DNA of 64,000 nucleotides from Pseudomonadota bacterium. GTDB lineage: Bacteria; Myxococcota; JACRCW01; JAFGSX01. The stretch lies in contig JBDRCO010000087.1 in the NCBI GenBank assembly GCA_043821645.1, forward strand, positions 32,001-96,000. Direction: 5' to 3'. Below the pieces are notes generated by a model. That model ran no database searches. It was not told the origin of the DNA and saw only the letters and a list, made by a program, of their open reading frames with translations. Position numbers and translations under genes: made by a program. This document shows positions 1-64,000 of this stretch, in pieces; position 1 is the first letter of the stretch; each line of letters opens with the position of its first letter.

Positions 1-1102
<1,102 letters not shown>

Positions 1103-1291
1103 GGCAACCCCCGAGATGGTGGATGGGGAATGCTAGACCAGGGCCGCCCAGGCAGCCAGAACCTGTGGCGTGGCCAGGCGCTCCTGGATGGCGGGGGACC
1201 TTCGCCTGGCCTGGTGCAGTCAGGCGTGAAAGCACTCAAAATAATTGAAAGGATCCATCAGAGTATGCATTGCAGTGCTGGAAAACACTTT

Positions 1292-1306
1292 TGGTGCTAG
1301 TTTTGC
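1292..1306 (+). promoter_or_regulatory. Candidate sigma54 (-24/-12) promoter for the Cys-rich lipoprotein operon
   Basis: TGGTGCTAGTTTTGC has exact GG-N10-GC spacing with TTGC at -12, inside an AT-rich intergenic patch; imperfect match to the TGGCAC consensus. Confidence 0.4.
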
Positions 1307-1495
1307 CCGCGTTTTGAAGACTGATCACTGCCGACAGGCCAGGACGTCCAGCACCTGGCGACTGGCTCCGCTGACACGGGCGCTGGTGATCGCTCGCCGT
1401 TGTCATTGCGCCGAACACAGGTGCCCCAGGCGAGGGGTCCTGACCTGCCTGGCCGCGCCCCTGCATCTCATCGCTGCCCACGAATGAGGTTCGTC

Positions 1496-4400
1496 ATGAC
1501 CCGTGCCCTGAGAGCAACGCTGCGTCGCCGTGTCATCCGGCAAGCTTCGACCTGCCTATCGCTGGGGCTGCTGCTGGCCTGCCCGCCGACACCGCCGGCC
1601 ACGCCCGACGCAGGCGCGCTGGACGCGTCGCGCATGGACGGCAGCGGTGTGGATTCGAGCGTGCTCGACGTCGCCCCCGGTGACGCGGCTGGGGCGGATG
1701 CCCTGCGCGAGGACGCCTGGACCGACCCCTGTCCCGCGGGAACACTGGGCTGTGCCTGCACGCCCGGCGACAGCTGCGACGACCCCCTGCAGTGTGTGCT
1801 CGACGAGTGCCGCGACTGCGAGCGCGGGGCCCTGGACTGCCGCTGCCTGGACAACAACGCTTGCCTGGTGGGCGCGGTCTGCCGGGCCGACAACGTCTGC
1901 GTGCCCTGCACCCGCGGCAGCGAGGCCTGCTTCTGCCAGGACGACGGCAGCTGCGACGGTGGTCTCGCCTGCCAGCAGGGCGTGTGCGTCATCGAGACCT
2001 GTGTGCCGGGCAGCGAGGGCTGCGCCTGTGACCAGGGGAGCTGCGCCGCCGATCTGTACTGCGGCGGCAGCGGCACCTGCCTGGCCTGCTCGTCCGACGT
2101 CATCGGCTGCGCCTGCGAAGGCAGCGCGTGCAGCAACGGTCTGGTGTGTGACCCGCAGAGCGTGCTGTGCCGCGCGCCCCTGGCCTGCGACGAGCTGAGT
2201 TGCCTGCCGCACCAGCTGTGCGAGCACCGCGCCCACGCCGACGCCGTGTGCGTCGAGGACTGCGAGAGTGGCTACCGCTGGGACAGCGGAACGGGCCAGT
2301 GCGAGATCATCCACAGCAGCTGCGATCCCGGCACCGCGGACAGCATCCTGGACAGTTGCGAGGCCCTGCACATGCACTGTGTGAGCGCGGGCGACCTGGC
2401 GGCCTGCATCGGCTGCCAGGCCGGCTTCGTGCTGGCAGATAGCGCGGACCCGACGGCCGGTTGCCGGGCCGTGGTGGACTGCGACACCCTGGGCTGCGCG
2501 GCCAGCGATCGCAGCTGCGTGCCGGCCACCGACAGCTCGGATGCCCACTGCGGCGACTGCCTGCCACCCCTGGTCGAGGGCGACGCTGGCGGCTGCGTCG
2601 CCAACCCCGCCGCCAACTGCAACGCGGGCAACGATCCCGACTCCATCCTGGCCCAGTGCACCACGGCCCATCGCAACTGCGACGACAGTGGTACGGGCGC
2701 GCGCTGCTCGGACTGCATCTCTCCCTTCGTCGAGAGCCCCTACAGCGGTCTGTGCGAGCGAACCGACGACTGCAGCCGGCTGGGCTGCGACACCTGGCAC
2801 CGCGCCTGCACCGATTTTGCCGACGGGCACTGCACGACCTGCCTGCCCGGCTACGTCGACGCGGGTGGCACCTGTCGCCCGGTGCTCACCTTTGCCGAGG
2901 TCAGCTGCGACGCGGGCACGCAGTTCAAGGTGCACGAGACCTCGACCCAGGACGCCCACTGCATCACCAAGCCCTGTCCCGATGGCCAGGCCTCCAACGG
3001 CGCCACCTGCGTCACCAGCTGTCCGGCCAGCTGCAGCGGGACCGGCAAGACCGGGCGCCTGTGGCCGCACACCCTGCAGAACGGGCGCTGCATCTGCGAG
3101 AGCGCGGACGGCTACTACTTTGACACCACGGCCCTGAGCCAGCAGCCCTGCGACGGTGACGACGACGGCTGGACGCGCCTGGGCGCCCGCTCGGCCCTGC
3201 GCTCCACCGACGCCGAGCTCAAGGCCAACGCCCGCTGCGACCTGCGACAGATCGATCGCTACAAGCTGCTCAACGAGTTCGGTCAGTTCAAGACGGTCGT
3301 CTCGTGCAGCGTTGGCGCAGAGACCTTTCGAGGCCCCTTTGACCCCACCTGCGAGGACGAGACCCTGCCCATTGATCTGTACGAGGTCAACTACCTGGAC
3401 GATGACGAGGCGCTAGCCGTGCAGGGCCCCGACCCGTACGGCATCGGCGCGCGGCGGCTCGGCGCACGCGAGCTCAACAGTCTGACCAAGGCCTGCTCGG
3501 CCCCCAACGACGACTTCAACGGCAACGAGCTGGCGGACGTCGGTGAATGGTCGGGCTCCACCTTCACGTTCACCGACCAGGCCAAGAGGGACGCCCTGAG
3601 CCCCTTCCTGGGCTTCACCTACTTCCTCGAGGTCAACCAGGGCCACTTCGAGGCCTCGCCCTACGGGCCCATTGGCACCTGGGTGGTCGCCGAGCGGCCG
3701 CGCTGCAGCAACGACCTCCCCCTGAAGTACAAGGTCGCCGAGGGGACCTACTGGCAGGGTTGCATGCGCAACCGCGCAGCGCGCTTCGACTCGGAGTCGG
3801 GCGCCTCGCTGGCCGGGCTCGACTTTGCCCGCTACTCCTGCGCGGCGACGACAGGCAGCTGCGACGTCCCCTCCCCCGTCCTGGGCGCGACAGTACCCGG
3901 CGCCGAGCGCGAGCACGACCTGTGCGCGGTCTCGGTGCCCAGCGACGGCTGGCTCGGCATGGACCACCACAGCCAGTTCCAGTGTGTGCAGGTGACGGCG
4001 CAGGCGCCATCGGACCCCGCGGCCACGCCCTACGAACACGCGCTGGGCGATCTGTACAACGGCAGCAGCGGCAACTGGCAGTTCAACCGCTGCGACGCCA
4101 CCAGCAGCACCAGCCAGGGCAACGCCAACGCCAGCGATCCGGGCTTCAGCTGCAGCGCCGTGTATCGCGGCAGCGTGGTCGAGGCCGACGTGGGCTTCGC
4201 GGCCCTGCGCTACCAGAACGACAGCCCGGCCTCGGCCTACCAGGCCGGCTGCCTCAACGAGTGCGCGAGCTGGCTCGACATCTGTCCCGGCTACACCAGC
4301 AACCCGAACACCAACGACGCCTCCTGCCACCCTGACCTCGCCAACTTCGGCGAGATCGTGTGCGGCCACTGCGCGCACGAGGGCCAGAGCTGCGACACCG

Positions 4401-5992
4401 GACAGGCCGGGGTTTGCGCGGCCGGAACCTACGTCTGCACCAACGACGTCGAGAGCTGCGTTCGCAACACCAGCCCGACCACGGGGGATGCGCTGGGAGA
4501 CGGAGTGGACCGCAACTGCGATGGCTTCGACGGCGTCCTGTCGGGTGCCTACGTGTACGTGGCCCCCTCGGGCAACGACTCGAACTCGGGCCTTGCCTAC
4601 GACCGTCCGAAGAAATCGCTGCAGGCCGCCATCGACGCGGCCAACACACAGAACCTCGACGTCATTGCCTACGACGGCACCTACTACCTGACCAGCGGCC
4701 CCGTCACCCTGGGCGCTGGCGTCTCGATGACCGGCGGCTACACAACCTCCAATTGTGCGGCGACCCAGGTGCTGTGCCTGAAGAGCAGCGGCGTGGCCAT
4801 TGTGTTGGTCCCGAATACCACGGCCGTGACCGCCACCAACATCACCTCATCGACGACGATCCAGTATTTCAACTTCGTGGCTCAGGATGCGCAGGGGAAC
4901 ACCGGCAAGCAAGGCAAGAGCTCCTACGGCCTGGTCGCAACCGGGTGCAGCTCCAACCTCCAGTTCACCTCCTGCGCCTTCGTGGCAGGCAAGGGGACGC
5001 CAGGTCTGGCCGGGACAGGCTACCCGGCGGGCAATGCCAACCATGTGGCCCAGGCAGGCTGGGTCGGATCGCAGGGTTTCCCGGGTATCCAGGGTGACGG
5101 TCGTCCCGGCGGCATGGGTGGCATCGCCGTCCCCTGCGAGGTCGGTGGACACACGGGCCAGGGAGGCTGGGGAGGCAACTCGGTCAAGGGTAACAACACC
5201 GGTTACGACGGCAATGTCGGGCTGTCGCCCAGCGGCGCCTTCACCGGGGGCGCCGCGGGTCTGGGCGTCGCGCCCAAGCGCGGCCCCCAGTGCCCGCCCA
5301 CCGGAGCTGCGGGTCAGCCTCCGACGACGCCAGTGGCAGCCGCTAGCTCGGGTGCCCCGGTGGCTGCCTCCTTTGCCTCCACAGGCTACACGCCCAATGT
5401 CGGCGGGAATGGCGCCAACGGGGGCAACGGATCCGGTGGCGGCGGTGGCGGTGGAGGTGGCGGCGGTGACCACAACATCGACTCGAGCGGCGCCTCGGGC
5501 GGTGGCGGCGGCGCGGGAGGCTGCGGCGGCCTCGCTGGCCAGGGCGGCGGTGGCGGTGGCGCCTCGATCGCGGTCTACCTCCACAACGCCTCGCCACGAT
5601 TCACGAACTGCGGATTTCTCGCCTATGGCGGTGCGGCAGGAGGCCATGGGGGTGCAGGCCAGGTCGGTGGCGCCGGCGGTCAGGGCGGCCGCTACAACCT
5701 CGGCACCTGTTACGCAGGCTCAGCCTACGGCGGCGCGGGCGATCAGGACGACGGGTCCATGGGCGGCCAGGGGGGCAACGGAGGCAAGGGAGGGGACGGC
5801 GGCCACGGCGCAGGCGGCGCGGGCGGAGCCACTCTCTGCATCTACAAAGGGGGCAGCTCGGCCCCGAGCCTCTCGCCCGTGCCCGTGCTCGGCACGGATT
5901 GCTACTTGGTGACCGAGGCGGCCAGCGGAGGGACCTCGTCCTCGCCCACCGGTGCGGGCGCCACCGGGCTCAGGCAGGAGGTGTACCCATGA
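1496..5992 (+). CDS. Giant Cys-rich lipoprotein (~1500 aa) with beta-helix-like region and Gly-rich (PE_PGRS-like) C-terminus
   Basis: Lipobox LLLAC; D/A-rich linker; repeated CxxGxxGCxC units; GDGVDRNCDG (MopE-like myxobacterial motif); YVAPSGNDSNSG...PKKSLQAAIDAA beta-helix N-cap; GGxGGxGG tail. Start chosen at ATG 1496 (GAGGT upstream); 1484 is an alternative. Confidence 0.85.
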   Translation: MTRALRATLRRRVIRQASTCLSLGLLLACPPTPPATPDAGALDASRMDGSGVDSSVLDVAPGDAAGADALREDAWTDPCPAGTLGCACTPGDSCDDPLQCVLDECRDCERGALDCRCLDNNACLVGAVCRADNVCVPCTRGSEACFCQDDGSCDGGLACQQGVCVIETCVPGSEGCACDQGSCAADLYCGGSGTCLACSSDVIGCACEGSACSNGLVCDPQSVLCRAPLACDELSCLPHQLCEHRAHADAVCVEDCESGYRWDSGTGQCEIIHSSCDPGTADSILDSCEALHMHCVSAGDLAACIGCQAGFVLADSADPTAGCRAVVDCDTLGCAASDRSCVPATDSSDAHCGDCLPPLVEGDAGGCVANPAANCNAGNDPDSILAQCTTAHRNCDDSGTGARCSDCISPFVESPYSGLCERTDDCSRLGCDTWHRACTDFADGHCTTCLPGYVDAGGTCRPVLTFAEVSCDAGTQFKVHETSTQDAHCITKPCPDGQASNGATCVTSCPASCSGTGKTGRLWPHTLQNGRCICESADGYYFDTTALSQQPCDGDDDGWTRLGARSALRSTDAELKANARCDLRQIDRYKLLNEFGQFKTVVSCSVGAETFRGPFDPTCEDETLPIDLYEVNYLDDDEALAVQGPDPYGIGARRLGARELNSLTKACSAPNDDFNGNELADVGEWSGSTFTFTDQAKRDALSPFLGFTYFLEVNQGHFEASPYGPIGTWVVAERPRCSNDLPLKYKVAEGTYWQGCMRNRAARFDSESGASLAGLDFARYSCAATTGSCDVPSPVLGATVPGAEREHDLCAVSVPSDGWLGMDHHSQFQCVQVTAQAPSDPAATPYEHALGDLYNGSSGNWQFNRCDATSSTSQGNANASDPGFSCSAVYRGSVVEADVGFAALRYQNDSPASAYQAGCLNECASWLDICPGYTSNPNTNDASCHPDLANFGEIVCGHCAHEGQSCDTGQAGVCAAGTYVCTNDVESCVRNTSPTTGDALGDGVDRNCDGFDGVLSGAYVYVAPSGNDSNSGLAYDRPKKSLQAAIDAANTQNLDVIAYDGTYYLTSGPVTLGAGVSMTGGYTTSNCAATQVLCLKSSGVAIVLVPNTTAVTATNITSSTTIQYFNFVAQDAQGNTGKQGKSSYGLVATGCSSNLQFTSCAFVAGKGTPGLAGTGYPAGNANHVAQAGWVGSQGFPGIQGDGRPGGMGGIAVPCEVGGHTGQGGWGGNSVKGNNTGYDGNVGLSPSGAFTGGAAGLGVAPKRGPQCPPTGAAGQPPTTPVAAASSGAPVAASFASTGYTPNVGGNGANGGNGSGGGGGGGGGGGDHNIDSSGASGGGGGAGGCGGLAGQGGGGGGASIAVYLHNASPRFTNCGFLAYGGAAGGHGGAGQVGGAGGQGGRYNLGTCYAGSAYGGAGDQDDGSMGGQGGNGGKGGDGGHGAGGAGGATLCIYKGGSSAPSLSPVPVLGTDCYLVTEAASGGTSSSPTGAGATGLRQEVYP

Positions 5993-8637
5993 CGCGGACC
6001 AGCACCCGAGACCGGCCGGCCAAGGGCTGTGGGTTCAGACTCGACGCGGACGGGCAACGACGCGCCGCGCTCTGCGGGCCCCTCCTCCTGCTCCTCTCCA
6101 CGGCGTGCCCGGAACCACCGCCAGCCAGCGATGCGAGCGCGGTGGATGCCCGGGTCGCGATCGACGCCGCCAGCGATGGAGGCAGTGTCGATGTGGCAAG
6201 CCAGGACAGCGCCACGCCCGACACCACGGCCCCTGACCAGGGTGTCAACGACAGCGCGATCGCTCCCGAGTGCGAGACCTCGGCAGACTGCGACGGCGAG
6301 ACCGCGACCCAGGGCTACCTGTGCCTGGCCGGGACCTGCACGCGCTGCGCCTCCAACAACCAGTGCGCGACCGACGAGCACTACGGCGACCAGGCACGCT
6401 GTTCGAGCGGCCGCTGCAACAGCTGCCCCGACGGCAACCAGGGATGCCCTTGCCTGCAAAGTGGGGCCTGCGCCGGCGTGCTGCAGTGCGTGTCCGGCAC
6501 CTGCCTGGACTGCGCGCGCGGCAGCGAGGGCTGTCGCTGCTACAGCAACGCCAGCTGCGACGGCACCCTGGTGTGCACGTCCGACGTGTGCGTGCCCTGC
6601 ACGCCGGGCAGCCTCGGCTGCCGCTGCGATGCGGGGGCGTGCCAGGGCGACCTGCAGTGCAGCAACGACCTCTGCGCCCCCCGCGCCTGCCCGGCCGGCC
6701 AGGAGGGCTGCGCCTGCGACGGGACCAGCTGCGACAGCGGTCTGTACTGCACCGGCGCTGGCCTGTGCGCCGTCTGCGTCGACGACGTGGTGGGTTGCCC
6801 CTGCACCGAGGGCACCTGCAGCGGAGGCCTGGCGTGCGACGGCACCAGCACCCTGTGCCGCGAACCCGTGCTGTGCGCGGCGGCCGGCTGCGTGGCGCAC
6901 CAGCGCTGCGACGAGCCGCCGGGCGAGGACGCGGTCTGCCTGCCGGATTGTACGGCCGGCTACTTCTGGGACAGCTCGAGCCAGAGCTGCCAGGTCACCC
7001 GCCCCAACTGCGAGCCCGGCGCCGAGGGCAGCATCCTGGCGGTGTGCCAGGCGCTGTACATGACCTGCGTGGCGTCGAGCAGCGGCGCCACCTGCAGCGG
7101 TTGCGAGGACGGAGCCAAGCCGGTGAGCAGCGACGTCACCGCGGGCTGCCGCCCGGTGTGGACCTGTGCCACGCTGTGCACCGCCACGGGGCGGGACTGC
7201 GTGAGCGAGGCCGTGGATGTGACCGACGCCACCTGCGGCGGATGCTTGCAGGACCTGGTGGCGCTGGACCCGGCCCACGTCGAGACGGGATGCACCGACG
7301 CCATCTACGCCGACCCGGCCGCTGCCCCGGGGGGCAAGGGTGGGCGCTGGGCGCCGCTGGCGAACCTGGCGTCGGCGGTGACGGCGGCGGCCAGCCTCGG
7401 CCTCGACGTCAAGCTGGCCACGGGCACCTTCAACCAGAGCGCGCGCATCGTGCTGCGCGATGACTTGGCCCTGCTCGGCGGCTACGACCCTGCGACCTGG
7501 CAGCGAACCTCCGAGCGCACGCGCGTGGTCACGGCCGACAACGTGGTGTTCCAGCTCAACGCGGTCAACGACGTCACCCTGGAGCAGCTCGATGGCGAGA
7601 GCGCTGGCTCCTGGGGCTCGTCCAACGGTTTTGGTCTGCTCGGCCGCAACGGCAGCAACCTGGTCGTCCGCAACTGCCTGCTGCGCGCGCGCGCCGGCAA
7701 CCCGGGCGCCTCCGGGACCGAGCAACACACTCCCGCGCTGGAAGGCGAAGCAGGGAGCCCGGGTACCCTGGGCTATGGCTCGGCCACCGCGTTCACCCTG
7801 ACGGGTGGCGCCGGTGGCGCCTGCCCGTGCGACGCCAGCCACGGCGGCGGGAGGGGCGGCGAGGGCCGCTGGGGTGACAGCACGACCGGAGGCCCAGGCG
7901 AGCAGGCCCCCGGTAGCAGCGCGACCCCGGGCCTGGGCGTGCCCCCGCTGCTCGGCAACCACAACCCCACACTCGAGTATGTGGGTGGCGACGGCGAGCC
8001 CGGCAGCGAGGGCGCTGCGGGCGCGGCCGTGCCGGGCTTGTTCGACGTCACGTACTACCGCGCGCGCGCCGGTGCCGATGGGCAGCCTGGTACGCCTGGC
8101 TTCGGGGGCTGTGGTGGGGGGGGGGGAGGTGGCGGCGTGGCCTCGAGCCTGCAGGCGGCGGGCAGCAGCGGCGGCGGCGGTGGCGGTGGCGGCTGCGGCG
8201 GTCTCGGCGGCGGTGGCGGGAGCGGCGGCGGCGGCAGCTTCGGCATCTACCTCTTCAACTACAGCTTCGTGATCGAGGACTGCCACGTCATCGCCGGCGA
8301 CGGCGGCGCCGGTGGCGACGGAGCGCCAGGTCAGCCCGGCGCTGTCGGTGGTGCGCCGGGACGCGCGGCCGTGGGCACCAACAACAAGAGCGTGGGCTAC
8401 ACCTCGCAGCAGGGCACGGCGTCCAACGGCGGCCGCGGTGGTTTTGGGGGCGCTGGTGGCGGCGGAGGTCCTGGCGCTGGCGGCGCGGGTGGCCCCAGCA
8501 TCGGCATCGTGATCGGCGGCACGGCCAGCGGCACGGTGCTGCACACAACCGTCGAGATAGGACAGGCCGGTGTGGGTGGCGGGGGTCCGGGAACACCCGG
8601 TCCGGACGGCTTCAGCGCCGAGCAGTACACGCCCTGA
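5989..8637 (+). CDS. Cys-rich lipoprotein with Gly-rich (PE_PGRS-like) C-terminus, paralog of the upstream gene
   Basis: AGGAGGT RBS and ATGA overlap with the upstream stop; lipobox LSTAC; same CxxGxxGCxC repeats and shared segment (CEPGAEGSILAVCQALYMTCV vs CDPGTADSILDSCEALHMHCV); Gly-rich tail. Confidence 0.85.
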   Translation: MTRTSTRDRPAKGCGFRLDADGQRRAALCGPLLLLLSTACPEPPPASDASAVDARVAIDAASDGGSVDVASQDSATPDTTAPDQGVNDSAIAPECETSADCDGETATQGYLCLAGTCTRCASNNQCATDEHYGDQARCSSGRCNSCPDGNQGCPCLQSGACAGVLQCVSGTCLDCARGSEGCRCYSNASCDGTLVCTSDVCVPCTPGSLGCRCDAGACQGDLQCSNDLCAPRACPAGQEGCACDGTSCDSGLYCTGAGLCAVCVDDVVGCPCTEGTCSGGLACDGTSTLCREPVLCAAAGCVAHQRCDEPPGEDAVCLPDCTAGYFWDSSSQSCQVTRPNCEPGAEGSILAVCQALYMTCVASSSGATCSGCEDGAKPVSSDVTAGCRPVWTCATLCTATGRDCVSEAVDVTDATCGGCLQDLVALDPAHVETGCTDAIYADPAAAPGGKGGRWAPLANLASAVTAAASLGLDVKLATGTFNQSARIVLRDDLALLGGYDPATWQRTSERTRVVTADNVVFQLNAVNDVTLEQLDGESAGSWGSSNGFGLLGRNGSNLVVRNCLLRARAGNPGASGTEQHTPALEGEAGSPGTLGYGSATAFTLTGGAGGACPCDASHGGGRGGEGRWGDSTTGGPGEQAPGSSATPGLGVPPLLGNHNPTLEYVGGDGEPGSEGAAGAAVPGLFDVTYYRARAGADGQPGTPGFGGCGGGGGGGGVASSLQAAGSSGGGGGGGGCGGLGGGGGSGGGGSFGIYLFNYSFVIEDCHVIAGDGGAGGDGAPGQPGAVGGAPGRAAVGTNNKSVGYTSQQGTASNGGRGGFGGAGGGGGPGAGGAGGPSIGIVIGGTASGTVLHTTVEIGQAGVGGGGPGTPGPDGFSAEQYTP

Positions 8638-8695
8638 CGCACACCACGAGCCCATCACGATGGCAGGGGCGTGGTCCCTTGCTGCGGAGAACACC

Positions 8696-11600
8696 ATGAT
8701 GCGACACACCCTGATCCTGGCCTTGCTGGCGTTGGCGACTCTGCTGCCCGGTGCCTGCGACTGCGGTGGGCCGCCGGCCGAGGACGCGGGGCCTGGCAAG
8801 GACGCGACCGTCGCGGTCGACGCGTCCGGCGCCGACAGCGCCGAGGTCGATGCGGGTGGGGCCGACGCGGTGACGCCGGATGCCACGACCGTCGACGCGG
8901 CGGGTTGCACGGCGGGCCACGAGAGCTGCCGCTGCCTGCCCGGCGCGGCCTGCGCGTCCAGCGAGCTGTATTGCGGCGACGGCGTGTGCCGACGGCCGGC
9001 CTGCCGGGTGGGCGAGCTGGGCTGCGCCTGCGACGTGGACTTCACCTGCGGCCAGTCCGACGACGACAGCTGGTTGCTGTGCGAGGCCGGGCTGTGCCGG
9101 CGCCCGAGCTGTCCCGCAGGTAGCGTGGGCTGCGCCTGCACCAGCAGTCACGGCTGCGACCCCGGGCTGAGCTGCGTCGCCGACGCGCAGGGCGAGCGCT
9201 GCCAAATCGACGACTGCCCGGTGGGCGATCTGGGCTGCGCCTGCTACCGCGAGCGCACCTGCAACCCCGATCCCTCGGGAGTGGCCCTGGCCTGCGATGC
9301 CAACCAGTGCGTGCGCTCGGCCTGCGCGCCGGGCAGCGAGGGCTGCCTGTGCCGCGCGGACTACAGCTGCGGCAGCGGCATGATCTGCCGTGACGGCGCG
9401 CGCTGCGAGGTGCTGCGCTGCACCCCCGGCTCGGCCAGCTGCGAGTGCCTGCCCGGCGGCTACTGCAACAGCCCGACCCTGGTGTGCGAGGCGAGCAGCA
9501 GCCAGTGCGTGGAGCAGGCCTGCGATCCCGGCACCGACGGCTGCAGCTGTCTGTCCGACGGGACCTGCGGCCTCTCCAGCGCGGGCACGGCCCTGGTGTG
9601 CGCGGGCGATCGCTGCGTGGCGCCCTCGTGCACGCCCGGCAGCCTTGGCTGCGCCTGCACCGCCCAGGGCAGCTGCGCCTCGGCCAGCGCGATCTGCACG
9701 GCGGGCTGGTGCATGGCGACCAGCTGCACGGCCGGCGGTACCAACTGCACCTGCGGCGGCTCCGGCACCTGCGACGTCGGCCTGGCCTGTCTCAACGGCG
9801 ACATCTGCGTCGACGACACCGGTTACGTGGGTGGCGTCTGTCTACCCAACGGCAGCTGCCGCGCCGGTGGCCGCTGCGTCAGCGGCCTGTGCGTGCCCTG
9901 CCTGGGTGGCAGCCTGGGCTGCAGCTGCGAGTCGGGCTGGTGCCAGACCGGCCTCGCCTGCCTGGCCGGCGCCTGCGTGTCCCAGCAGTCCCTGGCGCGA
10001 TCGCGGCCTGCCAACCCCCGCTGCTACACACCCTGCAAGGCCGACCTGCTGCGCAGCGACAACACGCTCGCGCGCTGTAGCAGCCAGGGCCTGCTCGACG
10101 GCTGCATCGGTGACAACGTCTGCACCGAGGGCTCGTGCGTGCCCAGGACGGTCTCGCCGTTCTGGAACACGGGCTCGACCGCGGTTCCGTTCTGCGCCTC
10201 CGAGCTGGACTGCCCGGACTTCCAGACCTGCATCGAGGGTCACTGCTACTCGGACTGCGAGCGCGACGGCGACTGCGCCCCCGGCCTGGCCTGCAGTCGC
10301 AAGGTCTGCCGCTCGCCCTGCCTGGCCGGTGGCGACGAGTGCCCGGACGGCATGTACTGCGAGGTCGGCAGCGGCGGCAACGCAGGCTTCTGCAGCGCGC
10401 TCGGGACCACGCTGGATACCGAGACCAGCGTCGAGGGCGGCAGCTTCACCCTGAGCAGCCCCGCCCTCAGCTTCTCGCCCGTGCTGGTCGACGGCGCCTT
10501 CCGCGTGTTCAACCGATCCCACAACATGCGCGAGTTCCACGTGCAGAAGAAGTTCCATGGCCTGTACGACGCCAGCGGCGCCGTGCTGGCCCGGGTGGAC
10601 GAGTTCCGCACCACCTGCGACTGGAGCAACCCCGACCCGGACATCTGCCCCCTGTCCTGGCTCGAGCTGAGCGTGGACAACGGTGCCACCACCACCGACG
10701 GCGATCTGGCCTTCGAGCTCGCCGGCAACTGCCCCGATCTGCCGGCCTGCGGCGACAACGACGTGTGCCCCGCGGGGATGTCCTGCGGCCAGGGTCTGTG
10801 CTTCTGCGACGACGCGAGCTGCGGTGACGCCTGGTCCTGCACCGCCACCGTCCACGTGGGCGCCATCGCCGACCGGCCGGGCACGGCGGCCCGGGTCAGC
10901 GGCGTGCTCGAGATCAACGGCCAGGGACTGGGCGCGCAGCGCGTCAGCCTGAGCTACCGCGAGTCACAGGCCGGGCAGTGGAAGGGCACCATGTACTCGT
11001 TCGCCAACTTCGGCGACCAGAACATGGACCTCTGGCTGCAGAGCGACCGCTCCGACGACACGAAGCTCGAGGGCGTCGAGAACGCCTTCCTCAAGCGCTG
11101 GGTCAATTTCAGGCGCGGCATCAACGGTCTGGTCACCCTGGACGAGTTCGAGGCCATGCTCAACGCAACGCTCACCGAGTCGTGGCGCTGGCCCTCGGTC
11201 AAGCAGGCCTGCCAGCAGCAGTATGCGACCGAGAACTGCTACCTGACCCAGCAGGGCCCGGTGGTGTATTCCAACGACAACATCCGCAACCCCGTGCCCT
11301 CGGGCGTGGTGGACATGCCCTTCGCGGTCAACCTGCGGCCCGATCCCGACAACAACCACGCGCTGACCGGCAAGGTCGAGAGCCGCCTGACCCTGCAGTA
11401 CGCGGGCGGCCCGGGCCTGACGCTGGAGTTTGCCGATGCCCCCGGGACCTGCAGCGCGAACTCGCGGCCCGAGAGCTGCACCAGCGTGGTGCTGGCCATG
11501 CGGAGCCCCAGCCAGAGCGGCAACCAGGGCGTCGACATCCGCGTGGGTGGCCGCTACCTCACCGGCGAGAGCGACGCCACCTGCTCGAGGCGAACCAACT

Positions 11601-14600
11601 TCGAGCAGGCCAGCGTGCCCTGGCTGGTGCCGGGCTTCGTGGCACCGGGTTTCGTCTACGCCGACGCGGCACAGCGTCTGGGCGCGCCCCCCTACAGCTA
11701 CGAATGCCGGGACACGCTGCTGCCCTTCTACCCGGCCAACCCGTCCCAGCTGACCGCGCTCAAGCCACTGAACACGAGCATGTCCTCGGCCAACGTGGTG
11801 CCGGACGGCCGCACCCGCCAGCGCCGGCTCGAGCTGATCGACGGCTTCATGGTCAACGGCCGGGATCTCTATCTGCTGGTGCGCGAGACCTTCTCGGTGC
11901 CCACCAGCGGCATCACCGAGCGCAGCTTCGCCGGCTACAGCCTGATCGCGCTCCGACGCGCGCCGGCGACACTCGAGACAGCCGACGCGAACCAGAACGG
12001 CGTGGCCGACGTGTTCGACGGCGCCGACTACAGCGCCGACATCCGCCCCACGCCCACCGACGACCTGCTCTCGAGCGCCTGCAGCGCCGCCGTGATCGGC
12101 CCCATCCCGGGCATCAACCAGGTCACCAACGGCAACGCCGGCACCGTGGCCATGACCATCCTCGACGGCATCAAGCCTGGCGGCACGCTGCAGCAGGTCT
12201 ACCCGCGCGGGGCCTATACCGGGCCGTGGGAGCCGCACTACTGGTGCGAGGACACGGGGCTGCTCGACGGTGGCATCGCCGACAAGGGACTCAATGGCAC
12301 GCCCATCTCGCCCAACACGGACACCTGCAGCGAGACGCAGGACAGCCGCGGGCGCACGGTCAAGCCCAACAACGGATGGTGCGAGGACGGGGGGCCGGGT
12401 TCGGTGAGCGATGGCTGCGCCCTGGCCACCGATGCCACGGACTGCGGGCTTCGCTACTTCGGCGACTTCCGCGAGCCCTGCCCTGGCGGTAGCCGTGTCG
12501 TGTACTTCTTGCTCAACAAGGACACGGCGGGCGACCAGAACTGGGTCGCCAACACCCCCTGCCAGATCGACGAGAGCATGTCCTGCTGGGACGTGTTGCT
12601 GCACTGGGTCGCCACCGGGTCCGCGGTCCTGGACCCGCCCTGGACCTGCGCCGACCCCGACCAGGTGCTGTGCAGCGGAAACCGCGTGGACCTGCGCTCG
12701 CAGAAGAAGTTCTATCTGGCCTCGGGCAGCCCGGCCGCGGTGTTCGAGCCCCTGGACTCCGTCATCGAAAGCGGCTTCCGCTACAAGACGCGCTTCCAGT
12801 CGCGTGGCGGACAGAGCCTGGGCTTCGCGCCTGACCTCTGCGATACAGCCTCCGACAGCATCCCCTACTGCTACGACCCGGCCAGCATCGAGACGGTGCA
12901 GCAGCGGGTGGACTGCCTGGTGGACATCTACAAGAACCGCTACGACAACCTGACCGTCGACCAGCAGGGCAAGCTCAAGGCTTTTCTCACCCGCGATCTG
13001 GCCTACGACACGACCAGCGGCCGCGACGGCTTCGAGCGCCTCAACGCCGAGCTGCTGATCATGCTGGGCGACGAGATGTACACCCGCGCTTTCTCGTCGC
13101 GCTTCGACCTGGCGCAGACGCGCATGCGCAGCTTCGAGGGCTCGGCCTTCGAGGCCGGCGGCATCAACCTGTCGGGGGGCGCTGGCGACGAGATGTACAG
13201 CCTGTACCTGGCGGTGCAGTACGATCAGATGGTGCTCGACCGCTTCAACCGCCTGGGCCCAGCGCTGTGGGCCAGCCTGGACGGGTCCGCGGACCGGCGC
13301 TTCGTGACCCAGGAGACCGTGTCCAGCTACCTGGTCAAGGTGGCCAGGGCCTCGACGCAGAAGTCCAAGGCCATGAGCGAGATCGCCGCCCGCTACCAGG
13401 GCTTCAACCGCTCGGACCTGGCGCGGCGCGTGGTCGAGCGCGCCTACACGGCCACCTACCTCGAGTCCATCCTGATCGGGCGCATGATGGACGCGCTCAT
13501 GGACACCCTGGCCCCGGACGACAAGCCGCAGGTGGCCCTGCTCAAGGAGGAGATCGCCCGCAGCTACCGCGTGGCCATGAGCGACATGCGCAACGTCTAC
13601 CTGCAGATCACCGACGAGATCACGTACTTCGGCTTCGCCCCTGACTACGTCCCGTTCCCGGCGCTGGACAACGTGTTCTTGACCAACAACGCCTTCGAGG
13701 TGCTGTACGACGCGGCGGCCGAGAAGGTCGATCTTGCCGCCGAGCGCGAGGCCACGGCGCTTGCCGACAACCGGGACTTCGAGACCGACAGCCAGGCTTT
13801 CCAGCGCGAGCTGGTGACCCTGCGCACCAGCTACAACTCACAGCTCGGCGACCTTTGCGGCACTTTTGTTGGCGACGACGGAGGCGTCTACGCCGCCACC
13901 AGCGACAACGCCTCCCACAACGAGGCTGCCGCCAGGTACGGCGATCCCTGCGGTCTGATCGGCAACGGCGCGCTGTTCCAGGCCATGGGAGATGTCGACC
14001 TCAAGGGGCTGGACCTGCAGGCGGTGATAGGCACGCAGGAGAAGATCACCGAGCAGATCAAGATAGAGATGCAGCGGGTGGCCGATTACTGCGACGAGGT
14101 GCGCGAGACCGTCGACTTCGAGTACCAGCAGGCGGGCGCCAAGATCGCCCTCAACACCCTCATCGGCATCACCCAGGGCACCATCGAGGAGGCGCGCAAC
14201 GTCTACGAGATGACCCGCGACTTCGGAGACGCCACCAAGTGCAACGTCGGCACCGCCACAGACTGCTGGCAGGTGCCGGTGGCCGTGGCCTCGCTGACCG
14301 TGGCCGGCGGGGTGCTGCTGACGGCCGAGATCATCGGCAAGGCCGCCATCCTGGCGATGCAGGAGGGCATCGAGGGCATCGACCGCACCACGGCCAGGTT
14401 CGTGGGCATGCAGCAGTGCGACTACGCCCAGGTTGACAGCCAGGCCACGGTCATGAACCTGGTGCTCGACCTGCTGGGCACCGACGTCGACCGCGTGCGC
14501 GCCGAGTACGAGATCAAGCTGGCCCTGAGCGAGGTGCAGAGGCTGCGCAACCAGGCCACGGCCCTGCAGGCCGAGATGAAGGAGCAGGAGCAGCTGTTGA

Positions 14601-15421
14601 TCAACGTCGAGGCCGCGCGCAACGACCCCAACGTGCGCATCTACCGCAACGACGCCATCCTCAATGCCGACGTCGCGTTCAAGGATGCGCTGGCCGCGGT
14701 CTACAAGGCCACCAAGATCTACGAGTATTACACCAGCCAGAGCTACGGCGACCTCGACAAGCTGTTCCTGGTGCGGATGGTGGCAGCGGGCGACTACAAC
14801 CTGCAGAACTACCTGATCCAGCTCGGCAACGCCTTCTCGGACTTCCTCGAGCAGTACGGCAACCCCGACACCCGGGTCGAGATCTACTCGCTGCGCGACG
14901 ACATCCTGGGCATCCCACGCACCGGCGAGGACCTGCGGCCGCTCACCGAAGCCCAGCGCATCGCCCTGTTCCGCGCCAAGCTACAGGACGGTTCGCTGCT
15001 GGATCCCCAGGGCTACCTGGTGGCGCCCTTCGCGACCAGCTTCCGCAAGCTGTCGCCGCTGACCCGCAATCACAAGGTGCTGTCGACCGAGGTCGAGCTG
15101 GACGGCGAGGGCGTGGGGGACGAGGTGGCCCGCGTCTACGTTCGGCAGCAGGGCACCAGCACCGTGCGCACGGTCGCGGACGACAAGCTGTACTTCCAGT
15201 TCCCGCCGCGCACCGCCGTCATCAACACCTTCATGAACGGCGAGCGCATCTTCGGCGATCCGCTGTACACGAGCTATCGCCTGCGCGACCGGCCCTTCGT
15301 CAACTCGGCCTGGGCCCTGGTGTTCAACCAGCAGGACGAGGTGAATAACCTCGACGTCGACCTCAATGACATCGACGACATCCGGCTGCTGGTCTACTAC
15401 ACCGACTTCACGGCGTACTGA
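8696..15421 (+). CDS. Giant lipoprotein (~2240 aa): Cys-rich repeats, central domains, coiled-coil hairpin and TcA-like C-terminal domain
   Basis: GGAGA RBS before ATG 8696; signal LILALLALATLLPGAC; about ten or more CxxGxxGCxC repeats; long helical region with hydrophobic segment WQVPVAVASLTVAGGVLLTAEIIGKAAILAM; C-terminus RPFVNSAWALVF...LDVDLNDIDDIRLLVYYT. The CDS is secure; the Tc-toxin similarity is inference. Confidence 0.85.
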   Translation: MMRHTLILALLALATLLPGACDCGGPPAEDAGPGKDATVAVDASGADSAEVDAGGADAVTPDATTVDAAGCTAGHESCRCLPGAACASSELYCGDGVCRRPACRVGELGCACDVDFTCGQSDDDSWLLCEAGLCRRPSCPAGSVGCACTSSHGCDPGLSCVADAQGERCQIDDCPVGDLGCACYRERTCNPDPSGVALACDANQCVRSACAPGSEGCLCRADYSCGSGMICRDGARCEVLRCTPGSASCECLPGGYCNSPTLVCEASSSQCVEQACDPGTDGCSCLSDGTCGLSSAGTALVCAGDRCVAPSCTPGSLGCACTAQGSCASASAICTAGWCMATSCTAGGTNCTCGGSGTCDVGLACLNGDICVDDTGYVGGVCLPNGSCRAGGRCVSGLCVPCLGGSLGCSCESGWCQTGLACLAGACVSQQSLARSRPANPRCYTPCKADLLRSDNTLARCSSQGLLDGCIGDNVCTEGSCVPRTVSPFWNTGSTAVPFCASELDCPDFQTCIEGHCYSDCERDGDCAPGLACSRKVCRSPCLAGGDECPDGMYCEVGSGGNAGFCSALGTTLDTETSVEGGSFTLSSPALSFSPVLVDGAFRVFNRSHNMREFHVQKKFHGLYDASGAVLARVDEFRTTCDWSNPDPDICPLSWLELSVDNGATTTDGDLAFELAGNCPDLPACGDNDVCPAGMSCGQGLCFCDDASCGDAWSCTATVHVGAIADRPGTAARVSGVLEINGQGLGAQRVSLSYRESQAGQWKGTMYSFANFGDQNMDLWLQSDRSDDTKLEGVENAFLKRWVNFRRGINGLVTLDEFEAMLNATLTESWRWPSVKQACQQQYATENCYLTQQGPVVYSNDNIRNPVPSGVVDMPFAVNLRPDPDNNHALTGKVESRLTLQYAGGPGLTLEFADAPGTCSANSRPESCTSVVLAMRSPSQSGNQGVDIRVGGRYLTGESDATCSRRTNFEQASVPWLVPGFVAPGFVYADAAQRLGAPPYSYECRDTLLPFYPANPSQLTALKPLNTSMSSANVVPDGRTRQRRLELIDGFMVNGRDLYLLVRETFSVPTSGITERSFAGYSLIALRRAPATLETADANQNGVADVFDGADYSADIRPTPTDDLLSSACSAAVIGPIPGINQVTNGNAGTVAMTILDGIKPGGTLQQVYPRGAYTGPWEPHYWCEDTGLLDGGIADKGLNGTPISPNTDTCSETQDSRGRTVKPNNGWCEDGGPGSVSDGCALATDATDCGLRYFGDFREPCPGGSRVVYFLLNKDTAGDQNWVANTPCQIDESMSCWDVLLHWVATGSAVLDPPWTCADPDQVLCSGNRVDLRSQKKFYLASGSPAAVFEPLDSVIESGFRYKTRFQSRGGQSLGFAPDLCDTASDSIPYCYDPASIETVQQRVDCLVDIYKNRYDNLTVDQQGKLKAFLTRDLAYDTTSGRDGFERLNAELLIMLGDEMYTRAFSSRFDLAQTRMRSFEGSAFEAGGINLSGGAGDEMYSLYLAVQYDQMVLDRFNRLGPALWASLDGSADRRFVTQETVSSYLVKVARASTQKSKAMSEIAARYQGFNRSDLARRVVERAYTATYLESILIGRMMDALMDTLAPDDKPQVALLKEEIARSYRVAMSDMRNVYLQITDEITYFGFAPDYVPFPALDNVFLTNNAFEVLYDAAAEKVDLAAEREATALADNRDFETDSQAFQRELVTLRTSYNSQLGDLCGTFVGDDGGVYAATSDNASHNEAAARYGDPCGLIGNGALFQAMGDVDLKGLDLQAVIGTQEKITEQIKIEMQRVADYCDEVRETVDFEYQQAGAKIALNTLIGITQGTIEEARNVYEMTRDFGDATKCNVGTATDCWQVPVAVASLTVAGGVLLTAEIIGKAAILAMQEGIEGIDRTTARFVGMQQCDYAQVDSQATVMNLVLDLLGTDVDRVRAEYEIKLALSEVQRLRNQATALQAEMKEQEQLLINVEAARNDPNVRIYRNDAILNADVAFKDALAAVYKATKIYEYYTSQSYGDLDKLFLVRMVAAGDYNLQNYLIQLGNAFSDFLEQYGNPDTRVEIYSLRDDILGIPRTGEDLRPLTEAQRIALFRAKLQDGSLLDPQGYLVAPFATSFRKLSPLTRNHKVLSTEVELDGEGVGDEVARVYVRQQGTSTVRTVADDKLYFQFPPRTAVINTFMNGERIFGDPLYTSYRLRDRPFVNSAWALVFNQQDEVNNLDVDLNDIDDIRLLVYYTDFTAY

Positions 15422-15423
15422 TC

Positions 15424-15442
15424 GGCTTCGCGCTTTGAAGCC
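15424..15442 (+). terminator. Short hairpin right after the operon stop (possible terminator or 3' stabiliser)
   Basis: GGCTTC-gcgcttt-GAAGCC inverted repeat; no U-tract. Confidence 0.3.
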
Positions 15443-15734
15443 CGGCTGATCGAAGCTCGCGCGGACCGTTGGCCTGCCCCGGATGCGTGCTCCTCCGGCC
15501 AGGGGTTCACGCGCGGGCCGCGCGTGGTGATCCCGGGCCGTGAAACGCGGTGCTGGTGGCGCTGGGCAGACCCCTGAAACGCACGAGCAGAGCCCTGCAG
15601 GGCCACATGCAGACCCTGGAAGAGTCACAGGAAGACCCTGGCTTGTGCCCTGGCAACCTTCCGCACCGAGTTCTCAGGCAGGCCAAACGCGCTTCATCGA
15701 CGTGGAGCGGGAAGGTGCAGGCCGGCGTGCTCGC

Positions 15735-18083
15735 TCAGCTGTGCTCGCAGTATGCACCGCGGCACGAGGCGCCGGTGGGACAGTCCACCAGGACGCAGCG
15801 ATCCGCGTTGCCGGGGACGCCATCGTCGCAGTCGCTGTCGGCCCGGCACGCGTTGACGTCGGGCACGCAGATGCCGCCGCTCACGCAGTCCACGTCGCCG
15901 GTGGCACCCGTGGGATCGCTGGTGCAGATCGCGATCTCGCAGTGCTCGCCGGTGACGCAGTCGGCGTCGCCCGCGCAGTTGAGGCTGTTGCTGGGCGGGG
16001 TGCAGAAGCCTCCCACCACGCAGGGCGGACAGGAGCCGCTGAGGCTGTCGCAGGCCGGGCACACGCCGCCGGTGATCTCGCAGGCCCAGCCCGCCGGACA
16101 GTCGGCGGCGCCGCTGCAGGTCCCCGTCGGCGGTGGCACGCACACGCCGCTGGCCACGCAGGGCATGGCCGGGCAGGGCGCGCCGGTCTCGCATACCGGA
16201 CACGAGGCCTCGAACTGGCAGATCAAGCCGGAGGGGCACTCCGCGTCGACGGTGCAGAATCCCGTGGGCACGCACACGGCGCCGCCGTAGCAGTCACCGG
16301 GTTGCGTGGTGCCGCCCTCGCGCACGGCGCAGCCCGCCACCTGGCAGGTGAAGCCCGCCGGGCAGGTCAGGGTGTCATCGCACTCGCCCGTCGACGGAGG
16401 CACGCAGAAGCCACCGACGGAACAGGGCTCGCAGGCCGCACCGGTCGGGCAGGGCGGGCACACCCCGCCGTAGTACTGGCAGGACCAGCCGCTCGGGCAC
16501 TCGCTGTCCGCCTGGCACTCGCCGGTGCTCGGCGTGACGCACACGCCCGCGGACACGCAGGGCATGCCCGTGCTGTCGCCGGCACAGGTCTCGCCGGCCG
16601 GACATTCACGACACACCGGGTTCATGTCGCAGACCATGCCTCGTGGACAGTCCACGTCGGCGCTGCACATGCCCGAGGGCACGCACATCGACCCGCCGTA
16701 GCAATCGCCCGAGACCACGGTGCCGTCGCTGGAGGCGGCGCAGTCGTAGACCTGCTCGCAGGCAAAGCCCGGCGGGCAGGGATGGGTGCCGTCGCATTCG
16801 CCCGTCGTCGGCGGCTGGCAAAAGCCTCCCGCCACGCAGGCATCGCAGGAAGTCGAGCCCGCGTCGCAGGGCGGGCACACGCCGCCGTAATAGGTACAGC
16901 TCCAGCCCGAGGGGCAGTCGCCATCCCCTGTGCACTCGCCCGCTCCGGGGGTGGTGCACACGCCACGGGTCATGCAGGGCATGTCAGGGCAGGTCTCGCC
17001 GCTGGGACACACCGGACAGCTCGCCTCGAGCTGGCACACCATGCCGCGCGGGCAGTCCAGGTCGACGCTGCACTGCGTGTTCGCCGGTGGCTCGCAGAAG
17101 CCACCTGCCACGCAGGGCGGGCACGGGCTGCCAGGTGCGCAGTCCGGGCAGCCGCCGTAGAACGAGCAGGTCCAGCCCATGGGGCATTGGCTGGCGTCGC
17201 TGCACTCGCCGCCCATTGGAGGCACGCACAGACCACCGCTGGTGCAGGTGGTGTCGCAGTCCTCGCCCTCGCGGCAACCCGGGCACGCTCCGGTCATCTG
17301 GCACACGAAGCCGGGCGGGCAGTCGATGTCGGCCGCGCACTCGCTACCCGACGGCGGGGCGCAATAGCCGGCCATGATGCAGGGCGGGCAGGCCTCGCCG
17401 GGCATGCAGTCCGGGCAGGCTCCCGTCCACAGACAGGAGAAGCCCGGGGGACAGTCCGAGGCACCCAGACACTCGCCGCCGATGGGAACGCACATGCTGC
17501 CGCCGTAACAGGGCGTGGGCGGGCAGTCGGCGCCGGCGCAATCCACGGCGGGCGTGTCGCAGCCTCGCGTGGACTGGCAGGCATAGCCCTCGGGGCAGTC
17601 GATGTCGGCGCTGCATTCGCCTGTGGCCGGGGGTACGCACACGCCTCCGCCTATGCAGTAGTCGCCGGTATCGCGCTCGGCCCCGCAGTACGCGATCTCG
17701 CAGGTGAAGCCAGCCGGACACTCGCCGTCGCTCTGGCAGCCCGTGCTCGCCGGCACGCACACCCCGCCCGCGGCACAGCGCTCGTCTCCGCTCGAGGTGG
17801 CCTCGCAATAGAAGACCTCACAGGTGAAGCCCGCGCCGCAGTCGGCATCGGCCTGGCAACCCGTTCCCTGCACCTCGCACACGCCGCCCGAGACGCAGAA
17901 GTCGGCGCCGTCCTCGACGCCGCAGTAGGCCAGGTTGCAGCGCAGCCCCGCGCCGCAGTCCGCATCGACACTGCAGGCCACGCTGTGATGGGTGACGTTG
18001 GGCTTGGTGCCCGGCTCTTCCGGCGGCGGACAGGCCGTCAGGTACAGTGCCCCCAGACTCACAACTGCGATGAGCCACTTCAT
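15735..18083 (-). CDS. Lipoprotein made almost entirely of ~17 tandem Cys-rich repeats (CxxDxDCPxGxxC...GGxC)
   Basis: AGGAGG RBS; MKWLIAVVSLGALYLTAC lipobox; ~40-50 aa repeat units throughout. Confidence 0.9.
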   Translation of the reverse strand: MKWLIAVVSLGALYLTACPPPEEPGTKPNVTHHSVACSVDADCGAGLRCNLAYCGVEDGADFCVSGGVCEVQGTGCQADADCGAGFTCEVFYCEATSSGDERCAAGGVCVPASTGCQSDGECPAGFTCEIAYCGAERDTGDYCIGGGVCVPPATGECSADIDCPEGYACQSTRGCDTPAVDCAGADCPPTPCYGGSMCVPIGGECLGASDCPPGFSCLWTGACPDCMPGEACPPCIMAGYCAPPSGSECAADIDCPPGFVCQMTGACPGCREGEDCDTTCTSGGLCVPPMGGECSDASQCPMGWTCSFYGGCPDCAPGSPCPPCVAGGFCEPPANTQCSVDLDCPRGMVCQLEASCPVCPSGETCPDMPCMTRGVCTTPGAGECTGDGDCPSGWSCTYYGGVCPPCDAGSTSCDACVAGGFCQPPTTGECDGTHPCPPGFACEQVYDCAASSDGTVVSGDCYGGSMCVPSGMCSADVDCPRGMVCDMNPVCRECPAGETCAGDSTGMPCVSAGVCVTPSTGECQADSECPSGWSCQYYGGVCPPCPTGAACEPCSVGGFCVPPSTGECDDTLTCPAGFTCQVAGCAVREGGTTQPGDCYGGAVCVPTGFCTVDAECPSGLICQFEASCPVCETGAPCPAMPCVASGVCVPPPTGTCSGAADCPAGWACEITGGVCPACDSLSGSCPPCVVGGFCTPPSNSLNCAGDADCVTGEHCEIAICTSDPTGATGDVDCVSGGICVPDVNACRADSDCDDGVPGNADRCVLVDCPTGASCRGAYCEHS

Positions 18084-18190
18084 GATAATGCCCTCCTGGA
18101 GTTCCCTCCGCAGCGCATGCTAGCACAGGCGCCGGCACTTCTCATCTGCACCCGTGTCGCTATACTCCGCTCGCCACGCCGGAGGTTCTC

Positions 18191-19840
18191 ATGTCCACGC
18201 TCACGGCTTCGCCCGCCTGGAAAGATCTGACCTCCCACCGTCGAGAGATGGCCACCACGAGCCTGCGCGAGCTGCTCGCCGGGGACCCAGGACGCTTCGA
18301 GACCTTCTCGCGCCAGCTCGACGACATGCTGTTCGACTTCAGCAAGCACCGCGTCACGGCGAGGACCCTGGACCTGCTGTGCGCCCTCGCGGACCAGGTC
18401 GAGCTCAAGACCGCCATCGACCGCATGTTCAGCGGTGCCAGGATCAACAGCACCGAGGGGCGAGCGGTGCTCCACGTGGCCCTGCGCAACCGCAGCAACG
18501 GCCCCATCCTGGTCGACGGCCGCGACGTCATGCCCGACATCAACGCGGTGCTGCGCAAGATGCGGCGCCTGGTCGAGAAGGTGCAGTCCGGTGCCTGGAA
18601 GGGCCACACGGGTCAGGCCATCACCGACGTGGTCAACATCGGCATTGGCGGCAGTGACCTGGGGCCCGTCATGGTGTGCGAGGCGCTGCGGCCCTACTGG
18701 CACCCGCGCATCCGTGCACACTTCGTGAGCAACATCGACGGCACGCACCTGGCGGAAACCCTGAAGCAGGTGTCCCCCGACACCACCCTGTTCACGGTGG
18801 CCAGCAAGACCTTCACCACCCAGGAGACCCTGACCAATGCGCGCTCGGCACGCGCCTGGCTGGTCGACCGGCTCGGCGACGAGAAGGCGGTGGCCCGGCA
18901 CTTCGTGGCCATGTCCACCAACCATCACGCCGTCGGCGAGTTCGGCATCGACGTCGACAACATGTTCGCGTTCTGGGACTGGGTGGGCGGCCGCTACTCG
19001 CTGTGGTCGGCCATCGGCCTGCCCATCGCCCTCACCCTGGGCATGGACCGCTTCGAGGAGCTGCTGCGCGGCGCCCACGACGTGGATCTGCATTTTCGTG
19101 AGAAACCCTGGCGCGAGAACATTCCTGTGCTCATGGCGCTGCTGGGTATCTGGTACCACAACTTCTGGGACGCGCACTCCCACGCCATCCTGCCCTACGA
19201 CCAGTACCTGCACCGCTTCGCCGCCTACTTTCAGCAGGGCGACATGGAATCCAATGGCAAGAGCGTGACCCGCGACGGCGAGTGCATCGCTGACTACAAC
19301 ACGGGTCCCGTGATCTGGGGCGAGCCCGGCACCAACGGGCAGCACGCCTTCTACCAGCTCATCCACCAGGGCACGCGACTGGTCCCCTGCGACTTCTTGG
19401 CCCCGGCCGTCAGTCACAACCCCCTGGGCGATCACCACGCCAAGCTGCTGAGCAACTTCTTCGCCCAGACCGAGGCTCTGGCCCGGGGCAAGACGTCGGA
19501 GGAGGCGCGGGCCGAGCTCGAGAAGTCAGGGCTGCACGGCGAGGCCCTGAACGCCCTACTGCCACACAAGGTGTTCGAGGGCAACAGACCCACGACGTCC
19601 ATCCTGTTCAAGAAGCTCGATCCGCGGACCCTGGGCCGGCTCATCGCCTGCTACGAGCACAAGATCTTCGTGCAGGGCGTGATCTGGAACATCAACAGCT
19701 TCGACCAGTGGGGGGTGGAGCTGGGCAAGCAGCTCGCCAGCAAGATCCTGCCCGAGCTCGACGGCGACGACCCGATCGCCGGGCATGACAGCTCAACCCG
19801 CGGGCTCATCAATTACTACAAGACGCTGCGCGCGAGATAG
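18191..19840 (+). CDS. pgi: Glucose-6-phosphate isomerase
   Basis: Motifs [69 protein letters not shown]. Confidence 0.99.
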
Positions 19841-19878
19841 AGCACCGTCGAGGGCAGTGCGCGCACCGAAGCGCGTGT

Positions 19879-20712
19879 TCAGAAAGGCCGGGTCGTGCTC
19901 AGCGTCCCGTCGTCCTTGGCGGCCCGCACCTCGGTGCAGGTGGCGTCGTCGGGCAGGCGCACCTGCTCGAACCACGAGCGCTTGGGGTCCGGGTGCTGCT
20001 TGGCCTGGTCGCTGGGGATGTCGCCGGTGTGCACGGCCAGGGCCACGGTGCTCTCGAGCACGGACCACGACGAGCGCTGGTTCATCAGCCCGAGCACCCG
20101 GTCCGGCCCGGTGGTCACACCGCGGTACCCCGACACCTTGCGGTTGACGAAGTAGTCCTCGCCTTCGAGGATACCGTGGATGCGCGAGGTGCAGCCCAAG
20201 TGTCCGTCGCCGTCGGCGTCGTAGATCCAGTCCTTCTGCGGCGACTCCTTGTAGTTGTCCGGCGTCGGGATGGGGGTGTTCAGAGGGTCTGGCATGTTGC
20301 GCAGGGCCCACATCTGCAGGCCGTCGCGCACCGTGAACTGGCCGGTGGCGTGTTCGACCTCGGCCAGGGTCTCGCTGAAGACCACGCTGTCGCGCGCGGC
20401 ATCCAGGGTCTCGGTGACCAGGCCCGCGGCCTCGTGGTTGATGTCGATGCAAAAGGTCCACTGCTCGCGATACCGGCTCTGTTCGGCATCCCAGTCGCGC
20501 CGCACGAGCAGGTACTGATCCCCGCCGCTCTCGACCTCCTGCGACAGGATGGGCACGTAGGTCACGTAGATGTAGCGCTGGCGGTGAGCGAATCTCCCGG
20601 CCAGAACCCCCTCGTCCGTGGCCACTCCCGGGACGCCGATGTCGTCGTCATAGTAGGGGGCAGGACAGGCGGCGCCGAGAACAAGGACGAGCAAGGCGAG
20701 CATCTCGCGCAC
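19879..20712 (-). CDS. Hypothetical lipoprotein
   Basis: AGGAGG RBS before GTG 20712; LLVLVLGAAC lipobox; DADGDG Ca-binding-like motif. The longer 5' extension in the ORF track overlaps the NUDIX gene. Confidence 0.75.
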   Translation of the reverse strand: MREMLALLVLVLGAACPAPYYDDDIGVPGVATDEGVLAGRFAHRQRYIYVTYVPILSQEVESGGDQYLLVRRDWDAEQSRYREQWTFCIDINHEAAGLVTETLDAARDSVVFSETLAEVEHATGQFTVRDGLQMWALRNMPDPLNTPIPTPDNYKESPQKDWIYDADGDGHLGCTSRIHGILEGEDYFVNRKVSGYRGVTTGPDRVLGLMNQRSSWSVLESTVALAVHTGDIPSDQAKQHPDPKRSWFEQVRLPDDATCTEVRAAKDDGTLSTTRPF

Positions 20713-20741
20713 GCGGACCTCCTGGGCGAGACAGCAGTGTA

Positions 20742-21482
20742 TCAGATGGGGCGCTGCCGGGCTGGCCTGCCAAACCTGTACCTGGGCGGGTCCGCGGCCG
20801 GCATGGCGTTCACGATGCCGTCGGCGAGCAGGCGTCGGAACACCACAGCGAAACGGCGCGCATCGAAGCCCTGTCCCCACACAGCGGCATGCACGTCTCG
20901 CAGCTCGCGACGGGTGAAGGCCCGGGGCACAAGCGGTGCCAGGATGGACGTGTGGGCACTGTCCGCCTGCAACCTGTCTACAGCAGCCCGCAGGATGTCC
21001 GCGTGGTCAAAGGCGAGCGGGAGGCGACAGGCGGAGGCCAGAGGGACCCATTCCGCATGGGCCGCGTCGTCACCGGGCCGGGCTTGGTCCGCCGCAGCGG
21101 GAGGCAAGATGGCCAGGTGGACCACGGTGATCAGGCGCGTGCGGGGATCGCGGTCGGGCGAACCGAACGTTGCGAGCTGGCGCAGGCTCACGCTGCCCGG
21201 CGCGATGCCGCATTCCTCGTGCAGCTCGCGGGAGGCGGCGGCGGCCAGATCCTCGCCCTGGTCGTCAAAGCAGTCGCCCACCTCGACGAAGCCACCAGGA
21301 AAGGCCCAGCTCCCCCGGTGCGGGAAATTGCCACGGCGGATGAGCAGGACGGCCAGTGTCGCGTCGCGCCAGGTGAAGGCAGCGACGTCGGCGCTCACGG
21401 CAGGGCGCGGGTATTTCTTCTTTCGGTAGGCGGCCAGAAAGGCGCGCTCCTCGTCGCTGCTCGGGACATATCGCGGCATCAT
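20742..21482 (-). CDS. NUDIX hydrolase (ADP-ribose pyrophosphatase / NrtR family, with C-terminal wHTH-like region)
   Basis: YPRPAVSADV, WAFPGGFVE...AASRELHEECG Nudix box, FGSPDRDPRTR, LAFDHADIL; ATGA-type overlap with the nadE stop region. Confidence 0.88.
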   Translation of the reverse strand: MMPRYVPSSDEERAFLAAYRKKKYPRPAVSADVAAFTWRDATLAVLLIRRGNFPHRGSWAFPGGFVEVGDCFDDQGEDLAAAASRELHEECGIAPGSVSLRQLATFGSPDRDPRTRLITVVHLAILPPAAADQARPGDDAAHAEWVPLASACRLPLAFDHADILRAAVDRLQADSAHTSILAPLVPRAFTRRELRDVHAAVWGQGFDARRFAVVFRRLLADGIVNAMPAADPPRYRFGRPARQRPI

Positions 21483-22492
21483 AGCTCCGGCAGATCGTTG
21501 GTCAGGATCCCCGCGGCGAGCAGCTCCCGGCGGATGCCCAGTGCCGGGATGTTGGGGTTGAGCTTGTGCCGGGTCTGGCGCTCGACCTTCTTGGCCGAGC
21601 GCAGAAGGGCCTCGACCTGGTCCCGGTCGAGACCTCGAAAGGCTGGGTGCTCGGCAGCCGGAGCCACGCCGTGGCCAGTGGTGAACTTCTCGACCGCGAC
21701 ACCGTCATCGAACAGGCCGTCATCGATGCTGTCGAGATAGCGCGCCACGCGCTCGATGCTGCCCTGGGTGCGGTACTGCCCGCTGTCCACGTCGATGCGG
21801 CTGTAGGTCCAGGCCACGCCGCCGGTCATGCTCTTGAGCTCGTCCTCGTCGTTGTGCTTCTCGTCGTCGCCCCACAGGTCTGGCGAGGGCCGCACGTCGA
21901 TGACCACCCGGGGCACGCCCAGGGCCAGCGCTAGCTGGTAGACCTCGCCCTTGCTCAGCATGGCGATGGGGTTGGTGTCGACCTCGCCGTCACCGCCCTT
22001 CTGGTAGAAGCGCAGAAATCGGTCCTCGTCCTCGTTGCCGGTGCCGTGGCGAATGCCACCGCCGGTGAGCCTGTTGTAGCCGCGGCCCAGGGGCGCGCGC
22101 ATGCACGAGCGAATGGACCCGAGGATGGTGGGATCGGTGGCCAGGCGCCGCTCCAGTTCGTCGCGGTCGTAGCCGGCGTCGACCAGGCGATCGACCATGT
22201 GCCGCATGCGCAGGTTGAACTCCGCGCTCAGCTCGTCGACCACCAGGCGTGCCCCCAGGCTGTCGGCCACGGCGCGCGCGCGATCCCTGGCCTTGTTCGA
22301 GGAGTTGATGCTGAGAAAGGCCGCGGTCACTTGATCGGCACCCAGGGCACGGACCAGCACGCTGAAGATCACGGCCGAGTCGATGCCCCCGGAGACGTCG
22401 ATCTCGGCGCGCTTCACGCCGGCAGACTGGTGGTAGCGGCGGATGGCCTGGATACGCTCATCGGCGAGGGCGGTGGCGTCGAGGACAGGCAT
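21479..22492 (-). CDS. nadE: NH3-dependent NAD+ synthetase
   Basis: SGGIDSAV PP-loop, GTGNEDE..FYQKGGDG, NPIAMLSKGEVYQLA, PSPDLW..DEDEL; AGGAG RBS before ATG 22492. Confidence 0.93.
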   Translation of the reverse strand: MPVLDATALADERIQAIRRYHQSAGVKRAEIDVSGGIDSAVIFSVLVRALGADQVTAAFLSINSSNKARDRARAVADSLGARLVVDELSAEFNLRMRHMVDRLVDAGYDRDELERRLATDPTILGSIRSCMRAPLGRGYNRLTGGGIRHGTGNEDEDRFLRFYQKGGDGEVDTNPIAMLSKGEVYQLALALGVPRVVIDVRPSPDLWGDDEKHNDEDELKSMTGGVAWTYSRIDVDSGQYRTQGSIERVARYLDSIDDGLFDDGVAVEKFTTGHGVAPAAEHPAFRGLDRDQVEALLRSAKKVERQTRHKLNPNIPALGIRRELLAAGILTNDLPEL

Positions 22493-22594
22493 GCGAACTC
22501 CTGCGAGCGGCACGCGGACACCGCCACGGCGCCACGGCGGCCAGGAGCCTCATCATGCGTCGGGTGGGCAGAGGCTTTCAATATTCGTGTGGAG

Positions 22595-23845
22595 TCAGGC
22601 GCGACGCATCCGCCGCCGGACCAGCAGGAACCAGGGTGCGATCCAGAGACCACACCACCCCGAGTGGCCAGGTCCGAGCACAGCACAGCCGCCAGCCTCG
22701 AGGCGGATCTCCTGTGGACGGAGGGGACCTGTGCCGCCGCCATTCTGTCCAGCTCCGGTGTCTTCGCAAAAATCCGCATCTCGCGCCGATGCGTCGACAT
22801 CTGCAGGAGCAAGGCCGGCGTCGGATGCTGGCGGGGGATCGTTCGGTGCGGGGGCCGAGGCGTCGAGCACCTCGACACAAAGGCTCGCGTCGACGGCCGG
22901 CTGCAAACCGGCATCGGCCAGTGGTTCCACGCGTGCATCTCCCGGCAAAGCGGCGTCGACGGCCGGCGTCCCGGCATCGGCCAGGGGTGGGGTGACGGGT
23001 AGCGGCGGATCGGGATCCGGGGGTGGCGGCGGTGGTGGGAGCTCACACTCGCACCAGTCCGACTGGTGCCCGTTGCTGGCGTCGCAGGCGATGTCGCCAC
23101 TCTCTTGCTGACAGCCAGGTTCGCCGCCGAAGCGCGCCACGCACCAAGCTCCGGCTGCCGCGCAGAAGGCCTGACACCCCGCGCCATTGGTGAACACGCC
23201 CGCGCAGTGCGTTGCGCTGGCCTGGCACAGCTCGAAACCAGGATGGTCGGCGATGCCCTGGCAGGCATTCGGTGCTGGCGGCGGCGTGCTCGCGCCCTCG
23301 CAACGCGTGAGGGTGAAGGTGGTCAGGTCCGCCGCGTCCGAGGCTCCGTCGTCCGTGCCATCGAGGATCAAGCGGCAACTGCCGCCGGCGGCGCAGTAGA
23401 TCTCGCCCAGCTCCTTCCGGGTGCAGTCGCTGCCTCGCTGGTCGACTGAGAAGCGCTGCACCCCACCAAGGTCGTCTCGCAGCACATAGTCCGCATCCGC
23501 GGTGCGGTTCTCGCTGGCGCGATAGCTGGTCACCACCCGGTACCAGCCGGCGCGCGTGATCGTGGGCTGCCACAGGGCCTTGCCGGTGCGCGTGCCATCG
23601 CCCACGGTGTGGCTCAGATAGCGATAGCTGCCGTGACAGGAGGCCACACTGTTGCTAACCCAGTTCTCGGGCTGCTGCTCCGAGTAGCCCGAGCCCGGAA
23701 TGTCGTTGTCGACGCGGATCTCCTGGCCCACCGGGCAGCTGGCAGCGGACCGGGAGGGCCAGGCCAGCGACAGCACACACGCCACGAGAGCCAGAAGCAC
23801 GCGAGGCGTGGACCGCCAGGTCCACCGGATGTGCAGCAGTGGCAT
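22595..23845 (-). CDS. Secreted protein with golvesin/xanthan-lyase CBM-like domain, Cys-rich region and MYXO-CTERM-like anchor
   Basis: Signal peptide; WQPTITRAGWYRVVTSYRASENR..DADYVL..FSVDQR pattern; Pro- and DAG-rich linker; C-terminus GGCAV..GLWIAPWFLLVRRRMRRA (GGC + hydrophobic + RRR). Confidence 0.75.
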   Translation of the reverse strand: MPLLHIRWTWRSTPRVLLALVACVLSLAWPSRSAASCPVGQEIRVDNDIPGSGYSEQQPENWVSNSVASCHGSYRYLSHTVGDGTRTGKALWQPTITRAGWYRVVTSYRASENRTADADYVLRDDLGGVQRFSVDQRGSDCTRKELGEIYCAAGGSCRLILDGTDDGASDAADLTTFTLTRCEGASTPPPAPNACQGIADHPGFELCQASATHCAGVFTNGAGCQAFCAAAGAWCVARFGGEPGCQQESGDIACDASNGHQSDWCECELPPPPPPPDPDPPLPVTPPLADAGTPAVDAALPGDARVEPLADAGLQPAVDASLCVEVLDASAPAPNDPPPASDAGLAPADVDASARDADFCEDTGAGQNGGGTGPLRPQEIRLEAGGCAVLGPGHSGWCGLWIAPWFLLVRRRMRRA

Positions 23846-23918
23846 GAACAGATTGTCGGTGCCGATCGCGCCATCGACCATCGGTCGTCGGTCCGTCGGA
23901 CGATCAACCGACGACGTT

Positions 23919-24611
23919 TTACAGGACGTCGCGCGCCCAGGCGGTGGACAGGGCGTCCGCGTACTCGTTCCAGCGCGAGCCGTCGTGGGCCTTGATCCAG
24001 GTCAGGCGCAGCTCCGGCCGGGCCTTGACCAGGCTGTAGAGCTCCTGCACCAGCTCGAGGTTCTTGATCGGACCGCCCTTGCGCTTCCAGCCGCGTCGAG
24101 CCCAGGCCTCGGCCCACTCGTTCATGGACTTCACGCACAGCTCGCTGTCGGTGTACACCGTGGCCGCCGTTCCGGCCGGGACCAGACGATAGCCGTGAAT
24201 CAAGGCCAGCAACTCCATGCGGTTGTTGGTGGTGTGCGGGTCGTGACCGTACTCCTGCGCGACGACCTGGTTGTCGACGACGAACACGGTCCCCCAGCCT
24301 CCTGGGCCAGGGTTGGGCTGGGCACTGCCGTCGGTGAAGACCCCGCTTAGAGGTCCACCCTGGTAGCGGCTCAGCACCTCCGCCAGGGGCAGGTTCTCCT
24401 CGATGGTGGCGCTCGGCCTCGGTCGTGCCGCTGCGCGGCGGGGAGTGGCCTTGGCGCCGCCATGGCTTCTCGACGACCCGGCCCCGGGACTCACCTTGTC
24501 CCTGCACGCCATGCAGGTGCGAGGTGTCCAGCCAGGGAAGCGGGCGAGGGTCGCCGGGGGGATGCTGAACCGTGCGCCGCACAGGCTGCAGGTGAAGGAC
24601 GAGGCTGCCAT
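23919..24611 (-). CDS. rnhA: Ribonuclease HI with N-terminal CxxC...CxxC Zn-ribbon-like extension
   Basis: VFTDGSAQPNPGPGGWG, TTNNRMELLA, VYTDS, KNLEL, WIKAH, WNEYADALS; N-terminus CSLC-x21-CMAC. Confidence 0.93.
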   Translation of the reverse strand: MAASSFTCSLCGARFSIPPATLARFPGWTPRTCMACRDKVSPGAGSSRSHGGAKATPRRAAARPRPSATIEENLPLAEVLSRYQGGPLSGVFTDGSAQPNPGPGGWGTVFVVDNQVVAQEYGHDPHTTNNRMELLALIHGYRLVPAGTAATVYTDSELCVKSMNEWAEAWARRGWKRKGGPIKNLELVQELYSLVKARPELRLTWIKAHDGSRWNEYADALSTAWARDVL

Positions 24612-24657
24612 GGCGCGACCATAGAGGACGCCGTGGTCTGCTGCAATGTCACCGCGG

Positions 24658-26151
24658 CTATGGGTTGCCGGTCACACCGACGTAGGCGTCGTAGCGGGTC
24701 TGGATCTGCGACACGTAGCGCACCGGCTCCTCACCGCGGCAGTAGCCGTGCTTGGAGGCACTGTAGTAGCGCGGCCTCGACAGCAACAGCATCGCCTTCT
24801 CGGTATTGCCGAACCAGCGGTTCGCGTCATAGCCCAGGCGCCGCGACAGGGCGCGTGCGTCGTCGATATGACCGCGCCCGCAGTTGTACGAGGCCAGGGC
24901 AAAACGAATGCGCTCCTTGAGCTCCAGCTCCTCCGAAAAGCCATCGATCATCTTGCGCAGGTAGCGCGCGCCCGCCTCGATGTTCTGCGCCGGGTCGCCG
25001 AGGTCGGTGACACCCAGCTGGGCGGCGGTCGATGGCATCAGCTGCATCAAGCCTTCGGCGCCCGCCCAGGATCGTGCCGTCGGCTCGAAACGTGACTCCT
25101 GGAACATCTGCGCGGCCAGCAAGCGCCAGTCCAGGTTGTGCTGCTGCGCGGCTTGCTTGAGCAGGTCGTCATAGGGCGACACACGGCCGCCGCGGTCGGC
25201 CCGGACCTCGTCGTCCCGTAGCACGGCAGCGCGCTTGGGGCTGCGGAAGTACTTGGCGTGCAAGGTGTTGAACAGCACGTCCTTGCGGTGGCGGGTGAAG
25301 AAGGCGTCCACCCCCTCCTTGAGCTTGCTGTTCTCGGGGCGCACGGCCCAGGCGATCTCGTCCTCACCGTCGAGGGAGAAGGCCACCTCGATGTCGTCAC
25401 GCCAGGTCAGCTCGGCGTCGATGAAGTCCGAGCGGGCAACGGTCACCGGGATCTCGCCGCTGGCGATCTGCTCGATCAGATCCTCGACCTCCATGTACTC
25501 GGGGACCGCCGCGATGGGGATGGTGTGTCCAAGCAGTTCGCCCAGGGCGCGCAGGCGCTTGAAGGCGGCCGAGTTGCGCCGGACGTGGACGAGTTCGCTG
25601 ACCAGGTCCTCGGGTTTGGTCAGGGGAGGTCGGCGCCCCTTGCGCACCACCACCTGGTTGCGAACGGTCATATAGGGTCGTGTGAACACGACGCGCTCAG
25701 CCCGTGCGGTCGACAGCGGCATGCCCGCAGCGATGAGATCCCCCTTGCCCTCGAGCAGCATGGGGATCATGTCGCGGCGGGTTCGCGCCGGGACCACCTC
25801 GAGCCGCACCCCGAGTTCCTTGGCGAGCTGCAGGGCCAGTTCGTACTCGAAGCCCACCTCGTCGCCCCGGAACAAAAAATACGAGGTCGAGTTGTTGCGC
25901 AGGATGACGCGCAGCACCTTGCGCTTCTTCACCTCGTCGAGGTCGCCGCTGTAAATCAGCTGGCGGTGCCCCGTGAGCGCATCTGCGAAGCTGGCCGCTG
26001 GTGCTGCGTCCTCGCCCCCATCCGCTGCCTCCGCAAGCCCGCGGCTGGCGTCGACGGAGCTGCTCGAGGCACAGCCCTCGCACCCTGTCACACCGCATGC
26101 CAGTGCCAGCGCCACGAACGCTGGAGCCAGGACGAGCTGGTCGTGCCGCAT
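24658..26151 (-). CDS. mltF: Membrane-bound lytic murein transglycosylase F-like lipoprotein (SBP_bac_3 + SLT domain)
   Basis: GFEYELALQLAKELGV binding-protein domain; QESRF, GLMQLMP, ALASYNCG SLT motifs; LALAC lipobox after ATG 26151. Confidence 0.88.
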   Translation of the reverse strand: MRHDQLVLAPAFVALALACGVTGCEGCASSSSVDASRGLAEAADGGEDAAPAASFADALTGHRQLIYSGDLDEVKKRKVLRVILRNNSTSYFLFRGDEVGFEYELALQLAKELGVRLEVVPARTRRDMIPMLLEGKGDLIAAGMPLSTARAERVVFTRPYMTVRNQVVVRKGRRPPLTKPEDLVSELVHVRRNSAAFKRLRALGELLGHTIPIAAVPEYMEVEDLIEQIASGEIPVTVARSDFIDAELTWRDDIEVAFSLDGEDEIAWAVRPENSKLKEGVDAFFTRHRKDVLFNTLHAKYFRSPKRAAVLRDDEVRADRGGRVSPYDDLLKQAAQQHNLDWRLLAAQMFQESRFEPTARSWAGAEGLMQLMPSTAAQLGVTDLGDPAQNIEAGARYLRKMIDGFSEELELKERIRFALASYNCGRGHIDDARALSRRLGYDANRWFGNTEKAMLLLSRPRYYSASKHGYCRGEEPVRYVSQIQTRYDAYVGVTGNP

Positions 26152-26311
26152 CCGCGCAGAATAACAGGTCCCGGGGGTGTCTGCATCTCGATGTGATCGT
26201 TTCCCGATCTTCGCCCAACCCGACGGTTTCTGCTTGCGGGTAACGGCCGCTTCGGTGCACGTAGCGTCGGCAGGCCGGGCCGCCGCAAGCGCCCGGGTCT
26301 CGAGGCCCCTC

Positions 26312-27085
26312 ATGAGCGAGTCCGCGTCCATCCCCGAGAAAGCCGGTACCGGCAGCGCCGTGGCCACCCCCATGCTTCAGGTTCGTGGCCTGACCAAGCA
26401 CTACCGCGACCTCGTCGCCATCCAGGACATCAGCTTCGAGGTCCAGCGAGGCGAGATCGTGGGATTCCTCGGGCCCAATGGCGCGGGCAAGTCGACGACC
26501 ATGCGCATTCTCACCGGCTGCATCCCGGCCACGGCAGGGAGCGCGCGAGTCGCCGGCCACAACGTGTTCGAGGCGCCGCGGGAGGTCAAGCGCTGCATCG
26601 GCTACCTGCCCGAGATTCCGCCGCTCTACCCCGACCTGAGCGTTCACGACCAGCTTCGCTTCGTGGCATCGCTCAAGAACCTCGACGCCCAGCGCACGCG
26701 CGACGAGATCGAGCGGGTGGCCGCGCGAACCAGCATCGGCGACGTCCTGGAGCGGCTGGTGGGCAACCTGAGCAAGGGATTTCGCCAGCGTGTGGGTATC
26801 GCCCAGGCGCTACTTGGTGATCCGCAGGTTCTGATCCTCGACGAGCCCACCGTGGGTCTGGACCCCAAGCAGATCGGCGAGGTGCGCGCGCTCATTGCGG
26901 CTCTGGCAGGCGACCACACGGTCGTGCTGTCCACGCACATCCTGCAGGAGGTGACGGCCACCTGCCAGCGGGTGCTGATCATCGCTGGCGGGCGCGTGGT
27001 GGCCGACGATGCCATCCCCGCACTCATCGCCCGGCACGAGGGTCAGAGCCTCGAGCAGATCTTCCTGTCGCTGACCGCGGTGTAG
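26312..27085 (+). CDS. ABC transporter ATP-binding protein (GldA-like)
   Basis: GPNGAGKST Walker A, LSKGFRQRVG signature, LILDEPT Walker B; start uncertain (26312 or 26372). Confidence 0.93.
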   Translation: MSESASIPEKAGTGSAVATPMLQVRGLTKHYRDLVAIQDISFEVQRGEIVGFLGPNGAGKSTTMRILTGCIPATAGSARVAGHNVFEAPREVKRCIGYLPEIPPLYPDLSVHDQLRFVASLKNLDAQRTRDEIERVAARTSIGDVLERLVGNLSKGFRQRVGIAQALLGDPQVLILDEPTVGLDPKQIGEVRALIAALAGDHTVVLSTHILQEVTATCQRVLIIAGGRVVADDAIPALIARHEGQSLEQIFLSLTAV

Positions 27086-27124
27086 TGGAGCGGGCCAGGT
27101 CGGCGCCTGCAGAAAGGACTCCCC

Positions 27125-27923
27125 ATGCGAACCCTGGCCGGGATCCTGCGCAAGGAACTCATCATCTACTTCACCACGCCCATCGCGTACGTGGTGATGG
27201 CGCTGTTCACCGCGATCGCCAGCATCTTCTTCTGGACCTTCCTGTCGCGGTTCATGGCCGACAGCCAGACCTTCTTGCAGGTGGGGCGTCCCGAGTTGCT
27301 CGACCAGCTCAACTTCAACGACCGCGTGCTCACGCCGCTCTACGTCGGTTACGTGCAGATGATCTTCCTGTTCGTGCTGCCCTTGCTGACCATGCGCCTC
27401 GTCGCCGAGGAGAGGCGCACGCACACCATGGAGCTGTTGCTGTCGACCCCGGTGCAGCCCTGGCAGATCGTGCTGGGCAAGTACCTGGCCGCGCTGACCC
27501 TGGTGCTGGTGCTGTGCAGCATCTGCCTGGTCTACCCGCTGCTCCTTCAGCTCTTCGGTCGCGGCGTCGGCGAGGCCGGGCCGCTGGATTGGGGCTCGGT
27601 GTGGCTCGGGTGGCTGGGCCTGGTGCTGGTGGGCGCGACCTGTGCAGCGGTGGGCCTGTTCACGTCATCCGTCACCGAGAGCCAGATCGTCGCCGCGGTG
27701 CTGGGGATGATGCTGCTGCTGTTCTTCTGGGTGCTGCGCGGTGTGGGCGCTGGTCTCGACGGCGCCACGGGAGCGGCGCTGCATCAGGTCTCGCTCCTGA
27801 CTCATATCGAGTCGTACGCCCGGGGGGCTGTTCTCGGTCCCGGACCTTGTCTATTTTGCCAGCTTCATCTTCCTGTTCCTCTTTCTCTCCCATCGCTCCG
27901 TCGAGGGACTGCGGTGGAGCTGA
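27125..27923 (+). CDS. ABC-2 permease (GldF-like) with apparent +1 frameshift in a G6 run at 27822-27827
   Basis: RKELIIYFTTPIAY, LTMRLVAEERR..TMELLLSTPV..IVLGKY. Removing one G restores the last TM helix RGLFSVPDLVYFASFIFLFLFLSHRSVEGLRWS ending at TGA 27921-27923. Confidence 0.88.
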
Positions 27924-28091
27924 TGCGGGAGCGCCCGTCGATGGAGGGCCGCGCAGCCCTCCCGGGTCCAGGATGAGCCTCGCCAGCACCCCCTGCGGGC
28001 CCTGGCGACCCCTGGACCTGCCCTCGGGTGGGTGTCGGGTGCGGACCGTCGTGGTCCCCTGGGTGCGCGCGGAAATCTTCGGGGTTCAGTG

Positions 28092-29645
28092 ATGCGCATT
28101 GCCTCGGTTCTCCTCGGTGTCGTCGGCGGCGTGGTCCTGCTGTCCTGCCTGCTGACGATCTTCCTGTTCCCTCCGGACTCCATGTTGTTGTGGGGCAAGG
28201 TGACCGTCGGCACTCTGATGCTGGTGGCAGCCCTGGTGCTGGACCGGGGTGCGCTGCGCCGGCTCGCCCTGCATCGTGGTACCGCCTTCACCGGCACCAC
28301 CGTGCTGTACGCCGTGGGGTGGCTGGCGGTCCTGGTGGCGCTCAACGTGCTGGCCCGGGAGCACAAGGTCGAGGTCGACCTGACCCGTGACCGCGTCTAC
28401 ACGCTCTCCGAGCAGACCCAGAAGCTGCTGCGTGAGCTCGACAGCGACGTCGAGATCCTCGCCTTCTTCGGCAGCTCGGAACCTGAAACCCAGGTCCTCG
28501 AACACATGATCGGGCGCTACCGGTTGCTGAACTCGCACCTGCACTTCGAGCGGGTCGATCCAGCGCTGCGTCCAGATCTCGTCGAGACCTACAAGATCAC
28601 CGAGGAGAGCCCGCGGGTGCTGGTGCGTTCGGGCGCACACGAGGCCCGGTTCCGGGAGCTGAACGAGCAGGGATTGACCAATGCCCTGCTGCAGGTGACC
28701 CAGACCGCGCAGCGACGGGTGTACTTTTTACTGGGTCACGGGGAGGCCAGCATCGACGATCAGGAGGAGAGCGGCCTGCACGCCACGGCCGAGGACCTGC
28801 GCGCCGAGGGCATCGAGGTGCTGTCGCTGAATCTGATCGAACTCTCCGCGGTGCCGGATGACGCCACCGCCATCGTGGTGGCCGGTCCACGGTCGTCTCT
28901 GCTGGCCCCCGAGCTCGAGGTCCTGAGCACCTATCTTGGCCGTGGCGGTAAGCTGTTGCTCCTGCTCGAGCCCAGCACCGACCCCGGGCTGCGGGAGTGG
29001 TTGCGGCGCTACCACCTAGGTTACCGCGATGACACGGTGCTCGACAGCAGCCCGTATGGAGAGCTGTTCGGGATAGGGCCTGACGCGGCCATCGTCTACT
29101 CCTATGCTGATCACCCGCTGGTGCGGGGCTTCCAGAACAACATGTCCGTTTTTTCGGGTGCACGCTCCGTGCAGACGATCGACGAGGGGGAGGGGGTGGA
29201 CCCGGCGGTGAACGCCCGGGTGCTTTTCGCGTCCTCTGCCAGGTCGTGGGGCGAGACCGATCTTCTCGCCGGGGACTGGACCTGGAACGAAGGCGAGGCC
29301 CGGGGGCCGGTGCCCCTCGCCGCGGTGGCTACCCGGAACACCAGCACCGTGGACGCCGAGCGCAAGCTGTCCGACGAGATGCGCCTGCTGCTGGTCGGTG
29401 ACGCCAGCTTCATCGACAACAAGTTCAGGAGCCTGCAGATCAACCGCGACCTGTTCCTGAGCATGGTGGCCTGGTTGACAGAGCAGGAGAACCACGTGGC
29501 CATCCGACCGCGACAGCGTGGAGCGTCGCGCATCGTGCTCGGGCCAGAACAGGAAGGCTTGATCGCCTTCTTTGCCCTGGATGGGCTGCCCGTCGCTGTG
29601 CTGGCCTCGGGTCTCGCCATCTGGCTGGTGCGCCGCCGCCGCTGA
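28092..29645 (+). CDS. GldG-family ABC transporter auxiliary component
   Basis: DLTRDRVYTLSEQT, VYFLLGHGE, IVVAGPR..L..ELEVL..YL.RGGKLLLLLEP, SWGETD, NRDLFLSMVAWL; C-terminal TM + RRRR. Confidence 0.88.
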   Translation: MRIASVLLGVVGGVVLLSCLLTIFLFPPDSMLLWGKVTVGTLMLVAALVLDRGALRRLALHRGTAFTGTTVLYAVGWLAVLVALNVLAREHKVEVDLTRDRVYTLSEQTQKLLRELDSDVEILAFFGSSEPETQVLEHMIGRYRLLNSHLHFERVDPALRPDLVETYKITEESPRVLVRSGAHEARFRELNEQGLTNALLQVTQTAQRRVYFLLGHGEASIDDQEESGLHATAEDLRAEGIEVLSLNLIELSAVPDDATAIVVAGPRSSLLAPELEVLSTYLGRGGKLLLLLEPSTDPGLREWLRRYHLGYRDDTVLDSSPYGELFGIGPDAAIVYSYADHPLVRGFQNNMSVFSGARSVQTIDEGEGVDPAVNARVLFASSARSWGETDLLAGDWTWNEGEARGPVPLAAVATRNTSTVDAERKLSDEMRLLLVGDASFIDNKFRSLQINRDLFLSMVAWLTEQENHVAIRPRQRGASRIVLGPEQEGLIAFFALDGLPVAVLASGLAIWLVRRRR

Positions 29646-29653
29646 GGTTGCAC

Positions 29654-31093
29654 GTGAAGCAGGCGCAAAGATCCGCGCTCACGGCTCTGCTCGTCCTTGC
29701 TGCAGGGGCCTTCCTGGTGGCGCTGGCCATCCATGTGCGGACGACGCGGGAGGGGCAGGAGCGAGAAGCCGAAAGCGCCCGCCGACCTCTCGACATCGAC
29801 GTCGACGATATCGAGGAGATGCACCTGCGGCGTGGGGACAGCACCCTCTCGCTACGGCGCGATGCCGAGTCCTGGTTCGTGACCTCCCCGGTTCAGGACC
29901 AGGCCGATGCACTCGTCGTGGCGCGTCTGCTGCAGGGCCTGGAGATGCTGCGCGCTGCGCGTCGCTTCGAGGCCGGTGCGATGCCAGACCCTTCTCAGGT
30001 CGGGCTGCAGCCGCCACAGATCGAGCTCGAACTCCGAGCTGGTGAACGACGCGCCGTGATCCAGGTCGGCTCGGTCAACAGCTTCAACAGGCAGGTCTAC
30101 GTGCGTGCGGGCTCCGATGCGGCTTCGGCAGCGATGTTCATGACCGGAGCCAGCTTTCGCGGAGACCTGATGCAGGACCTGTTTGCGCTGCGGGACAAGA
30201 GACTGGCCCGCTGCCGGGCTCTCGATGTCACACGCCTCGTCGTGGTACCCGCCGCATCGCTGCGGGCACAGGCATACCAGCTCGAGCAGGAGGCCGCTGG
30301 GCACTGGGTGCTTCGCTTGCCTCCCGGCGTCGAGGTGGATCAGGACCTTGCCGCCAGGCTGCGCGACCAGCTGTGCGCGACGCGGTACCTGCGCGTGGTC
30401 GAGGAGAAGGCGTCAGAACTCACGCGCTACCAGCTGGAGCCTCCCCTGGTCGCGATCTCGCTGCGCGAGGGAGAGACAGAGCGACAGCTACGCCTGGGTT
30501 CCGTGATCGAGGGCGAGCCCGACAAGCGCTACGCCCTGCGCGCGGGTGACGACAACGTGGTGGTGGCGGTGGACGCGTCGCTGCTGCTTCGGCTGACCCC
30601 GACCCTGACCGAGCTGCGCGACAAGCGGGTTCTCCCGCTTGACCCGGCGACGGTGGAACGCCTCAAATTCCCGCTCGACGACGGCCGCCTGGTGGTGGTG
30701 GAGCGGCAGCGCGCGGATGGTGGTTCCGACACCTGGGCCGTGCTGGCACCACGCGCATGTCAGGCCGATACCGGTCGCGTGGCTGTCTTCTTGCGAACGC
30801 TGACGCGTCTCGAGGGCGTGCGCGAGGAGGACGTGCAAGGCTCGGATGGCCCGAGCGCGGAGCAACTCCGGCGGCATGGCCTGGATGCGCCGGTGCATGC
30901 GATCAGCCTGTTCAACGCCGAGGACGTCGAGCTGGCCACCCTGCTGGTGGGACCCGAGCGCGGATCGGAGCGCATGGTCTGGCGTCGCGGCGCGAACCGG
31001 TTGCAGGCCATCGCGGGTCGCGCCCTCGATGCCTGGCCGCGGCTGCTCGACGACTTGCTGGAGGAAGCCGGGGACGCTGGCCGTTTCCCCTGA
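29654..31093 (+). CDS. DUF4340-domain protein
   Basis: N-terminal TM, three repeated units each ending (L)RDKR(L/V) or containing GL.PP; usual position after GldG. Start GTG 29654 or TTG 29648. Confidence 0.8.
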   Translation: MKQAQRSALTALLVLAAGAFLVALAIHVRTTREGQEREAESARRPLDIDVDDIEEMHLRRGDSTLSLRRDAESWFVTSPVQDQADALVVARLLQGLEMLRAARRFEAGAMPDPSQVGLQPPQIELELRAGERRAVIQVGSVNSFNRQVYVRAGSDAASAAMFMTGASFRGDLMQDLFALRDKRLARCRALDVTRLVVVPAASLRAQAYQLEQEAAGHWVLRLPPGVEVDQDLAARLRDQLCATRYLRVVEEKASELTRYQLEPPLVAISLREGETERQLRLGSVIEGEPDKRYALRAGDDNVVVAVDASLLLRLTPTLTELRDKRVLPLDPATVERLKFPLDDGRLVVVERQRADGGSDTWAVLAPRACQADTGRVAVFLRTLTRLEGVREEDVQGSDGPSAEQLRRHGLDAPVHAISLFNAEDVELATLLVGPERGSERMVWRRGANRLQAIAGRALDAWPRLLDDLLEEAGDAGRFP

Positions 31094-31142
31094 GCGGCAG
31101 GCTGGTGCCGGTCGTCCCTGTCCTGGCAGTTTTTCCGGCCCC

Positions 31143-31175
31143 AAAAAACAAAACGGCCGGCACAAGGCCGACCGT
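31143..31175 (-). terminator. Rho-independent terminator of the histone-like gene
   Basis: Minus strand ACGGTCGGC-cttgt-GCCGGCCGT followed by TTTGTTTTTT. Confidence 0.8.
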
Positions 31176-31197
31176 CCTGTCAGGCTACAAAGCCCAG

Positions 31198-31359
31198 CTA
31201 CTTCTTCTTGGCCACTTTCTTCTTGGCGGGCTTCTTGGCAGCCTTCTTCTTGGCCGGCTTCTTCGCCGCCTTCTTTGCTGCCTTCTTTGCCACCTTCTTC
31301 TTGGCCACCTTCTTCGCTGGCTTCTTCGCGGCCTTCTTCGCAGTCTTCCTCGTAGCCAT
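31198..31359 (-). CDS. Histone H1-like Lys/Ala-rich small basic protein (53 aa)
   Basis: MATRKTAKKAAKKPAKKVAKKK...; GGAGG RBS upstream of ATG 31359; own promoter and terminator. Confidence 0.88.
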   Translation of the reverse strand: MATRKTAKKAAKKPAKKVAKKKVAKKAAKKAAKKPAKKKAAKKPAKKKVAKKK

Positions 31360-31394
31360 CTGTGTCCTCCGCTGCGAATGAAAGAGATGAGTAA

Positions 31395-31422
31395 ATTTTA
31401 AGAGGGTCGCGGATCCTGTCAA
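31395..31422 (-). promoter_or_regulatory. Sigma70-type promoter of the histone-like gene
   Basis: Minus strand TTGACA (31422-31417), 16-nt spacer, TAAAAT (31400-31395). Confidence 0.75.
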
Positions 31423-31629
31423 CAAAATTCGCGCGACCTTCTTCACATGGTTCCAGGTGAACAAGCCGTCGCGAGGTCCTGGAGTACGAAAATCGAACTT
31501 CTGGAAGAGCCCGTAAAAAACGCACGATGATCTCGTTTTCTCGACGACAGACAAGAAAACATCAGCGGGCGGACAGGCGGAGGTTTCGCCGCCCTTGCTG
31601 CCTCCGTGCAAGCTGCTAAGGTGGCTCGT

Positions 31630-32106
31630 ATGTGGCGGACGATTTCCTTCGCTCTTGCGGTGCTGATGAGCGGCTTGTTGCATGCACAGGTCGATCAGGT
31701 GCTCGCGCGTCGCAGGCCGATTGCCTATCAGGCCGACCGTTGCCGGTACGAGGCGCGCGGTCGGCGAGCTCTGTGCAGCGGTCAGGTCGTCGTCACGCGC
31801 GACGATCTGCGCATCCGCTGCCAGGAACTCGAGGCCGAGATCGACGCCCGCGGGCGCATCGTGCGCCTGGCCTGTCGGCGCGAGGTGGAGATCGTGACCT
31901 CTGACCGCGTGGCCCGAAGCGGTGAGGCGCACTTCGATGCGAGCAGCGACAAGCTGGTGCTGGATGGCGATGCCCGCGTGGCCCAGGGCAGCAGCCGACT
32001 GGCTGGTCAGTCCATCACCATCGATCTCGCCAGCGGAGATATCTCGGTGGAGGGCCGGGTGCGCGGCGTTCTGGGTTCCGACGTGATCCAGCCCGCTCCG
32101 CGCTGA
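31630..32106 (+). CDS. lptA: LptA/OstA family LPS transport periplasmic protein
   Basis: Signal peptide; beta-jellyroll pattern (G.VVV..DDLRI...L; LVLDGDARV.QG...L.G..I.IDL); directly upstream of lptB. Confidence 0.75.
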   Translation: MWRTISFALAVLMSGLLHAQVDQVLARRRPIAYQADRCRYEARGRRALCSGQVVVTRDDLRIRCQELEAEIDARGRIVRLACRREVEIVTSDRVARSGEAHFDASSDKLVLDGDARVAQGSSRLAGQSITIDLASGDISVEGRVRGVLGSDVIQPAPR

Positions 32107-32120
32107 GGACAGTCGCAGCC

Positions 32121-32867
32121 ATGACATCTCCGACCTCGCCCCCCACCTGCAGCCTGTGCGCCCGTGGCCTGACCAAGAGCTATCGTCGACGCCGCGTCGT
32201 CGATGGGGTCGGGTTCGAGGTGAGCACTGGCGAGGTGGTGGGTCTGCTCGGTCCCAATGGCGCCGGCAAGTCCACGTCGTTCAACATGGTGGCAGGGCTT
32301 GTGGTGGCGGACCGGGGCTCGGTGACCCTCGGCGACGTCGATATCACGCGCTACCCCGTGTACAAGCGCGCGCGCCTCGGGCTGGGCTACCTGGCCCAGG
32401 AGCCCTCGATCTTCCGCCGACTCAGCGTGCGCGAGAACCTGCTCGCGGTGCTCGAGTTCGTCGAACGCGATCGGAAGGAGCGCGAGCGGCGGGCCGATGA
32501 GCTCATCCACCAGCTCGATCTGGATACCGTCGCCGGGAGCCAGGGTAGCACCCTCTCCGGGGGCGAGCGCCGCCGCGTCGAGATCGCGCGGACCCTGACC
32601 ACGCGTCCGACCCACGTGTTGCTGGATGAACCCTTCGCGGGCGTCGACCCCATCGCCGTGGCCGAGATCCAGCGCATCGTGCGCACGCTCCGGGACCAGG
32701 GAATCGGTGTCCTGATCACGGATCACAACGTGCGCGAGACCCTGGGAATCTGTGACCGCGCCTACTTGATCGAGCGCGGCTGCATCCTGCTCGAGGGGAC
32801 GCCTGACAAGATCGTCGGGGATGAGAAGGCCCGGGAGGTGTACCTGGGTCAGGGCTTCCGGCTCTGA
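32121..32867 (+). CDS. lptB: LPS export ABC transporter ATP-binding protein
   Basis: GLLGPNGAGKST, YKRARLGLGYLAQEPSIFRRL, LSGGERRRVEIAR, LLDEPFAGVDPIAV, ITDHNVRETL, VYLG..FRL. Confidence 0.96.
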   Translation: MTSPTSPPTCSLCARGLTKSYRRRRVVDGVGFEVSTGEVVGLLGPNGAGKSTSFNMVAGLVVADRGSVTLGDVDITRYPVYKRARLGLGYLAQEPSIFRRLSVRENLLAVLEFVERDRKERERRADELIHQLDLDTVAGSQGSTLSGGERRRVEIARTLTTRPTHVLLDEPFAGVDPIAVAEIQRIVRTLRDQGIGVLITDHNVRETLGICDRAYLIERGCILLEGTPDKIVGDEKAREVYLGQGFRL

Positions 32868-33403
32868 GAGCCACTGTCGCGGGCGCTGTCCGCGCGCTCG
32901 CCACCACCCCCCTTCTCGATCCGGGTGTCCACCACAGTCTCCCCGGTTCCCTCGTCCTCGGCCTTCGGCTCGGGTGTCGGCGCCCGGTGCTCCGAGCGCA
33001 GGGTCTCGACCGCGCGCTTCATGGCAGCTTGCTCCTGTGACGACAGCAGGGACAGGGGTTGCAGCCAGCGCCCCAGCAGGTCCGTGAGCAGGGCATTGAT
33101 CGCACCCAGCAGCACCGTGCCGAGCACCGCCCAGCCGACGCCGTCGATGGTGAAGCCGGGCACCAGCCACGCCGTCAGGTAAAAGGCGCCCAGGTTGACC
33201 GGCAGCAGCAGCAGCAGCCCCAACGTTAGGGGTAGCAGAGCGAACACGACCCACACCAGGCCGCTGGCCATCACGGAGAGCACCAACGAGGCCACCATCA
33301 GGGAGCGCAGGGACTCCACCGTGAAGCCTGGCGCGAACTGGCCAAGGATGGCGATGACGGCGAAATTGGCGACGACACGGGTGACGATCTGGGCGCCTGT
33401 CAT
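32849..33403 (-). CDS. Membrane protein, YvlD / phage_holin_4_2-like family
   Basis: Four hydrophobic segments with PGFTV.., LPLTLGL..L.VN, WLVPGFTIDG pattern. Confidence 0.7.
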   Translation of the reverse strand: MTGAQIVTRVVANFAVIAILGQFAPGFTVESLRSLMVASLVLSVMASGLVWVVFALLPLTLGLLLLLPVNLGAFYLTAWLVPGFTIDGVGWAVLGTVLLGAINALLTDLLGRWLQPLSLLSSQEQAAMKRAVETLRSEHRAPTPEPKAEDEGTGETVVDTRIEKGGGGERADSARDSGSQSRKP

Positions 33404-33487
33404 CGGTCACTGCTTTCCGCGGAGCGCACGTCGTGGCGACAACCCGTGCCACGGCTGCGCAGCATCGGCGCCCGAGGCCGGTCCGGT

Positions 33488-34885
33488 TCAATCACCCAGG
33501 TGCAGGACCAACATCGAGCAGGTCATGAAAATGAGGATGCCTGTGATGTCGTTGCTGGTACTGACGAAGGGGCTCGCTGCGATGGCAGGGTCGATGCCGA
33601 GGCGCTTGAGTGCGGCCGGGGCGAGCGTGCCCACCATGGACGCAAAGATCATGGCCACCGTCATCGAGATGCCGACGGCGATGCCTATGACGGAGCTTCC
33701 ACCCCACAGCGTTGTTCCCGCGACCAGTCCGACCACGGTGCCGCAAGCGAGCCCCATGAGCACACCCACGGCGATCTCCTTGAGCAAGGTGTGCCAGATG
33801 TCCTCCATCTCGATGCGTCCCGTGGCGAAGCCGCGGGTGACGATGGTGGAGGACTGGGTGCCGACGTTGCCGGCCATGCCGTTGATGACCGGGATGAAGG
33901 CGATGAGTGCGACCGCGTCGGCGAGCATCACGCGAAAAAGCCACAGGAAGTAGCCGGCGATCAGCCCTCCGATCAGGTTGGTGATGAGCCAGGGAAGACG
34001 CACGCCCGCGATGCGAAACACACGGTTGCCGTAGACCAGCTCCTCGGCCGAGGTACCGGCCATGCGCAGGGCGTCCTCGTCGGCTTCCTCGTGTGCCACG
34101 TCCATGACGTCGTCGTGGACGATGCGGCCCAGCAGCTTGCCCTGGGCGTCGATCACGGCCAGGGACAGCAGGTCGTACTTGCGAAACAGGTTGAGCACCT
34201 CTTCCTGGTCCACCTCGGGCCGCACCGAGGCCACCTTGGCCTCCATGATGTCGCCCAGGCGCGTGCCGCGTCGTGACACCACCAGTCGCGCCAGGGGCAC
34301 ATTGCCCAGGTAGATGCCCTGCTCGTCGAGCACGTACACCGAGTGGATGTCCTCGGTCTCTTCTTCCAGCACGTCGCGGATCAGGTTGATGGCCTCGTCG
34401 ACCGTGGCGCTGACCGGCAGGGCCGCCAGCTCCATCTGCATGATGCCGCCGGCGGAGTCCTCGGGATAGGCCATCAGGGCCCGCACCTCGGCGGCGTCCT
34501 CGGCATCCACCTTGGCGATCTCGGCCAGGACCTGGTCGACCTCGTGGGGCTCCAGCTCGCCGATCAGGTCCGCGGCGTCATCGCTCTCGAGCTCGACGGC
34601 GAGCTGGGCGATCTCCCTGGGCTTGAGCAGATCGAAGAGGACCTCGCGCGTTGCCTCGTCGAGTTCGGCCACCAGCTCGGCCGCGTCCTCCGCGGGAAGG
34701 TTGCTCAGGACCCTGGGCCACAGGGCGTCGTCGATCTCGTCCAGGATCTCGGCCAGGTCTGCGGGGTGCTTGACCAGGTTGAGAAAATCCCGGATGTCCG
34801 CATCGCTGCCATTCTTGATCAGCAGCTCGATCTCGTCCGCCTCGCGCTCTTCAGGGGCGCGGCTCTCTGTGGGGTTTTGGGCCAT
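33488..34885 (-). CDS. mgtE: Magnesium transporter MgtE
   Basis: HPADLAE, YPEDSAGGIM, CBS pair, RLPWL, MAGNVGTQSST, GIDPAIAASPFVST.NDI. Confidence 0.96.
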   Translation of the reverse strand: MAQNPTESRAPEEREADEIELLIKNGSDADIRDFLNLVKHPADLAEILDEIDDALWPRVLSNLPAEDAAELVAELDEATREVLFDLLKPREIAQLAVELESDDAADLIGELEPHEVDQVLAEIAKVDAEDAAEVRALMAYPEDSAGGIMQMELAALPVSATVDEAINLIRDVLEEETEDIHSVYVLDEQGIYLGNVPLARLVVSRRGTRLGDIMEAKVASVRPEVDQEEVLNLFRKYDLLSLAVIDAQGKLLGRIVHDDVMDVAHEEADEDALRMAGTSAEELVYGNRVFRIAGVRLPWLITNLIGGLIAGYFLWLFRVMLADAVALIAFIPVINGMAGNVGTQSSTIVTRGFATGRIEMEDIWHTLLKEIAVGVLMGLACGTVVGLVAGTTLWGGSSVIGIAVGISMTVAMIFASMVGTLAPAALKRLGIDPAIAASPFVSTSNDITGILIFMTCSMLVLHLGD

Positions 34886-35014
34886 CCGCGGCGAATCCAA
34901 GCACCGCGCTCTGGCAAAGGCAATGGGCCCCGGCGCCAGACACGCGTTGAAGAGGGCCCCGCCGCTCTGTTACGCTCCCGAGGGTCCCCCTGTTGCGGGG
35001 AAAATGGAGCGGAC

Positions 35015-36073
35015 ATGCGATGCATCAGAATAAGTAGTCTTGCCCTGATCCTGTGTGGCGCCCTCGCCTGCAGCGAGGACTTCGGCTTCAACCTGATCCA
35101 GAACCCCCAGGTCGACAAGGTCGAACCGGTGGAGGGCCCCACCAAGGGCGGCCAGCGCATCACCATCACCGGCGAGCATTTCATCGAGAACACGCAGATC
35201 CTTTTCGACGACAAACCCTGCCGGGACATCGTCATCAAGAGTGAGACCGTGATCGAGTGCTTGACCCCCGTGCACGACGCCGGCGCGGCCGTGGTCAAGG
35301 CCAAGCACGAGAGTTCAGGGGAGGGTGACCGTACGGCCACCTACACCTTCATCCCGCCCCCCGAGTTCAGCCTGCACCCTGGCGATCAGGTGGGCTTCAA
35401 CGTGGTCAACCTCAACTACTGCCCGTCGGACTTCTGCACGCCCGACAACGAGCAAGAGGTCGCCTGGCGCTCGCTGTGGATCATCCAGGAAGACGGCGTG
35501 GCCCTTTCCGAGACCACGGGGCAGTGGGAGGTCCGGGCCAGCTACTTCCATCAGGTCATCGAGGGCGCCAGCGATCCTGCGGCTGTCGCCACCACCTGGC
35601 TCTCTGCCTACGGGCCCTATGACCAGGCTGCGGACTACGTCGACGAGGGCGTGGGCACCTACACCACCTCGGTCCCGCCCGTCCCGGACCTGGGCGGCGG
35701 CGCGGTGTCCTTTCCCTTCTTCGACATGACCAACTTCGATGTCGCCGAGCTGACCTTTCGCAACGCCGTCAAGGCCCTCGACAGCGAGGCGGCCTTCGAG
35801 AGCCAGCCGGCGTCGCGACGGCTCGAGGCGTACTACGTCGACAGCGGCACGCCGCGGCTGGCACACCACGTGCTCATCGTCTTTCACTCGGTGGGCATCG
35901 TGTGCATGATGACCGAGGAGATCGCCGAGGCCAGCAGCAGTCCGTCCCGCAGCCAGGGCGACTTCACCGGCGTGCTCATCACACCCAAGTCCAACCTGGC
36001 CTTCCCCTGGGTGCAGCGCGTGGCGGGGCAGAAGAAGTTCTGCAACTGTGCGTCGGACACCGGCTGCGAGTGA
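35015..36073 (+). CDS. Lipoprotein with IPT/TIG domain
   Basis: LILCGALAC lipobox after ATG 35015; P.V..VEP.EGPT.GG..ITITGE.F...I.C.TP IPT/TIG pattern. Confidence 0.8.
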   Translation: MRCIRISSLALILCGALACSEDFGFNLIQNPQVDKVEPVEGPTKGGQRITITGEHFIENTQILFDDKPCRDIVIKSETVIECLTPVHDAGAAVVKAKHESSGEGDRTATYTFIPPPEFSLHPGDQVGFNVVNLNYCPSDFCTPDNEQEVAWRSLWIIQEDGVALSETTGQWEVRASYFHQVIEGASDPAAVATTWLSAYGPYDQAADYVDEGVGTYTTSVPPVPDLGGGAVSFPFFDMTNFDVAELTFRNAVKALDSEAAFESQPASRRLEAYYVDSGTPRLAHHVLIVFHSVGIVCMMTEEIAEASSSPSRSQGDFTGVLITPKSNLAFPWVQRVAGQKKFCNCASDTGCE

Positions 36074-36101
36074 GACCCCGCGCCACCATGAGGTTGTTGC
36101 C

Positions 36102-36755
36102 TTGACCACACCGCTGTCTGCCGTGTTTTTTGATCTCGACGGCACGCTCATCGACACCCGCGGCGACCTGCACGACTGTGTCAACGCCTTGCGCGCGAGC
36201 TACGGAATGTCACCGCTCACCGTGAATCGCACGGTCGAGGCCGTGGGGCACGGCATCGAGCACCTGGTCTCGGGTGTGCTCAGCACCACGGACAGCGCCG
36301 AGATCGCCGAGGCTGTCGAGCGCTTCCGGGAACACTACCTGGCCCACTGCACGGACAAGACCGAGCCCTATCCGGGGGTGGGCGAGCTCCTCAAGGCCCT
36401 GCACGAGCGCGCGATCAAGGTGGCGGTGGTCACCAACAAACCTCAGCACCACGCCGAGCGCATCCTCGAGGCGCTGCAGCTGCCGACCGATCTGGTGGTC
36501 GGTGCCTCTCCTGAACGTCTCCCCAAGCCCGACCCGGCCATGCTGCTGGAGGCCGCACGCCGGCTCGAGGCGGACCTGCATCGCAGCATCTACGTCGGTG
36601 ACATGGAACTCGATCTCGAGGCAGCCCGGGCCTGCGACTGCGCCTTCGTGGGTGTCGATTTTGGCTTTACCAGCGAGTCGTCGCTGCCTCACCGCACGGC
36701 CGTGTGCGTCGACACCGTTGAAGCGCTGCAGCGTGCGCTGCTCGAGCGCGCCTGA
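36102..36755 (+). CDS. HAD-superfamily hydrolase (phosphoglycolate phosphatase-like)
   Basis: FFDLDGTLIDT, VVTNKP, KPDP, YVGD motifs; start approximate. Confidence 0.9.
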   Translation: MTTPLSAVFFDLDGTLIDTRGDLHDCVNALRASYGMSPLTVNRTVEAVGHGIEHLVSGVLSTTDSAEIAEAVERFREHYLAHCTDKTEPYPGVGELLKALHERAIKVAVVTNKPQHHAERILEALQLPTDLVVGASPERLPKPDPAMLLEAARRLEADLHRSIYVGDMELDLEAARACDCAFVGVDFGFTSESSLPHRTAVCVDTVEALQRALLERA

Positions 36756-36797
36756 CCGCCCGCATCGATCCCGCACCGCGGCTCGCGACTCCCCCCC

Positions 36798-37571
36798 TCA
36801 GGCTGCCCGGGCAGGCCCCAGCAGGTAGTCGCCGGCCATGCTGCCGTCGCTGAAGAGGTTGAAGCAGCGCAGCGTGGTGGTCTCGAAGCGCCAGTCCGTC
36901 ACCTCCATTCCGTCGAGGTCATAGACCGGGTTGGCGGCGAAGGTGTGATGAGGTGTGCGTTGTGGGAGCAAGGTGTCGGGCAGGGGCATGCCGAGACAGC
37001 GCCTCAGCACGGCCCGGCGCACGCCGAGCTGCTGCAATCCTGCCAGAAGACGTGGGATCTCGTCGAGATTGCGGTGCGTGACCAGGACCGAAACCTTGAT
37101 TGGGATGCGGCTTGCGAGGAGCAGGTCTCCGAGATCGAACAGGCGCCCACCCCCGGTCATGGCACGGTAGGTGTCGAACTCGAGCGAAGGCACGGACACG
37201 GCGGCGCGGTCGTAGAGGTGGAACAGGGCGAGGTGAGACAGCGCGAGCTGACCATTGGTGTGCAGCGATAGACGAACCCCGGGGATGCGACGGCGCAGCG
37301 TGTGGACCAGGGCTTCCTGGTGTCTGTAGAGCATGGGATCCGTGTTGCTGCCGGTCAGGGACAGCTCGCGGACGCCCTCGCGCACCAGCACCGCGCAGAA
37401 GGCGGCCAGGTTGCGCGGTGGAAACAGGCCGAGGTTGTCAGGCCGTCGAGGGCCTAGCTGGCGACCGATGCAGTCGGGACAGCGCAGGTTGCAGCGCCCA
37501 CTGAACAGGATGTTGGCGAAGGCGGGTTCCTGGCGTGGGCAATCACTGGCTGGCTCCCTCGCGGTCATCAT
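36798..37571 (-). CDS. Radical SAM protein of unknown function
   Basis: CNLRCPDC cluster motif, SLTGSNTDP, SLHTNG; GAGGAG RBS before ATG 37571. Confidence 0.85.
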   Translation of the reverse strand: MMTAREPASDCPRQEPAFANILFSGRCNLRCPDCIGRQLGPRRPDNLGLFPPRNLAAFCAVLVREGVRELSLTGSNTDPMLYRHQEALVHTLRRRIPGVRLSLHTNGQLALSHLALFHLYDRAAVSVPSLEFDTYRAMTGGGRLFDLGDLLLASRIPIKVSVLVTHRNLDEIPRLLAGLQQLGVRRAVLRRCLGMPLPDTLLPQRTPHHTFAANPVYDLDGMEVTDWRFETTTLRCFNLFSDGSMAGDYLLGPARAA

Positions 37572-37641
37572 CCCCGTCTCCTCTCGCCCGTCTGGCGGAC
37601 TCCACCGAGCTGTTTCCTGCCCATCGCAGGGTGTCCTCACC

Positions 37642-39108
37642 TCACAGGGACAGCAGGTGCTGCTGGACCTGCGCCGAGTAGAACAGGGCGATCACGCCAT
37701 TGAAGTGCTGCGCGCCATGCTCGGTGAGCGCCAGGCAGTCACCCCGGCTCTCCATCAGCCCGCGTTCCTGCACGAAGCCCAGGACCGCCGGAAAGGCCTG
37801 CTCCAGGGTCTGGCCGAAGCGCGCCGCAAAGGACGGGCGATGGATCTCACCAAAGTAGAAGGCCACCGAGACCATCTTGGCCATGGCCTCGCTGCGTGGC
37901 AGCCAGTACAGATCCTGGATGGGCAGTCGCCGCGCGTCGACGGCGTCGAGGTAGCCGTCGAGCCGCTTGCTGGCCGCACCCAGGTTGTAGCCCAGCGCGT
38001 TGTTGGTAAAAGTCTGCGCGCCCAGGCCCAGGCCCAGGTAGGGGCCACCGTGGACCACGCGCTCGGTGAGGTAGGCGCTGGTGCCTGGGTCGCCGGCCAC
38101 GCGGCTGAAGCCGTTCTTGCCCGGGTTGGCGTGGTAGCCGTGCTCGGCGAGCAGGGCCCGCGCTGCGAGGTACATCGCCATCACGCGCTCGAGGGGGATG
38201 TCCGAGGCCTCACCGCGCACCTTGGTGCCCTTGTAGCGCATGCGGTACAGGGTGATGACCTCGGGATCCAGGGCCAGGGTGTGGCGCAGGGTGGCCAGCA
38301 CGTCCTCGACCGTCTGCTTGGCGAAGCCGTACATGACATCGATGTTGAAGCTCTCGAAGCCGGCGGTGCGGATGTTGTCGACGGCCCGGCGGTTGAAGGT
38401 CACGTCGTTGAGGTCCCGGCCGTACTCGCGCAGCAGCCGCGGGTTGGCCATCTGCAGGCCCATGGAGATGCGGTGGATGCCGGCGATCTTGAAGGCGCGC
38501 AGGGTGTCGGGGCACAGGGCCGCGATCTTGGGCGTGGTCTCGATGCTGATGCCGTATCCCTCGCCGAGGCGAAAGCCCCCGTGCACGCGCTCGACCAGGG
38601 TCGCGATGTGCCGCGGTTGTACCAGCGAGGGCGTGCCCCCGCCGATGTCGAAGCCAGCCAGGGTGTGCTGGCCGCGGCCGAGCAGGTCCAGGTACAGGTC
38701 CAGCTCGCGCAGCAACGCCGCCATGTAGCGCTCCTCGTCCTGGGGCACGTGCCTGTCCAGCACCGTGTATTCGCAGAAGCTGCAGCGGCGCTCGCAGAAG
38801 GGCACGTGGGCGTACAGGCTCATGCTCGGGCTCGCCTCCAGGGCTTGGCGCAGGATGGGTGCGTACTGGTCCTCGTCCACCCGGTGCTGCCAGATCGTTG
38901 TGCGGTGGGCGATGGGGTAGGCGGTGTTGGCCAGGTGGTGCTGACGCAGGCCCGCCTCGAACACCTCCTCGGGCAGTGGCCGGACCACCGCGTCCTCGGC
39001 CCGCCACGGCAGCACGCTGGCCGGGCGTACGGCGCTGTCCTGGCACCCCGGCGAACCGCTCTCGCTTTGCAGCGTGTTCCGGCTGTCGCTGGCGTGTTCG
39101 CTCTTCAT
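37642..39108 (-). CDS. HemN/HemW-like (class C) radical SAM protein
   Basis: SLYAHVPFCERRCSFC, GGGTPS, RISMGLQ, NIDVMYG..QT, YLGLGLGA; AGGAGG RBS before ATG 39108. Confidence 0.9.
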   Translation of the reverse strand: MKSEHASDSRNTLQSESGSPGCQDSAVRPASVLPWRAEDAVVRPLPEEVFEAGLRQHHLANTAYPIAHRTTIWQHRVDEDQYAPILRQALEASPSMSLYAHVPFCERRCSFCEYTVLDRHVPQDEERYMAALLRELDLYLDLLGRGQHTLAGFDIGGGTPSLVQPRHIATLVERVHGGFRLGEGYGISIETTPKIAALCPDTLRAFKIAGIHRISMGLQMANPRLLREYGRDLNDVTFNRRAVDNIRTAGFESFNIDVMYGFAKQTVEDVLATLRHTLALDPEVITLYRMRYKGTKVRGEASDIPLERVMAMYLAARALLAEHGYHANPGKNGFSRVAGDPGTSAYLTERVVHGGPYLGLGLGAQTFTNNALGYNLGAASKRLDGYLDAVDARRLPIQDLYWLPRSEAMAKMVSVAFYFGEIHRPSFAARFGQTLEQAFPAVLGFVQERGLMESRGDCLALTEHGAQHFNGVIALFYSAQVQQHLLSL

Positions 39109-39122
39109 GGTGTCCTCCTTCA

Positions 39123-39141
39123 TTGGTTACAATATAACCAA
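39123..39141. promoter_or_regulatory. Palindromic operator 1 (TTGGTTA-N5-TAACCAA), candidate site for the divergent NrtR-like regulator
   Basis: Perfect 7-bp inverted repeat overlapping the -10 box of the radical SAM operon. Confidence 0.7.
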
Positions 39142-39159
39142 ACAAGAAAGAGCTGTCAA
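39131..39159 (-). promoter_or_regulatory. Sigma70 promoter of the radical SAM operon
   Basis: Minus strand TTGACA (39159-39154), 17-nt spacer, TATATT (39136-39131). Confidence 0.75.
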
Positions 39160-39213
39160 CAGGAACTGCTCAAGAGGTAAATAGTGCTTGATTTTCGATT
39201 CATTGGCGCTAGT

Positions 39214-39232
39214 TTGGTTCAGAAGAAATCAA
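39214..39232. promoter_or_regulatory. Operator 2 (TTGGTT-N7-AATCAA) next to the regulator's own -10 and RBS
   Basis: Second copy of the motif; overlaps TTGATT-N16-TAGTTT (39188-39215) and abuts AGGAGA. Confidence 0.6.
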
Positions 39233-39239
39233 AGGAGAG

Positions 39240-39929
39240 ATGGTGGTAAAGCGATCTCTCGAACGACCCATCCTGGCGGTGGACGTGGTGCTGCTGGCCC
39301 TGCGTGAGAGGGTGCTGTGCGTGCGCCTGCAGCGGCGCCAGGCCGAGCCCTTCACGGGAGCCTGGGCGCTGCCGGGAGTGGCGGTTCGCGTCGACGAGAC
39401 CCTCAAGGATGCGGCGCGCCGCGCTCTAGCCGAACGCGGAGAGCTGGCCCCCGAGGCGCTGGGCCGGGTTCACCTCGAGCAGCTGAGCACCTTTGACGCC
39501 CTGTTTCGCGACCCCCGGGGGCGCACGGTCAGCGTCGCCTTCCTGGGTCTGACCCGGGACGGGAACGAGGATGGTGTCGGAGCCCGCTGGCGAGCGGTCG
39601 AGGCGCGTGGCACGGGGAGGCTTCCCTTCGACCATGACGCGATCCTCACCGCAGCCCTGGATCGGCTGCGCGGCAAGCTGCGCTACACCAACATCGCGCG
39701 CCAGCTCCTTGATGAGCCTTTCGGTTCCGAGGCCTTGCGCGCCGTGTACCAAGGCGTGCTGGGGCGGGCGCTCAATCGCTCCAATTTTCGCGAGAAGCTG
39801 GTGCGCATCGGCCTCATCGAACGCGTTGGTTTGTCGGAAGGGGCTTCGGGTGCACGCGGTGGGCGGCCCGCGCACCTGTATCGCTTCACCCGCCGTGGCG
39901 TCGAGGCCGAGGACAGGGATTTCGTTTGA
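39240..39929 (+). CDS. NrtR-family (Nudix-related) transcriptional regulator
   Basis: AVDVV, WALPG with degenerate Nudix box (ETLKDAARRALAERG), LEQL.TF...RDPRGR, LPFDH, wHTH with NFR.K and GGRPA.LYRF. Confidence 0.88.
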   Translation: MVVKRSLERPILAVDVVLLALRERVLCVRLQRRQAEPFTGAWALPGVAVRVDETLKDAARRALAERGELAPEALGRVHLEQLSTFDALFRDPRGRTVSVAFLGLTRDGNEDGVGARWRAVEARGTGRLPFDHDAILTAALDRLRGKLRYTNIARQLLDEPFGSEALRAVYQGVLGRALNRSNFREKLVRIGLIERVGLSEGASGARGGRPAHLYRFTRRGVEAEDRDFV

Positions 39930-40003
39930 CGCTACGCGTTGCCCGACCGCTTCGTGTCGGTTAACGTGCGCCGCCGTCACGTGAATGGCACGGAGGATCA
40001 GCT

Positions 40004-41578
40004 GTGAGCGACACCGCACAGGACCAGGACGTTCGTCAGGGCCAGCTCGAGCGCCTGCGCAGCACCCATGCCCAGGCCGAGGCGGGGGGTGGCCAGGACC
40101 GCATCCGTAAACAGCACGAGGTCGGCAAGCTGACCGCGCGGGAGCGCATCGACCTCCTGCTTGACGCCAAGAGCTTCGTCGAGCTCGACAAGTTCAAGAC
40201 CCATCGCTGCACCGACTTCGGCATGCAGGACAAGAAGATCTTTGGCGACGGAGTCGTCACCGGGCACGGCCTGGTCGACGGACGGCGCGTGTTCGTCTTC
40301 GCCCAGGACTTCACCGTCTTTGGTGGCTCGCTGTCCGGCGCCTTTGCCGAGAAGATCTGCAAGGTGATGGACCTGGCCATGAAGGTTGGCGCCCCGGTCA
40401 TCGGCCTCAACGACTCGGGCGGTGCGCGCATCCAGGAGGGCGTGGTCAGCCTCGGAGGGTACGCCGACATCTTCCTGCGCAACACCCGGGCTTCGGGCGT
40501 GGTGCCGCAAATCTCGGGTGTGTTCGGACCCTGTGCCGGAGGCGCGGTGTACAGCCCCGCCATCACCGACTTCATCGTGATGGTCAAGGACACCAGCTAC
40601 ATGTTCATCACCGGTCCCGACGTCATCAAGACCGTGACCCACGAGGAAGTGAGCAAGGAAGCGCTGGGTGGCGCCATGACCCACAACACCAAGAGCGGTG
40701 TCGCCCACTTTGCTGCGGAGGGCGAGGCCCAGGCCATCAAAGTGATCCGCGAGCTGCTGAGCTACTTGCCCCTGAACAACAGCGAGGACCCGCCGCGCAT
40801 CCCCTGCAGCGACCCCGTGGACAGGCGCGACGACAGTCTCAAGACCGCGGTGCCCACCAACCCCAACAAGCCCTACGACATCCGCACCGTGGTCAAGGCC
40901 GCGCTCGACGAGCACCTGTTCTTCGAGGTGCACGAGCACTTCGCCAAGAACATCGTGGTCGGCTTCGGCCGCCTGCAGGGCCGCAGCGTCGGCGTGGTGG
41001 CCAACAACCCGGGCTTCCTGGCCGGCTGCCTGGACATCGATGCCAGCGTCAAGGGTGCGCGCTTCGTCCGTTTCTGCGACGCCTTCAACATCCCTCTCAT
41101 CACTTTCGTCGACGTTCCCGGCTTCTTGCCCGGCACAGATCAGGAGTATGGCGGCATCATCAAGCATGGCGCCAAGCTGCTGTACGCCTTCGCCGAGGCC
41201 ACGGTGCCCAAGATCACGGTGATCACGCGCAAGGCCTACGGTGGGGCCTATGACGTCATGGCCTCGAAGCACATCCTGGCCGACGTCAATCTGGCCTTCC
41301 CCACGTCCGAGATCGCAGTCATGGGCCCGGACGGCGCGGTCAACATCGTGTTCCGCCGGGAGCTGGATGGCGCCGCCGATGCGGTGGCCGAGAAGGCGCG
41401 ACTGGTCCAGGACTATCGCGAGACCTTTGCCAATCCTTACAAGGCGGCCGAGCTGGGCTACATCGACGCGGTCATCGAACCACAGGACCTGCGTCCATCG
41501 CTGTGCGCGGCCCTCGACATGCTGGCCAACAAGCGCGAGGACCTGCCGCCCAAGAAGCACGGCAACATTCCCCTGTGA
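40004..41578 (+). CDS. pccB: Acyl-CoA (propionyl/acetyl-CoA) carboxylase beta (carboxyltransferase) subunit
   Basis: [64 protein letters not shown]. Confidence 0.93.
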
Positions 41579-41626
41579 GCGACGCCGCCCAGCGCGATCG
41601 GTGCCGTCGTCCTCGCGCTGTCGCGA

Positions 41627-42148
41627 TCAGCTGACCCCGGCGCTCAGCACCACGTCCGGAAACAGCTCGCGGTGATCCCTGGTCTCGCGGCTGGCATCCA
41701 TGGTGGCCACCACCACCTCGTAGGGGATGTCGGGCTCGGCGGCGATGATCAGACGCGTCTCTTCGGGAAAGGCGTCCTTGATCGTGGCCAGGCGCTGGCC
41801 CAGGGCTGCCCAGTCGTAGTCGCCGCTCGCCGTCCGCGGCACCGTGGGCTGACGTGGCGAGGGACTGCCCTGTTCCGGTCCCAGCGTGGCGCCGGAACTG
41901 GCGAGGGTGAAGCCTCCATCGCTGATGAGCACGGTCAGGCGAAGCTCGGGCGGGGTGGGCTGCGCTGGGCGCGCCTCGCGATCAGGCCCGAGCTGCGGAG
42001 CCGAGACATTGATCACCGTGATCTCGACGAAGGCCGCGGTGATCAGGATGGCCGGGATGAGCATGAGCACCAGGTTCATGATGGGGATGAGGTTCAGCTC
42101 GCTGTCGGGCTCGGCAGCACGGTGCCGACGCTGGGACGGTCTGGCCAT
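41627..42148 (-). CDS. ExbD/TolR family biopolymer transport protein
   Basis: ELNLIPIMNL TM segment; IIAAEPDIPYEVVVATMDASR...LFPDVVLS; AAGGAG RBS. Confidence 0.85.
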   Translation of the reverse strand: MARPSQRRHRAAEPDSELNLIPIMNLVLMLIPAILITAAFVEITVINVSAPQLGPDREARPAQPTPPELRLTVLISDGGFTLASSGATLGPEQGSPSPRQPTVPRTASGDYDWAALGQRLATIKDAFPEETRLIIAAEPDIPYEVVVATMDASRETRDHRELFPDVVLSAGVS

Positions 42149-42307
42149 GGCAGTCTCCTTGGCAAGCGGTCTACAACATGGACAGACGAGCAGGCCCTCG
42201 GGTTCCCGGGCCGCTCGATCTCCCGCCAGGGCGACGCGGTCATTGAGCAGTGGTGGCCGTGGCTTTCATTCTTTGATAAGCGCTGACGTCGCCATCAGGA
42301 GGTCGCC

Positions 42308-42634
42308 GTGCTGCCCGGCCCCATCGACTGGGAGAACCCACCCTCGACGCGCGTTCGCGCGCGCAACTCGGGCCCGCGCCTGGGTGTGGACGCAGTGGTG
42401 TTCGTGGCCTGCAGCACCATCCTGTGGATCCTGGTGGGAGCGCTGGTCGGCACCGATGGGATCAGCGCCAGCGGTGTGCGTCGCTACCTGGTCGAGGGCC
42501 TGGGGGGCTCGACCTTCTTGCTATGGGGCGTCACCGCCGTGGTGGCCCTGGCAGCTCTGTATGCTCTCATCGATGCCCTGCGCGCCCTGGCCGAGCAGGG
42601 GCGTGCGCAGTCCCGGACAGGAGGCCATTCGTGA
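42308..42634 (+). CDS. Small two-TM hypothetical membrane protein
   Basis: AGGAGG RBS before GTG; two hydrophobic helices; GTGA overlap with the next gene. Confidence 0.65.
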   Translation: MLPGPIDWENPPSTRVRARNSGPRLGVDAVVFVACSTILWILVGALVGTDGISASGVRRYLVEGLGGSTFLLWGVTAVVALAALYALIDALRALAEQGRAQSRTGGHS

Positions 42635-44154
42635 AGCAGCCCCAACCCCCCTTTCGCAAGGTGCTCATCGCCAACCGCGGCGAGATCGCGGTGCGGGTCA
42701 TGCGCAGCTGTCGTGAGCGCGGCGTCAAGACCGTGGCCGTTTACAGCGACGCCGACCGCGCGGCCCTGCACGTGCGCTTTGCCGACGAGGCCTATCACAT
42801 CGGTCCATCGCCCAGCCGTGACAGCTACCTGGTGGCCGAGCGCATCCTCGACGTGGCCAAGAAAAGCGGTGCCCAGGCGATACACCCGGGCTACGGTTTT
42901 CTGTCCGAGAATGCGGGCTTTGCCCAGGCTGTTGCTGACGCCGGGCTGGTGTTCATCGGCCCCCCCCCGGCCGCCATCGAGGCCATTGGCCACAAGACCC
43001 GGGCGCGGGAGCTGATGGACAAGGCCAACGTGCCCGTGGTGCCGGGCACCACCAGCCCCATTGCCGACGTGGCAGAAGCTCTGAAGATCGCCCGGGACAT
43101 AGGCTTCCCGGTGATGCTCAAGGCAGCAGCAGGTGGCGGCGGCAAGGGCATGCGCCGCATTGACAAGGAAGAGAAGTTCAACAAGGCCTTCGAGGCGGCC
43201 AGCCGTGAGGCCGTCAGCTCCTTTGGCGACGGAGCGGTCTACCTCGAGAAGTTCCTCGAGAAGCCGCGCCACGTCGAGATCCAGATCTTTGCCGATGGCC
43301 ACGGCAACGCGGTGCACCTGTTCGAGCGCGAGTGCTCGGTGCAGCGTCGGCACCAGAAGATCATCGAGGAGTCGCCCTCGTGCGTGGTCGACCCGGAGAT
43401 GCGCCGGCGCATGGGTGAGGTGGCGGTGCAGGCGGCCCGGGCCGTGGGCTACGTCAACGCAGGGACGGTCGAGTTCCTGGTCGACGCGCACCGACACTTC
43501 TACTTTCTCGAGATGAACACCCGGCTGCAAGTCGAGCATCCGGTGACCGAGTGGATCACCGGCCTCGACCTGGTCAGCCTGCAGCTCGACGTGGCAGCGG
43601 GACTGCCCCTGCCCCTGGAACAGATCCCGACCGCGCCGCGGGGACACGCCATCGAGGCCCGCATCTACGCCGAGGACCCCTATCGCCAGTTCTTGCCGCA
43701 GCCGGGTCGTATCGACCACCTGCGGGTGCCCACGGGCCCCTTCGTTCGCGACGACAGCGGTGTGTACCCGGGCAGCGAGGTCACGCCTTTCTACGACCCC
43801 ATGATCGCCAAGCTCAGCGTGTGGGGCACCACCCGCGACCAGGCCATCGCGCGCCTGGACAGGGCTCTCGAGGAATACACGGTCAAGGGTCTGACCACCA
43901 ACATCGCCTTCTTGCGCCAGGTGCTGGCCAATGAGGTTTTTCGCAGCGGCGAGTACGACACCGGCCTCATCGAACAGCACATGGACCTGATCCGCCCTTC
44001 TGTCGACGAGGCGAAACGCGACGTGGCCCTGCTGGCCGCGGCACTGTTCGCGCACAACGAGGCCGCGCGCGTGGCGTTGCCGCAGGCGGCGCAGAGCAGC
44101 GGTCGCAGCACCTGGCGCCGCGTGACCGCCATGCACCGCAACACGAGATGGTGA
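42631..44154 (+). CDS. accC: Biotin carboxylase subunit
   Basis: KVLIANRGEIA, IHPGYGFLSEN, GGGGKGMR, ERECSVQRRHQK, EMNTRLQVEH, YDPMIAKL; start GTG 42631 with GGAGG RBS. Confidence 0.95.
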   Translation: MKQPQPPFRKVLIANRGEIAVRVMRSCRERGVKTVAVYSDADRAALHVRFADEAYHIGPSPSRDSYLVAERILDVAKKSGAQAIHPGYGFLSENAGFAQAVADAGLVFIGPPPAAIEAIGHKTRARELMDKANVPVVPGTTSPIADVAEALKIARDIGFPVMLKAAAGGGGKGMRRIDKEEKFNKAFEAASREAVSSFGDGAVYLEKFLEKPRHVEIQIFADGHGNAVHLFERECSVQRRHQKIIEESPSCVVDPEMRRRMGEVAVQAARAVGYVNAGTVEFLVDAHRHFYFLEMNTRLQVEHPVTEWITGLDLVSLQLDVAAGLPLPLEQIPTAPRGHAIEARIYAEDPYRQFLPQPGRIDHLRVPTGPFVRDDSGVYPGSEVTPFYDPMIAKLSVWGTTRDQAIARLDRALEEYTVKGLTTNIAFLRQVLANEVFRSGEYDTGLIEQHMDLIRPSVDEAKRDVALLAAALFAHNEAARVALPQAAQSSGRSTWRRVTAMHRNTRW

Positions 44155-44158
44155 ACAC

Positions 44159-44698
44159 ATGACAGCGACGACCTACTACGTCTCCGCTCTGGGCGAGGAG
44201 CACGCCATCGCCCTCACGCCCCAGGATGACGGCAGCTACGTGATGACCCTGGATGGCCGCGAGCGCCGCATCGATGCCCGCGCCGTGTCCGGCGATCTGC
44301 TGTCCATGCTCATCGACGGCGTCAGCTACGACGTGGACCTCGAGCGAGGCAAGCCAAGAGGCGCCGATGATCTCGCCACCCACGTCAACGTGCGCGTGCA
44401 CGGCGCGGTGGTGGCGGCCGAGGTGCTCGACGCCCGTCGCCATGGCCTGCGCGAGCTGGCCGGACAGAGCCAGAGCAAGGGTGGTCGGCAGGAGGTGTGC
44501 GCGCCCATGCCGGGCAAGGTGGTCAAGATCCTCGTCGACAAGGGTGCGACAGTGAAGGCCGGCCAGGGGCTCATCGTGGTCGAGGCCATGAAGATGGAAA
44601 ACGAGATCCTGAGCTCTGGCGACGGCACGGTCATCGAGGTGCGCGCGCAGGCCGGCGTGGCCGTGGAGAGTGGCGCGGTGCTGGTGGTCGTGGAGTAA
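44159..44698 (+). CDS. Biotin carboxyl carrier (biotin/lipoyl domain) subunit
   Basis: APMPGKVVK...VEAMKMENE biotinylation motif. Confidence 0.93.
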   Translation: MTATTYYVSALGEEHAIALTPQDDGSYVMTLDGRERRIDARAVSGDLLSMLIDGVSYDVDLERGKPRGADDLATHVNVRVHGAVVAAEVLDARRHGLRELAGQSQSKGGRQEVCAPMPGKVVKILVDKGATVKAGQGLIVVEAMKMENEILSSGDGTVIEVRAQAGVAVESGAVLVVVE

Positions 44699-44705
44699 CG
44701 CGCGC

Positions 44706-47700
44706 TCAGGTTCCCCCACCGAGGCAGGCGAGGTCCCAGCGTCCGGGATCCTCGACGACGGCGCCACCACCATCCTGTATCCAGACGAACACGCTGCGAG
44801 GTCCGGGGGTGGTGTCGCCGAACACGTGGCTGGTCGATCTCGAGGCGGACCACCCGGGATCGAGTGTGGTCGGTGGGGGCCATGCCGTCTCGTTGACCAG
44901 CCAGCTTGCGGCCCCCTCGTCCCAGTCCACGGCCAGGTCCACGGTGTCGCCCGAGAATTCCAGCTCGCTGCCCGTGCTCGGGTCTGCGGCAAAGACCCGC
45001 GGGCCGCCGTGGTGCCGGAACTCGAACACCCCGTCGGTCTCGACCCAGGGATCGCCATGCTGGGTGTAGCCGCCCACCAGCACCACGCTGCGTCGCACCG
45101 GATCGCGGATCAGGCCGAACATGCCCCGGTCGGCCAGGTTGGCGGCGTCGGAGCGCAGGCGCTGGCCCGTGTCCAGGTCGAGCAGAAAGGTGCGCTGGGT
45201 CTGACCAGCGGTCGGCCCGATGTAGCTTCCGTACTGGACGATGTGGCCGCTGGCGTCATCGCGGGCAGCGGACACATCCTGGAAGTCGCTCACCCCGGTC
45301 ACGGCGACGTGCGGGCTGGTGGTGACCGCCGCGGCATCGAAGTCGAACAGGGCGCTTCTCGTCGAGAACAGAGGGCCGGTGGCGCCCAGGGCCGGTAACA
45401 GGCTCCCCCTGCCCTGGGTGTAGCCCGTGAAGGCCGAGACCTGCGTCCAGGTGGCGGTGGCCAGGTCGAAGGCCATGGGATCGTGCACGCTGTCCGCGGT
45501 CCAGATGTAGTAACGGCCCACGATCCATCGATCTCCCGCGGCGTCGTGCAGGCTGGGTGCGAAGGTCCGCTTGGGTGCGGATCCCGTCGTGGTCACCCGG
45601 GTCCAGTCCAGGGTGGCCAGGTCCAGGGCCCAGGTGTCCTGCGGGTACTGCTGGGTCCCCGGGTTGTAGAACCCTCCCGTGACGACGAGCCTGTCCCGGG
45701 CCTCGTCGTAAAGGGCCATGGCGCCGCCGCGGCCGTGGGGCACGGTGTCGGTGGCCGCCGGCAGCAGCATCCAGGTGTTGGCGACGGAGTCGTAGGCGTG
45801 CACACCGCTTTGGTAGTTGCTGCTGTAAAAGCCGCCATACAGGAGCAGCTGACCACGGCTGCTGTCGTAGGCCAGGGCCGAGCTGTAGCCGACCCGCGTG
45901 GGGAGCTTGGCCAGGGCATGCCAGCGCGCCGCCGTGCGCTGGAAGAAGAAGTGCGTCTGCACCCAGTCCGAGGTGTTGGGCGGCGTCCAGGCGTCCTGGC
46001 CTCGGATGCAGACGGTGTACAGGCGACCCGGCGTCAGGACGTCCGGATCAAAAAGGGAACTGTCGCCGGTCAGGCCATCCACGCTGAAGAGATCACCTGT
46101 GCAGTCGCCGTCGGCGGACGAGATGCGAAGATCGACCGTCACGGGCAGGGACAGATCGTTGGCGGTCCAGGTGACCTGTGGCAACGCTGCCGAGACCACC
46201 GCGTCTTTGGTGGCGATGCCGAAGCCCATTCCGGGTGGTGACACATCGCGGTAGAACACGGTGGCCTGTCCGGCCTGGGACAGCTGACCGGCGGCATCCA
46301 TCACCCAGGTGTACAGCGTCACGTCGCCGGGAGGCACCTGCAGGAAGATGTTCTGCACGGGAGCCAGGGTCGGGGGGAATACCTGTGGATCGGGCGGCGC
46401 GGGGTTGGTGCTGACGAAAAAGCCCTCGATTCCCTCGAGGGGTGCCTCGAGGGCCACGCTGACCTGACCGGTCTCGCTCAGCCCCGGCTGCAGTTGGCCG
46501 AGAGCGTCGACACCGTAGACCGTGACCTCGGGCGCTGGGGGTGGATCAGGCAGGTACCAGATCGATGCCACGCCGGGCACGGGGCCCACGCCGCCATTGG
46601 CGTAGCGCAACCACAGGCTCCGTCGCTTGAGTCCGGCGGCACCCTGGAGAGTGGTCGAGGTGGGCGGCGTCGGTGACCAGCGCGAGTCTGTTGGTTCCGG
46701 CCGGAGCTCGTCGTTGCTCAACAGCCAGGCCGTGGCTTCCGCGTCGCCGGACACCCTGACCATCACCTCGAGAACGGGGGTGCCGTCCGCCGAGCCGCTC
46801 GTGGCATCGAGGAGCGTCAGCACCGGCCAGGCGTCGGGCTCGAGGACCAGGCCGGCGGTGCCTCCCTCGACGTCATCGCCGGCGGCGGTCCAGTAGGCGG
46901 CGCGCGGGGCCTGCCACAGGCCGGTGCGCGCGTACGGAGTGTGGAAGGATGTTCTGCTGGACGGTTGCCAGGCATCCCATTGCACGTTGAGGGGGTTCCA
47001 GGTCCGGAACTCGCCCATGTGGCCACCGATGAGAAGCGGGACATCGAGGGCCGGGAACGCGTGAATCACGCTGTTCCCTGGCGTGCTGGCACCGGTGGCG
47101 ACCCAGCGCTCCTGGGCGGCGTCGTAAAGTGCCGTCGAAGGCACCCATTTGTCGTCGAGGCCCAGATGCAGGTAGCTGCTCGACCCGGTGATGCGATGCA
47201 GGACCTCCGTGATGCCGATGGCCGCGAGCGTGCTGTCCACACCGAGTCCGTGCAGCAGCGCAGGCGAAACCGATCGCTCCAGCGCCAGCATCCGGGTCTC
47301 CCGGGGCTGCAGCGTCGAGCGCGCCACCAGCACGCGATCGGCCTCCGGGTCCGAAGCCAGTGTCGAGCCGCTGCTTCCGTCGTTCGTCGCACCGCCATCG
47401 GTGGGCTGCCCAGCGTCGAAACCTGTGCTCTGCGTCGGGAGCGGGTTCCAGGTCCGATTGCCGGGGTCCACGATGGCGAGGTAACGGACCTCAGTCCCCT
47501 CGCCAGTCACGCCGCCGGAGCCTGATATGAGAGCCGCGACCACGTCGCCATGCACGGGATCGACGGCCAGATCCTCGACGGAGGCCTGCTGGATACTCGC
47601 CTCGGACCCCGTAGTGCGACGCAGGCTCCAGCGCTCGCTGTGGAGGTCGAAGATCCAGTGGTAGCCCAGGTCATGGCGACCCCAGCTGTCCGCGCCGTAG

Positions 47701-48953
47701 GGGATCACCAGCGCGGCCGCGACGGTGTCACCGAACAGGGCAAAGCGTGAGGAATAGCCCACCGCAGGACTCGGGCGACCCACGCGCAGGCGCTGGCGCA
47801 GCCCGCGCACCGGCAGGCGCGAGGGTGTGCTCCAGTCCGAGGTCGGGTGCACGCCGTCGCTGGCGCGCACACACCAGAACACCGTGTTGCCCAGGCCCAG
47901 GCCCGCGTCGATGCCCACCTGTGTCCAGGTCTCGCCGAGGCTGTTCACCAGGAGCACGTCGCCGCTGCAATCGGGACCCGAGGACAGGGCGAGCTCGAAG
48001 TTCGCGGGCGCCGAGCCCGAGCCTGCCCAGCTCCAGCGCAGGGTGGGTGTGGTCGTGCTCACGGGCCAGCTGTCCGGGGGATCCAGCGGTGTCGGGGCAT
48101 CGAGCGGTGCCAGCGTGCACACACCGGGGTCTGCCTCGACATGATCCGGACAGCACCCGCTGGCCACACACAGGCCGCAGCCGTCGTCATGAAAACTCTG
48201 GGCGCAGGTTCCGACTGGAACGCAGGTATCGCCCCCGCCGTCGTGGAAGCCGGCGATGCAGGCTCCGTCGGGCAGACAGGATCCATCGCCGCCGTCGTGG
48301 TAGCCGGCGACGCAGGTGCCCTCGGGCATGCAGGCTCCGTCGCCGCCGTCGTGGTAGCTCGCGATGCAGGTTCCGTCGGGCAGGCAGGAGTTGTCGCCAC
48401 CGTCATGGTAGCCGGCGATGCAGGTTCCGTCGGGCAGGCAGGCGCCATCGCCGCCGTCGTGGTATCCGCTGAGGCAGGTTCCATCAGGGAGGCAGCTGCC
48501 GTCACCACCGTCGTGGAAGCCCAGGGCGCACGTGCCGACGGGAACACAGGTCCCGTCGCCGCCATCGTGGTGTGTGACCGGACAGCCCGCGTCCTCGACG
48601 GTGGCGTCGTTCGCATCGTCTCTCGCGCCGTCGCGGAGGTCCTCGGAAGCGGCGTCCAGGGCGATGACCGCGTCCGCTGCCGCGGCATCTGCTCCATCGA
48701 AGGGACCCGTGTCCATCACCTGGCCCGTGTCGTCCAGGCTCTCCAGATCGAGCGGGGTCGTTCGATCGGTGGTTGTCCGGTCCCCGATCGCGGCATCCAG
48801 GGTCACCGTCGATGCGTCGAGATGAGGCTGCGTGACCGCGGCGTCCGGCACCTCGGGCACGGGTCTGTGCTGGAAACCGCTGCGTGTGCAGGAGGAGGTG
48901 AGGATGGCAGGAATGGTGAGCCACACCAGGTGGCATGAAATCCTACAGCGCAT
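44706..48953 (-). CDS. Large lipoprotein (1415 aa): HDGGDG Cys repeats, Ig/FN3-like domains and Kelch-like beta-propeller
   Basis: ILTSSC lipobox; D/A linker; 18-aa repeats; repeated TLYTWVMDAAG / SVFVWIQDGGG Ig-like motifs; YDSSRGQLLLYGG, YDEARDRLVVTGG, DTWALDL Kelch-like blades. Confidence 0.82.
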   Translation of the reverse strand: MRCRISCHLVWLTIPAILTSSCTRSGFQHRPVPEVPDAAVTQPHLDASTVTLDAAIGDRTTTDRTTPLDLESLDDTGQVMDTGPFDGADAAAADAVIALDAASEDLRDGARDDANDATVEDAGCPVTHHDGGDGTCVPVGTCALGFHDGGDGSCLPDGTCLSGYHDGGDGACLPDGTCIAGYHDGGDNSCLPDGTCIASYHDGGDGACMPEGTCVAGYHDGGDGSCLPDGACIAGFHDGGGDTCVPVGTCAQSFHDDGCGLCVASGCCPDHVEADPGVCTLAPLDAPTPLDPPDSWPVSTTTPTLRWSWAGSGSAPANFELALSSGPDCSGDVLLVNSLGETWTQVGIDAGLGLGNTVFWCVRASDGVHPTSDWSTPSRLPVRGLRQRLRVGRPSPAVGYSSRFALFGDTVAAALVIPYGADSWGRHDLGYHWIFDLHSERWSLRRTTGSEASIQQASVEDLAVDPVHGDVVAALISGSGGVTGEGTEVRYLAIVDPGNRTWNPLPTQSTGFDAGQPTDGGATNDGSSGSTLASDPEADRVLVARSTLQPRETRMLALERSVSPALLHGLGVDSTLAAIGITEVLHRITGSSSYLHLGLDDKWVPSTALYDAAQERWVATGASTPGNSVIHAFPALDVPLLIGGHMGEFRTWNPLNVQWDAWQPSSRTSFHTPYARTGLWQAPRAAYWTAAGDDVEGGTAGLVLEPDAWPVLTLLDATSGSADGTPVLEVMVRVSGDAEATAWLLSNDELRPEPTDSRWSPTPPTSTTLQGAAGLKRRSLWLRYANGGVGPVPGVASIWYLPDPPPAPEVTVYGVDALGQLQPGLSETGQVSVALEAPLEGIEGFFVSTNPAPPDPQVFPPTLAPVQNIFLQVPPGDVTLYTWVMDAAGQLSQAGQATVFYRDVSPPGMGFGIATKDAVVSAALPQVTWTANDLSLPVTVDLRISSADGDCTGDLFSVDGLTGDSSLFDPDVLTPGRLYTVCIRGQDAWTPPNTSDWVQTHFFFQRTAARWHALAKLPTRVGYSSALAYDSSRGQLLLYGGFYSSNYQSGVHAYDSVANTWMLLPAATDTVPHGRGGAMALYDEARDRLVVTGGFYNPGTQQYPQDTWALDLATLDWTRVTTTGSAPKRTFAPSLHDAAGDRWIVGRYYIWTADSVHDPMAFDLATATWTQVSAFTGYTQGRGSLLPALGATGPLFSTRSALFDFDAAAVTTSPHVAVTGVSDFQDVSAARDDASGHIVQYGSYIGPTAGQTQRTFLLDLDTGQRLRSDAANLADRGMFGLIRDPVRRSVVLVGGYTQHGDPWVETDGVFEFRHHGGPRVFAADPSTGSELEFSGDTVDLAVDWDEGAASWLVNETAWPPPTTLDPGWSASRSTSHVFGDTTPGPRSVFVWIQDGGGAVVEDPGRWDLACLGGGT
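48156..48584 (-). repeat. Coding tandem repeat, 54-nt period, 8 units (C-x-x-G-Y/F-H-D-G-G-D-G-x-C-x-P-x-G-T)
   Basis: First Cys codons at 48584 and 48206 are exactly 7 x 54 nt apart; the last unit is degenerate. Confidence 0.9.
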
Positions 48954-49089
48954 CTACACTCCGTCGAGACATTCATGTTACCACAGAGAAGGTCCAGGAA
49001 CCCGTGGCCGGGCAGCGTTTGTCGCTCGCGAACCGGCTTGTTTTTTTTCAAAGGCGGACAGCCCGGAGGCTGTCCTGGGAGGGCTGGGC

Positions 49090-49362
49090 ATGACGATACA
49101 GGTGGTGAAAAAGGCCGGCGACAAGCTTCTGGCGGATCGGGATGTGCGTGCGTGGCCCATCTGGACCAAGGAGGTCAGCACCTTTCCCTGGACCTACGAC
49201 GAGGCCGAGACCTGCTACTTTCTCGAGGGCGAGGTGATCGTCACCCCCGACGGGGAAGAGCCTGTGGCCATGGGCCAGGGCGACCTGGTGACTTTTCCCG
49301 CGGGCATGCGCTGCACCTGGGAGATCCGGAAGGCGGTGCGCAAGCACTACTGCTTCGGCTGA
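49090..49362 (+). CDS. Cupin domain protein (cupin_3 / DUF861 type)
   Basis: WPIW.KE.S.FPW.YD..ETCYFLEG.V.V...GDLV.FP.G..CTW.I..VRKHY; GGAGG RBS. Confidence 0.9.
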   Translation: MTIQVVKKAGDKLLADRDVRAWPIWTKEVSTFPWTYDEAETCYFLEGEVIVTPDGEEPVAMGQGDLVTFPAGMRCTWEIRKAVRKHYCFG

Positions 49363-49387
49363 GCTTCAGCCCCGCGAGGGGCGCGGA

Positions 49388-50227
49388 TCACGCCGCGAAG
49401 CGCAGATAGCCGTAGAGCCAGGGATTGATGATCTCGGTCAAGAAGTAGTCAACGATCAGCACGCTCACCGACGAGATGACCACGGCACGGGTCGCGGCAA
49501 GGCCGACCCCGCGCGCGCCTCCCGAGGTGACGAAGCCCTTGTAGCAGCTCACCCAGGCAATGATGGCGCCAAAGAAGAAGGCCTTGATCAGGCCCTCGGC
49601 GAAGTCAGGCGGGTCCAGCATGTAGTAGGTCTGTTCGAGGTAGATGCCCGGGTCCAGCAGCTCTCGTGTCGTCGACACGAAGAACGAGCCAAAGAAACCC
49701 GAGCAATCGAACAGCATGGTCAGGCAGGGCAGCATGAACATGGCGGCGATCACTCGCGGCACAGCCAGGTACTGGGTCGGGCTCACGGCCATAGTGGCCA
49801 TGGCGTCGATCTGCTCGGTCACCTTCATGGTGCCGATCTCCGTCGCCATGGAGGATCCGGCGCGGCCGGCAACCATGAGCGAGGTGATCACCGGCGCCAG
49901 TTCGCGCGCGATCGAGATGGTCGTGGTCGGGCCGACCAGGTCCTCGGCGCCGAACTTGCGAAAGGCAAACAGCGACTGGAAGGCGAACACCATGCCCGTG
50001 AAGGTGCCGGCCAGCCCGACGATGAAGGCCGAGCCGAAGCCGATGAAGTCCATCTGTTGCAGCAACAGCTTGAAGCGATAGGGGGGGCGCACGGACCAGT
50101 ACAGCACCCGGCCGCCAAAGCTGAACAGGCCACCGACCTCGTTGAGCAGGGCCACGAAGGGAGCGCCGATGGCCTCGAACAGGCGCACCAGCCAGCCGCG
50201 CGGAGCACCTGTGGCCGCGTCAGCCAT
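49388..50227 (-). CDS. mlaE: MlaE family lipid ABC transporter permease
   Basis: RELAPVITSLMVAGRAGSSMATEIGTMKVTEQIDAM, YLAVPRVIA, GGARGVGLAAT.AVV. Confidence 0.92.
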   Translation of the reverse strand: MADAATGAPRGWLVRLFEAIGAPFVALLNEVGGLFSFGGRVLYWSVRPPYRFKLLLQQMDFIGFGSAFIVGLAGTFTGMVFAFQSLFAFRKFGAEDLVGPTTTISIARELAPVITSLMVAGRAGSSMATEIGTMKVTEQIDAMATMAVSPTQYLAVPRVIAAMFMLPCLTMLFDCSGFFGSFFVSTTRELLDPGIYLEQTYYMLDPPDFAEGLIKAFFFGAIIAWVSCYKGFVTSGGARGVGLAATRAVVISSVSVLIVDYFLTEIINPWLYGYLRFAA

Positions 50228-51464
50228 CAAAGTGTGTGAAGATCAGGCAGGCGTTGGTGCCGCCGAAGCCGAAGGAGTTGGACAGCGCCGCGCGCACCTT
50301 CATCTCACGGGCCGTGTTCGGCACGTAGTCCAGATCGCATTCGGGATCCGGTACCAGCAGGTTGCGGGTCGGATGGACCTTGCCGCTGTGCACCGTCATC
50401 ACCGAGACCACGGCCTCGACGCCGCCGGCGCCGCCGAGCAGGTGGCCGATCATGCTCTTGGTCGACGAGATCCAGACCTTGTGGGCGTGGCTGCCGAACA
50501 CGTGCTTGATGGCCTGGGTCTCGAGCAGGTCGTTGAGAGGGGTCGAGGTGCCGTGGGCGTTGATGTAGTCGACGTCGTCAGGGTTCAGGCTGGCCATGGT
50601 CAGGGCCTCGCGCATGCAGCGCTGGGCGCCCTCACCCTCGGGGGCCGGTGCGGTGATGTGGTGGGCGTCGGCGGTGGCGCCATAGCCTTTCAGCTCGGCC
50701 AGGATGGTCGCGCCGCGCTTGCGAGCGTGCTCCAGCTCCTCGAGCACCAGGATGCCCGAGCCCGTGCCCATGACGAAGCCGTCGCGTTCCTTGTCGAAAG
50801 GGCGGCTGGCGTGCTCGGGGTCATCGTTGCGTGTGGACAGCGCACGCATGTTGGCGAAGCCCGCCACGCACAGGCGCACGATGGCGTGCTCGGCACCACC
50901 GGTGACCATGACGTCGCAGCGGCCGCGGCGGATGGTTTCGAAGGCCTCGCCGATGCCGTGGGTGCCCGAGGCGCAGGCCGAGGCCGGTGCCCAGTTCGGG
51001 CCTCGCAGGTTGTACTTCATCGACACCTGGCCCGGGGCCATGTTGGCGATGAGCGAGGGCACGAAGAAGGGGCTGACCCGGCGCGGTCCCTTTTCCGTGA
51101 TCAGGTCCTTGGTGATGTCGATCTGCAGGATGCCGCCGATGCCCACGCCGATGATGGAACCCGCGCGATCGGGATCAAAGCCGCCCTGCTCCAGCCCGGC
51201 CTGCTTCATGGCCTCGTCGGCGGCGCCCATCACGTACCAGATGAAGGGGTCGTTGCGCCGCGCGTCCTTGGGGTTGGGGAAGAAGGGCTCGGGCGCGAAG
51301 TCCTTGACCTCGGCGCCGATGGTGACGGCGATGCCCGTGGTGTCGGTCTGGGTGATCTGGCCGACCCCGTTCTTCCCCTCGAGCATGGCCTGGAACGAAG
51401 CGGTGGCGGTATGGGCCAGTGGACTGACCATGCCGACACCTGTGATGACGACGCGACGGGTCAT
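50220..51464 (-). CDS. fabF: 3-oxoacyl-ACP synthase II
   Basis: RRVVITG, SACASG, SRPFDKERDGFV, YINAHGTST, STKSMIGHLLG, SNSFGFGGTN. Confidence 0.97.
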   Translation of the reverse strand: MTRRVVITGVGMVSPLAHTATASFQAMLEGKNGVGQITQTDTTGIAVTIGAEVKDFAPEPFFPNPKDARRNDPFIWYVMGAADEAMKQAGLEQGGFDPDRAGSIIGVGIGGILQIDITKDLITEKGPRRVSPFFVPSLIANMAPGQVSMKYNLRGPNWAPASACASGTHGIGEAFETIRRGRCDVMVTGGAEHAIVRLCVAGFANMRALSTRNDDPEHASRPFDKERDGFVMGTGSGILVLEELEHARKRGATILAELKGYGATADAHHITAPAPEGEGAQRCMREALTMASLNPDDVDYINAHGTSTPLNDLLETQAIKHVFGSHAHKVWISSTKSMIGHLLGGAGGVEAVVSVMTVHSGKVHPTRNLLVPDPECDLDYVPNTAREMKVRAALSNSFGFGGTNACLIFTHFDG

Positions 51465-51613
51465 GGCGAGGCTCCATGCGGGTCACTGGATGAGGTGACC
51501 GCCTTGAATGCTGGCACTTTACGCCAAGAGGCGCCGGGCTCAAATCGCGAATCGCGATCGGAGCACACGGCGCCTCTGGCTGCGATACCGGGAGTGCGGA
51601 CAACCGGACCTGC

Positions 51614-51856
51614 TCAGGCCTGGTGGTCCTTGATGTAGCTCAGAGCGTCCTGGACGGTGCGGATGTTTTCCGCTTCCTCGTCCGGGATCTCCATCTGGAA
51701 CTCCTCTTCCATCGCCATGACCAGCTCGACGATGTCCAGGCTGTCGGCGCCCAGATCGTCGATGAACTTGGAGTCCGTACGGATCTCGTCCTCTGCCACG
51801 CCCAGCTGGTCAGCGATGATGGACTTGACTCGTGCCTCGAGGTTGTTGTCGGACAT
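51614..51856 (-). CDS. acpP: Acyl carrier protein
   Basis: [37 protein letters not shown] before ATG 51856. Confidence 0.97.
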
Positions 51857-52036
51857 TCGCGGCTCCTTCGGGTTGACCGGCGACTTCTGAAGGCCGGAGA
51901 CGGCGTATGCTAATAGACGAGGGCAACGAGGGTCGCAATACAAAATACTGGACGCAGCGCGTCGAAGCGGGCGAGGCGCAGCGTCGGGGTTGTGCTTTGA
52001 GGTGGCGGCCGATGTTCAGGGACGCAGGCGAAGGGC

Positions 52037-54055
52037 TCACCCAGCGGTCTGCGAGCCTGTCCTGGCAGGCGCGGCTGGTTGAGCCCCCCCAACGGGGCCA
52101 CCGGCGCGCCACAGCACGAAGGCCGCGAGCGCACAGCAGGCCAGGCCGACCCCGTACAGGGCCGCGGGAAGCTCTTGAAAGTCCAGCTCCGTCCGGCCCG
52201 CGAGCACTCCCAGGGCGTTGTGCGCCATGTGCCAGACCATGGCCGGAAAGATGGACCCGCTGCGCAGCACCACCGCGCACAGCACCATGCCGATGAAGGC
52301 CGTGGGCAGGATGCGGTACAGGCTCAGGTGAAATGCGCCAAAGACCAGACCGACCACGATCACCACGAGGACGGGGTGCAGGCGGCGGCGCAGGCCGTGT
52401 AAAAGGAGCCCCCGAAAGGCCATCTCCTCGAACACGCCGGGCAAGAAGGCCACGAAGAGCAGTAGCAGGTACAGCGGGATATCGTCGGGCAGCAGGCTGC
52501 GCGTGAAGGACTCGAGCCAGGCCTGGGGAACCGGGAGCAGGCGCTGCAGCAGCTCGAACAGCCCGAGCCCGCTCACAAACACCCCGGGGACCCCGACTCC
52601 CACCCCCAGCCACACCGCAGCGCGCGGCCGGCGCAGCGAGAGCACGTCATCCACGTCGAGACGCAGGCGCCACAGTACGAAAAGGGTGCCGCCCGCGAAC
52701 ACGCCCAGCAGGTTGAAGAAGAGCTGTGTCACCAGCGCCGGTGCGCTGCGGGTGTTGAGCGCAAACACCACGATGGCCGCGAACATGGCGCCGAAGATGA
52801 GGGGGAGCTGGCGCTCGAGGGCGCTTCGGTCGCTGGGGCCGATGCTTTCACTGCTCGCGGGGAGCAGGCGCTGCTCGTCGTCGAGAGCGCGGCGGGCGGC
52901 ACGGATGGCCAGGGCAGCGGCCAGGACATTGACGATCACCACCGCCAGCATGGGGATTAGGTCGCGGCGGCCGGACAGGACCTCGCGCACGGCCACCGAG
53001 GTCGAGGCCACGGGGACCAGCACGATGGCCGAGCGCAGGTGCACCCCGGGCAGCAGCGAGGCGAGGGCTGGCAGCGATCCCAGCAGCAGCAGGGGCAGGA
53101 ACAGCAGCTGGGCTTCGCGCACACTGCGGGCGTGGCTCGACAGCAGCAACAAGAGTGCCGAGGCCAGCGCCACCAGGGGCAGCAGGAGCAGCAGCAGCAG
53201 CAGCGCATCCCAGGCAGAGAGCGACACCGGGAGTGCCCGTGGAAGCTGGAACAGCTCGAGCTGCAAGCAGACCACCAGATTGACCACCTGTACCGCGGCC
53301 ACGCCGGCGCCGACCACGGCGATGGCCAGGCCCTTGGCGAGCAGGACGCGCTGCCTGTCCACGCCACTGGTGAGCAGAGTCTCCAGGGTTCCTCGCTCCT
53401 TCTCGCCGGCCACGCTGTCCGCGGCGATGATGGCTCCACCGCTGAGCACCAGGAACAGCACCAGCATCACCACGAAGCGGCCTATCCAGGCGCCAGCGCT
53501 GTGGCCGCTGCTGGCCAGGTCTACCTCGTCGACACGGCCGAGCTCCCGGGGGGTATCGCCCAGCCCCAGCGTGACCAGGATCTGGTCCCGGCGCGCATGC
53601 TGGACCTTGTGCAGGCGGTCGCGCAGACGCCGCACCTGTTCCCGGGCCACGTCGCGGTCGGCGCGGTGGAGCAGGGTCAGGTGAAGACCGGGTTCCTGGG
53701 CTGGCCGGGCTGCCGCGACGATGAGTTCGATGTCCCTGTCCTGCAGTGCCGTGGGCGGGTCAGCGGGTCGGTGCTCCACCGCCTGCAGCGCAAGGTCGTC
53801 GTCAGCGAGCGCAAGAGCATCCTGCACCAGCAGTCTCGCCTCGTCGGAGGCGGGGCCAACCAGCGCGTAGCGGAGCACGGTGTCGGCGAGCTTGGCTTCT
53901 CGTTCGCGCTGCAAGAAGCCGTTGGCGAAGAGCATGAGCGGCGTGATCATCAGCGGTGCCACGATCGAGAGCCACACGGTGCGGCGGTCTCGGATCAGGT
54001 CCCGAAGCTCGCGCTGCACCAGCACACCCAGGATCCGGCGGCGCTCAGCTGCCAT
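52037..54055 (-). CDS. NatB-like ABC permease fused to a CPBP (Abi/CAAX) intramembrane protease
   Basis: RELRDLIRDRRT, AGEKERGTLETLL permease motif; C-terminal EEMAFRG, FGAFH, WHMAHN protease motifs. Confidence 0.88.
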   Translation of the reverse strand: MAAERRRILGVLVQRELRDLIRDRRTVWLSIVAPLMITPLMLFANGFLQREREAKLADTVLRYALVGPASDEARLLVQDALALADDDLALQAVEHRPADPPTALQDRDIELIVAAARPAQEPGLHLTLLHRADRDVAREQVRRLRDRLHKVQHARRDQILVTLGLGDTPRELGRVDEVDLASSGHSAGAWIGRFVVMLVLFLVLSGGAIIAADSVAGEKERGTLETLLTSGVDRQRVLLAKGLAIAVVGAGVAAVQVVNLVVCLQLELFQLPRALPVSLSAWDALLLLLLLLPLVALASALLLLLSSHARSVREAQLLFLPLLLLGSLPALASLLPGVHLRSAIVLVPVASTSVAVREVLSGRRDLIPMLAVVIVNVLAAALAIRAARRALDDEQRLLPASSESIGPSDRSALERQLPLIFGAMFAAIVVFALNTRSAPALVTQLFFNLLGVFAGGTLFVLWRLRLDVDDVLSLRRPRAAVWLGVGVGVPGVFVSGLGLFELLQRLLPVPQAWLESFTRSLLPDDIPLYLLLLFVAFLPGVFEEMAFRGLLLHGLRRRLHPVLVVIVVGLVFGAFHLSLYRILPTAFIGMVLCAVVLRSGSIFPAMVWHMAHNALGVLAGRTELDFQELPAALYGVGLACCALAAFVLWRAGGPVGGAQPAAPARTGSQTAG

Positions 54056-54830
54056 GGCTGGGGTCCGCTCGCGCGTCGTCCTGCGTGGCCCGGGTCACGT
54101 GATGCACGAAGATGTCCTCGAGGTAGTGCAGACCGCAGGCCTGGCGCAGTCCGTCGAGGGTGTCGCAGGCCAGGATGCGCCCCGCGTGCAGGATCGCGAT
54201 CCGATCGCACAGCTTCTCGGCCTCGCTCATGCCATGGGTCGACAGCAGCACGCAGCGCCCCTGATCGCGAAGCTCGAGGATGCGCTGGCGCAGTTCCAGG
54301 GCCGCCATCACGTCGAGCCCCGAGGTCGGTTCGTCGAAGATCAGCACGGGAGGGTCGTGCACGACGGTGCGGGCGATGGCCACGCGCTGCTTCATGCCCG
54401 TCGACAGGGTGGCCACCCGGGCGTCGGCATACGAACTGATACCGAAGCGTTGCATCAGCTCGGCCACGTGTTGCTCGAGGCCCTTCTCGACACAGCCATT
54501 GATCCGGGCGAAGAAGCACAGGGTCTCCCGCGGCGTCAGGCGCGGGTAAAGCGCTGTGCTGGCGGAGTGAAACCCGAGGCTAGAACGTGCCCGCTGGGGC
54601 GCCTCGACCACGTCATGACCGGCGATGCGTGCGGTGCCGGAGCTGGGCCTGAGCACGGTGGCCAGCAGGCGCAGGGTCGTGGTCTTGCCCGCGCCGTTGG
54701 CCCCGAGCAGACCGAAGATCTGTCCGCCCTGGGCGTCGAACTGAATGCCGTCGACAGCGCGGATCTCACCACGCCCGGGATCCATGAACACCTTGGAGAG
54801 CCGGTCCACCTGCACCAGGGTCTGGGTCAT
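54045..54830 (-). CDS. NatA-like ABC transporter ATP-binding protein
   Basis: [46 protein letters not shown]. Confidence 0.93.
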
Positions 54831-56096
54831 GCGTCCCGCCTGTTTGGCCGGCGCCAGCGCGCCCGCAAGAAGGTCCACAGACTGCCGTCGTAGGAACCGA
54901 TCACCACGTCTTCGGCGCGCAGCACCAGCGCGGCCAGCCCCAGGCACGCGGCGATGGCCACAGCCTGGGACAGCGCGCAGAGCACCAGGGGAAGCACGGG
55001 GAGCTGACCGGCCAGGGCCTCGCGCATGGCCAGCATCACACCCGCCACCGGCACCAGGGCGAAGGTGGTCGTGAGCTGGGTGTCTGGTTGCTGCACCAGG
55101 GTCACCCCGAGCACGACGACGACGAGAAAGGGCTGGGTCATGGCCTGCCCATCCTTGAAGCTGCGAGCGAATGCAGCCAGCAGCATGCTGCCCGCGGCGA
55201 CCAGCAAGGCCACGGCCAGGGTCCCGGCGAGCAGCACGGGCAATGCCCGCAGGGGGACCTGCACCTCGACCTGGCTGCCTTCAGACCCCAGAGCCGGGCC
55301 GAACAGGCCACGCATGGTCAGCAGCATGGCGCCGAGGTTGAGCAGCCCGGCCTGAATGCCCAGGGTTGCCACGGCCAGGTATTTGCCCACCACCAGGTCA
55401 GTGCGCGTGGCCGCACTCGTCATCAGGGTCTCCCAGGTGCCGCGCTCGCGCTCGCCAGCCGTGGCGTCCACTGCCGGGGTCTGGCAGCCCACGGCCACCA
55501 TGACGACGAGCATGAGCGGGATCAGCAACCCCGCAAGGAAGGCACCCATGTCGCGACCGCTGGCGACGTTGCGCAGGACCACCTCGAAGCCCTGGCCCGG
55601 ATCCTGGTGACCGCGGGCGGCCACCAGGTGATCGATCCAGCGCGTGCGCTGGGCATCCAGGATGCCCCCGCAGGCGCTGCCTGGCCTCGACGCTGCGATC
55701 GCGCGAGCTGTCGTAGTCCAGCTCGACTTGGTAGCTGTCCGGGCCCGCACCTGCCAGGTGTATGGGTGTGAACCACAAGGCGGCGTCGAGGCTGCCCTCG
55801 CGCACTTCCGCCGTGGTCAGGCTGCGGTCCCCACAGTCCGTCCGCAGCCGGAGGTGGGCAGTCGTCTCGAGGCGCAGCGCCAGGGCGGTCTGAGTGGACG
55901 GGAGCGCGCACAGGGCGACCCGGGTGACGAAGCTCTCGGTCTGCCCGGAGGCGAAGTCCAGACCCAGCATGGTCAGCCACAGCACGGCGGGGTACAGCAG
56001 CAGCGGTACCAGCACGCTGTTGACGACGATGGAACGCTCGCGAAGTGCACTTCGCAGCTCCCACCACCACATGGCCCGCACCACGCGCCACTGCAT
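54827..56096 (-). CDS. NatB-like ABC permease split by an apparent +1 frameshift at a G5 run (C5 at 55665-55669)
   Basis: N-terminal half (ELRSALRER..VLVPLLLYP) and C-terminal half (AGERERGTWETL) are in different frames; the span is 3n+1 nt; deleting one G joins ...EARQRLR-GILDAQRTRW... Confidence 0.85.
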
Positions 56097-56152
56097 GGCC
56101 GCTCCCTGGACCCGGCTCGACCCGATCGGCTCGCCTATTATAAGGTGTCGTC

Positions 56153-58414
56153 ATGCAATCGCTTCACAAGCTCCGGTCGACAGCCCGAGCGCTCGTCGCG
56201 GCGGTCTGGGTTGCCCTGGCCAGCGCGATGGCCTGCACCTGTCAGCCAGCCCCTCCCATCCCCGACGCCTCGGCGTGGGATGCTGGAGCCCGCGATGCCC
56301 GGAACGACGCGTCGACCGATGCCTGCCCGGGCTGCCTCGATGCCGCGCGCGATGCCGGGACCCTGGACCGTCCTCGGCGGGATGTGCTGGGGGTCGACCA
56401 CGCCGGCACAGACGCCACGGCCGACGACGGGAGTTGGGACTCCGGTGCAGGGGATGTGCTGCCGGGCGATGTCGAGCGGGGTGATGGTGGCATCGAGGAC
56501 GCCGTACAGGACGCCGGTCCTCTCTCACCGCCGGAAACGCCCACAGCGCTGCAGGTCAGTGCGGGAGCCCTGGTGCGCCTGACCTTTGCGCCGTCTGCCC
56601 GGGCCTCGACCTACCAGGCCCTGGTCTCGGAGACAGCGGGTGGCCCTTACCGGCTCGCGGGAACGCCCACGGCCGCTGCCGAGATCTGGCTCGAGGGACT
56701 GGCCCTCAACCTGACCCACCACATCGTGGTTCGTGCCCACAACGCGGCCGGCGACTCGGCGCTCTCGTCCGAGGTGGAGGCCACGCCCCGCGACGGTGTG
56801 GCGGCCTGGCGCGGGCAGATCTCAGGCCTCGTCAGCAGCGCCGGACAACCCGTCGAGGGCGCCGAGGTTCGCCTCTACGACCGGATCGATCATGGTGTGG
56901 TGCTGGCCCAGGCCTTCACCGCCGCCGACGGGTGCTACGTCCTTCACGCACCCAGCGGTCTGTTTCGCGGCCTGGTCGCGGGTCTCGACGAGCTGCCGCA
57001 GGATGGCAACGCCTTCGAGATCGGCTACGACAGCGTGGGCTGGGTGCTGGCCGATGCGGGCGGCCATCCGGCGTGGTTCGAGGTGAAGCCCGCCGAGCTG
57101 CTCGACGGTGTGGACGTCGCCCTCGCGTTCACCCTGCTCGAGCGCCAGATCACGGGCGCGGTACAGGTGGATCCCGGCTGGCCCCTTGGCCGCGTCGTGG
57201 TACAGGCTATCCCCGAGGGTTCGCCACTGCGGCCCCACCGCCTGGCTCTCGATGCGGCAGGCGCCTACACCCTGGCCGTGAGTCCTGGTGTGTACACGCT
57301 GCAGGCTTTTCTCGACGTGGACGGCGATGGAGAACGGGGTCTCAACGAGCCCCGGGCGCAGGACCACCCAGCTGTCGACGTCACCGCGGGCGACAGCAGC
57401 AATCAAGACCTGTCCATTCCCGGGGCGGACACGCTGCAGGGCATCCTGCATGGCGCCGACGGCTGGAGCGTCGCAGCCTACGAGGAGGGTGCGGGGGAGC
57501 CGGCGATCTTCACCCGGGCAGCCCCGGACGGCGTGCCCTTCGAACTCGTGGTTCCCGCGGGGCGACAGTTCAGCGTGCTGGCCTTCGTGGATCAGGACGG
57601 CAATGGCCGCCGCAGCTTGCTCGACGTCGACGGGGACGGCCAGGTGAGCGCGCCCGAGGAGACGTGGAGTGAACCAGGCCTGGCGCCGCTGCGGGGAGTG
57701 GCCGCGGGGAGCATCGGGCTCGACCTCACCGTGGATCTGTCACGACACCTGCGCGGGCAGATCACGCCAGCCATGCAGCGCTGGACCGTGGTGGCGCGAG
57801 ATCCCTCGGGGGATCGCAGCTTTGCCAGCCGGGCGGCACCGGACGGCAGCTTCGACCTGACCGTGTCGCCGCACGACGTCTACCTGCTGCTGGCCTACGT
57901 CGACGAGGATGGGGATGGGCGCCGCACTCCGGCCCATGAGCCGCTGATCTTGCACGGGTCCGTGGTCGACGCCTCGGCCGGGGACGTCGACGCTATTGCC
58001 ATCGTGCAGCGGCAGCTGGTCGGCACCTTCGTGGGTTCGCGCGCCGATCTCGGACAGGGTCGCCCCGAGGTTGCCGTCGCGCAGCAGCTGGTCCAGGGTT
58101 ACGGGGGCGGCCTGCTGTGCGCCAGTCCCGTCGAGCTGGCGAGCTCGATCCGGGCCGAGGCTGGTGCGGCCTTCACGCTGCGCGTGGGTGCCCTGGGAAC
58201 GGGTGCGGGCTCGCTGTCCTTCAGCAGCTGCGCACCGCTGTGCACCGGCGTCACGCTCATCCGCTACCTCGATCAAGGAGGTGACTACTCGCACCACGCC
58301 GAGGGCTGCGTGGCTGCGCAGCCGCTGGTCTATCCCGCGAGCCTGGCCGACCTCTCCCCCGAGGCCCTGGTGCTGGACACCTCGGCGGGCGATCTGATGG
58401 GTCTGAGCTTCTGA
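56153..58414 (+). CDS. Lipoprotein with FN3-like and repeated transthyretin/carboxypeptidase-regulatory-like domains bearing DxDGDG motifs
   Basis: ASAMAC lipobox; PETPTAL...VVRAHNAAGDS FN3; repeated I.G.V / AF.D.DGDG units. Confidence 0.78.
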   Translation: MQSLHKLRSTARALVAAVWVALASAMACTCQPAPPIPDASAWDAGARDARNDASTDACPGCLDAARDAGTLDRPRRDVLGVDHAGTDATADDGSWDSGAGDVLPGDVERGDGGIEDAVQDAGPLSPPETPTALQVSAGALVRLTFAPSARASTYQALVSETAGGPYRLAGTPTAAAEIWLEGLALNLTHHIVVRAHNAAGDSALSSEVEATPRDGVAAWRGQISGLVSSAGQPVEGAEVRLYDRIDHGVVLAQAFTAADGCYVLHAPSGLFRGLVAGLDELPQDGNAFEIGYDSVGWVLADAGGHPAWFEVKPAELLDGVDVALAFTLLERQITGAVQVDPGWPLGRVVVQAIPEGSPLRPHRLALDAAGAYTLAVSPGVYTLQAFLDVDGDGERGLNEPRAQDHPAVDVTAGDSSNQDLSIPGADTLQGILHGADGWSVAAYEEGAGEPAIFTRAAPDGVPFELVVPAGRQFSVLAFVDQDGNGRRSLLDVDGDGQVSAPEETWSEPGLAPLRGVAAGSIGLDLTVDLSRHLRGQITPAMQRWTVVARDPSGDRSFASRAAPDGSFDLTVSPHDVYLLLAYVDEDGDGRRTPAHEPLILHGSVVDASAGDVDAIAIVQRQLVGTFVGSRADLGQGRPEVAVAQQLVQGYGGGLLCASPVELASSIRAEAGAAFTLRVGALGTGAGSLSFSSCAPLCTGVTLIRYLDQGGDYSHHAEGCVAAQPLVYPASLADLSPEALVLDTSAGDLMGLSF

Positions 58415-58574
58415 TCGGCAATCTGGTCGCGGCAAACGCACAGCAACGTGTGTCGTCGCCAACCAGGCCTCGCTCGAGCAGACCGTCGCTGCGCGCAACT
58501 CTCGTTGCATCCTGGACGAACCCGGCACTGGAGCACTTGCCGTCGGATCGTCCGGGCGAGGTACAATGCGCAGC

Positions 58575-60953
58575 ATGAACGCGTGGCAAAGCCAGGTGGA
58601 GCGTGGCCCCAGGCTGCAGTGGAGTGGTACCCGGGACGGCATCCTGCTGTGCGTGGTCGCGGGCCTCCTGCTGCTGAGTGCATGCCCCGACCCCGCCGCT
58701 CCGTGCACGCGAACATCGGACTGTCAGGACGATGCGATCTGCGTCGAGGCTCAGTGTCGTCGTGTCTGCAACGCCAGCGAGGACTGCGACGCGGATCAGC
58801 GCTGTGTGCAGGGTGCCTGCATGCCCGTCGCGGTTGCTGCCGACGCAAGCACTCCGCGCGATGCCGCCGCGAGTGACGCACGGCCGGGCGATGGGTCGGG
58901 GAGTGACAGGACCCTCTCCGACGTCGTCGGTGCCGATCGGACCATCCCGGATGCTGCCCGCGACGCGGCGAGATCGGACAGCGGCCGTGATGCCAGTCTG
59001 CGGGTGGATGCCGCGGCCGCAGACCTCCTTTCGATGGTCGATGGCGCCATGGCGGACGGGGCTGTTTCCGATCTCGGATCGACGCTGGTCGACAGTGCCG
59101 CAGCCTACGACGGCAAGAACGACGACGGCACGGCGACCTCCCTGGACGTGCCGATCCCGAGTGACGCGGCGACCGACGCCTCCGCGGCCACCGACGCGAC
59201 GTCACCGGATGTGACGGTATCGCTCTGTGGCAACTGGCAGATCGATAGCGATGAGGGCTGCGACGACGGCGATCGCTATGACAGCGACGGGTGCTCCTCG
59301 CTGTGCCAGGTCGAAACCGGCTGGCACTGTGGTGGCGAGCCCTCGCGGTGCTGCCCCGACGGCTACCAGGACAACGACCTCGATGGCTCCTGTGAGCCCA
59401 CCTGCGCGACGGCCGGCCTCGCCGGCTGCAGCGGCCACGGCACCTGCAGCGACCTCGGTGGAACCGCCATCTGTAGCTGTGCGCACTTCTTCGAGGGGAC
59501 GAGCTGTGATGCGTGCGTGGTCCGCGTCAAGCTGGGGCGCACGGGAGACGGCAGCAGCTGGGACCTGGCGCTGCCGTCGGTGCAGGCTGGCGTCGACAAG
59601 GCGTCGACCTTGGCGGGAGTCCCCTCGATCTGCCAGGTGAGGGTCGCCACCGGCACCTTTCAGGTGCTCCAGCCCATCGTCATGTCGGCAGGGCTGGCAG
59701 TCATTGGCGGCTACGCAGGCGAGGGCGCGACCCCCGACCTCCAGGACTCCGAGGCCACGCCCTCGGTGCTGGATGGCATGGGGCAAGTTCGCCACATCAT
59801 CGAGGCCAAGAGCAACAATCTGTTCATGGGTTTGACGCTGCGCAAAGGTCGCGCGTCTCAATCGTCGGGTCCGAATTCGCAAGGTGCGGGTCTGTACCTG
59901 GCTCCCGGGGCTCAGTCCGTGATCATCCAGCGCTGCATCTTCGTCGACAACGAGGCGCGCAGCTGGGGGGGGGCCTTGTCTCTCGAATCCGCCGACGCCA
60001 AAGTGGTGGACAGCGTGTTCGTCGCCAACTTCACCACGCGTTCGGAGGAGACCTACGGAGGCGGCGCCATCAATGTTTTTCAGTCGACGCTGCTGCTGCA
60101 GGACAGCGTGGTGACGGGCAACACCAGCGCCGGCGCGGGTGGTGCGCTGCGCGCTGAGGACAGCACGGTGGTGATCGAGCGCTGCGTGCTGGCAGGTAAC
60201 AGCGCGGGCTTCACCGGCGGTGCCCTGCGTGTCCAGGGCACGTCGAGCGTCCTCACCTTGATAGGCAGTGTGCTCGTCGGCAACCTGGCCAGTGGACCCG
60301 GAGCGTTGGCCGGCAACGGCGGCGGACTTCGCTTGTTCGAGGGCCGGGCCACAATCTCGGGCTGCACGCTTGTCCACAACCAGGCCTATGGGGAAGCGGG
60401 TCTGTCCTTCGGAACGCCGGCCACGGCCATGCAGGTTCGCAACTGCGTGGCCTGGGCCAATGTGCCGCCGGTCGAGCAGGTCGATTCGATTGGCCCGGAT
60501 GTCGCCTTCAGCAATGTCGAGAACTGGACCTCCGGTGGCGCCGGGATGAAGAGCGAGGACCCGCAGTTTGGTATTCCTCTCGTCGGGACCTGGACCGCGG
60601 ACGCGGTGACCGATCTGGATCGCGCTCGAAGCCTGCTCACCGATGGTGGCGCGTCGTGGATTCCGGGCCGGCTGGCGGGCCGCCTGGTGCGGGTCAACAC
60701 CTCCAGCGGTATCGCCGAGTACCTCGTCGTGGATAACTCCGCCACCGAGTTGCTGGTCCAGGGTGTGCTCCAGGGGGTCCCCCTGCACGGCAAGGACTAC
60801 GCGATCTCCGACTACCGGCCGCAGTCGACATCGCCCTGCATCGATTCCGCCGACACCCTTTTCCTGGAGCCGGACCTGCTGGGCCACGCGCGGGTGTGTC
60901 CGGACGGCCTGCCTGGCTGCCCGGACATGGGGTGCTACGAGTTCACACCCTGA
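58575..60953 (+). CDS. Lipoprotein with myxococcal Cys-rich repeat, EGF-like domain and right-handed beta-helix (Pmp-like GGA(I/L), FxxN)
   Basis: LLSAC lipobox; CGNWQID..EGCDDG....DGCSS.C.VE.GW.C; CSGHGTC...C.C...F.G..C; FVDN..WGGAL, YGGGAI, GGALR; SPCID...PDMGCYE end. Confidence 0.82.
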   Translation: MNAWQSQVERGPRLQWSGTRDGILLCVVAGLLLLSACPDPAAPCTRTSDCQDDAICVEAQCRRVCNASEDCDADQRCVQGACMPVAVAADASTPRDAAASDARPGDGSGSDRTLSDVVGADRTIPDAARDAARSDSGRDASLRVDAAAADLLSMVDGAMADGAVSDLGSTLVDSAAAYDGKNDDGTATSLDVPIPSDAATDASAATDATSPDVTVSLCGNWQIDSDEGCDDGDRYDSDGCSSLCQVETGWHCGGEPSRCCPDGYQDNDLDGSCEPTCATAGLAGCSGHGTCSDLGGTAICSCAHFFEGTSCDACVVRVKLGRTGDGSSWDLALPSVQAGVDKASTLAGVPSICQVRVATGTFQVLQPIVMSAGLAVIGGYAGEGATPDLQDSEATPSVLDGMGQVRHIIEAKSNNLFMGLTLRKGRASQSSGPNSQGAGLYLAPGAQSVIIQRCIFVDNEARSWGGALSLESADAKVVDSVFVANFTTRSEETYGGGAINVFQSTLLLQDSVVTGNTSAGAGGALRAEDSTVVIERCVLAGNSAGFTGGALRVQGTSSVLTLIGSVLVGNLASGPGALAGNGGGLRLFEGRATISGCTLVHNQAYGEAGLSFGTPATAMQVRNCVAWANVPPVEQVDSIGPDVAFSNVENWTSGGAGMKSEDPQFGIPLVGTWTADAVTDLDRARSLLTDGGASWIPGRLAGRLVRVNTSSGIAEYLVVDNSATELLVQGVLQGVPLHGKDYAISDYRPQSTSPCIDSADTLFLEPDLLGHARVCPDGLPGCPDMGCYEFTP

Positions 60954-60980
60954 GCGCAGACCGCCGGCGCAGGTTCTGTA

Positions 60981-61793
60981 TCAGGCGGGTACCGATGCAG
61001 CCTGCGCGGCCAGATGGCGCTCGCGGGCGATGAGGGCTGCACCCAGGGCACCCACGGTGTCAGGTTCGGGTGGTACACGCACCTCGCAGCCGAGCACGTG
61101 GCTCAGGGCGCGCACGACACCACCGTTGCGGGCCACGCCTCCGCTCATGGCGACGGGGAGGCCGGCAAGGTTCGCCGCGACACGCCGCACCAGGGCCTGG
61201 GTGCGCGCTGCGATGGCGCGGTGCAGACCCGCCGCGATCTCGCGCACCTCAACGCCGTCGGCGATGAGCGACACCACCTCGCTCTCGGCGAACACGGTGC
61301 AGGTACTGCTGATGCGCAGGTCTCCGCGAGCCCCCTGATCGAGCGTCGCCAGATCCTCAAGGTCCAGCTCGAGGGCTCGTGCCATGGCCTCGAGAAAGCG
61401 CCCGGTGCCGGCCGCGCACTTGTCGTTCATGGCGAACTCGAGCACCTTGCCGCCGGGCCCCAGCAGGATGGCCTTCGAGTCCTGACCGCCGATGTCGACC
61501 AGCACACGGGTATCCGGCAGCAGCGCCGCGACCCCGCGGGCATGGCAGGTGATCTCGGTGACCGCGGCCAGCTTGTCGTCCACGCGATTGCGGCCGTAAC
61601 CCGTCGCCACCAGCGCCGCAACGGCGTCCTCGCCAATACCCGCCTGTTGCAGTACTTCGGCCCGGGCCCGGGCCAGGGCTTCGCGGTTGCGCGCTCCGGT
61701 GGGGATCACGCTGCGTCCGCAGACCTGGCCCGCGTCGTCGATGATCACCGCGTCGCAGCTCAGGCTGCCGATGTCCACGCCCAGAAAGTACAC
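60981..61793 (-). CDS. 2-hydroxyacyl-CoA dehydratase activator (HgdC / BadFG-type ATPase)
   Basis: LGVDIGS, ATGYGR, EITCHARG, DIGGQDSK, MNDKCAAGTGRFL, CTVFAESEVVSL, SGGVARN; AGGAGG RBS before GTG 61793. Confidence 0.93.
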   Translation of the reverse strand: MYFLGVDIGSLSCDAVIIDDAGQVCGRSVIPTGARNREALARARAEVLQQAGIGEDAVAALVATGYGRNRVDDKLAAVTEITCHARGVAALLPDTRVLVDIGGQDSKAILLGPGGKVLEFAMNDKCAAGTGRFLEAMARALELDLEDLATLDQGARGDLRISSTCTVFAESEVVSLIADGVEVREIAAGLHRAIAARTQALVRRVAANLAGLPVAMSGGVARNGGVVRALSHVLGCEVRVPPEPDTVGALGAALIARERHLAAQAASVPA

Positions 61794-61818
61794 GCGGCCT
61801 CCTGCCGTCGCGATCGCC

Positions 61819-63042
61819 TCAGGTCGCGCCACCGCCCAGGGTCTCGAGGAAAGCCTCGATGCGCGTGCGCAGCGGGCCCGCGGCAAAGTTGCGGTCGTCG
61901 ACGCAGTCCACTTCGAGGTTGAGCACGGGCACCCCAACGTCACGCAGGCCCTGGGTCACCAGCCCGCGCGCGCCCGTGCCCTGGCGGCAGCCAAAGTGGC
62001 AGGGGTTGATGGCGCCGTCCACCTGGTAGCGCTGTGCCAGATCCTGCAGGTGCGCAATGCGGCGCTCGACCCGGCCGTTGAGGGGCAGGGCAATGCAGCG
62101 TCTGGCCAGGCCCTCGAAGGGACGATCGGGATCGATGGCGGGCCAGGTCACGTCGTTGAGCTCGTCGACCACTACCGCGGCTGCGCCCTCGTGCTCGATG
62201 CGCTCGACGAGGTCGTTCTTGAACTGGATGCGGTTCTGCAACCACAGCAGGCGCGCGCTGGCCTCGGGCACCCCGGCTTCACCGCGCTCCACCCGCGCAG
62301 CCAGCTCGTCGCGAAAAGCCTGGACCACGGCGATGCCCTCGTCGGTACCGAACAGCAGCGAGGTCACGATGCCGAAGTTCTTGAGGTCCTCGCCGCGCAC
62401 CGGCGACGGTTTGCGCGCGGCCAGGGCATACACCTCGAGAAGCAGCTCGCGCATGGTGTTGCCGCGGAGGATCACCTGGCGCAGCACAGCCTCGTCGAGC
62501 TCGCGGCCGGTCACCCGGGTCACGTGCGTGGCCAGGGTGCGGAGCTGTTCGGTCACGAAGCGCACGCTGGCCGGATCCTCGTCGAGCGGGATGTGCAGCA
62601 CGAAGAGTTCGCGGTCGAACTGCCGCGCCAGCACTTCCAGGGTCGCCACGCCGCTGGAGCAGGGACTGGTGGTGGCCACCAGCAGATCGGGAGCAGGCAT
62701 GGTGCCCTGGCGCAGCGCACCCTGCACAGCGCGATGATAACCGCAGGCATCCGGGGTGAAGCCCGCAGCGCCGGCGACGTCGAGCAAGGGGCCGACGCCA
62801 CCGGTGGCCGAGAGCATGGCACCCACGAACTCGACGAAGCAGGAGGTCACACCAAAGGCGCTGAGCAGGTCAAAGGGCGCCAGCACTCCGCACCAGGCCA
62901 CAGGTTCACGACCTTGGTACAGTCGCTGGCCCAGCCGGGCCATGGCCAGGGCCAGCAGGCGGCGATGGCGTGGTCGATGGGGCTCGCGGGCGAGCTTGGC
63001 TTCGAGTCCCGCCACCATGGCGTCGAAGTAGGCGTTCATCAT
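61819..63042 (-). CDS. 2-hydroxyacyl-CoA dehydratase subunit (HgdA/B, FldB/C family)
   Basis: GF..DACGY, PDLLVATTSPC, VDGAI..CHFGCRQ, PVLNLEVD.VD, LRTRIEAFLE. Confidence 0.88.
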   Translation of the reverse strand: MMNAYFDAMVAGLEAKLAREPHRPRHRRLLALAMARLGQRLYQGREPVAWCGVLAPFDLLSAFGVTSCFVEFVGAMLSATGGVGPLLDVAGAAGFTPDACGYHRAVQGALRQGTMPAPDLLVATTSPCSSGVATLEVLARQFDRELFVLHIPLDEDPASVRFVTEQLRTLATHVTRVTGRELDEAVLRQVILRGNTMRELLLEVYALAARKPSPVRGEDLKNFGIVTSLLFGTDEGIAVVQAFRDELAARVERGEAGVPEASARLLWLQNRIQFKNDLVERIEHEGAAAVVVDELNDVTWPAIDPDRPFEGLARRCIALPLNGRVERRIAHLQDLAQRYQVDGAINPCHFGCRQGTGARGLVTQGLRDVGVPVLNLEVDCVDDRNFAAGPLRTRIEAFLETLGGGAT

Positions 63043-64000
63043 GCGACGTCCCCCAGCATCTCGACGAAGGCCTCGATGCGCGTGCGCTGCTGACCCAGGG
63101 TGCGCTGGGTGCAGTCCCCCTCGAGCACCAGCAGGGGGAGGCCCGCCTCGCGAAAGGCGTCGCGCACCGTGGGCATGCGCGCCAGGTAGGGATCGCAGAA
63201 CTTGAGGCTGTGGGCGATGGCACCGCGAGCCCCGGCTGTGCGCGCCCGCTCGACGAGAATCTGCCCCAGCCGTCCGGGTGGCGAGGTCACGGTGCGCGCG
63301 CAGGGCGGTCGCTGCAGCCAGGCTCTCGCCAGCGCATTCAGGACATCCCCGTCGTCACCAGGCGCGGGCGGCAGCGCCGAGAACAGCCGCGAGCCCGTGC
63401 ACAGGTCGTCATCCACCACCCGCGCGCCGCAGGCCGCGAGCAGCTCCATGGCTTCGGGGTCTGACATCACATTGCCGAAGAGCAGCACCGGCACGCCCGG
63501 GATCGCGGTGCCGGGTGTGACGGCGGCGGCCTCGAGTTCCGGCAGCACGTGGTCCCAGTCCTCGGTGCTGGCGCGGTTGTGCCAGCGCTGCGCCTCGGTG
63601 CCGGCACCTTGCCTGAGCCGGGCCAGGGCCTCGGCCACGCGCTGATACCGCTGCCACGAGCGGCGCAGGTCCACATCGCCGACAGGCTGCCCACCCCAGG
63701 ATGGCAACAGCGCCGCCAGGCGGGTGAGCTCCGAGGCGAAGAAGTTCGTCGACGTCTCGCGGACCTCGGCCGGCAGGTCGAGCAGCAGCGACGGCACTTC
63801 GGGGCGCGCCCGTGGCCAGGCGTCGGCCAGGCGCCGCATGGCATCGCAGCTGTTCATGAACACCACGCCCGCGAGCTCGGGGAGATCGCCGGCCCGCGCG
63901 CGGTCGAGCACGCGCTTGACGTGCGCGCACAGGTTGTCGTGCAGCAGTTCACCCGCGACCTCGTCGCAGTCGCTCTCGGGCAGGATGCGGTAGGGCGCAA
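63039..64000 (-). CDS. 2-hydroxyacyl-CoA dehydratase subunit, 5' end beyond the window
   Basis: Frame open to the edge (..PYRILP..LLHDNLCAHVK..); NSCDAMRRL, VVDDDLCTGSR, LKFCDP, LEGD, QQRTRIEAFVE. Confidence 0.88.
   Translation of the reverse strand, partial: APYRILPESDCDEVAGELLHDNLCAHVKRVLDRARAGDLPELAGVVFMNSCDAMRRLADAWPRARPEVPSLLLDLPAEVRETSTNFFASELTRLAALLPSWGGQPVGDVDLRRSWQRYQRVAEALARLRQGAGTEAQRWHNRASTEDWDHVLPELEAAAVTPGTAIPGVPVLLFGNVMSDPEAMELLAACGARVVDDDLCTGSRLFSALPPAPGDDGDVLNALARAWLQRPPCARTVTSPPGRLGQILVERARTAGARGAIAHSLKFCDPYLARMPTVRDAFREAGLPLLVLEGDCTQRTLGQQRTRIEAFVEMLGDVA

Follow-up and report, generated by a model that had tools for sequence, protein, structure and literature searches.

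The gene at positions 8696-15421 of the 64,000-nt stretch of DNA analysed here (the window) probably codes for a highly divergent translocon subunit of TcA type, Sec-exported, lipid-tethered and with a minimal shell, a reading to which we give a probability of about 0.75. Fold likeness, domain order, export signals, gene linkage and predicted self-association support this assignment. The protein, A, is part of a Myxococcota-wide set of four genes, which encode a small lipoprotein (Y), a signal-peptide-bearing cocoon of TcB/TcC type (BC), lipoprotein A and a further lipoprotein (X), and the family suggests that a machine known so far only as a released toxin also has a cell-bound form.

An exported lipoprotein with a Cys-rich stalk

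The window operon reads X / X-like / A, with the following features up to the end of the A stalk:

1484..5992, + strand: gene X, Cys-rich lipoprotein and conserved partner of A, with a conserved middle domain at 3080-4549 (middle-domain homologs lie beside A)
5989..8637, + strand: X-like paralog, lipoprotein with the N-terminal Cys-rich part of X and without its middle domain (47% identity to X over 283 aa)
8686..8689, + strand: ribosome-binding site GGAG, 6 nt 5´ of ATG 8696 (direct sequence reading)
8696..15421, stop codon included, + strand: A-like gene, encoding a 2241-aa lipoprotein, probable divergent TcA-type translocon subunit (translation, TcA fold match)
8696..8758, + strand: A-like signal peptide with lipobox-like LLPGAC (Cys21; translation)
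8906..10435, + strand: Cys-rich stalk with ten CxxGxxxCxC repeats (residues 71-411) and more Cys-rich modules to about residue 580 (Cys counts, repeat positions)

The A-like frame runs stop-to-stop from 8570 to 15421 (+) and is intact, and the length and start of the protein are those of database copy P0006. With 505 representative clusters matching its last 1000 aa at E ≤ 1e-3, of which 269 reach E ≤ 1e-30, the frame is, judged by sequence, more than a chance occurrence. The family is essentially Myxococcota, and the only name found for it in the database is "hypothetical protein". The N-terminus reads MMRHTLILALLALATLLPGAC, lipobox-like but with an atypical Pro at -3; the two A paralogs of the genome have better lipoboxes than the window copy, and a lipobox-like signal was found in 95 of 124 full-length representatives of the family. 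Within residues 101-580 lie 76 of the 120 Cys of the protein, and the stalk Cys columns are nearly invariant (alignment A2). Lipoprotein nature and a Cys-rich stalk are traits of the A family. The intact frame, the lipoprotein signal and the ten repeats agree with an earlier note on this DNA, which had described a protein of about 2240 aa with a lipobox and a long Cys-repeat N-terminus.

The C-terminal region resembles TcA in predicted fold

Downstream of the stalk, the following features were assigned:

10427..11965, + strand: beta-rich middle, an Ig-like sandwich of ASH/PapD/MSP type (residues 578-757) followed by a small beta-barrel that carries a helical insert (756-1090) (predicted model)
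12878..13606, + strand: helical domain (residues 1395-1637), aligning with the end of the TcdA1 helical shell (model helices at model residues 154-396)
13607..13690, + strand: conserved non-helical segment (YFGFAPDYVPFPALD...) at the TcA linker position (model residues 397-424, without helix)
13970..14620, + strand: helical hairpin, putative channel, made of helices 1759-1846 and 1860-1975 (model residues 518-605 and 619-734, which align to the channel of TcA)
14234..14338, + strand: hairpin tip, Cys-bounded loop CNVGTATDC and then a hydrophobic A/G/V/S/T-rich segment (character conserved in alignment A1)
14090..14092, + strand: Cys1799 (YCDE), candidate disulfide partner of Cys1908 (invariant column C558, 22/22 sequences; 54 residues before the tip)
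14417..14419, + strand: Cys1908 (QCDY), candidate disulfide partner of Cys1799 (invariant column C667, 22/22 sequences; 55 residues after the tip)
14861..15418, + strand: beta-rich C-terminal domain, folded like the TcB-binding domain of TcA (VIA match of model residues 815-997)

For the last 1000 aa, the AF2 model (mean pLDDT 74.4) shows helices of 88 and 116 residues followed by a beta domain. In a Foldseek comparison with the PDB, the best 22 matches were all TcA chains (TcdA1, TcdA4, XptA1/2, YenA, TcaA-TcaB), with E-values of 2.2e-12 to 1.1e-6 at probability 1.00 over roughly 850-900 aligned columns; unrelated matches began at an E-value of 5.6e-4. TM-scores from Foldseek were low for TcA (~0.2) because the domain orientations differ. 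With VIA, TcA chains gave Z scores of 12.5-15.1 (6rwb_A, 14.3; 9c4k_B, 12.6), and model residues 403-997 aligned with TcdA1 2008-2516, through its last residue. Model residue 403, paired with TcdA1 residue 2008, lies in the linker-position segment (family consensus FGFxPDYIPFPALD), and model residues 206-400 fall inside VIA alignments to TcdA1 from residue 1769 onward. Unrelated long-helix proteins reached Z scores of up to 12-12.9, and therefore the helical part by itself is weak evidence. The TcB-binding domain alone (model 815-997) matched 6l7i_A (TcdA1 2327-2516) with a Z score of 10.8 and an rmsd of 3.6 over 139 residues. The last ~600 aa are thus modelled with a fold like that of TcA from its linker through the channel hairpin to the TcB-binding domain. 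By fold, this bears out the TcA-like C-terminal module of the earlier note, a hydrophobic-tipped channel hairpin ahead of a TcB-binding-type domain; TcA order is kept, and the alignment reaches the last residue of TcdA1.

At the level of sequence, identity in the structural alignments to TcA was only 8-14%, and no match to the A-like protein was found in Pfam (including PF18276), NCBIfam or the PDB by phmmer or profile search. Foldseek on a predicted model and a comparison with TcA_TcB_BD had both been proposed beforehand; the former finds TcA, and the latter, PF18276, gives no match. With five canonical TcA C-termini of the phylum, hhalign could align only 41 columns (E 0.15, not significant). 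The terminal motif RPFVNSAWALVF, likened in the earlier note to a TcA motif, is the sole stretch so aligned, at that non-significant E-value. It lies where it had been placed, at residue 2199 (nt 15290), as do YFGFAPDYVPF at residue 1644 (nt 13625), CNVGTATDC at 1849 (nt 14240), the start of the hydrophobic stretch at 1858 (nt 14267), YCDE at 1798 and QCDY at 1907. For the middle region (model m8a0ee0c48083, pLDDT 75.9), the wide VIA search gave a Z score of 11.4 for the sandwich (rmsd 3.2, 97 aligned) and 9.3-9.8 for the barrel, and Foldseek returned generic sandwiches only. The large TcA shell, receptor-binding domains and neuraminidase-like domain were not found in the A-like protein, the middle region of which gives only generic Ig-like and barrel folds.

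The Cys-loop-Cys and the small/hydrophobic stretch at the tip are conserved in character across A1 (22 sequences), and the best 19-residue Kyte-Doolittle mean at the tip of the window copy is 1.99. This agrees with the TcA channel tip, described as hydrophobic in the part of PMC6795518 drawn on here. The proposed disulfide staple between YCDE and QCDY is plausible, since both Cys are invariant (22/22) and flank the tip at distances of 54 and 55 residues; in the predicted hairpin oligomer, residues 560 and 668-672 lie level in height. The four-copy prediction of the hairpin gave an ipSAE of 0.73, versus 0.00 for the best of three controls, passing a mark attained by 20 of 30 proteins whose solved structures are homodimers and by 1 of 23 whose solved structures are single chains; because TcA pentamers are already solved structures, this pass may reflect TcA likeness alone. 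At least 87% of contacts were common to the four-copy runs, partner pLDDT was at least 79, and helix 1 packs along the full length of helix 2 of the neighbouring copy.

Partner genes X and BC

A and X are neighbours in 69 of 78 loci, with X directly downstream on the same strand in 68 and upstream in one (L052). No family or structure match was found for X, nor any detectable likeness to TcaA or chitinases, and it has only Cys-rich repeats in common with A. In the window, the ATG of the X-like paralog overlaps the stop codon of X, and the X middle domain finds no match within the paralog region. The earlier note had overlooked this conserved partner, just upstream in the same window.

The genome holds one SpvB-FG-GAP-TcdB_mid-RHS (BC) gene, on contig C118 and directly upstream of an A paralog. 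This BC exceeds the Pfam thresholds for SpvB, FG-GAP_3, TcdB_toxin_midN and RHS_repeat. The window contains neither a BC nor a Y gene, and no BC-like gene was found elsewhere on its 340,551-base contig. The claim that no TcB/TcC lies nearby thus holds locally and fails genome-wide; a TcB/TcC gene elsewhere in the genome had been named beforehand as lowering the novelty, as the C118 gene does. The reading as a device lacking TcB/TcC is not supported, given this BC adjoining a paralog and the related loci, 40 of 78 of which carry BC within 10 kb of A, 38 on the same strand (tblastn with the genome's own BC as query). Among 53 loci with adequate flanks, BC is upstream in 32, downstream in 8 and absent within 10 kb in 13. 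In the phylum sample, SpvB occurs in 30 of 36 genomes with an A1-profile match versus 51 of 165 without, leaving six with a match and no SpvB; these tallies take in the unpublished genome G195. A signal peptide is present in 25 of 26 complete BC N-termini. The A-X linkage is tighter than the A-BC linkage, and BC may therefore be optional.

Proposed mechanism and alternatives

In the proposed mechanism, the A-like protein would be exported by Sec and lipidated at Cys21, and its disulfide-rich stalk of ~550 aa would keep it off the membrane, bearing two beta domains, a small helical domain, the linker-like segment, the ~215-aa two-helix hairpin and the TcB-binding-type domain. By analogy with TcA, the channel would form from the bundled hairpins of several copies (five in TcA, a stoichiometry that we infer for A). 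The hydrophobic tip would insert into a target membrane, and a BC cocoon, docked at the C-terminal funnel, would pass its toxin unfolded down the channel. For the window copy, this would most likely be the single BC encoded on C118, used in trans. With surface exposure and a target cell, both likewise presumed, the device might serve contact-dependent predation.

It is also conceivable, if quite unlikely, that A and X form a self-sufficient tethered pore-former or adhesin, with BC optional and the window copy never docking a cocoon. X accompanies A more often than BC does (69 versus 40 of 78 loci), and the 13 loci and six genomes lacking BC or SpvB, the operon in the window without BC or Y, and the interspersion of orphan and BC-linked A copies on the tree all fit such a pair. 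However, the window copy shares 48-59% identity with BC-linked copies in the TcB-binding-type domain and 61-70% in the adjoining neck, versus only 28-33% in the hairpin, such that the orphan has kept its docking-type domain better than its channel; the genome does encode a BC beside a paralog; and five of the six SpvB-less genomes are fragmented or incomplete (76-97% complete, 500-1050 contigs). RHS genes assemble poorly.

Somewhat easier to entertain, though still doubtful, is a complex facing the periplasm, in which A, X and Y are inner-leaflet lipoproteins of the outer membrane, BC is periplasmic, and the complex acts across an inner membrane, for instance after outer-membrane exchange between myxobacterial cells. 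Myxococcus delivers lipoprotein toxins by such exchange, the only export signals on the four components are Sec signals (lipoprotein type on three, signal-peptidase-I type on BC), and the loci showed no outer-membrane translocation partner; but the stalk suits extended surface display at least equally, and the loci contain no pointer to exchange proteins. Convergence, with A a coiled-coil surface structural protein or adhesin that translocates nothing, we regard as highly improbable. The lack of significant sequence similarity to TcA and the high scores of long hairpins against unrelated coiled coils (VIA Z 12.0 for SMC, 11.4 for RipA) are as it would predict, but three consecutive TcA domains match in order to the C-terminal residue, including the TcB-binding domain, eight orders of magnitude separate the best TcA E-value in Foldseek from that of the first unrelated match, and A genes repeatedly adjoin TcB/TcC-type genes.

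Comparison with known systems

With TcA of Photorhabdus luminescens (TcdA1) and Xenorhabdus (XptA1/XptA2), the A family shares a partner gene of TcB/TcC type and the order of end-of-shell helices, linker position, hydrophobic-tip hairpin and TcB-binding domain. It differs in its lipoprotein signal, Cys-rich stalk and likely disulfide staple, in having a ~240-aa helical domain where TcA has a large shell, and in that BC is upstream of A in most loci and has a signal peptide, which canonical Tc components to our knowledge lack. The portion of PMC6795518 used here gives linker, channel and TcB-binding domain as the core conserved among TcAs, and also describes Yp-TcaATcaB as being without receptor-binding domains. 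TcA subunits in reduced or split form, from Yersinia pseudotuberculosis (TcaA-TcaB) and Yersinia entomophaga (YenA1/YenA2), likewise depart from the full TcdA1 shell and are among the fold matches, as 6rwb_A and 9c4k_B; unlike the A family, they keep a helical shell and PF18276-type sequence and are not lipoproteins. By analogy with them, X, an extra co-encoded protein, may supply part of the outer structure.

BC, with its signal peptide, SpvB, FG-GAP propeller, TcdB_mid, RHS repeats and variable C-terminus, has exactly the architecture of the SpvB/beta-propeller/RHS toxins belonging to the "TcdB/TcaC export pathway" (Zhang et al., 2012, PMC3482391), a class listed in delta-proteobacteria in a table there. 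The text of that paper drawn on here names no A-type partner; in our loci, a TcA-like lipoprotein is the usual neighbour. Myxococcota also are enriched in teneurin-like proteins, described in the part of PMC13018210 used here as Sec/SPII lipoprotein-targeted, shell-encapsulated polymorphic toxins with unknown delivery machinery. Their shell, as given there, is of the FN-plug/NHL/YD family, unlike the SpvB/FG-GAP/RHS shell of BC, and the A-like protein is a candidate for the kind of delivery channel that the teneurin-like system, on that account, lacks.

Canonical TcA genes are present in the phylum as well, with strong TcA_TcB_BD matches (E 1e-50 to 1e-119, ORFs up to ~4000 aa) in 10 of 201 sampled genomes, some of them near strong SpvB matches. 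They are distinct from the A family, which the PF18276 model misses and to which profile-profile alignment is not significant, and the two can co-occur in one genome, as in G012, G067, G104 and G186.

Gene A encodes a probable lipoprotein with a cysteine-rich stalk

Gene A of the window (8696-15421, + strand) lies within a single open frame in translation (8570-15421), and GGAG can be read in the sequence 6 bases before its ATG at 8696. The 2241-aa product, with the N-terminus MMRHTLILALLALATLLPGAC, is identical to a protein in a public collection (P0006), and each of the motifs that the earlier note had quoted from it was found where that note had placed it. The lipobox-like signal of A reads LLPGAC, with Pro at -3; a permissive lipobox pattern was passed by 95 of 124 full-length A representatives, and also by the paralogs in the source genome (G000). 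A total of 120 Cys are present, 76 of them within residues 101-580, together with ten CxxGxxxCxC repeats at residues 71-411. G+C is ~67-75% across the window DNA.

The N-terminal 1240 aa of A differ from TcA. Residues 560-1400, folded with an alignment of the middle region (pLDDT 75.9, pTM 0.70), gave a predicted model in which an Ig-like sandwich of the ASH/PapD/MSP type (Z 11.4, rmsd 3.2, 97 aligned) spans residues 578-757 and is followed by a small beta-barrel (residues 756-1090, Z 9.3-9.8). Only these generic Ig-like and barrel matches were obtained, and no TcA shell, receptor-binding or neuraminidase-like domain was detected in this model of the whole region, a non-detection rather than proof of absence. 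For TcA, PMC6795518 describes a trefoil knot by which the N-terminus is tied to the final domain of the shell.

The predicted fold of the C-terminal 1000 aa is TcA-like

The last 1000 aa of A (protein residue = model residue + 1241) were folded by AlphaFold2 with an alignment of 22 family sequences, giving a mean pLDDT of 74.4 and the following parts.

Predicted parts of the C-terminal model of A (model residues)
154-396: helical domain
397-424: conserved non-helical segment carrying YFGFAPDYVPFPALD
425-517: further helices
518-605 and 619-734: two very long helices, joined by a low-confidence loop carrying CNVGTATDC
between the long helices and the beta-rich domain: short helical neck
817-996: beta-rich domain

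When this model was compared with the PDB by Foldseek, the top 22 matches were all TcA chains (TcdA1, TcdA4, XptA1, XptA2, YenA, TcaA-TcaB; E 2.2e-12 to 1.1e-6, probability 1.00, ~850-900 aligned columns), rank 23 was the isolated TcB-binding part of TcdA1, and the first unrelated match had an E-value of 5.6e-4. TcA chains reached Z 12.5-15.1 in VIA-align, which placed model 403-997 on TcdA1 2008-2516, reaching the last residue of TcdA1, and longer VIA alignments placed model 206-400 on TcdA1 from residue 1769. Since the VIA-align list also contains unrelated long-helix proteins at Z 12-12.9, the helical part would not convince by itself; differences in how the domains are hinged kept TM-scores at ~0.2. 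At the extreme C-terminus, a TcB-binding fold was predicted, with model 815-997 matching 6l7i_A (TcdA1 2327-2516) at Z 10.8 and rmsd 3.6 over 139 residues, and with a Foldseek TMt of 0.53 for this domain. The 28-residue conserved non-helical segment occupies, in the monomer model, the place equivalent to that of the TcA linker, between shell and channel; the helical part ahead of it spans only ~240 aa, aligned to TcdA1 1769-2008. Three features of the predicted model carry the case for TcA likeness: three domains follow one another in the order seen in TcA, the last of them is beta-rich, and a gap in Foldseek E-values separates the TcA chains from other proteins. The structural insight of the earlier note, that the C-terminal module of A resembles TcA, was right at the level of predicted fold.

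The Pfam family that the same note had named for comparison, TcA_TcB_BD (PF18276), gave no match to whole A or, with the threshold relaxed to E<=10, to its C-terminal 273 aa, nor any match in the entire G000 genome at E<=1. Pfam as a whole gave none for A (E<=0.01) or for pieces of it (E<=10), NCBIfam gave none for A at E<=1, the PDB searched by sequence yielded nothing, and a profile of the 22 members returned coiled-coil noise only from the PDB (best E 0.072). Aligned by hhalign with the C-termini of five canonical TcA proteins from the same phylum, this profile matched over the terminal 41 columns only (E 0.15), and homology between A and TcA is thus not shown by sequence. The family itself is large: with the last 1000 aa of A as query, 505 representative clusters matched at E<=1e-3, of which 269 reached E<=1e-30, mostly proteins of 1600-2250 aa with the alignment reaching the C-terminus. 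The source names were "hypothetical protein" (11 named among 21 members listed in ten clusters).

The predicted hairpin has a hydrophobic tip and invariant cysteines and may self-associate

The channel-type feature of A is, in the predicted model, a long two-helix hairpin that aligns to the TcA channel and carries a hydrophobic tip. In the 22 aligned sequences, the tip consists of a loop, in most cases with a Cys at either end, and then 20-25 residues rich in A/G/V/S/T, and is kept in character but not in sequence; the best 19-residue Kyte-Doolittle mean for the window tip is 1.99. Cys1799 (in YCDE) and Cys1908 (in QCDY) are invariant (22/22 sequences), as are Cys1721 and Cys1752. The first two are separated from the tip by 54 and 55 residues, and are hence level with each other. 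Their invariance and level position support, on the predicted model, the proposal of the earlier note that Cys in YCDE and QCDY could staple the hairpin; an inter-subunit bond would be the alternative.

Four copies of model 515-740 were predicted to associate, with an ipSAE of 0.73 compared to 0.00 for the best of 3 controls. In the calibration, which used two copies, the ipSAE mark was reached by 20/30 proteins solved as one-chain pairs and by 1/23 solved as single chains. At least 87% of contacts were common to the four-copy runs, partner pLDDT was at least 79, and helix 1 was placed side by side against the neighbour's helix 2 over its whole length. Given that TcA pentamers have already been solved, this predicted association may only echo the TcA likeness.

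A BC gene is found elsewhere in the genome and beside many A family members

The earlier note had reported no TcB/TcC near A. This stands for the window and for its 340,551-base contig, on neither of which we found a BC-like gene, that is, a gene for a TcB-TcC fusion (the cocoon). It does not stand for the genome (7.07 Mb in 140 contigs, 94.7% complete), in which a genome-wide search for TcB/TcC found one BC gene, next to an A paralog on contig C118 and containing the single SpvB match in G000, or for the related loci, and the framing of A as a device without BC is not right. Encoding together with TcB/TcC is thus a feature of the A family, not of the window copy.

Features of the BC region (contig C118)
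64843-71184, - strand: BC gene, exceeding the cut-offs of four Pfam families: SpvB (E 3e-25), FG-GAP_3 (E 1.1e-19), TcdB_toxin_midN (E 1.1e-24) and RHS_repeat (E 2.6e-22)
64843-65600, - strand: BC tail, rich in Gly/Ala/Val/Ile, with several hydrophobic stretches
64257-64793, - strand: Y, a 179-aa lipoprotein between BC and A (= 10255-10869, - strand, of locus L081)
58041-64253, - strand: A paralog, 44% identical to the window copy, directly downstream of BC

The C118 protein has the make-up of a TcB-TcC fusion, with SpvB, FG-GAP propeller, TcdB middle, RHS repeats and a variable C-terminus in one protein, and includes DPxxGRWxSxDP, which we take to be an RHS-core-like motif, ahead of a hydrophobic variable tail of ~250 aa. 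No Pfam match was obtained for this tail, which looks like membrane-active cargo, not an enzyme. With the copies in the window and on C118, a third A-like paralog on contig C42 (47% identical to the window copy over the last 1000 aa) brings the number in G000 to three.

We examined 78 related loci from public genomes, nearly all Myxococcota MAGs, the remainder being Anaeromyxobacter terrae and a few bins that carry other labels. A BC-like gene was present inside the 10-kb flanks in 40 of these, on the same strand in 38, and a signal peptide was found on 25 of 26 complete BC N-termini, with an AxA-type site just ahead of a conserved GVS.DRV.LP.GPGS. Among the 69 loci with a complete C-terminal module, BC was upstream in 32 and downstream in 8, and for 16 the flanks were too short to judge. 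BC-linked and orphan A copies were interspersed in a FastTree phylogeny of 72 rows, in which the window copy is sister to that of L003 (60% identity), a locus that is truncated on its upstream side, where the contig stops.

In an even sample of 201 phylum genomes (tallies including the unpublished genome G195), the A profile matched 36 and SpvB 81; the A matches in four of the 36 (G109, G157, G192 and G200) are weak only and belong to a second, shorter family. SpvB was present in 30/36 genomes with an A match and in 51/165 others, a comparison that overstates the association because related genomes are not independent.

Partner lipoproteins X and Y

The genes in the window are ordered X, X-like, A. 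X (window 1484-5992, + strand) encodes a 1500-aa Cys-rich lipoprotein with a middle domain at 3080-4549, and X-like (5989-8637) is 47% identical to the N-terminal part of X and is without this middle domain. The X-like ATG overlaps the X stop codon, A starts 58 bases after X-like, and the three genes look like one operon. X, X-like and Y all have lipoprotein-type signals at their start.

The X middle domain (~490 aa) has an invariant CDxDxDGW motif and many Cys. A homolog of it lies directly downstream of A on the same strand in 68 of the 78 loci, and directly upstream in L052, as in the window, so that 69 loci have X adjoining A. In the other nine loci no adjoining X was found; the flank downstream of A is <2.5 kb in five of these, while in four (L003, L011, L020 and L042) X is missing despite at least 5.8 kb. 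X also lies downstream of both other A paralogs in G000. Its homologs there are at C118 54782-58087 (- strand) and at about 87-2684 of C42 (- strand), the latter running into the contig end. X and A have only Cys-rich repeats in common, and no known family or structure was matched by X in Pfam, NCBIfam, the PDB by profile or Atlas; likewise, nothing was found for X-like in Pfam. The thresholds were E<=0.01 for Pfam and, for NCBIfam, E<=1, at which X-like also had no match. The sole PDB match of the X profile, from an alignment that leaves out L053 (in which the reference contains two stop codons), was a 15-residue motif in designed repeat proteins, and Atlas gave weak leads (0.83) to clusters with MopE-type metal-binding motifs. 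The window X has a Gly-rich C-terminal region without a homolog in other loci.

Y consists of one Cys-rich repeat and a beta-rich domain and is absent from the window. A homolog was found in 33/40 BC-positive and 0/38 BC-negative loci, always flanking BC (after it in 22, before it in 11). Y is kept at 28-40% identity across loci with differing BC tails, and from this pattern of conservation it is probably a structural or assembly partner, not an immunity protein.

A possible cell-bound Tc-like machine

Known Tc toxins are complexes that insect and human pathogens release in soluble form; the shell of their A subunit is huge, and we know of no signal peptide on a Tc A subunit. In comparison, the predicted fold of A keeps the conserved Tc core, with a linker-like segment, a channel-type hairpin and a domain of the BC-docking type, but places it on a probable lipoprotein with a Cys-rich stalk; what is new is this lipoprotein scaffold for the core, together with the partners X and Y.

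The best-supported mechanism has A as a Tc-like translocon adapted to tethered life. A would be exported by Sec, lipid-anchored and held on a disulfide-rich stalk, probably at the surface or in the periplasm, and would oligomerise through its hairpins, possibly as a homopentamer like TcA. The hydrophobic tip would then enter a presumed target membrane, and the C-terminal funnel would receive the BC cocoon in a predicted docking step.

The main rival holds that A and X work alone and that BC is optional, a view favoured by the tighter link of A to X than to BC and by the 13 loci in which BC is lacking despite adequate flanks. Against it, G000 does contain BC, and the docking-type domain of the window copy is conserved, being 48-59% identical to that of BC-linked copies, with 61-70% identity in the neck versus 28-33% in the channel helices. 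Judged from these identities, the pattern fits continued use of BC by the window copy, presumably the single one on C118.

We give a probability of roughly 0.4 to the full reading with BC as cargo carrier, namely that myxobacteria have a cell-bound Tc-like injection machine: a lipid-anchored, minimal-shell TcA-like translocon on a disulfide-rich stalk, assembled after Sec export with X, Y and signal-peptide BC, which would deliver polymorphic RHS toxins into neighbours on contact, acting either at the surface or, once outer membranes have been exchanged, from the periplasm. If true, this contact-dependent route of delivery would differ both from released Tc toxins and from type V/VI/VII systems, and would supply the missing delivery channel for many signal-peptide SpvB-RHS toxins.

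Toxins composed of signal peptide, SpvB, propeller and RHS are listed as a delta-proteobacterial class by Zhang et al., 2012 (PMC3482391), in an entry that names no A-type partner, and a 2026 paper (PMC13018210) states in its account of myxobacterial teneurin-like toxins that their delivery machinery is unknown. The main text of the Tc survey by Song et al., 2021 (PMC7861908) contains no mention of Myxococc, Deltaproteobacteria or lipoprotein, and a full-text literature search for Tc/ABC toxin, SpvB-Rhs and TcA-like proteins in myxobacteria or lipoproteins found no paper on the A family. This family of at least 505 representative clusters is thus recognised by no database model or paper found. 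It suggests how Sec-exported SpvB-RHS toxins, which are widespread and have no known channel, might cross the target membrane, and brings in X and Y as two conserved partners without an assigned function. A would also be a minimal TcA for structural study of channel insertion without the shell, and a role in predation or kin conflict in social bacteria becomes directly testable.

Neighbouring genes and other Tc-like genes in the phylum

Downstream of A, the window has the following genes.

Genes downstream of A (window)
15735-18083, - strand: Cys-rich repeat lipoprotein, 782 aa, convergent with A
18191-19840, + strand: phosphoglucose isomerase (PF00342, E 4e-237)

The first is almost wholly composed of Cys-rich repeats of the CxxDxDCPxGxxC type, and none of the related loci contains a homolog of it; with the second, the cluster of Cys-rich lipoprotein genes ends. 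The frame 15540-18230 (+ strand), with an Ala/Arg/Gly-rich translation and no match in Pfam (E<=0.01) or NCBIfam (E<=1), was rejected as an antisense artefact of the Cys-rich gene. No site resembling a promoter or a terminator was found when 15300-15800 was scanned.

The second, shorter lipoprotein family (~1240-1270 aa) also has a Cys-rich N-terminus. Its match to the A profile is weak (E 1e-17 to 1e-31) and covers the channel and terminal domain. The family does not figure among the PF18276 matches and lies directly upstream of signal-peptide SpvB-RHS (BC) genes in G200, G109 and G042.

Second-family genes
L089 1329-5135, + strand
L090 8429-12166, - strand
L091 1143-4865, + strand

Canonical PF18276 matches (E 1e-50 to 1e-119; loci L083-L088), in ORFs of up to ~4000 aa, were found in 10/201 sampled phylum genomes, so classical Tc loci are also present in the phylum; several of these matches are close to strong SpvB matches. 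Four genomes (G012, G067, G104 and G186) have both canonical TcA and the divergent A family.
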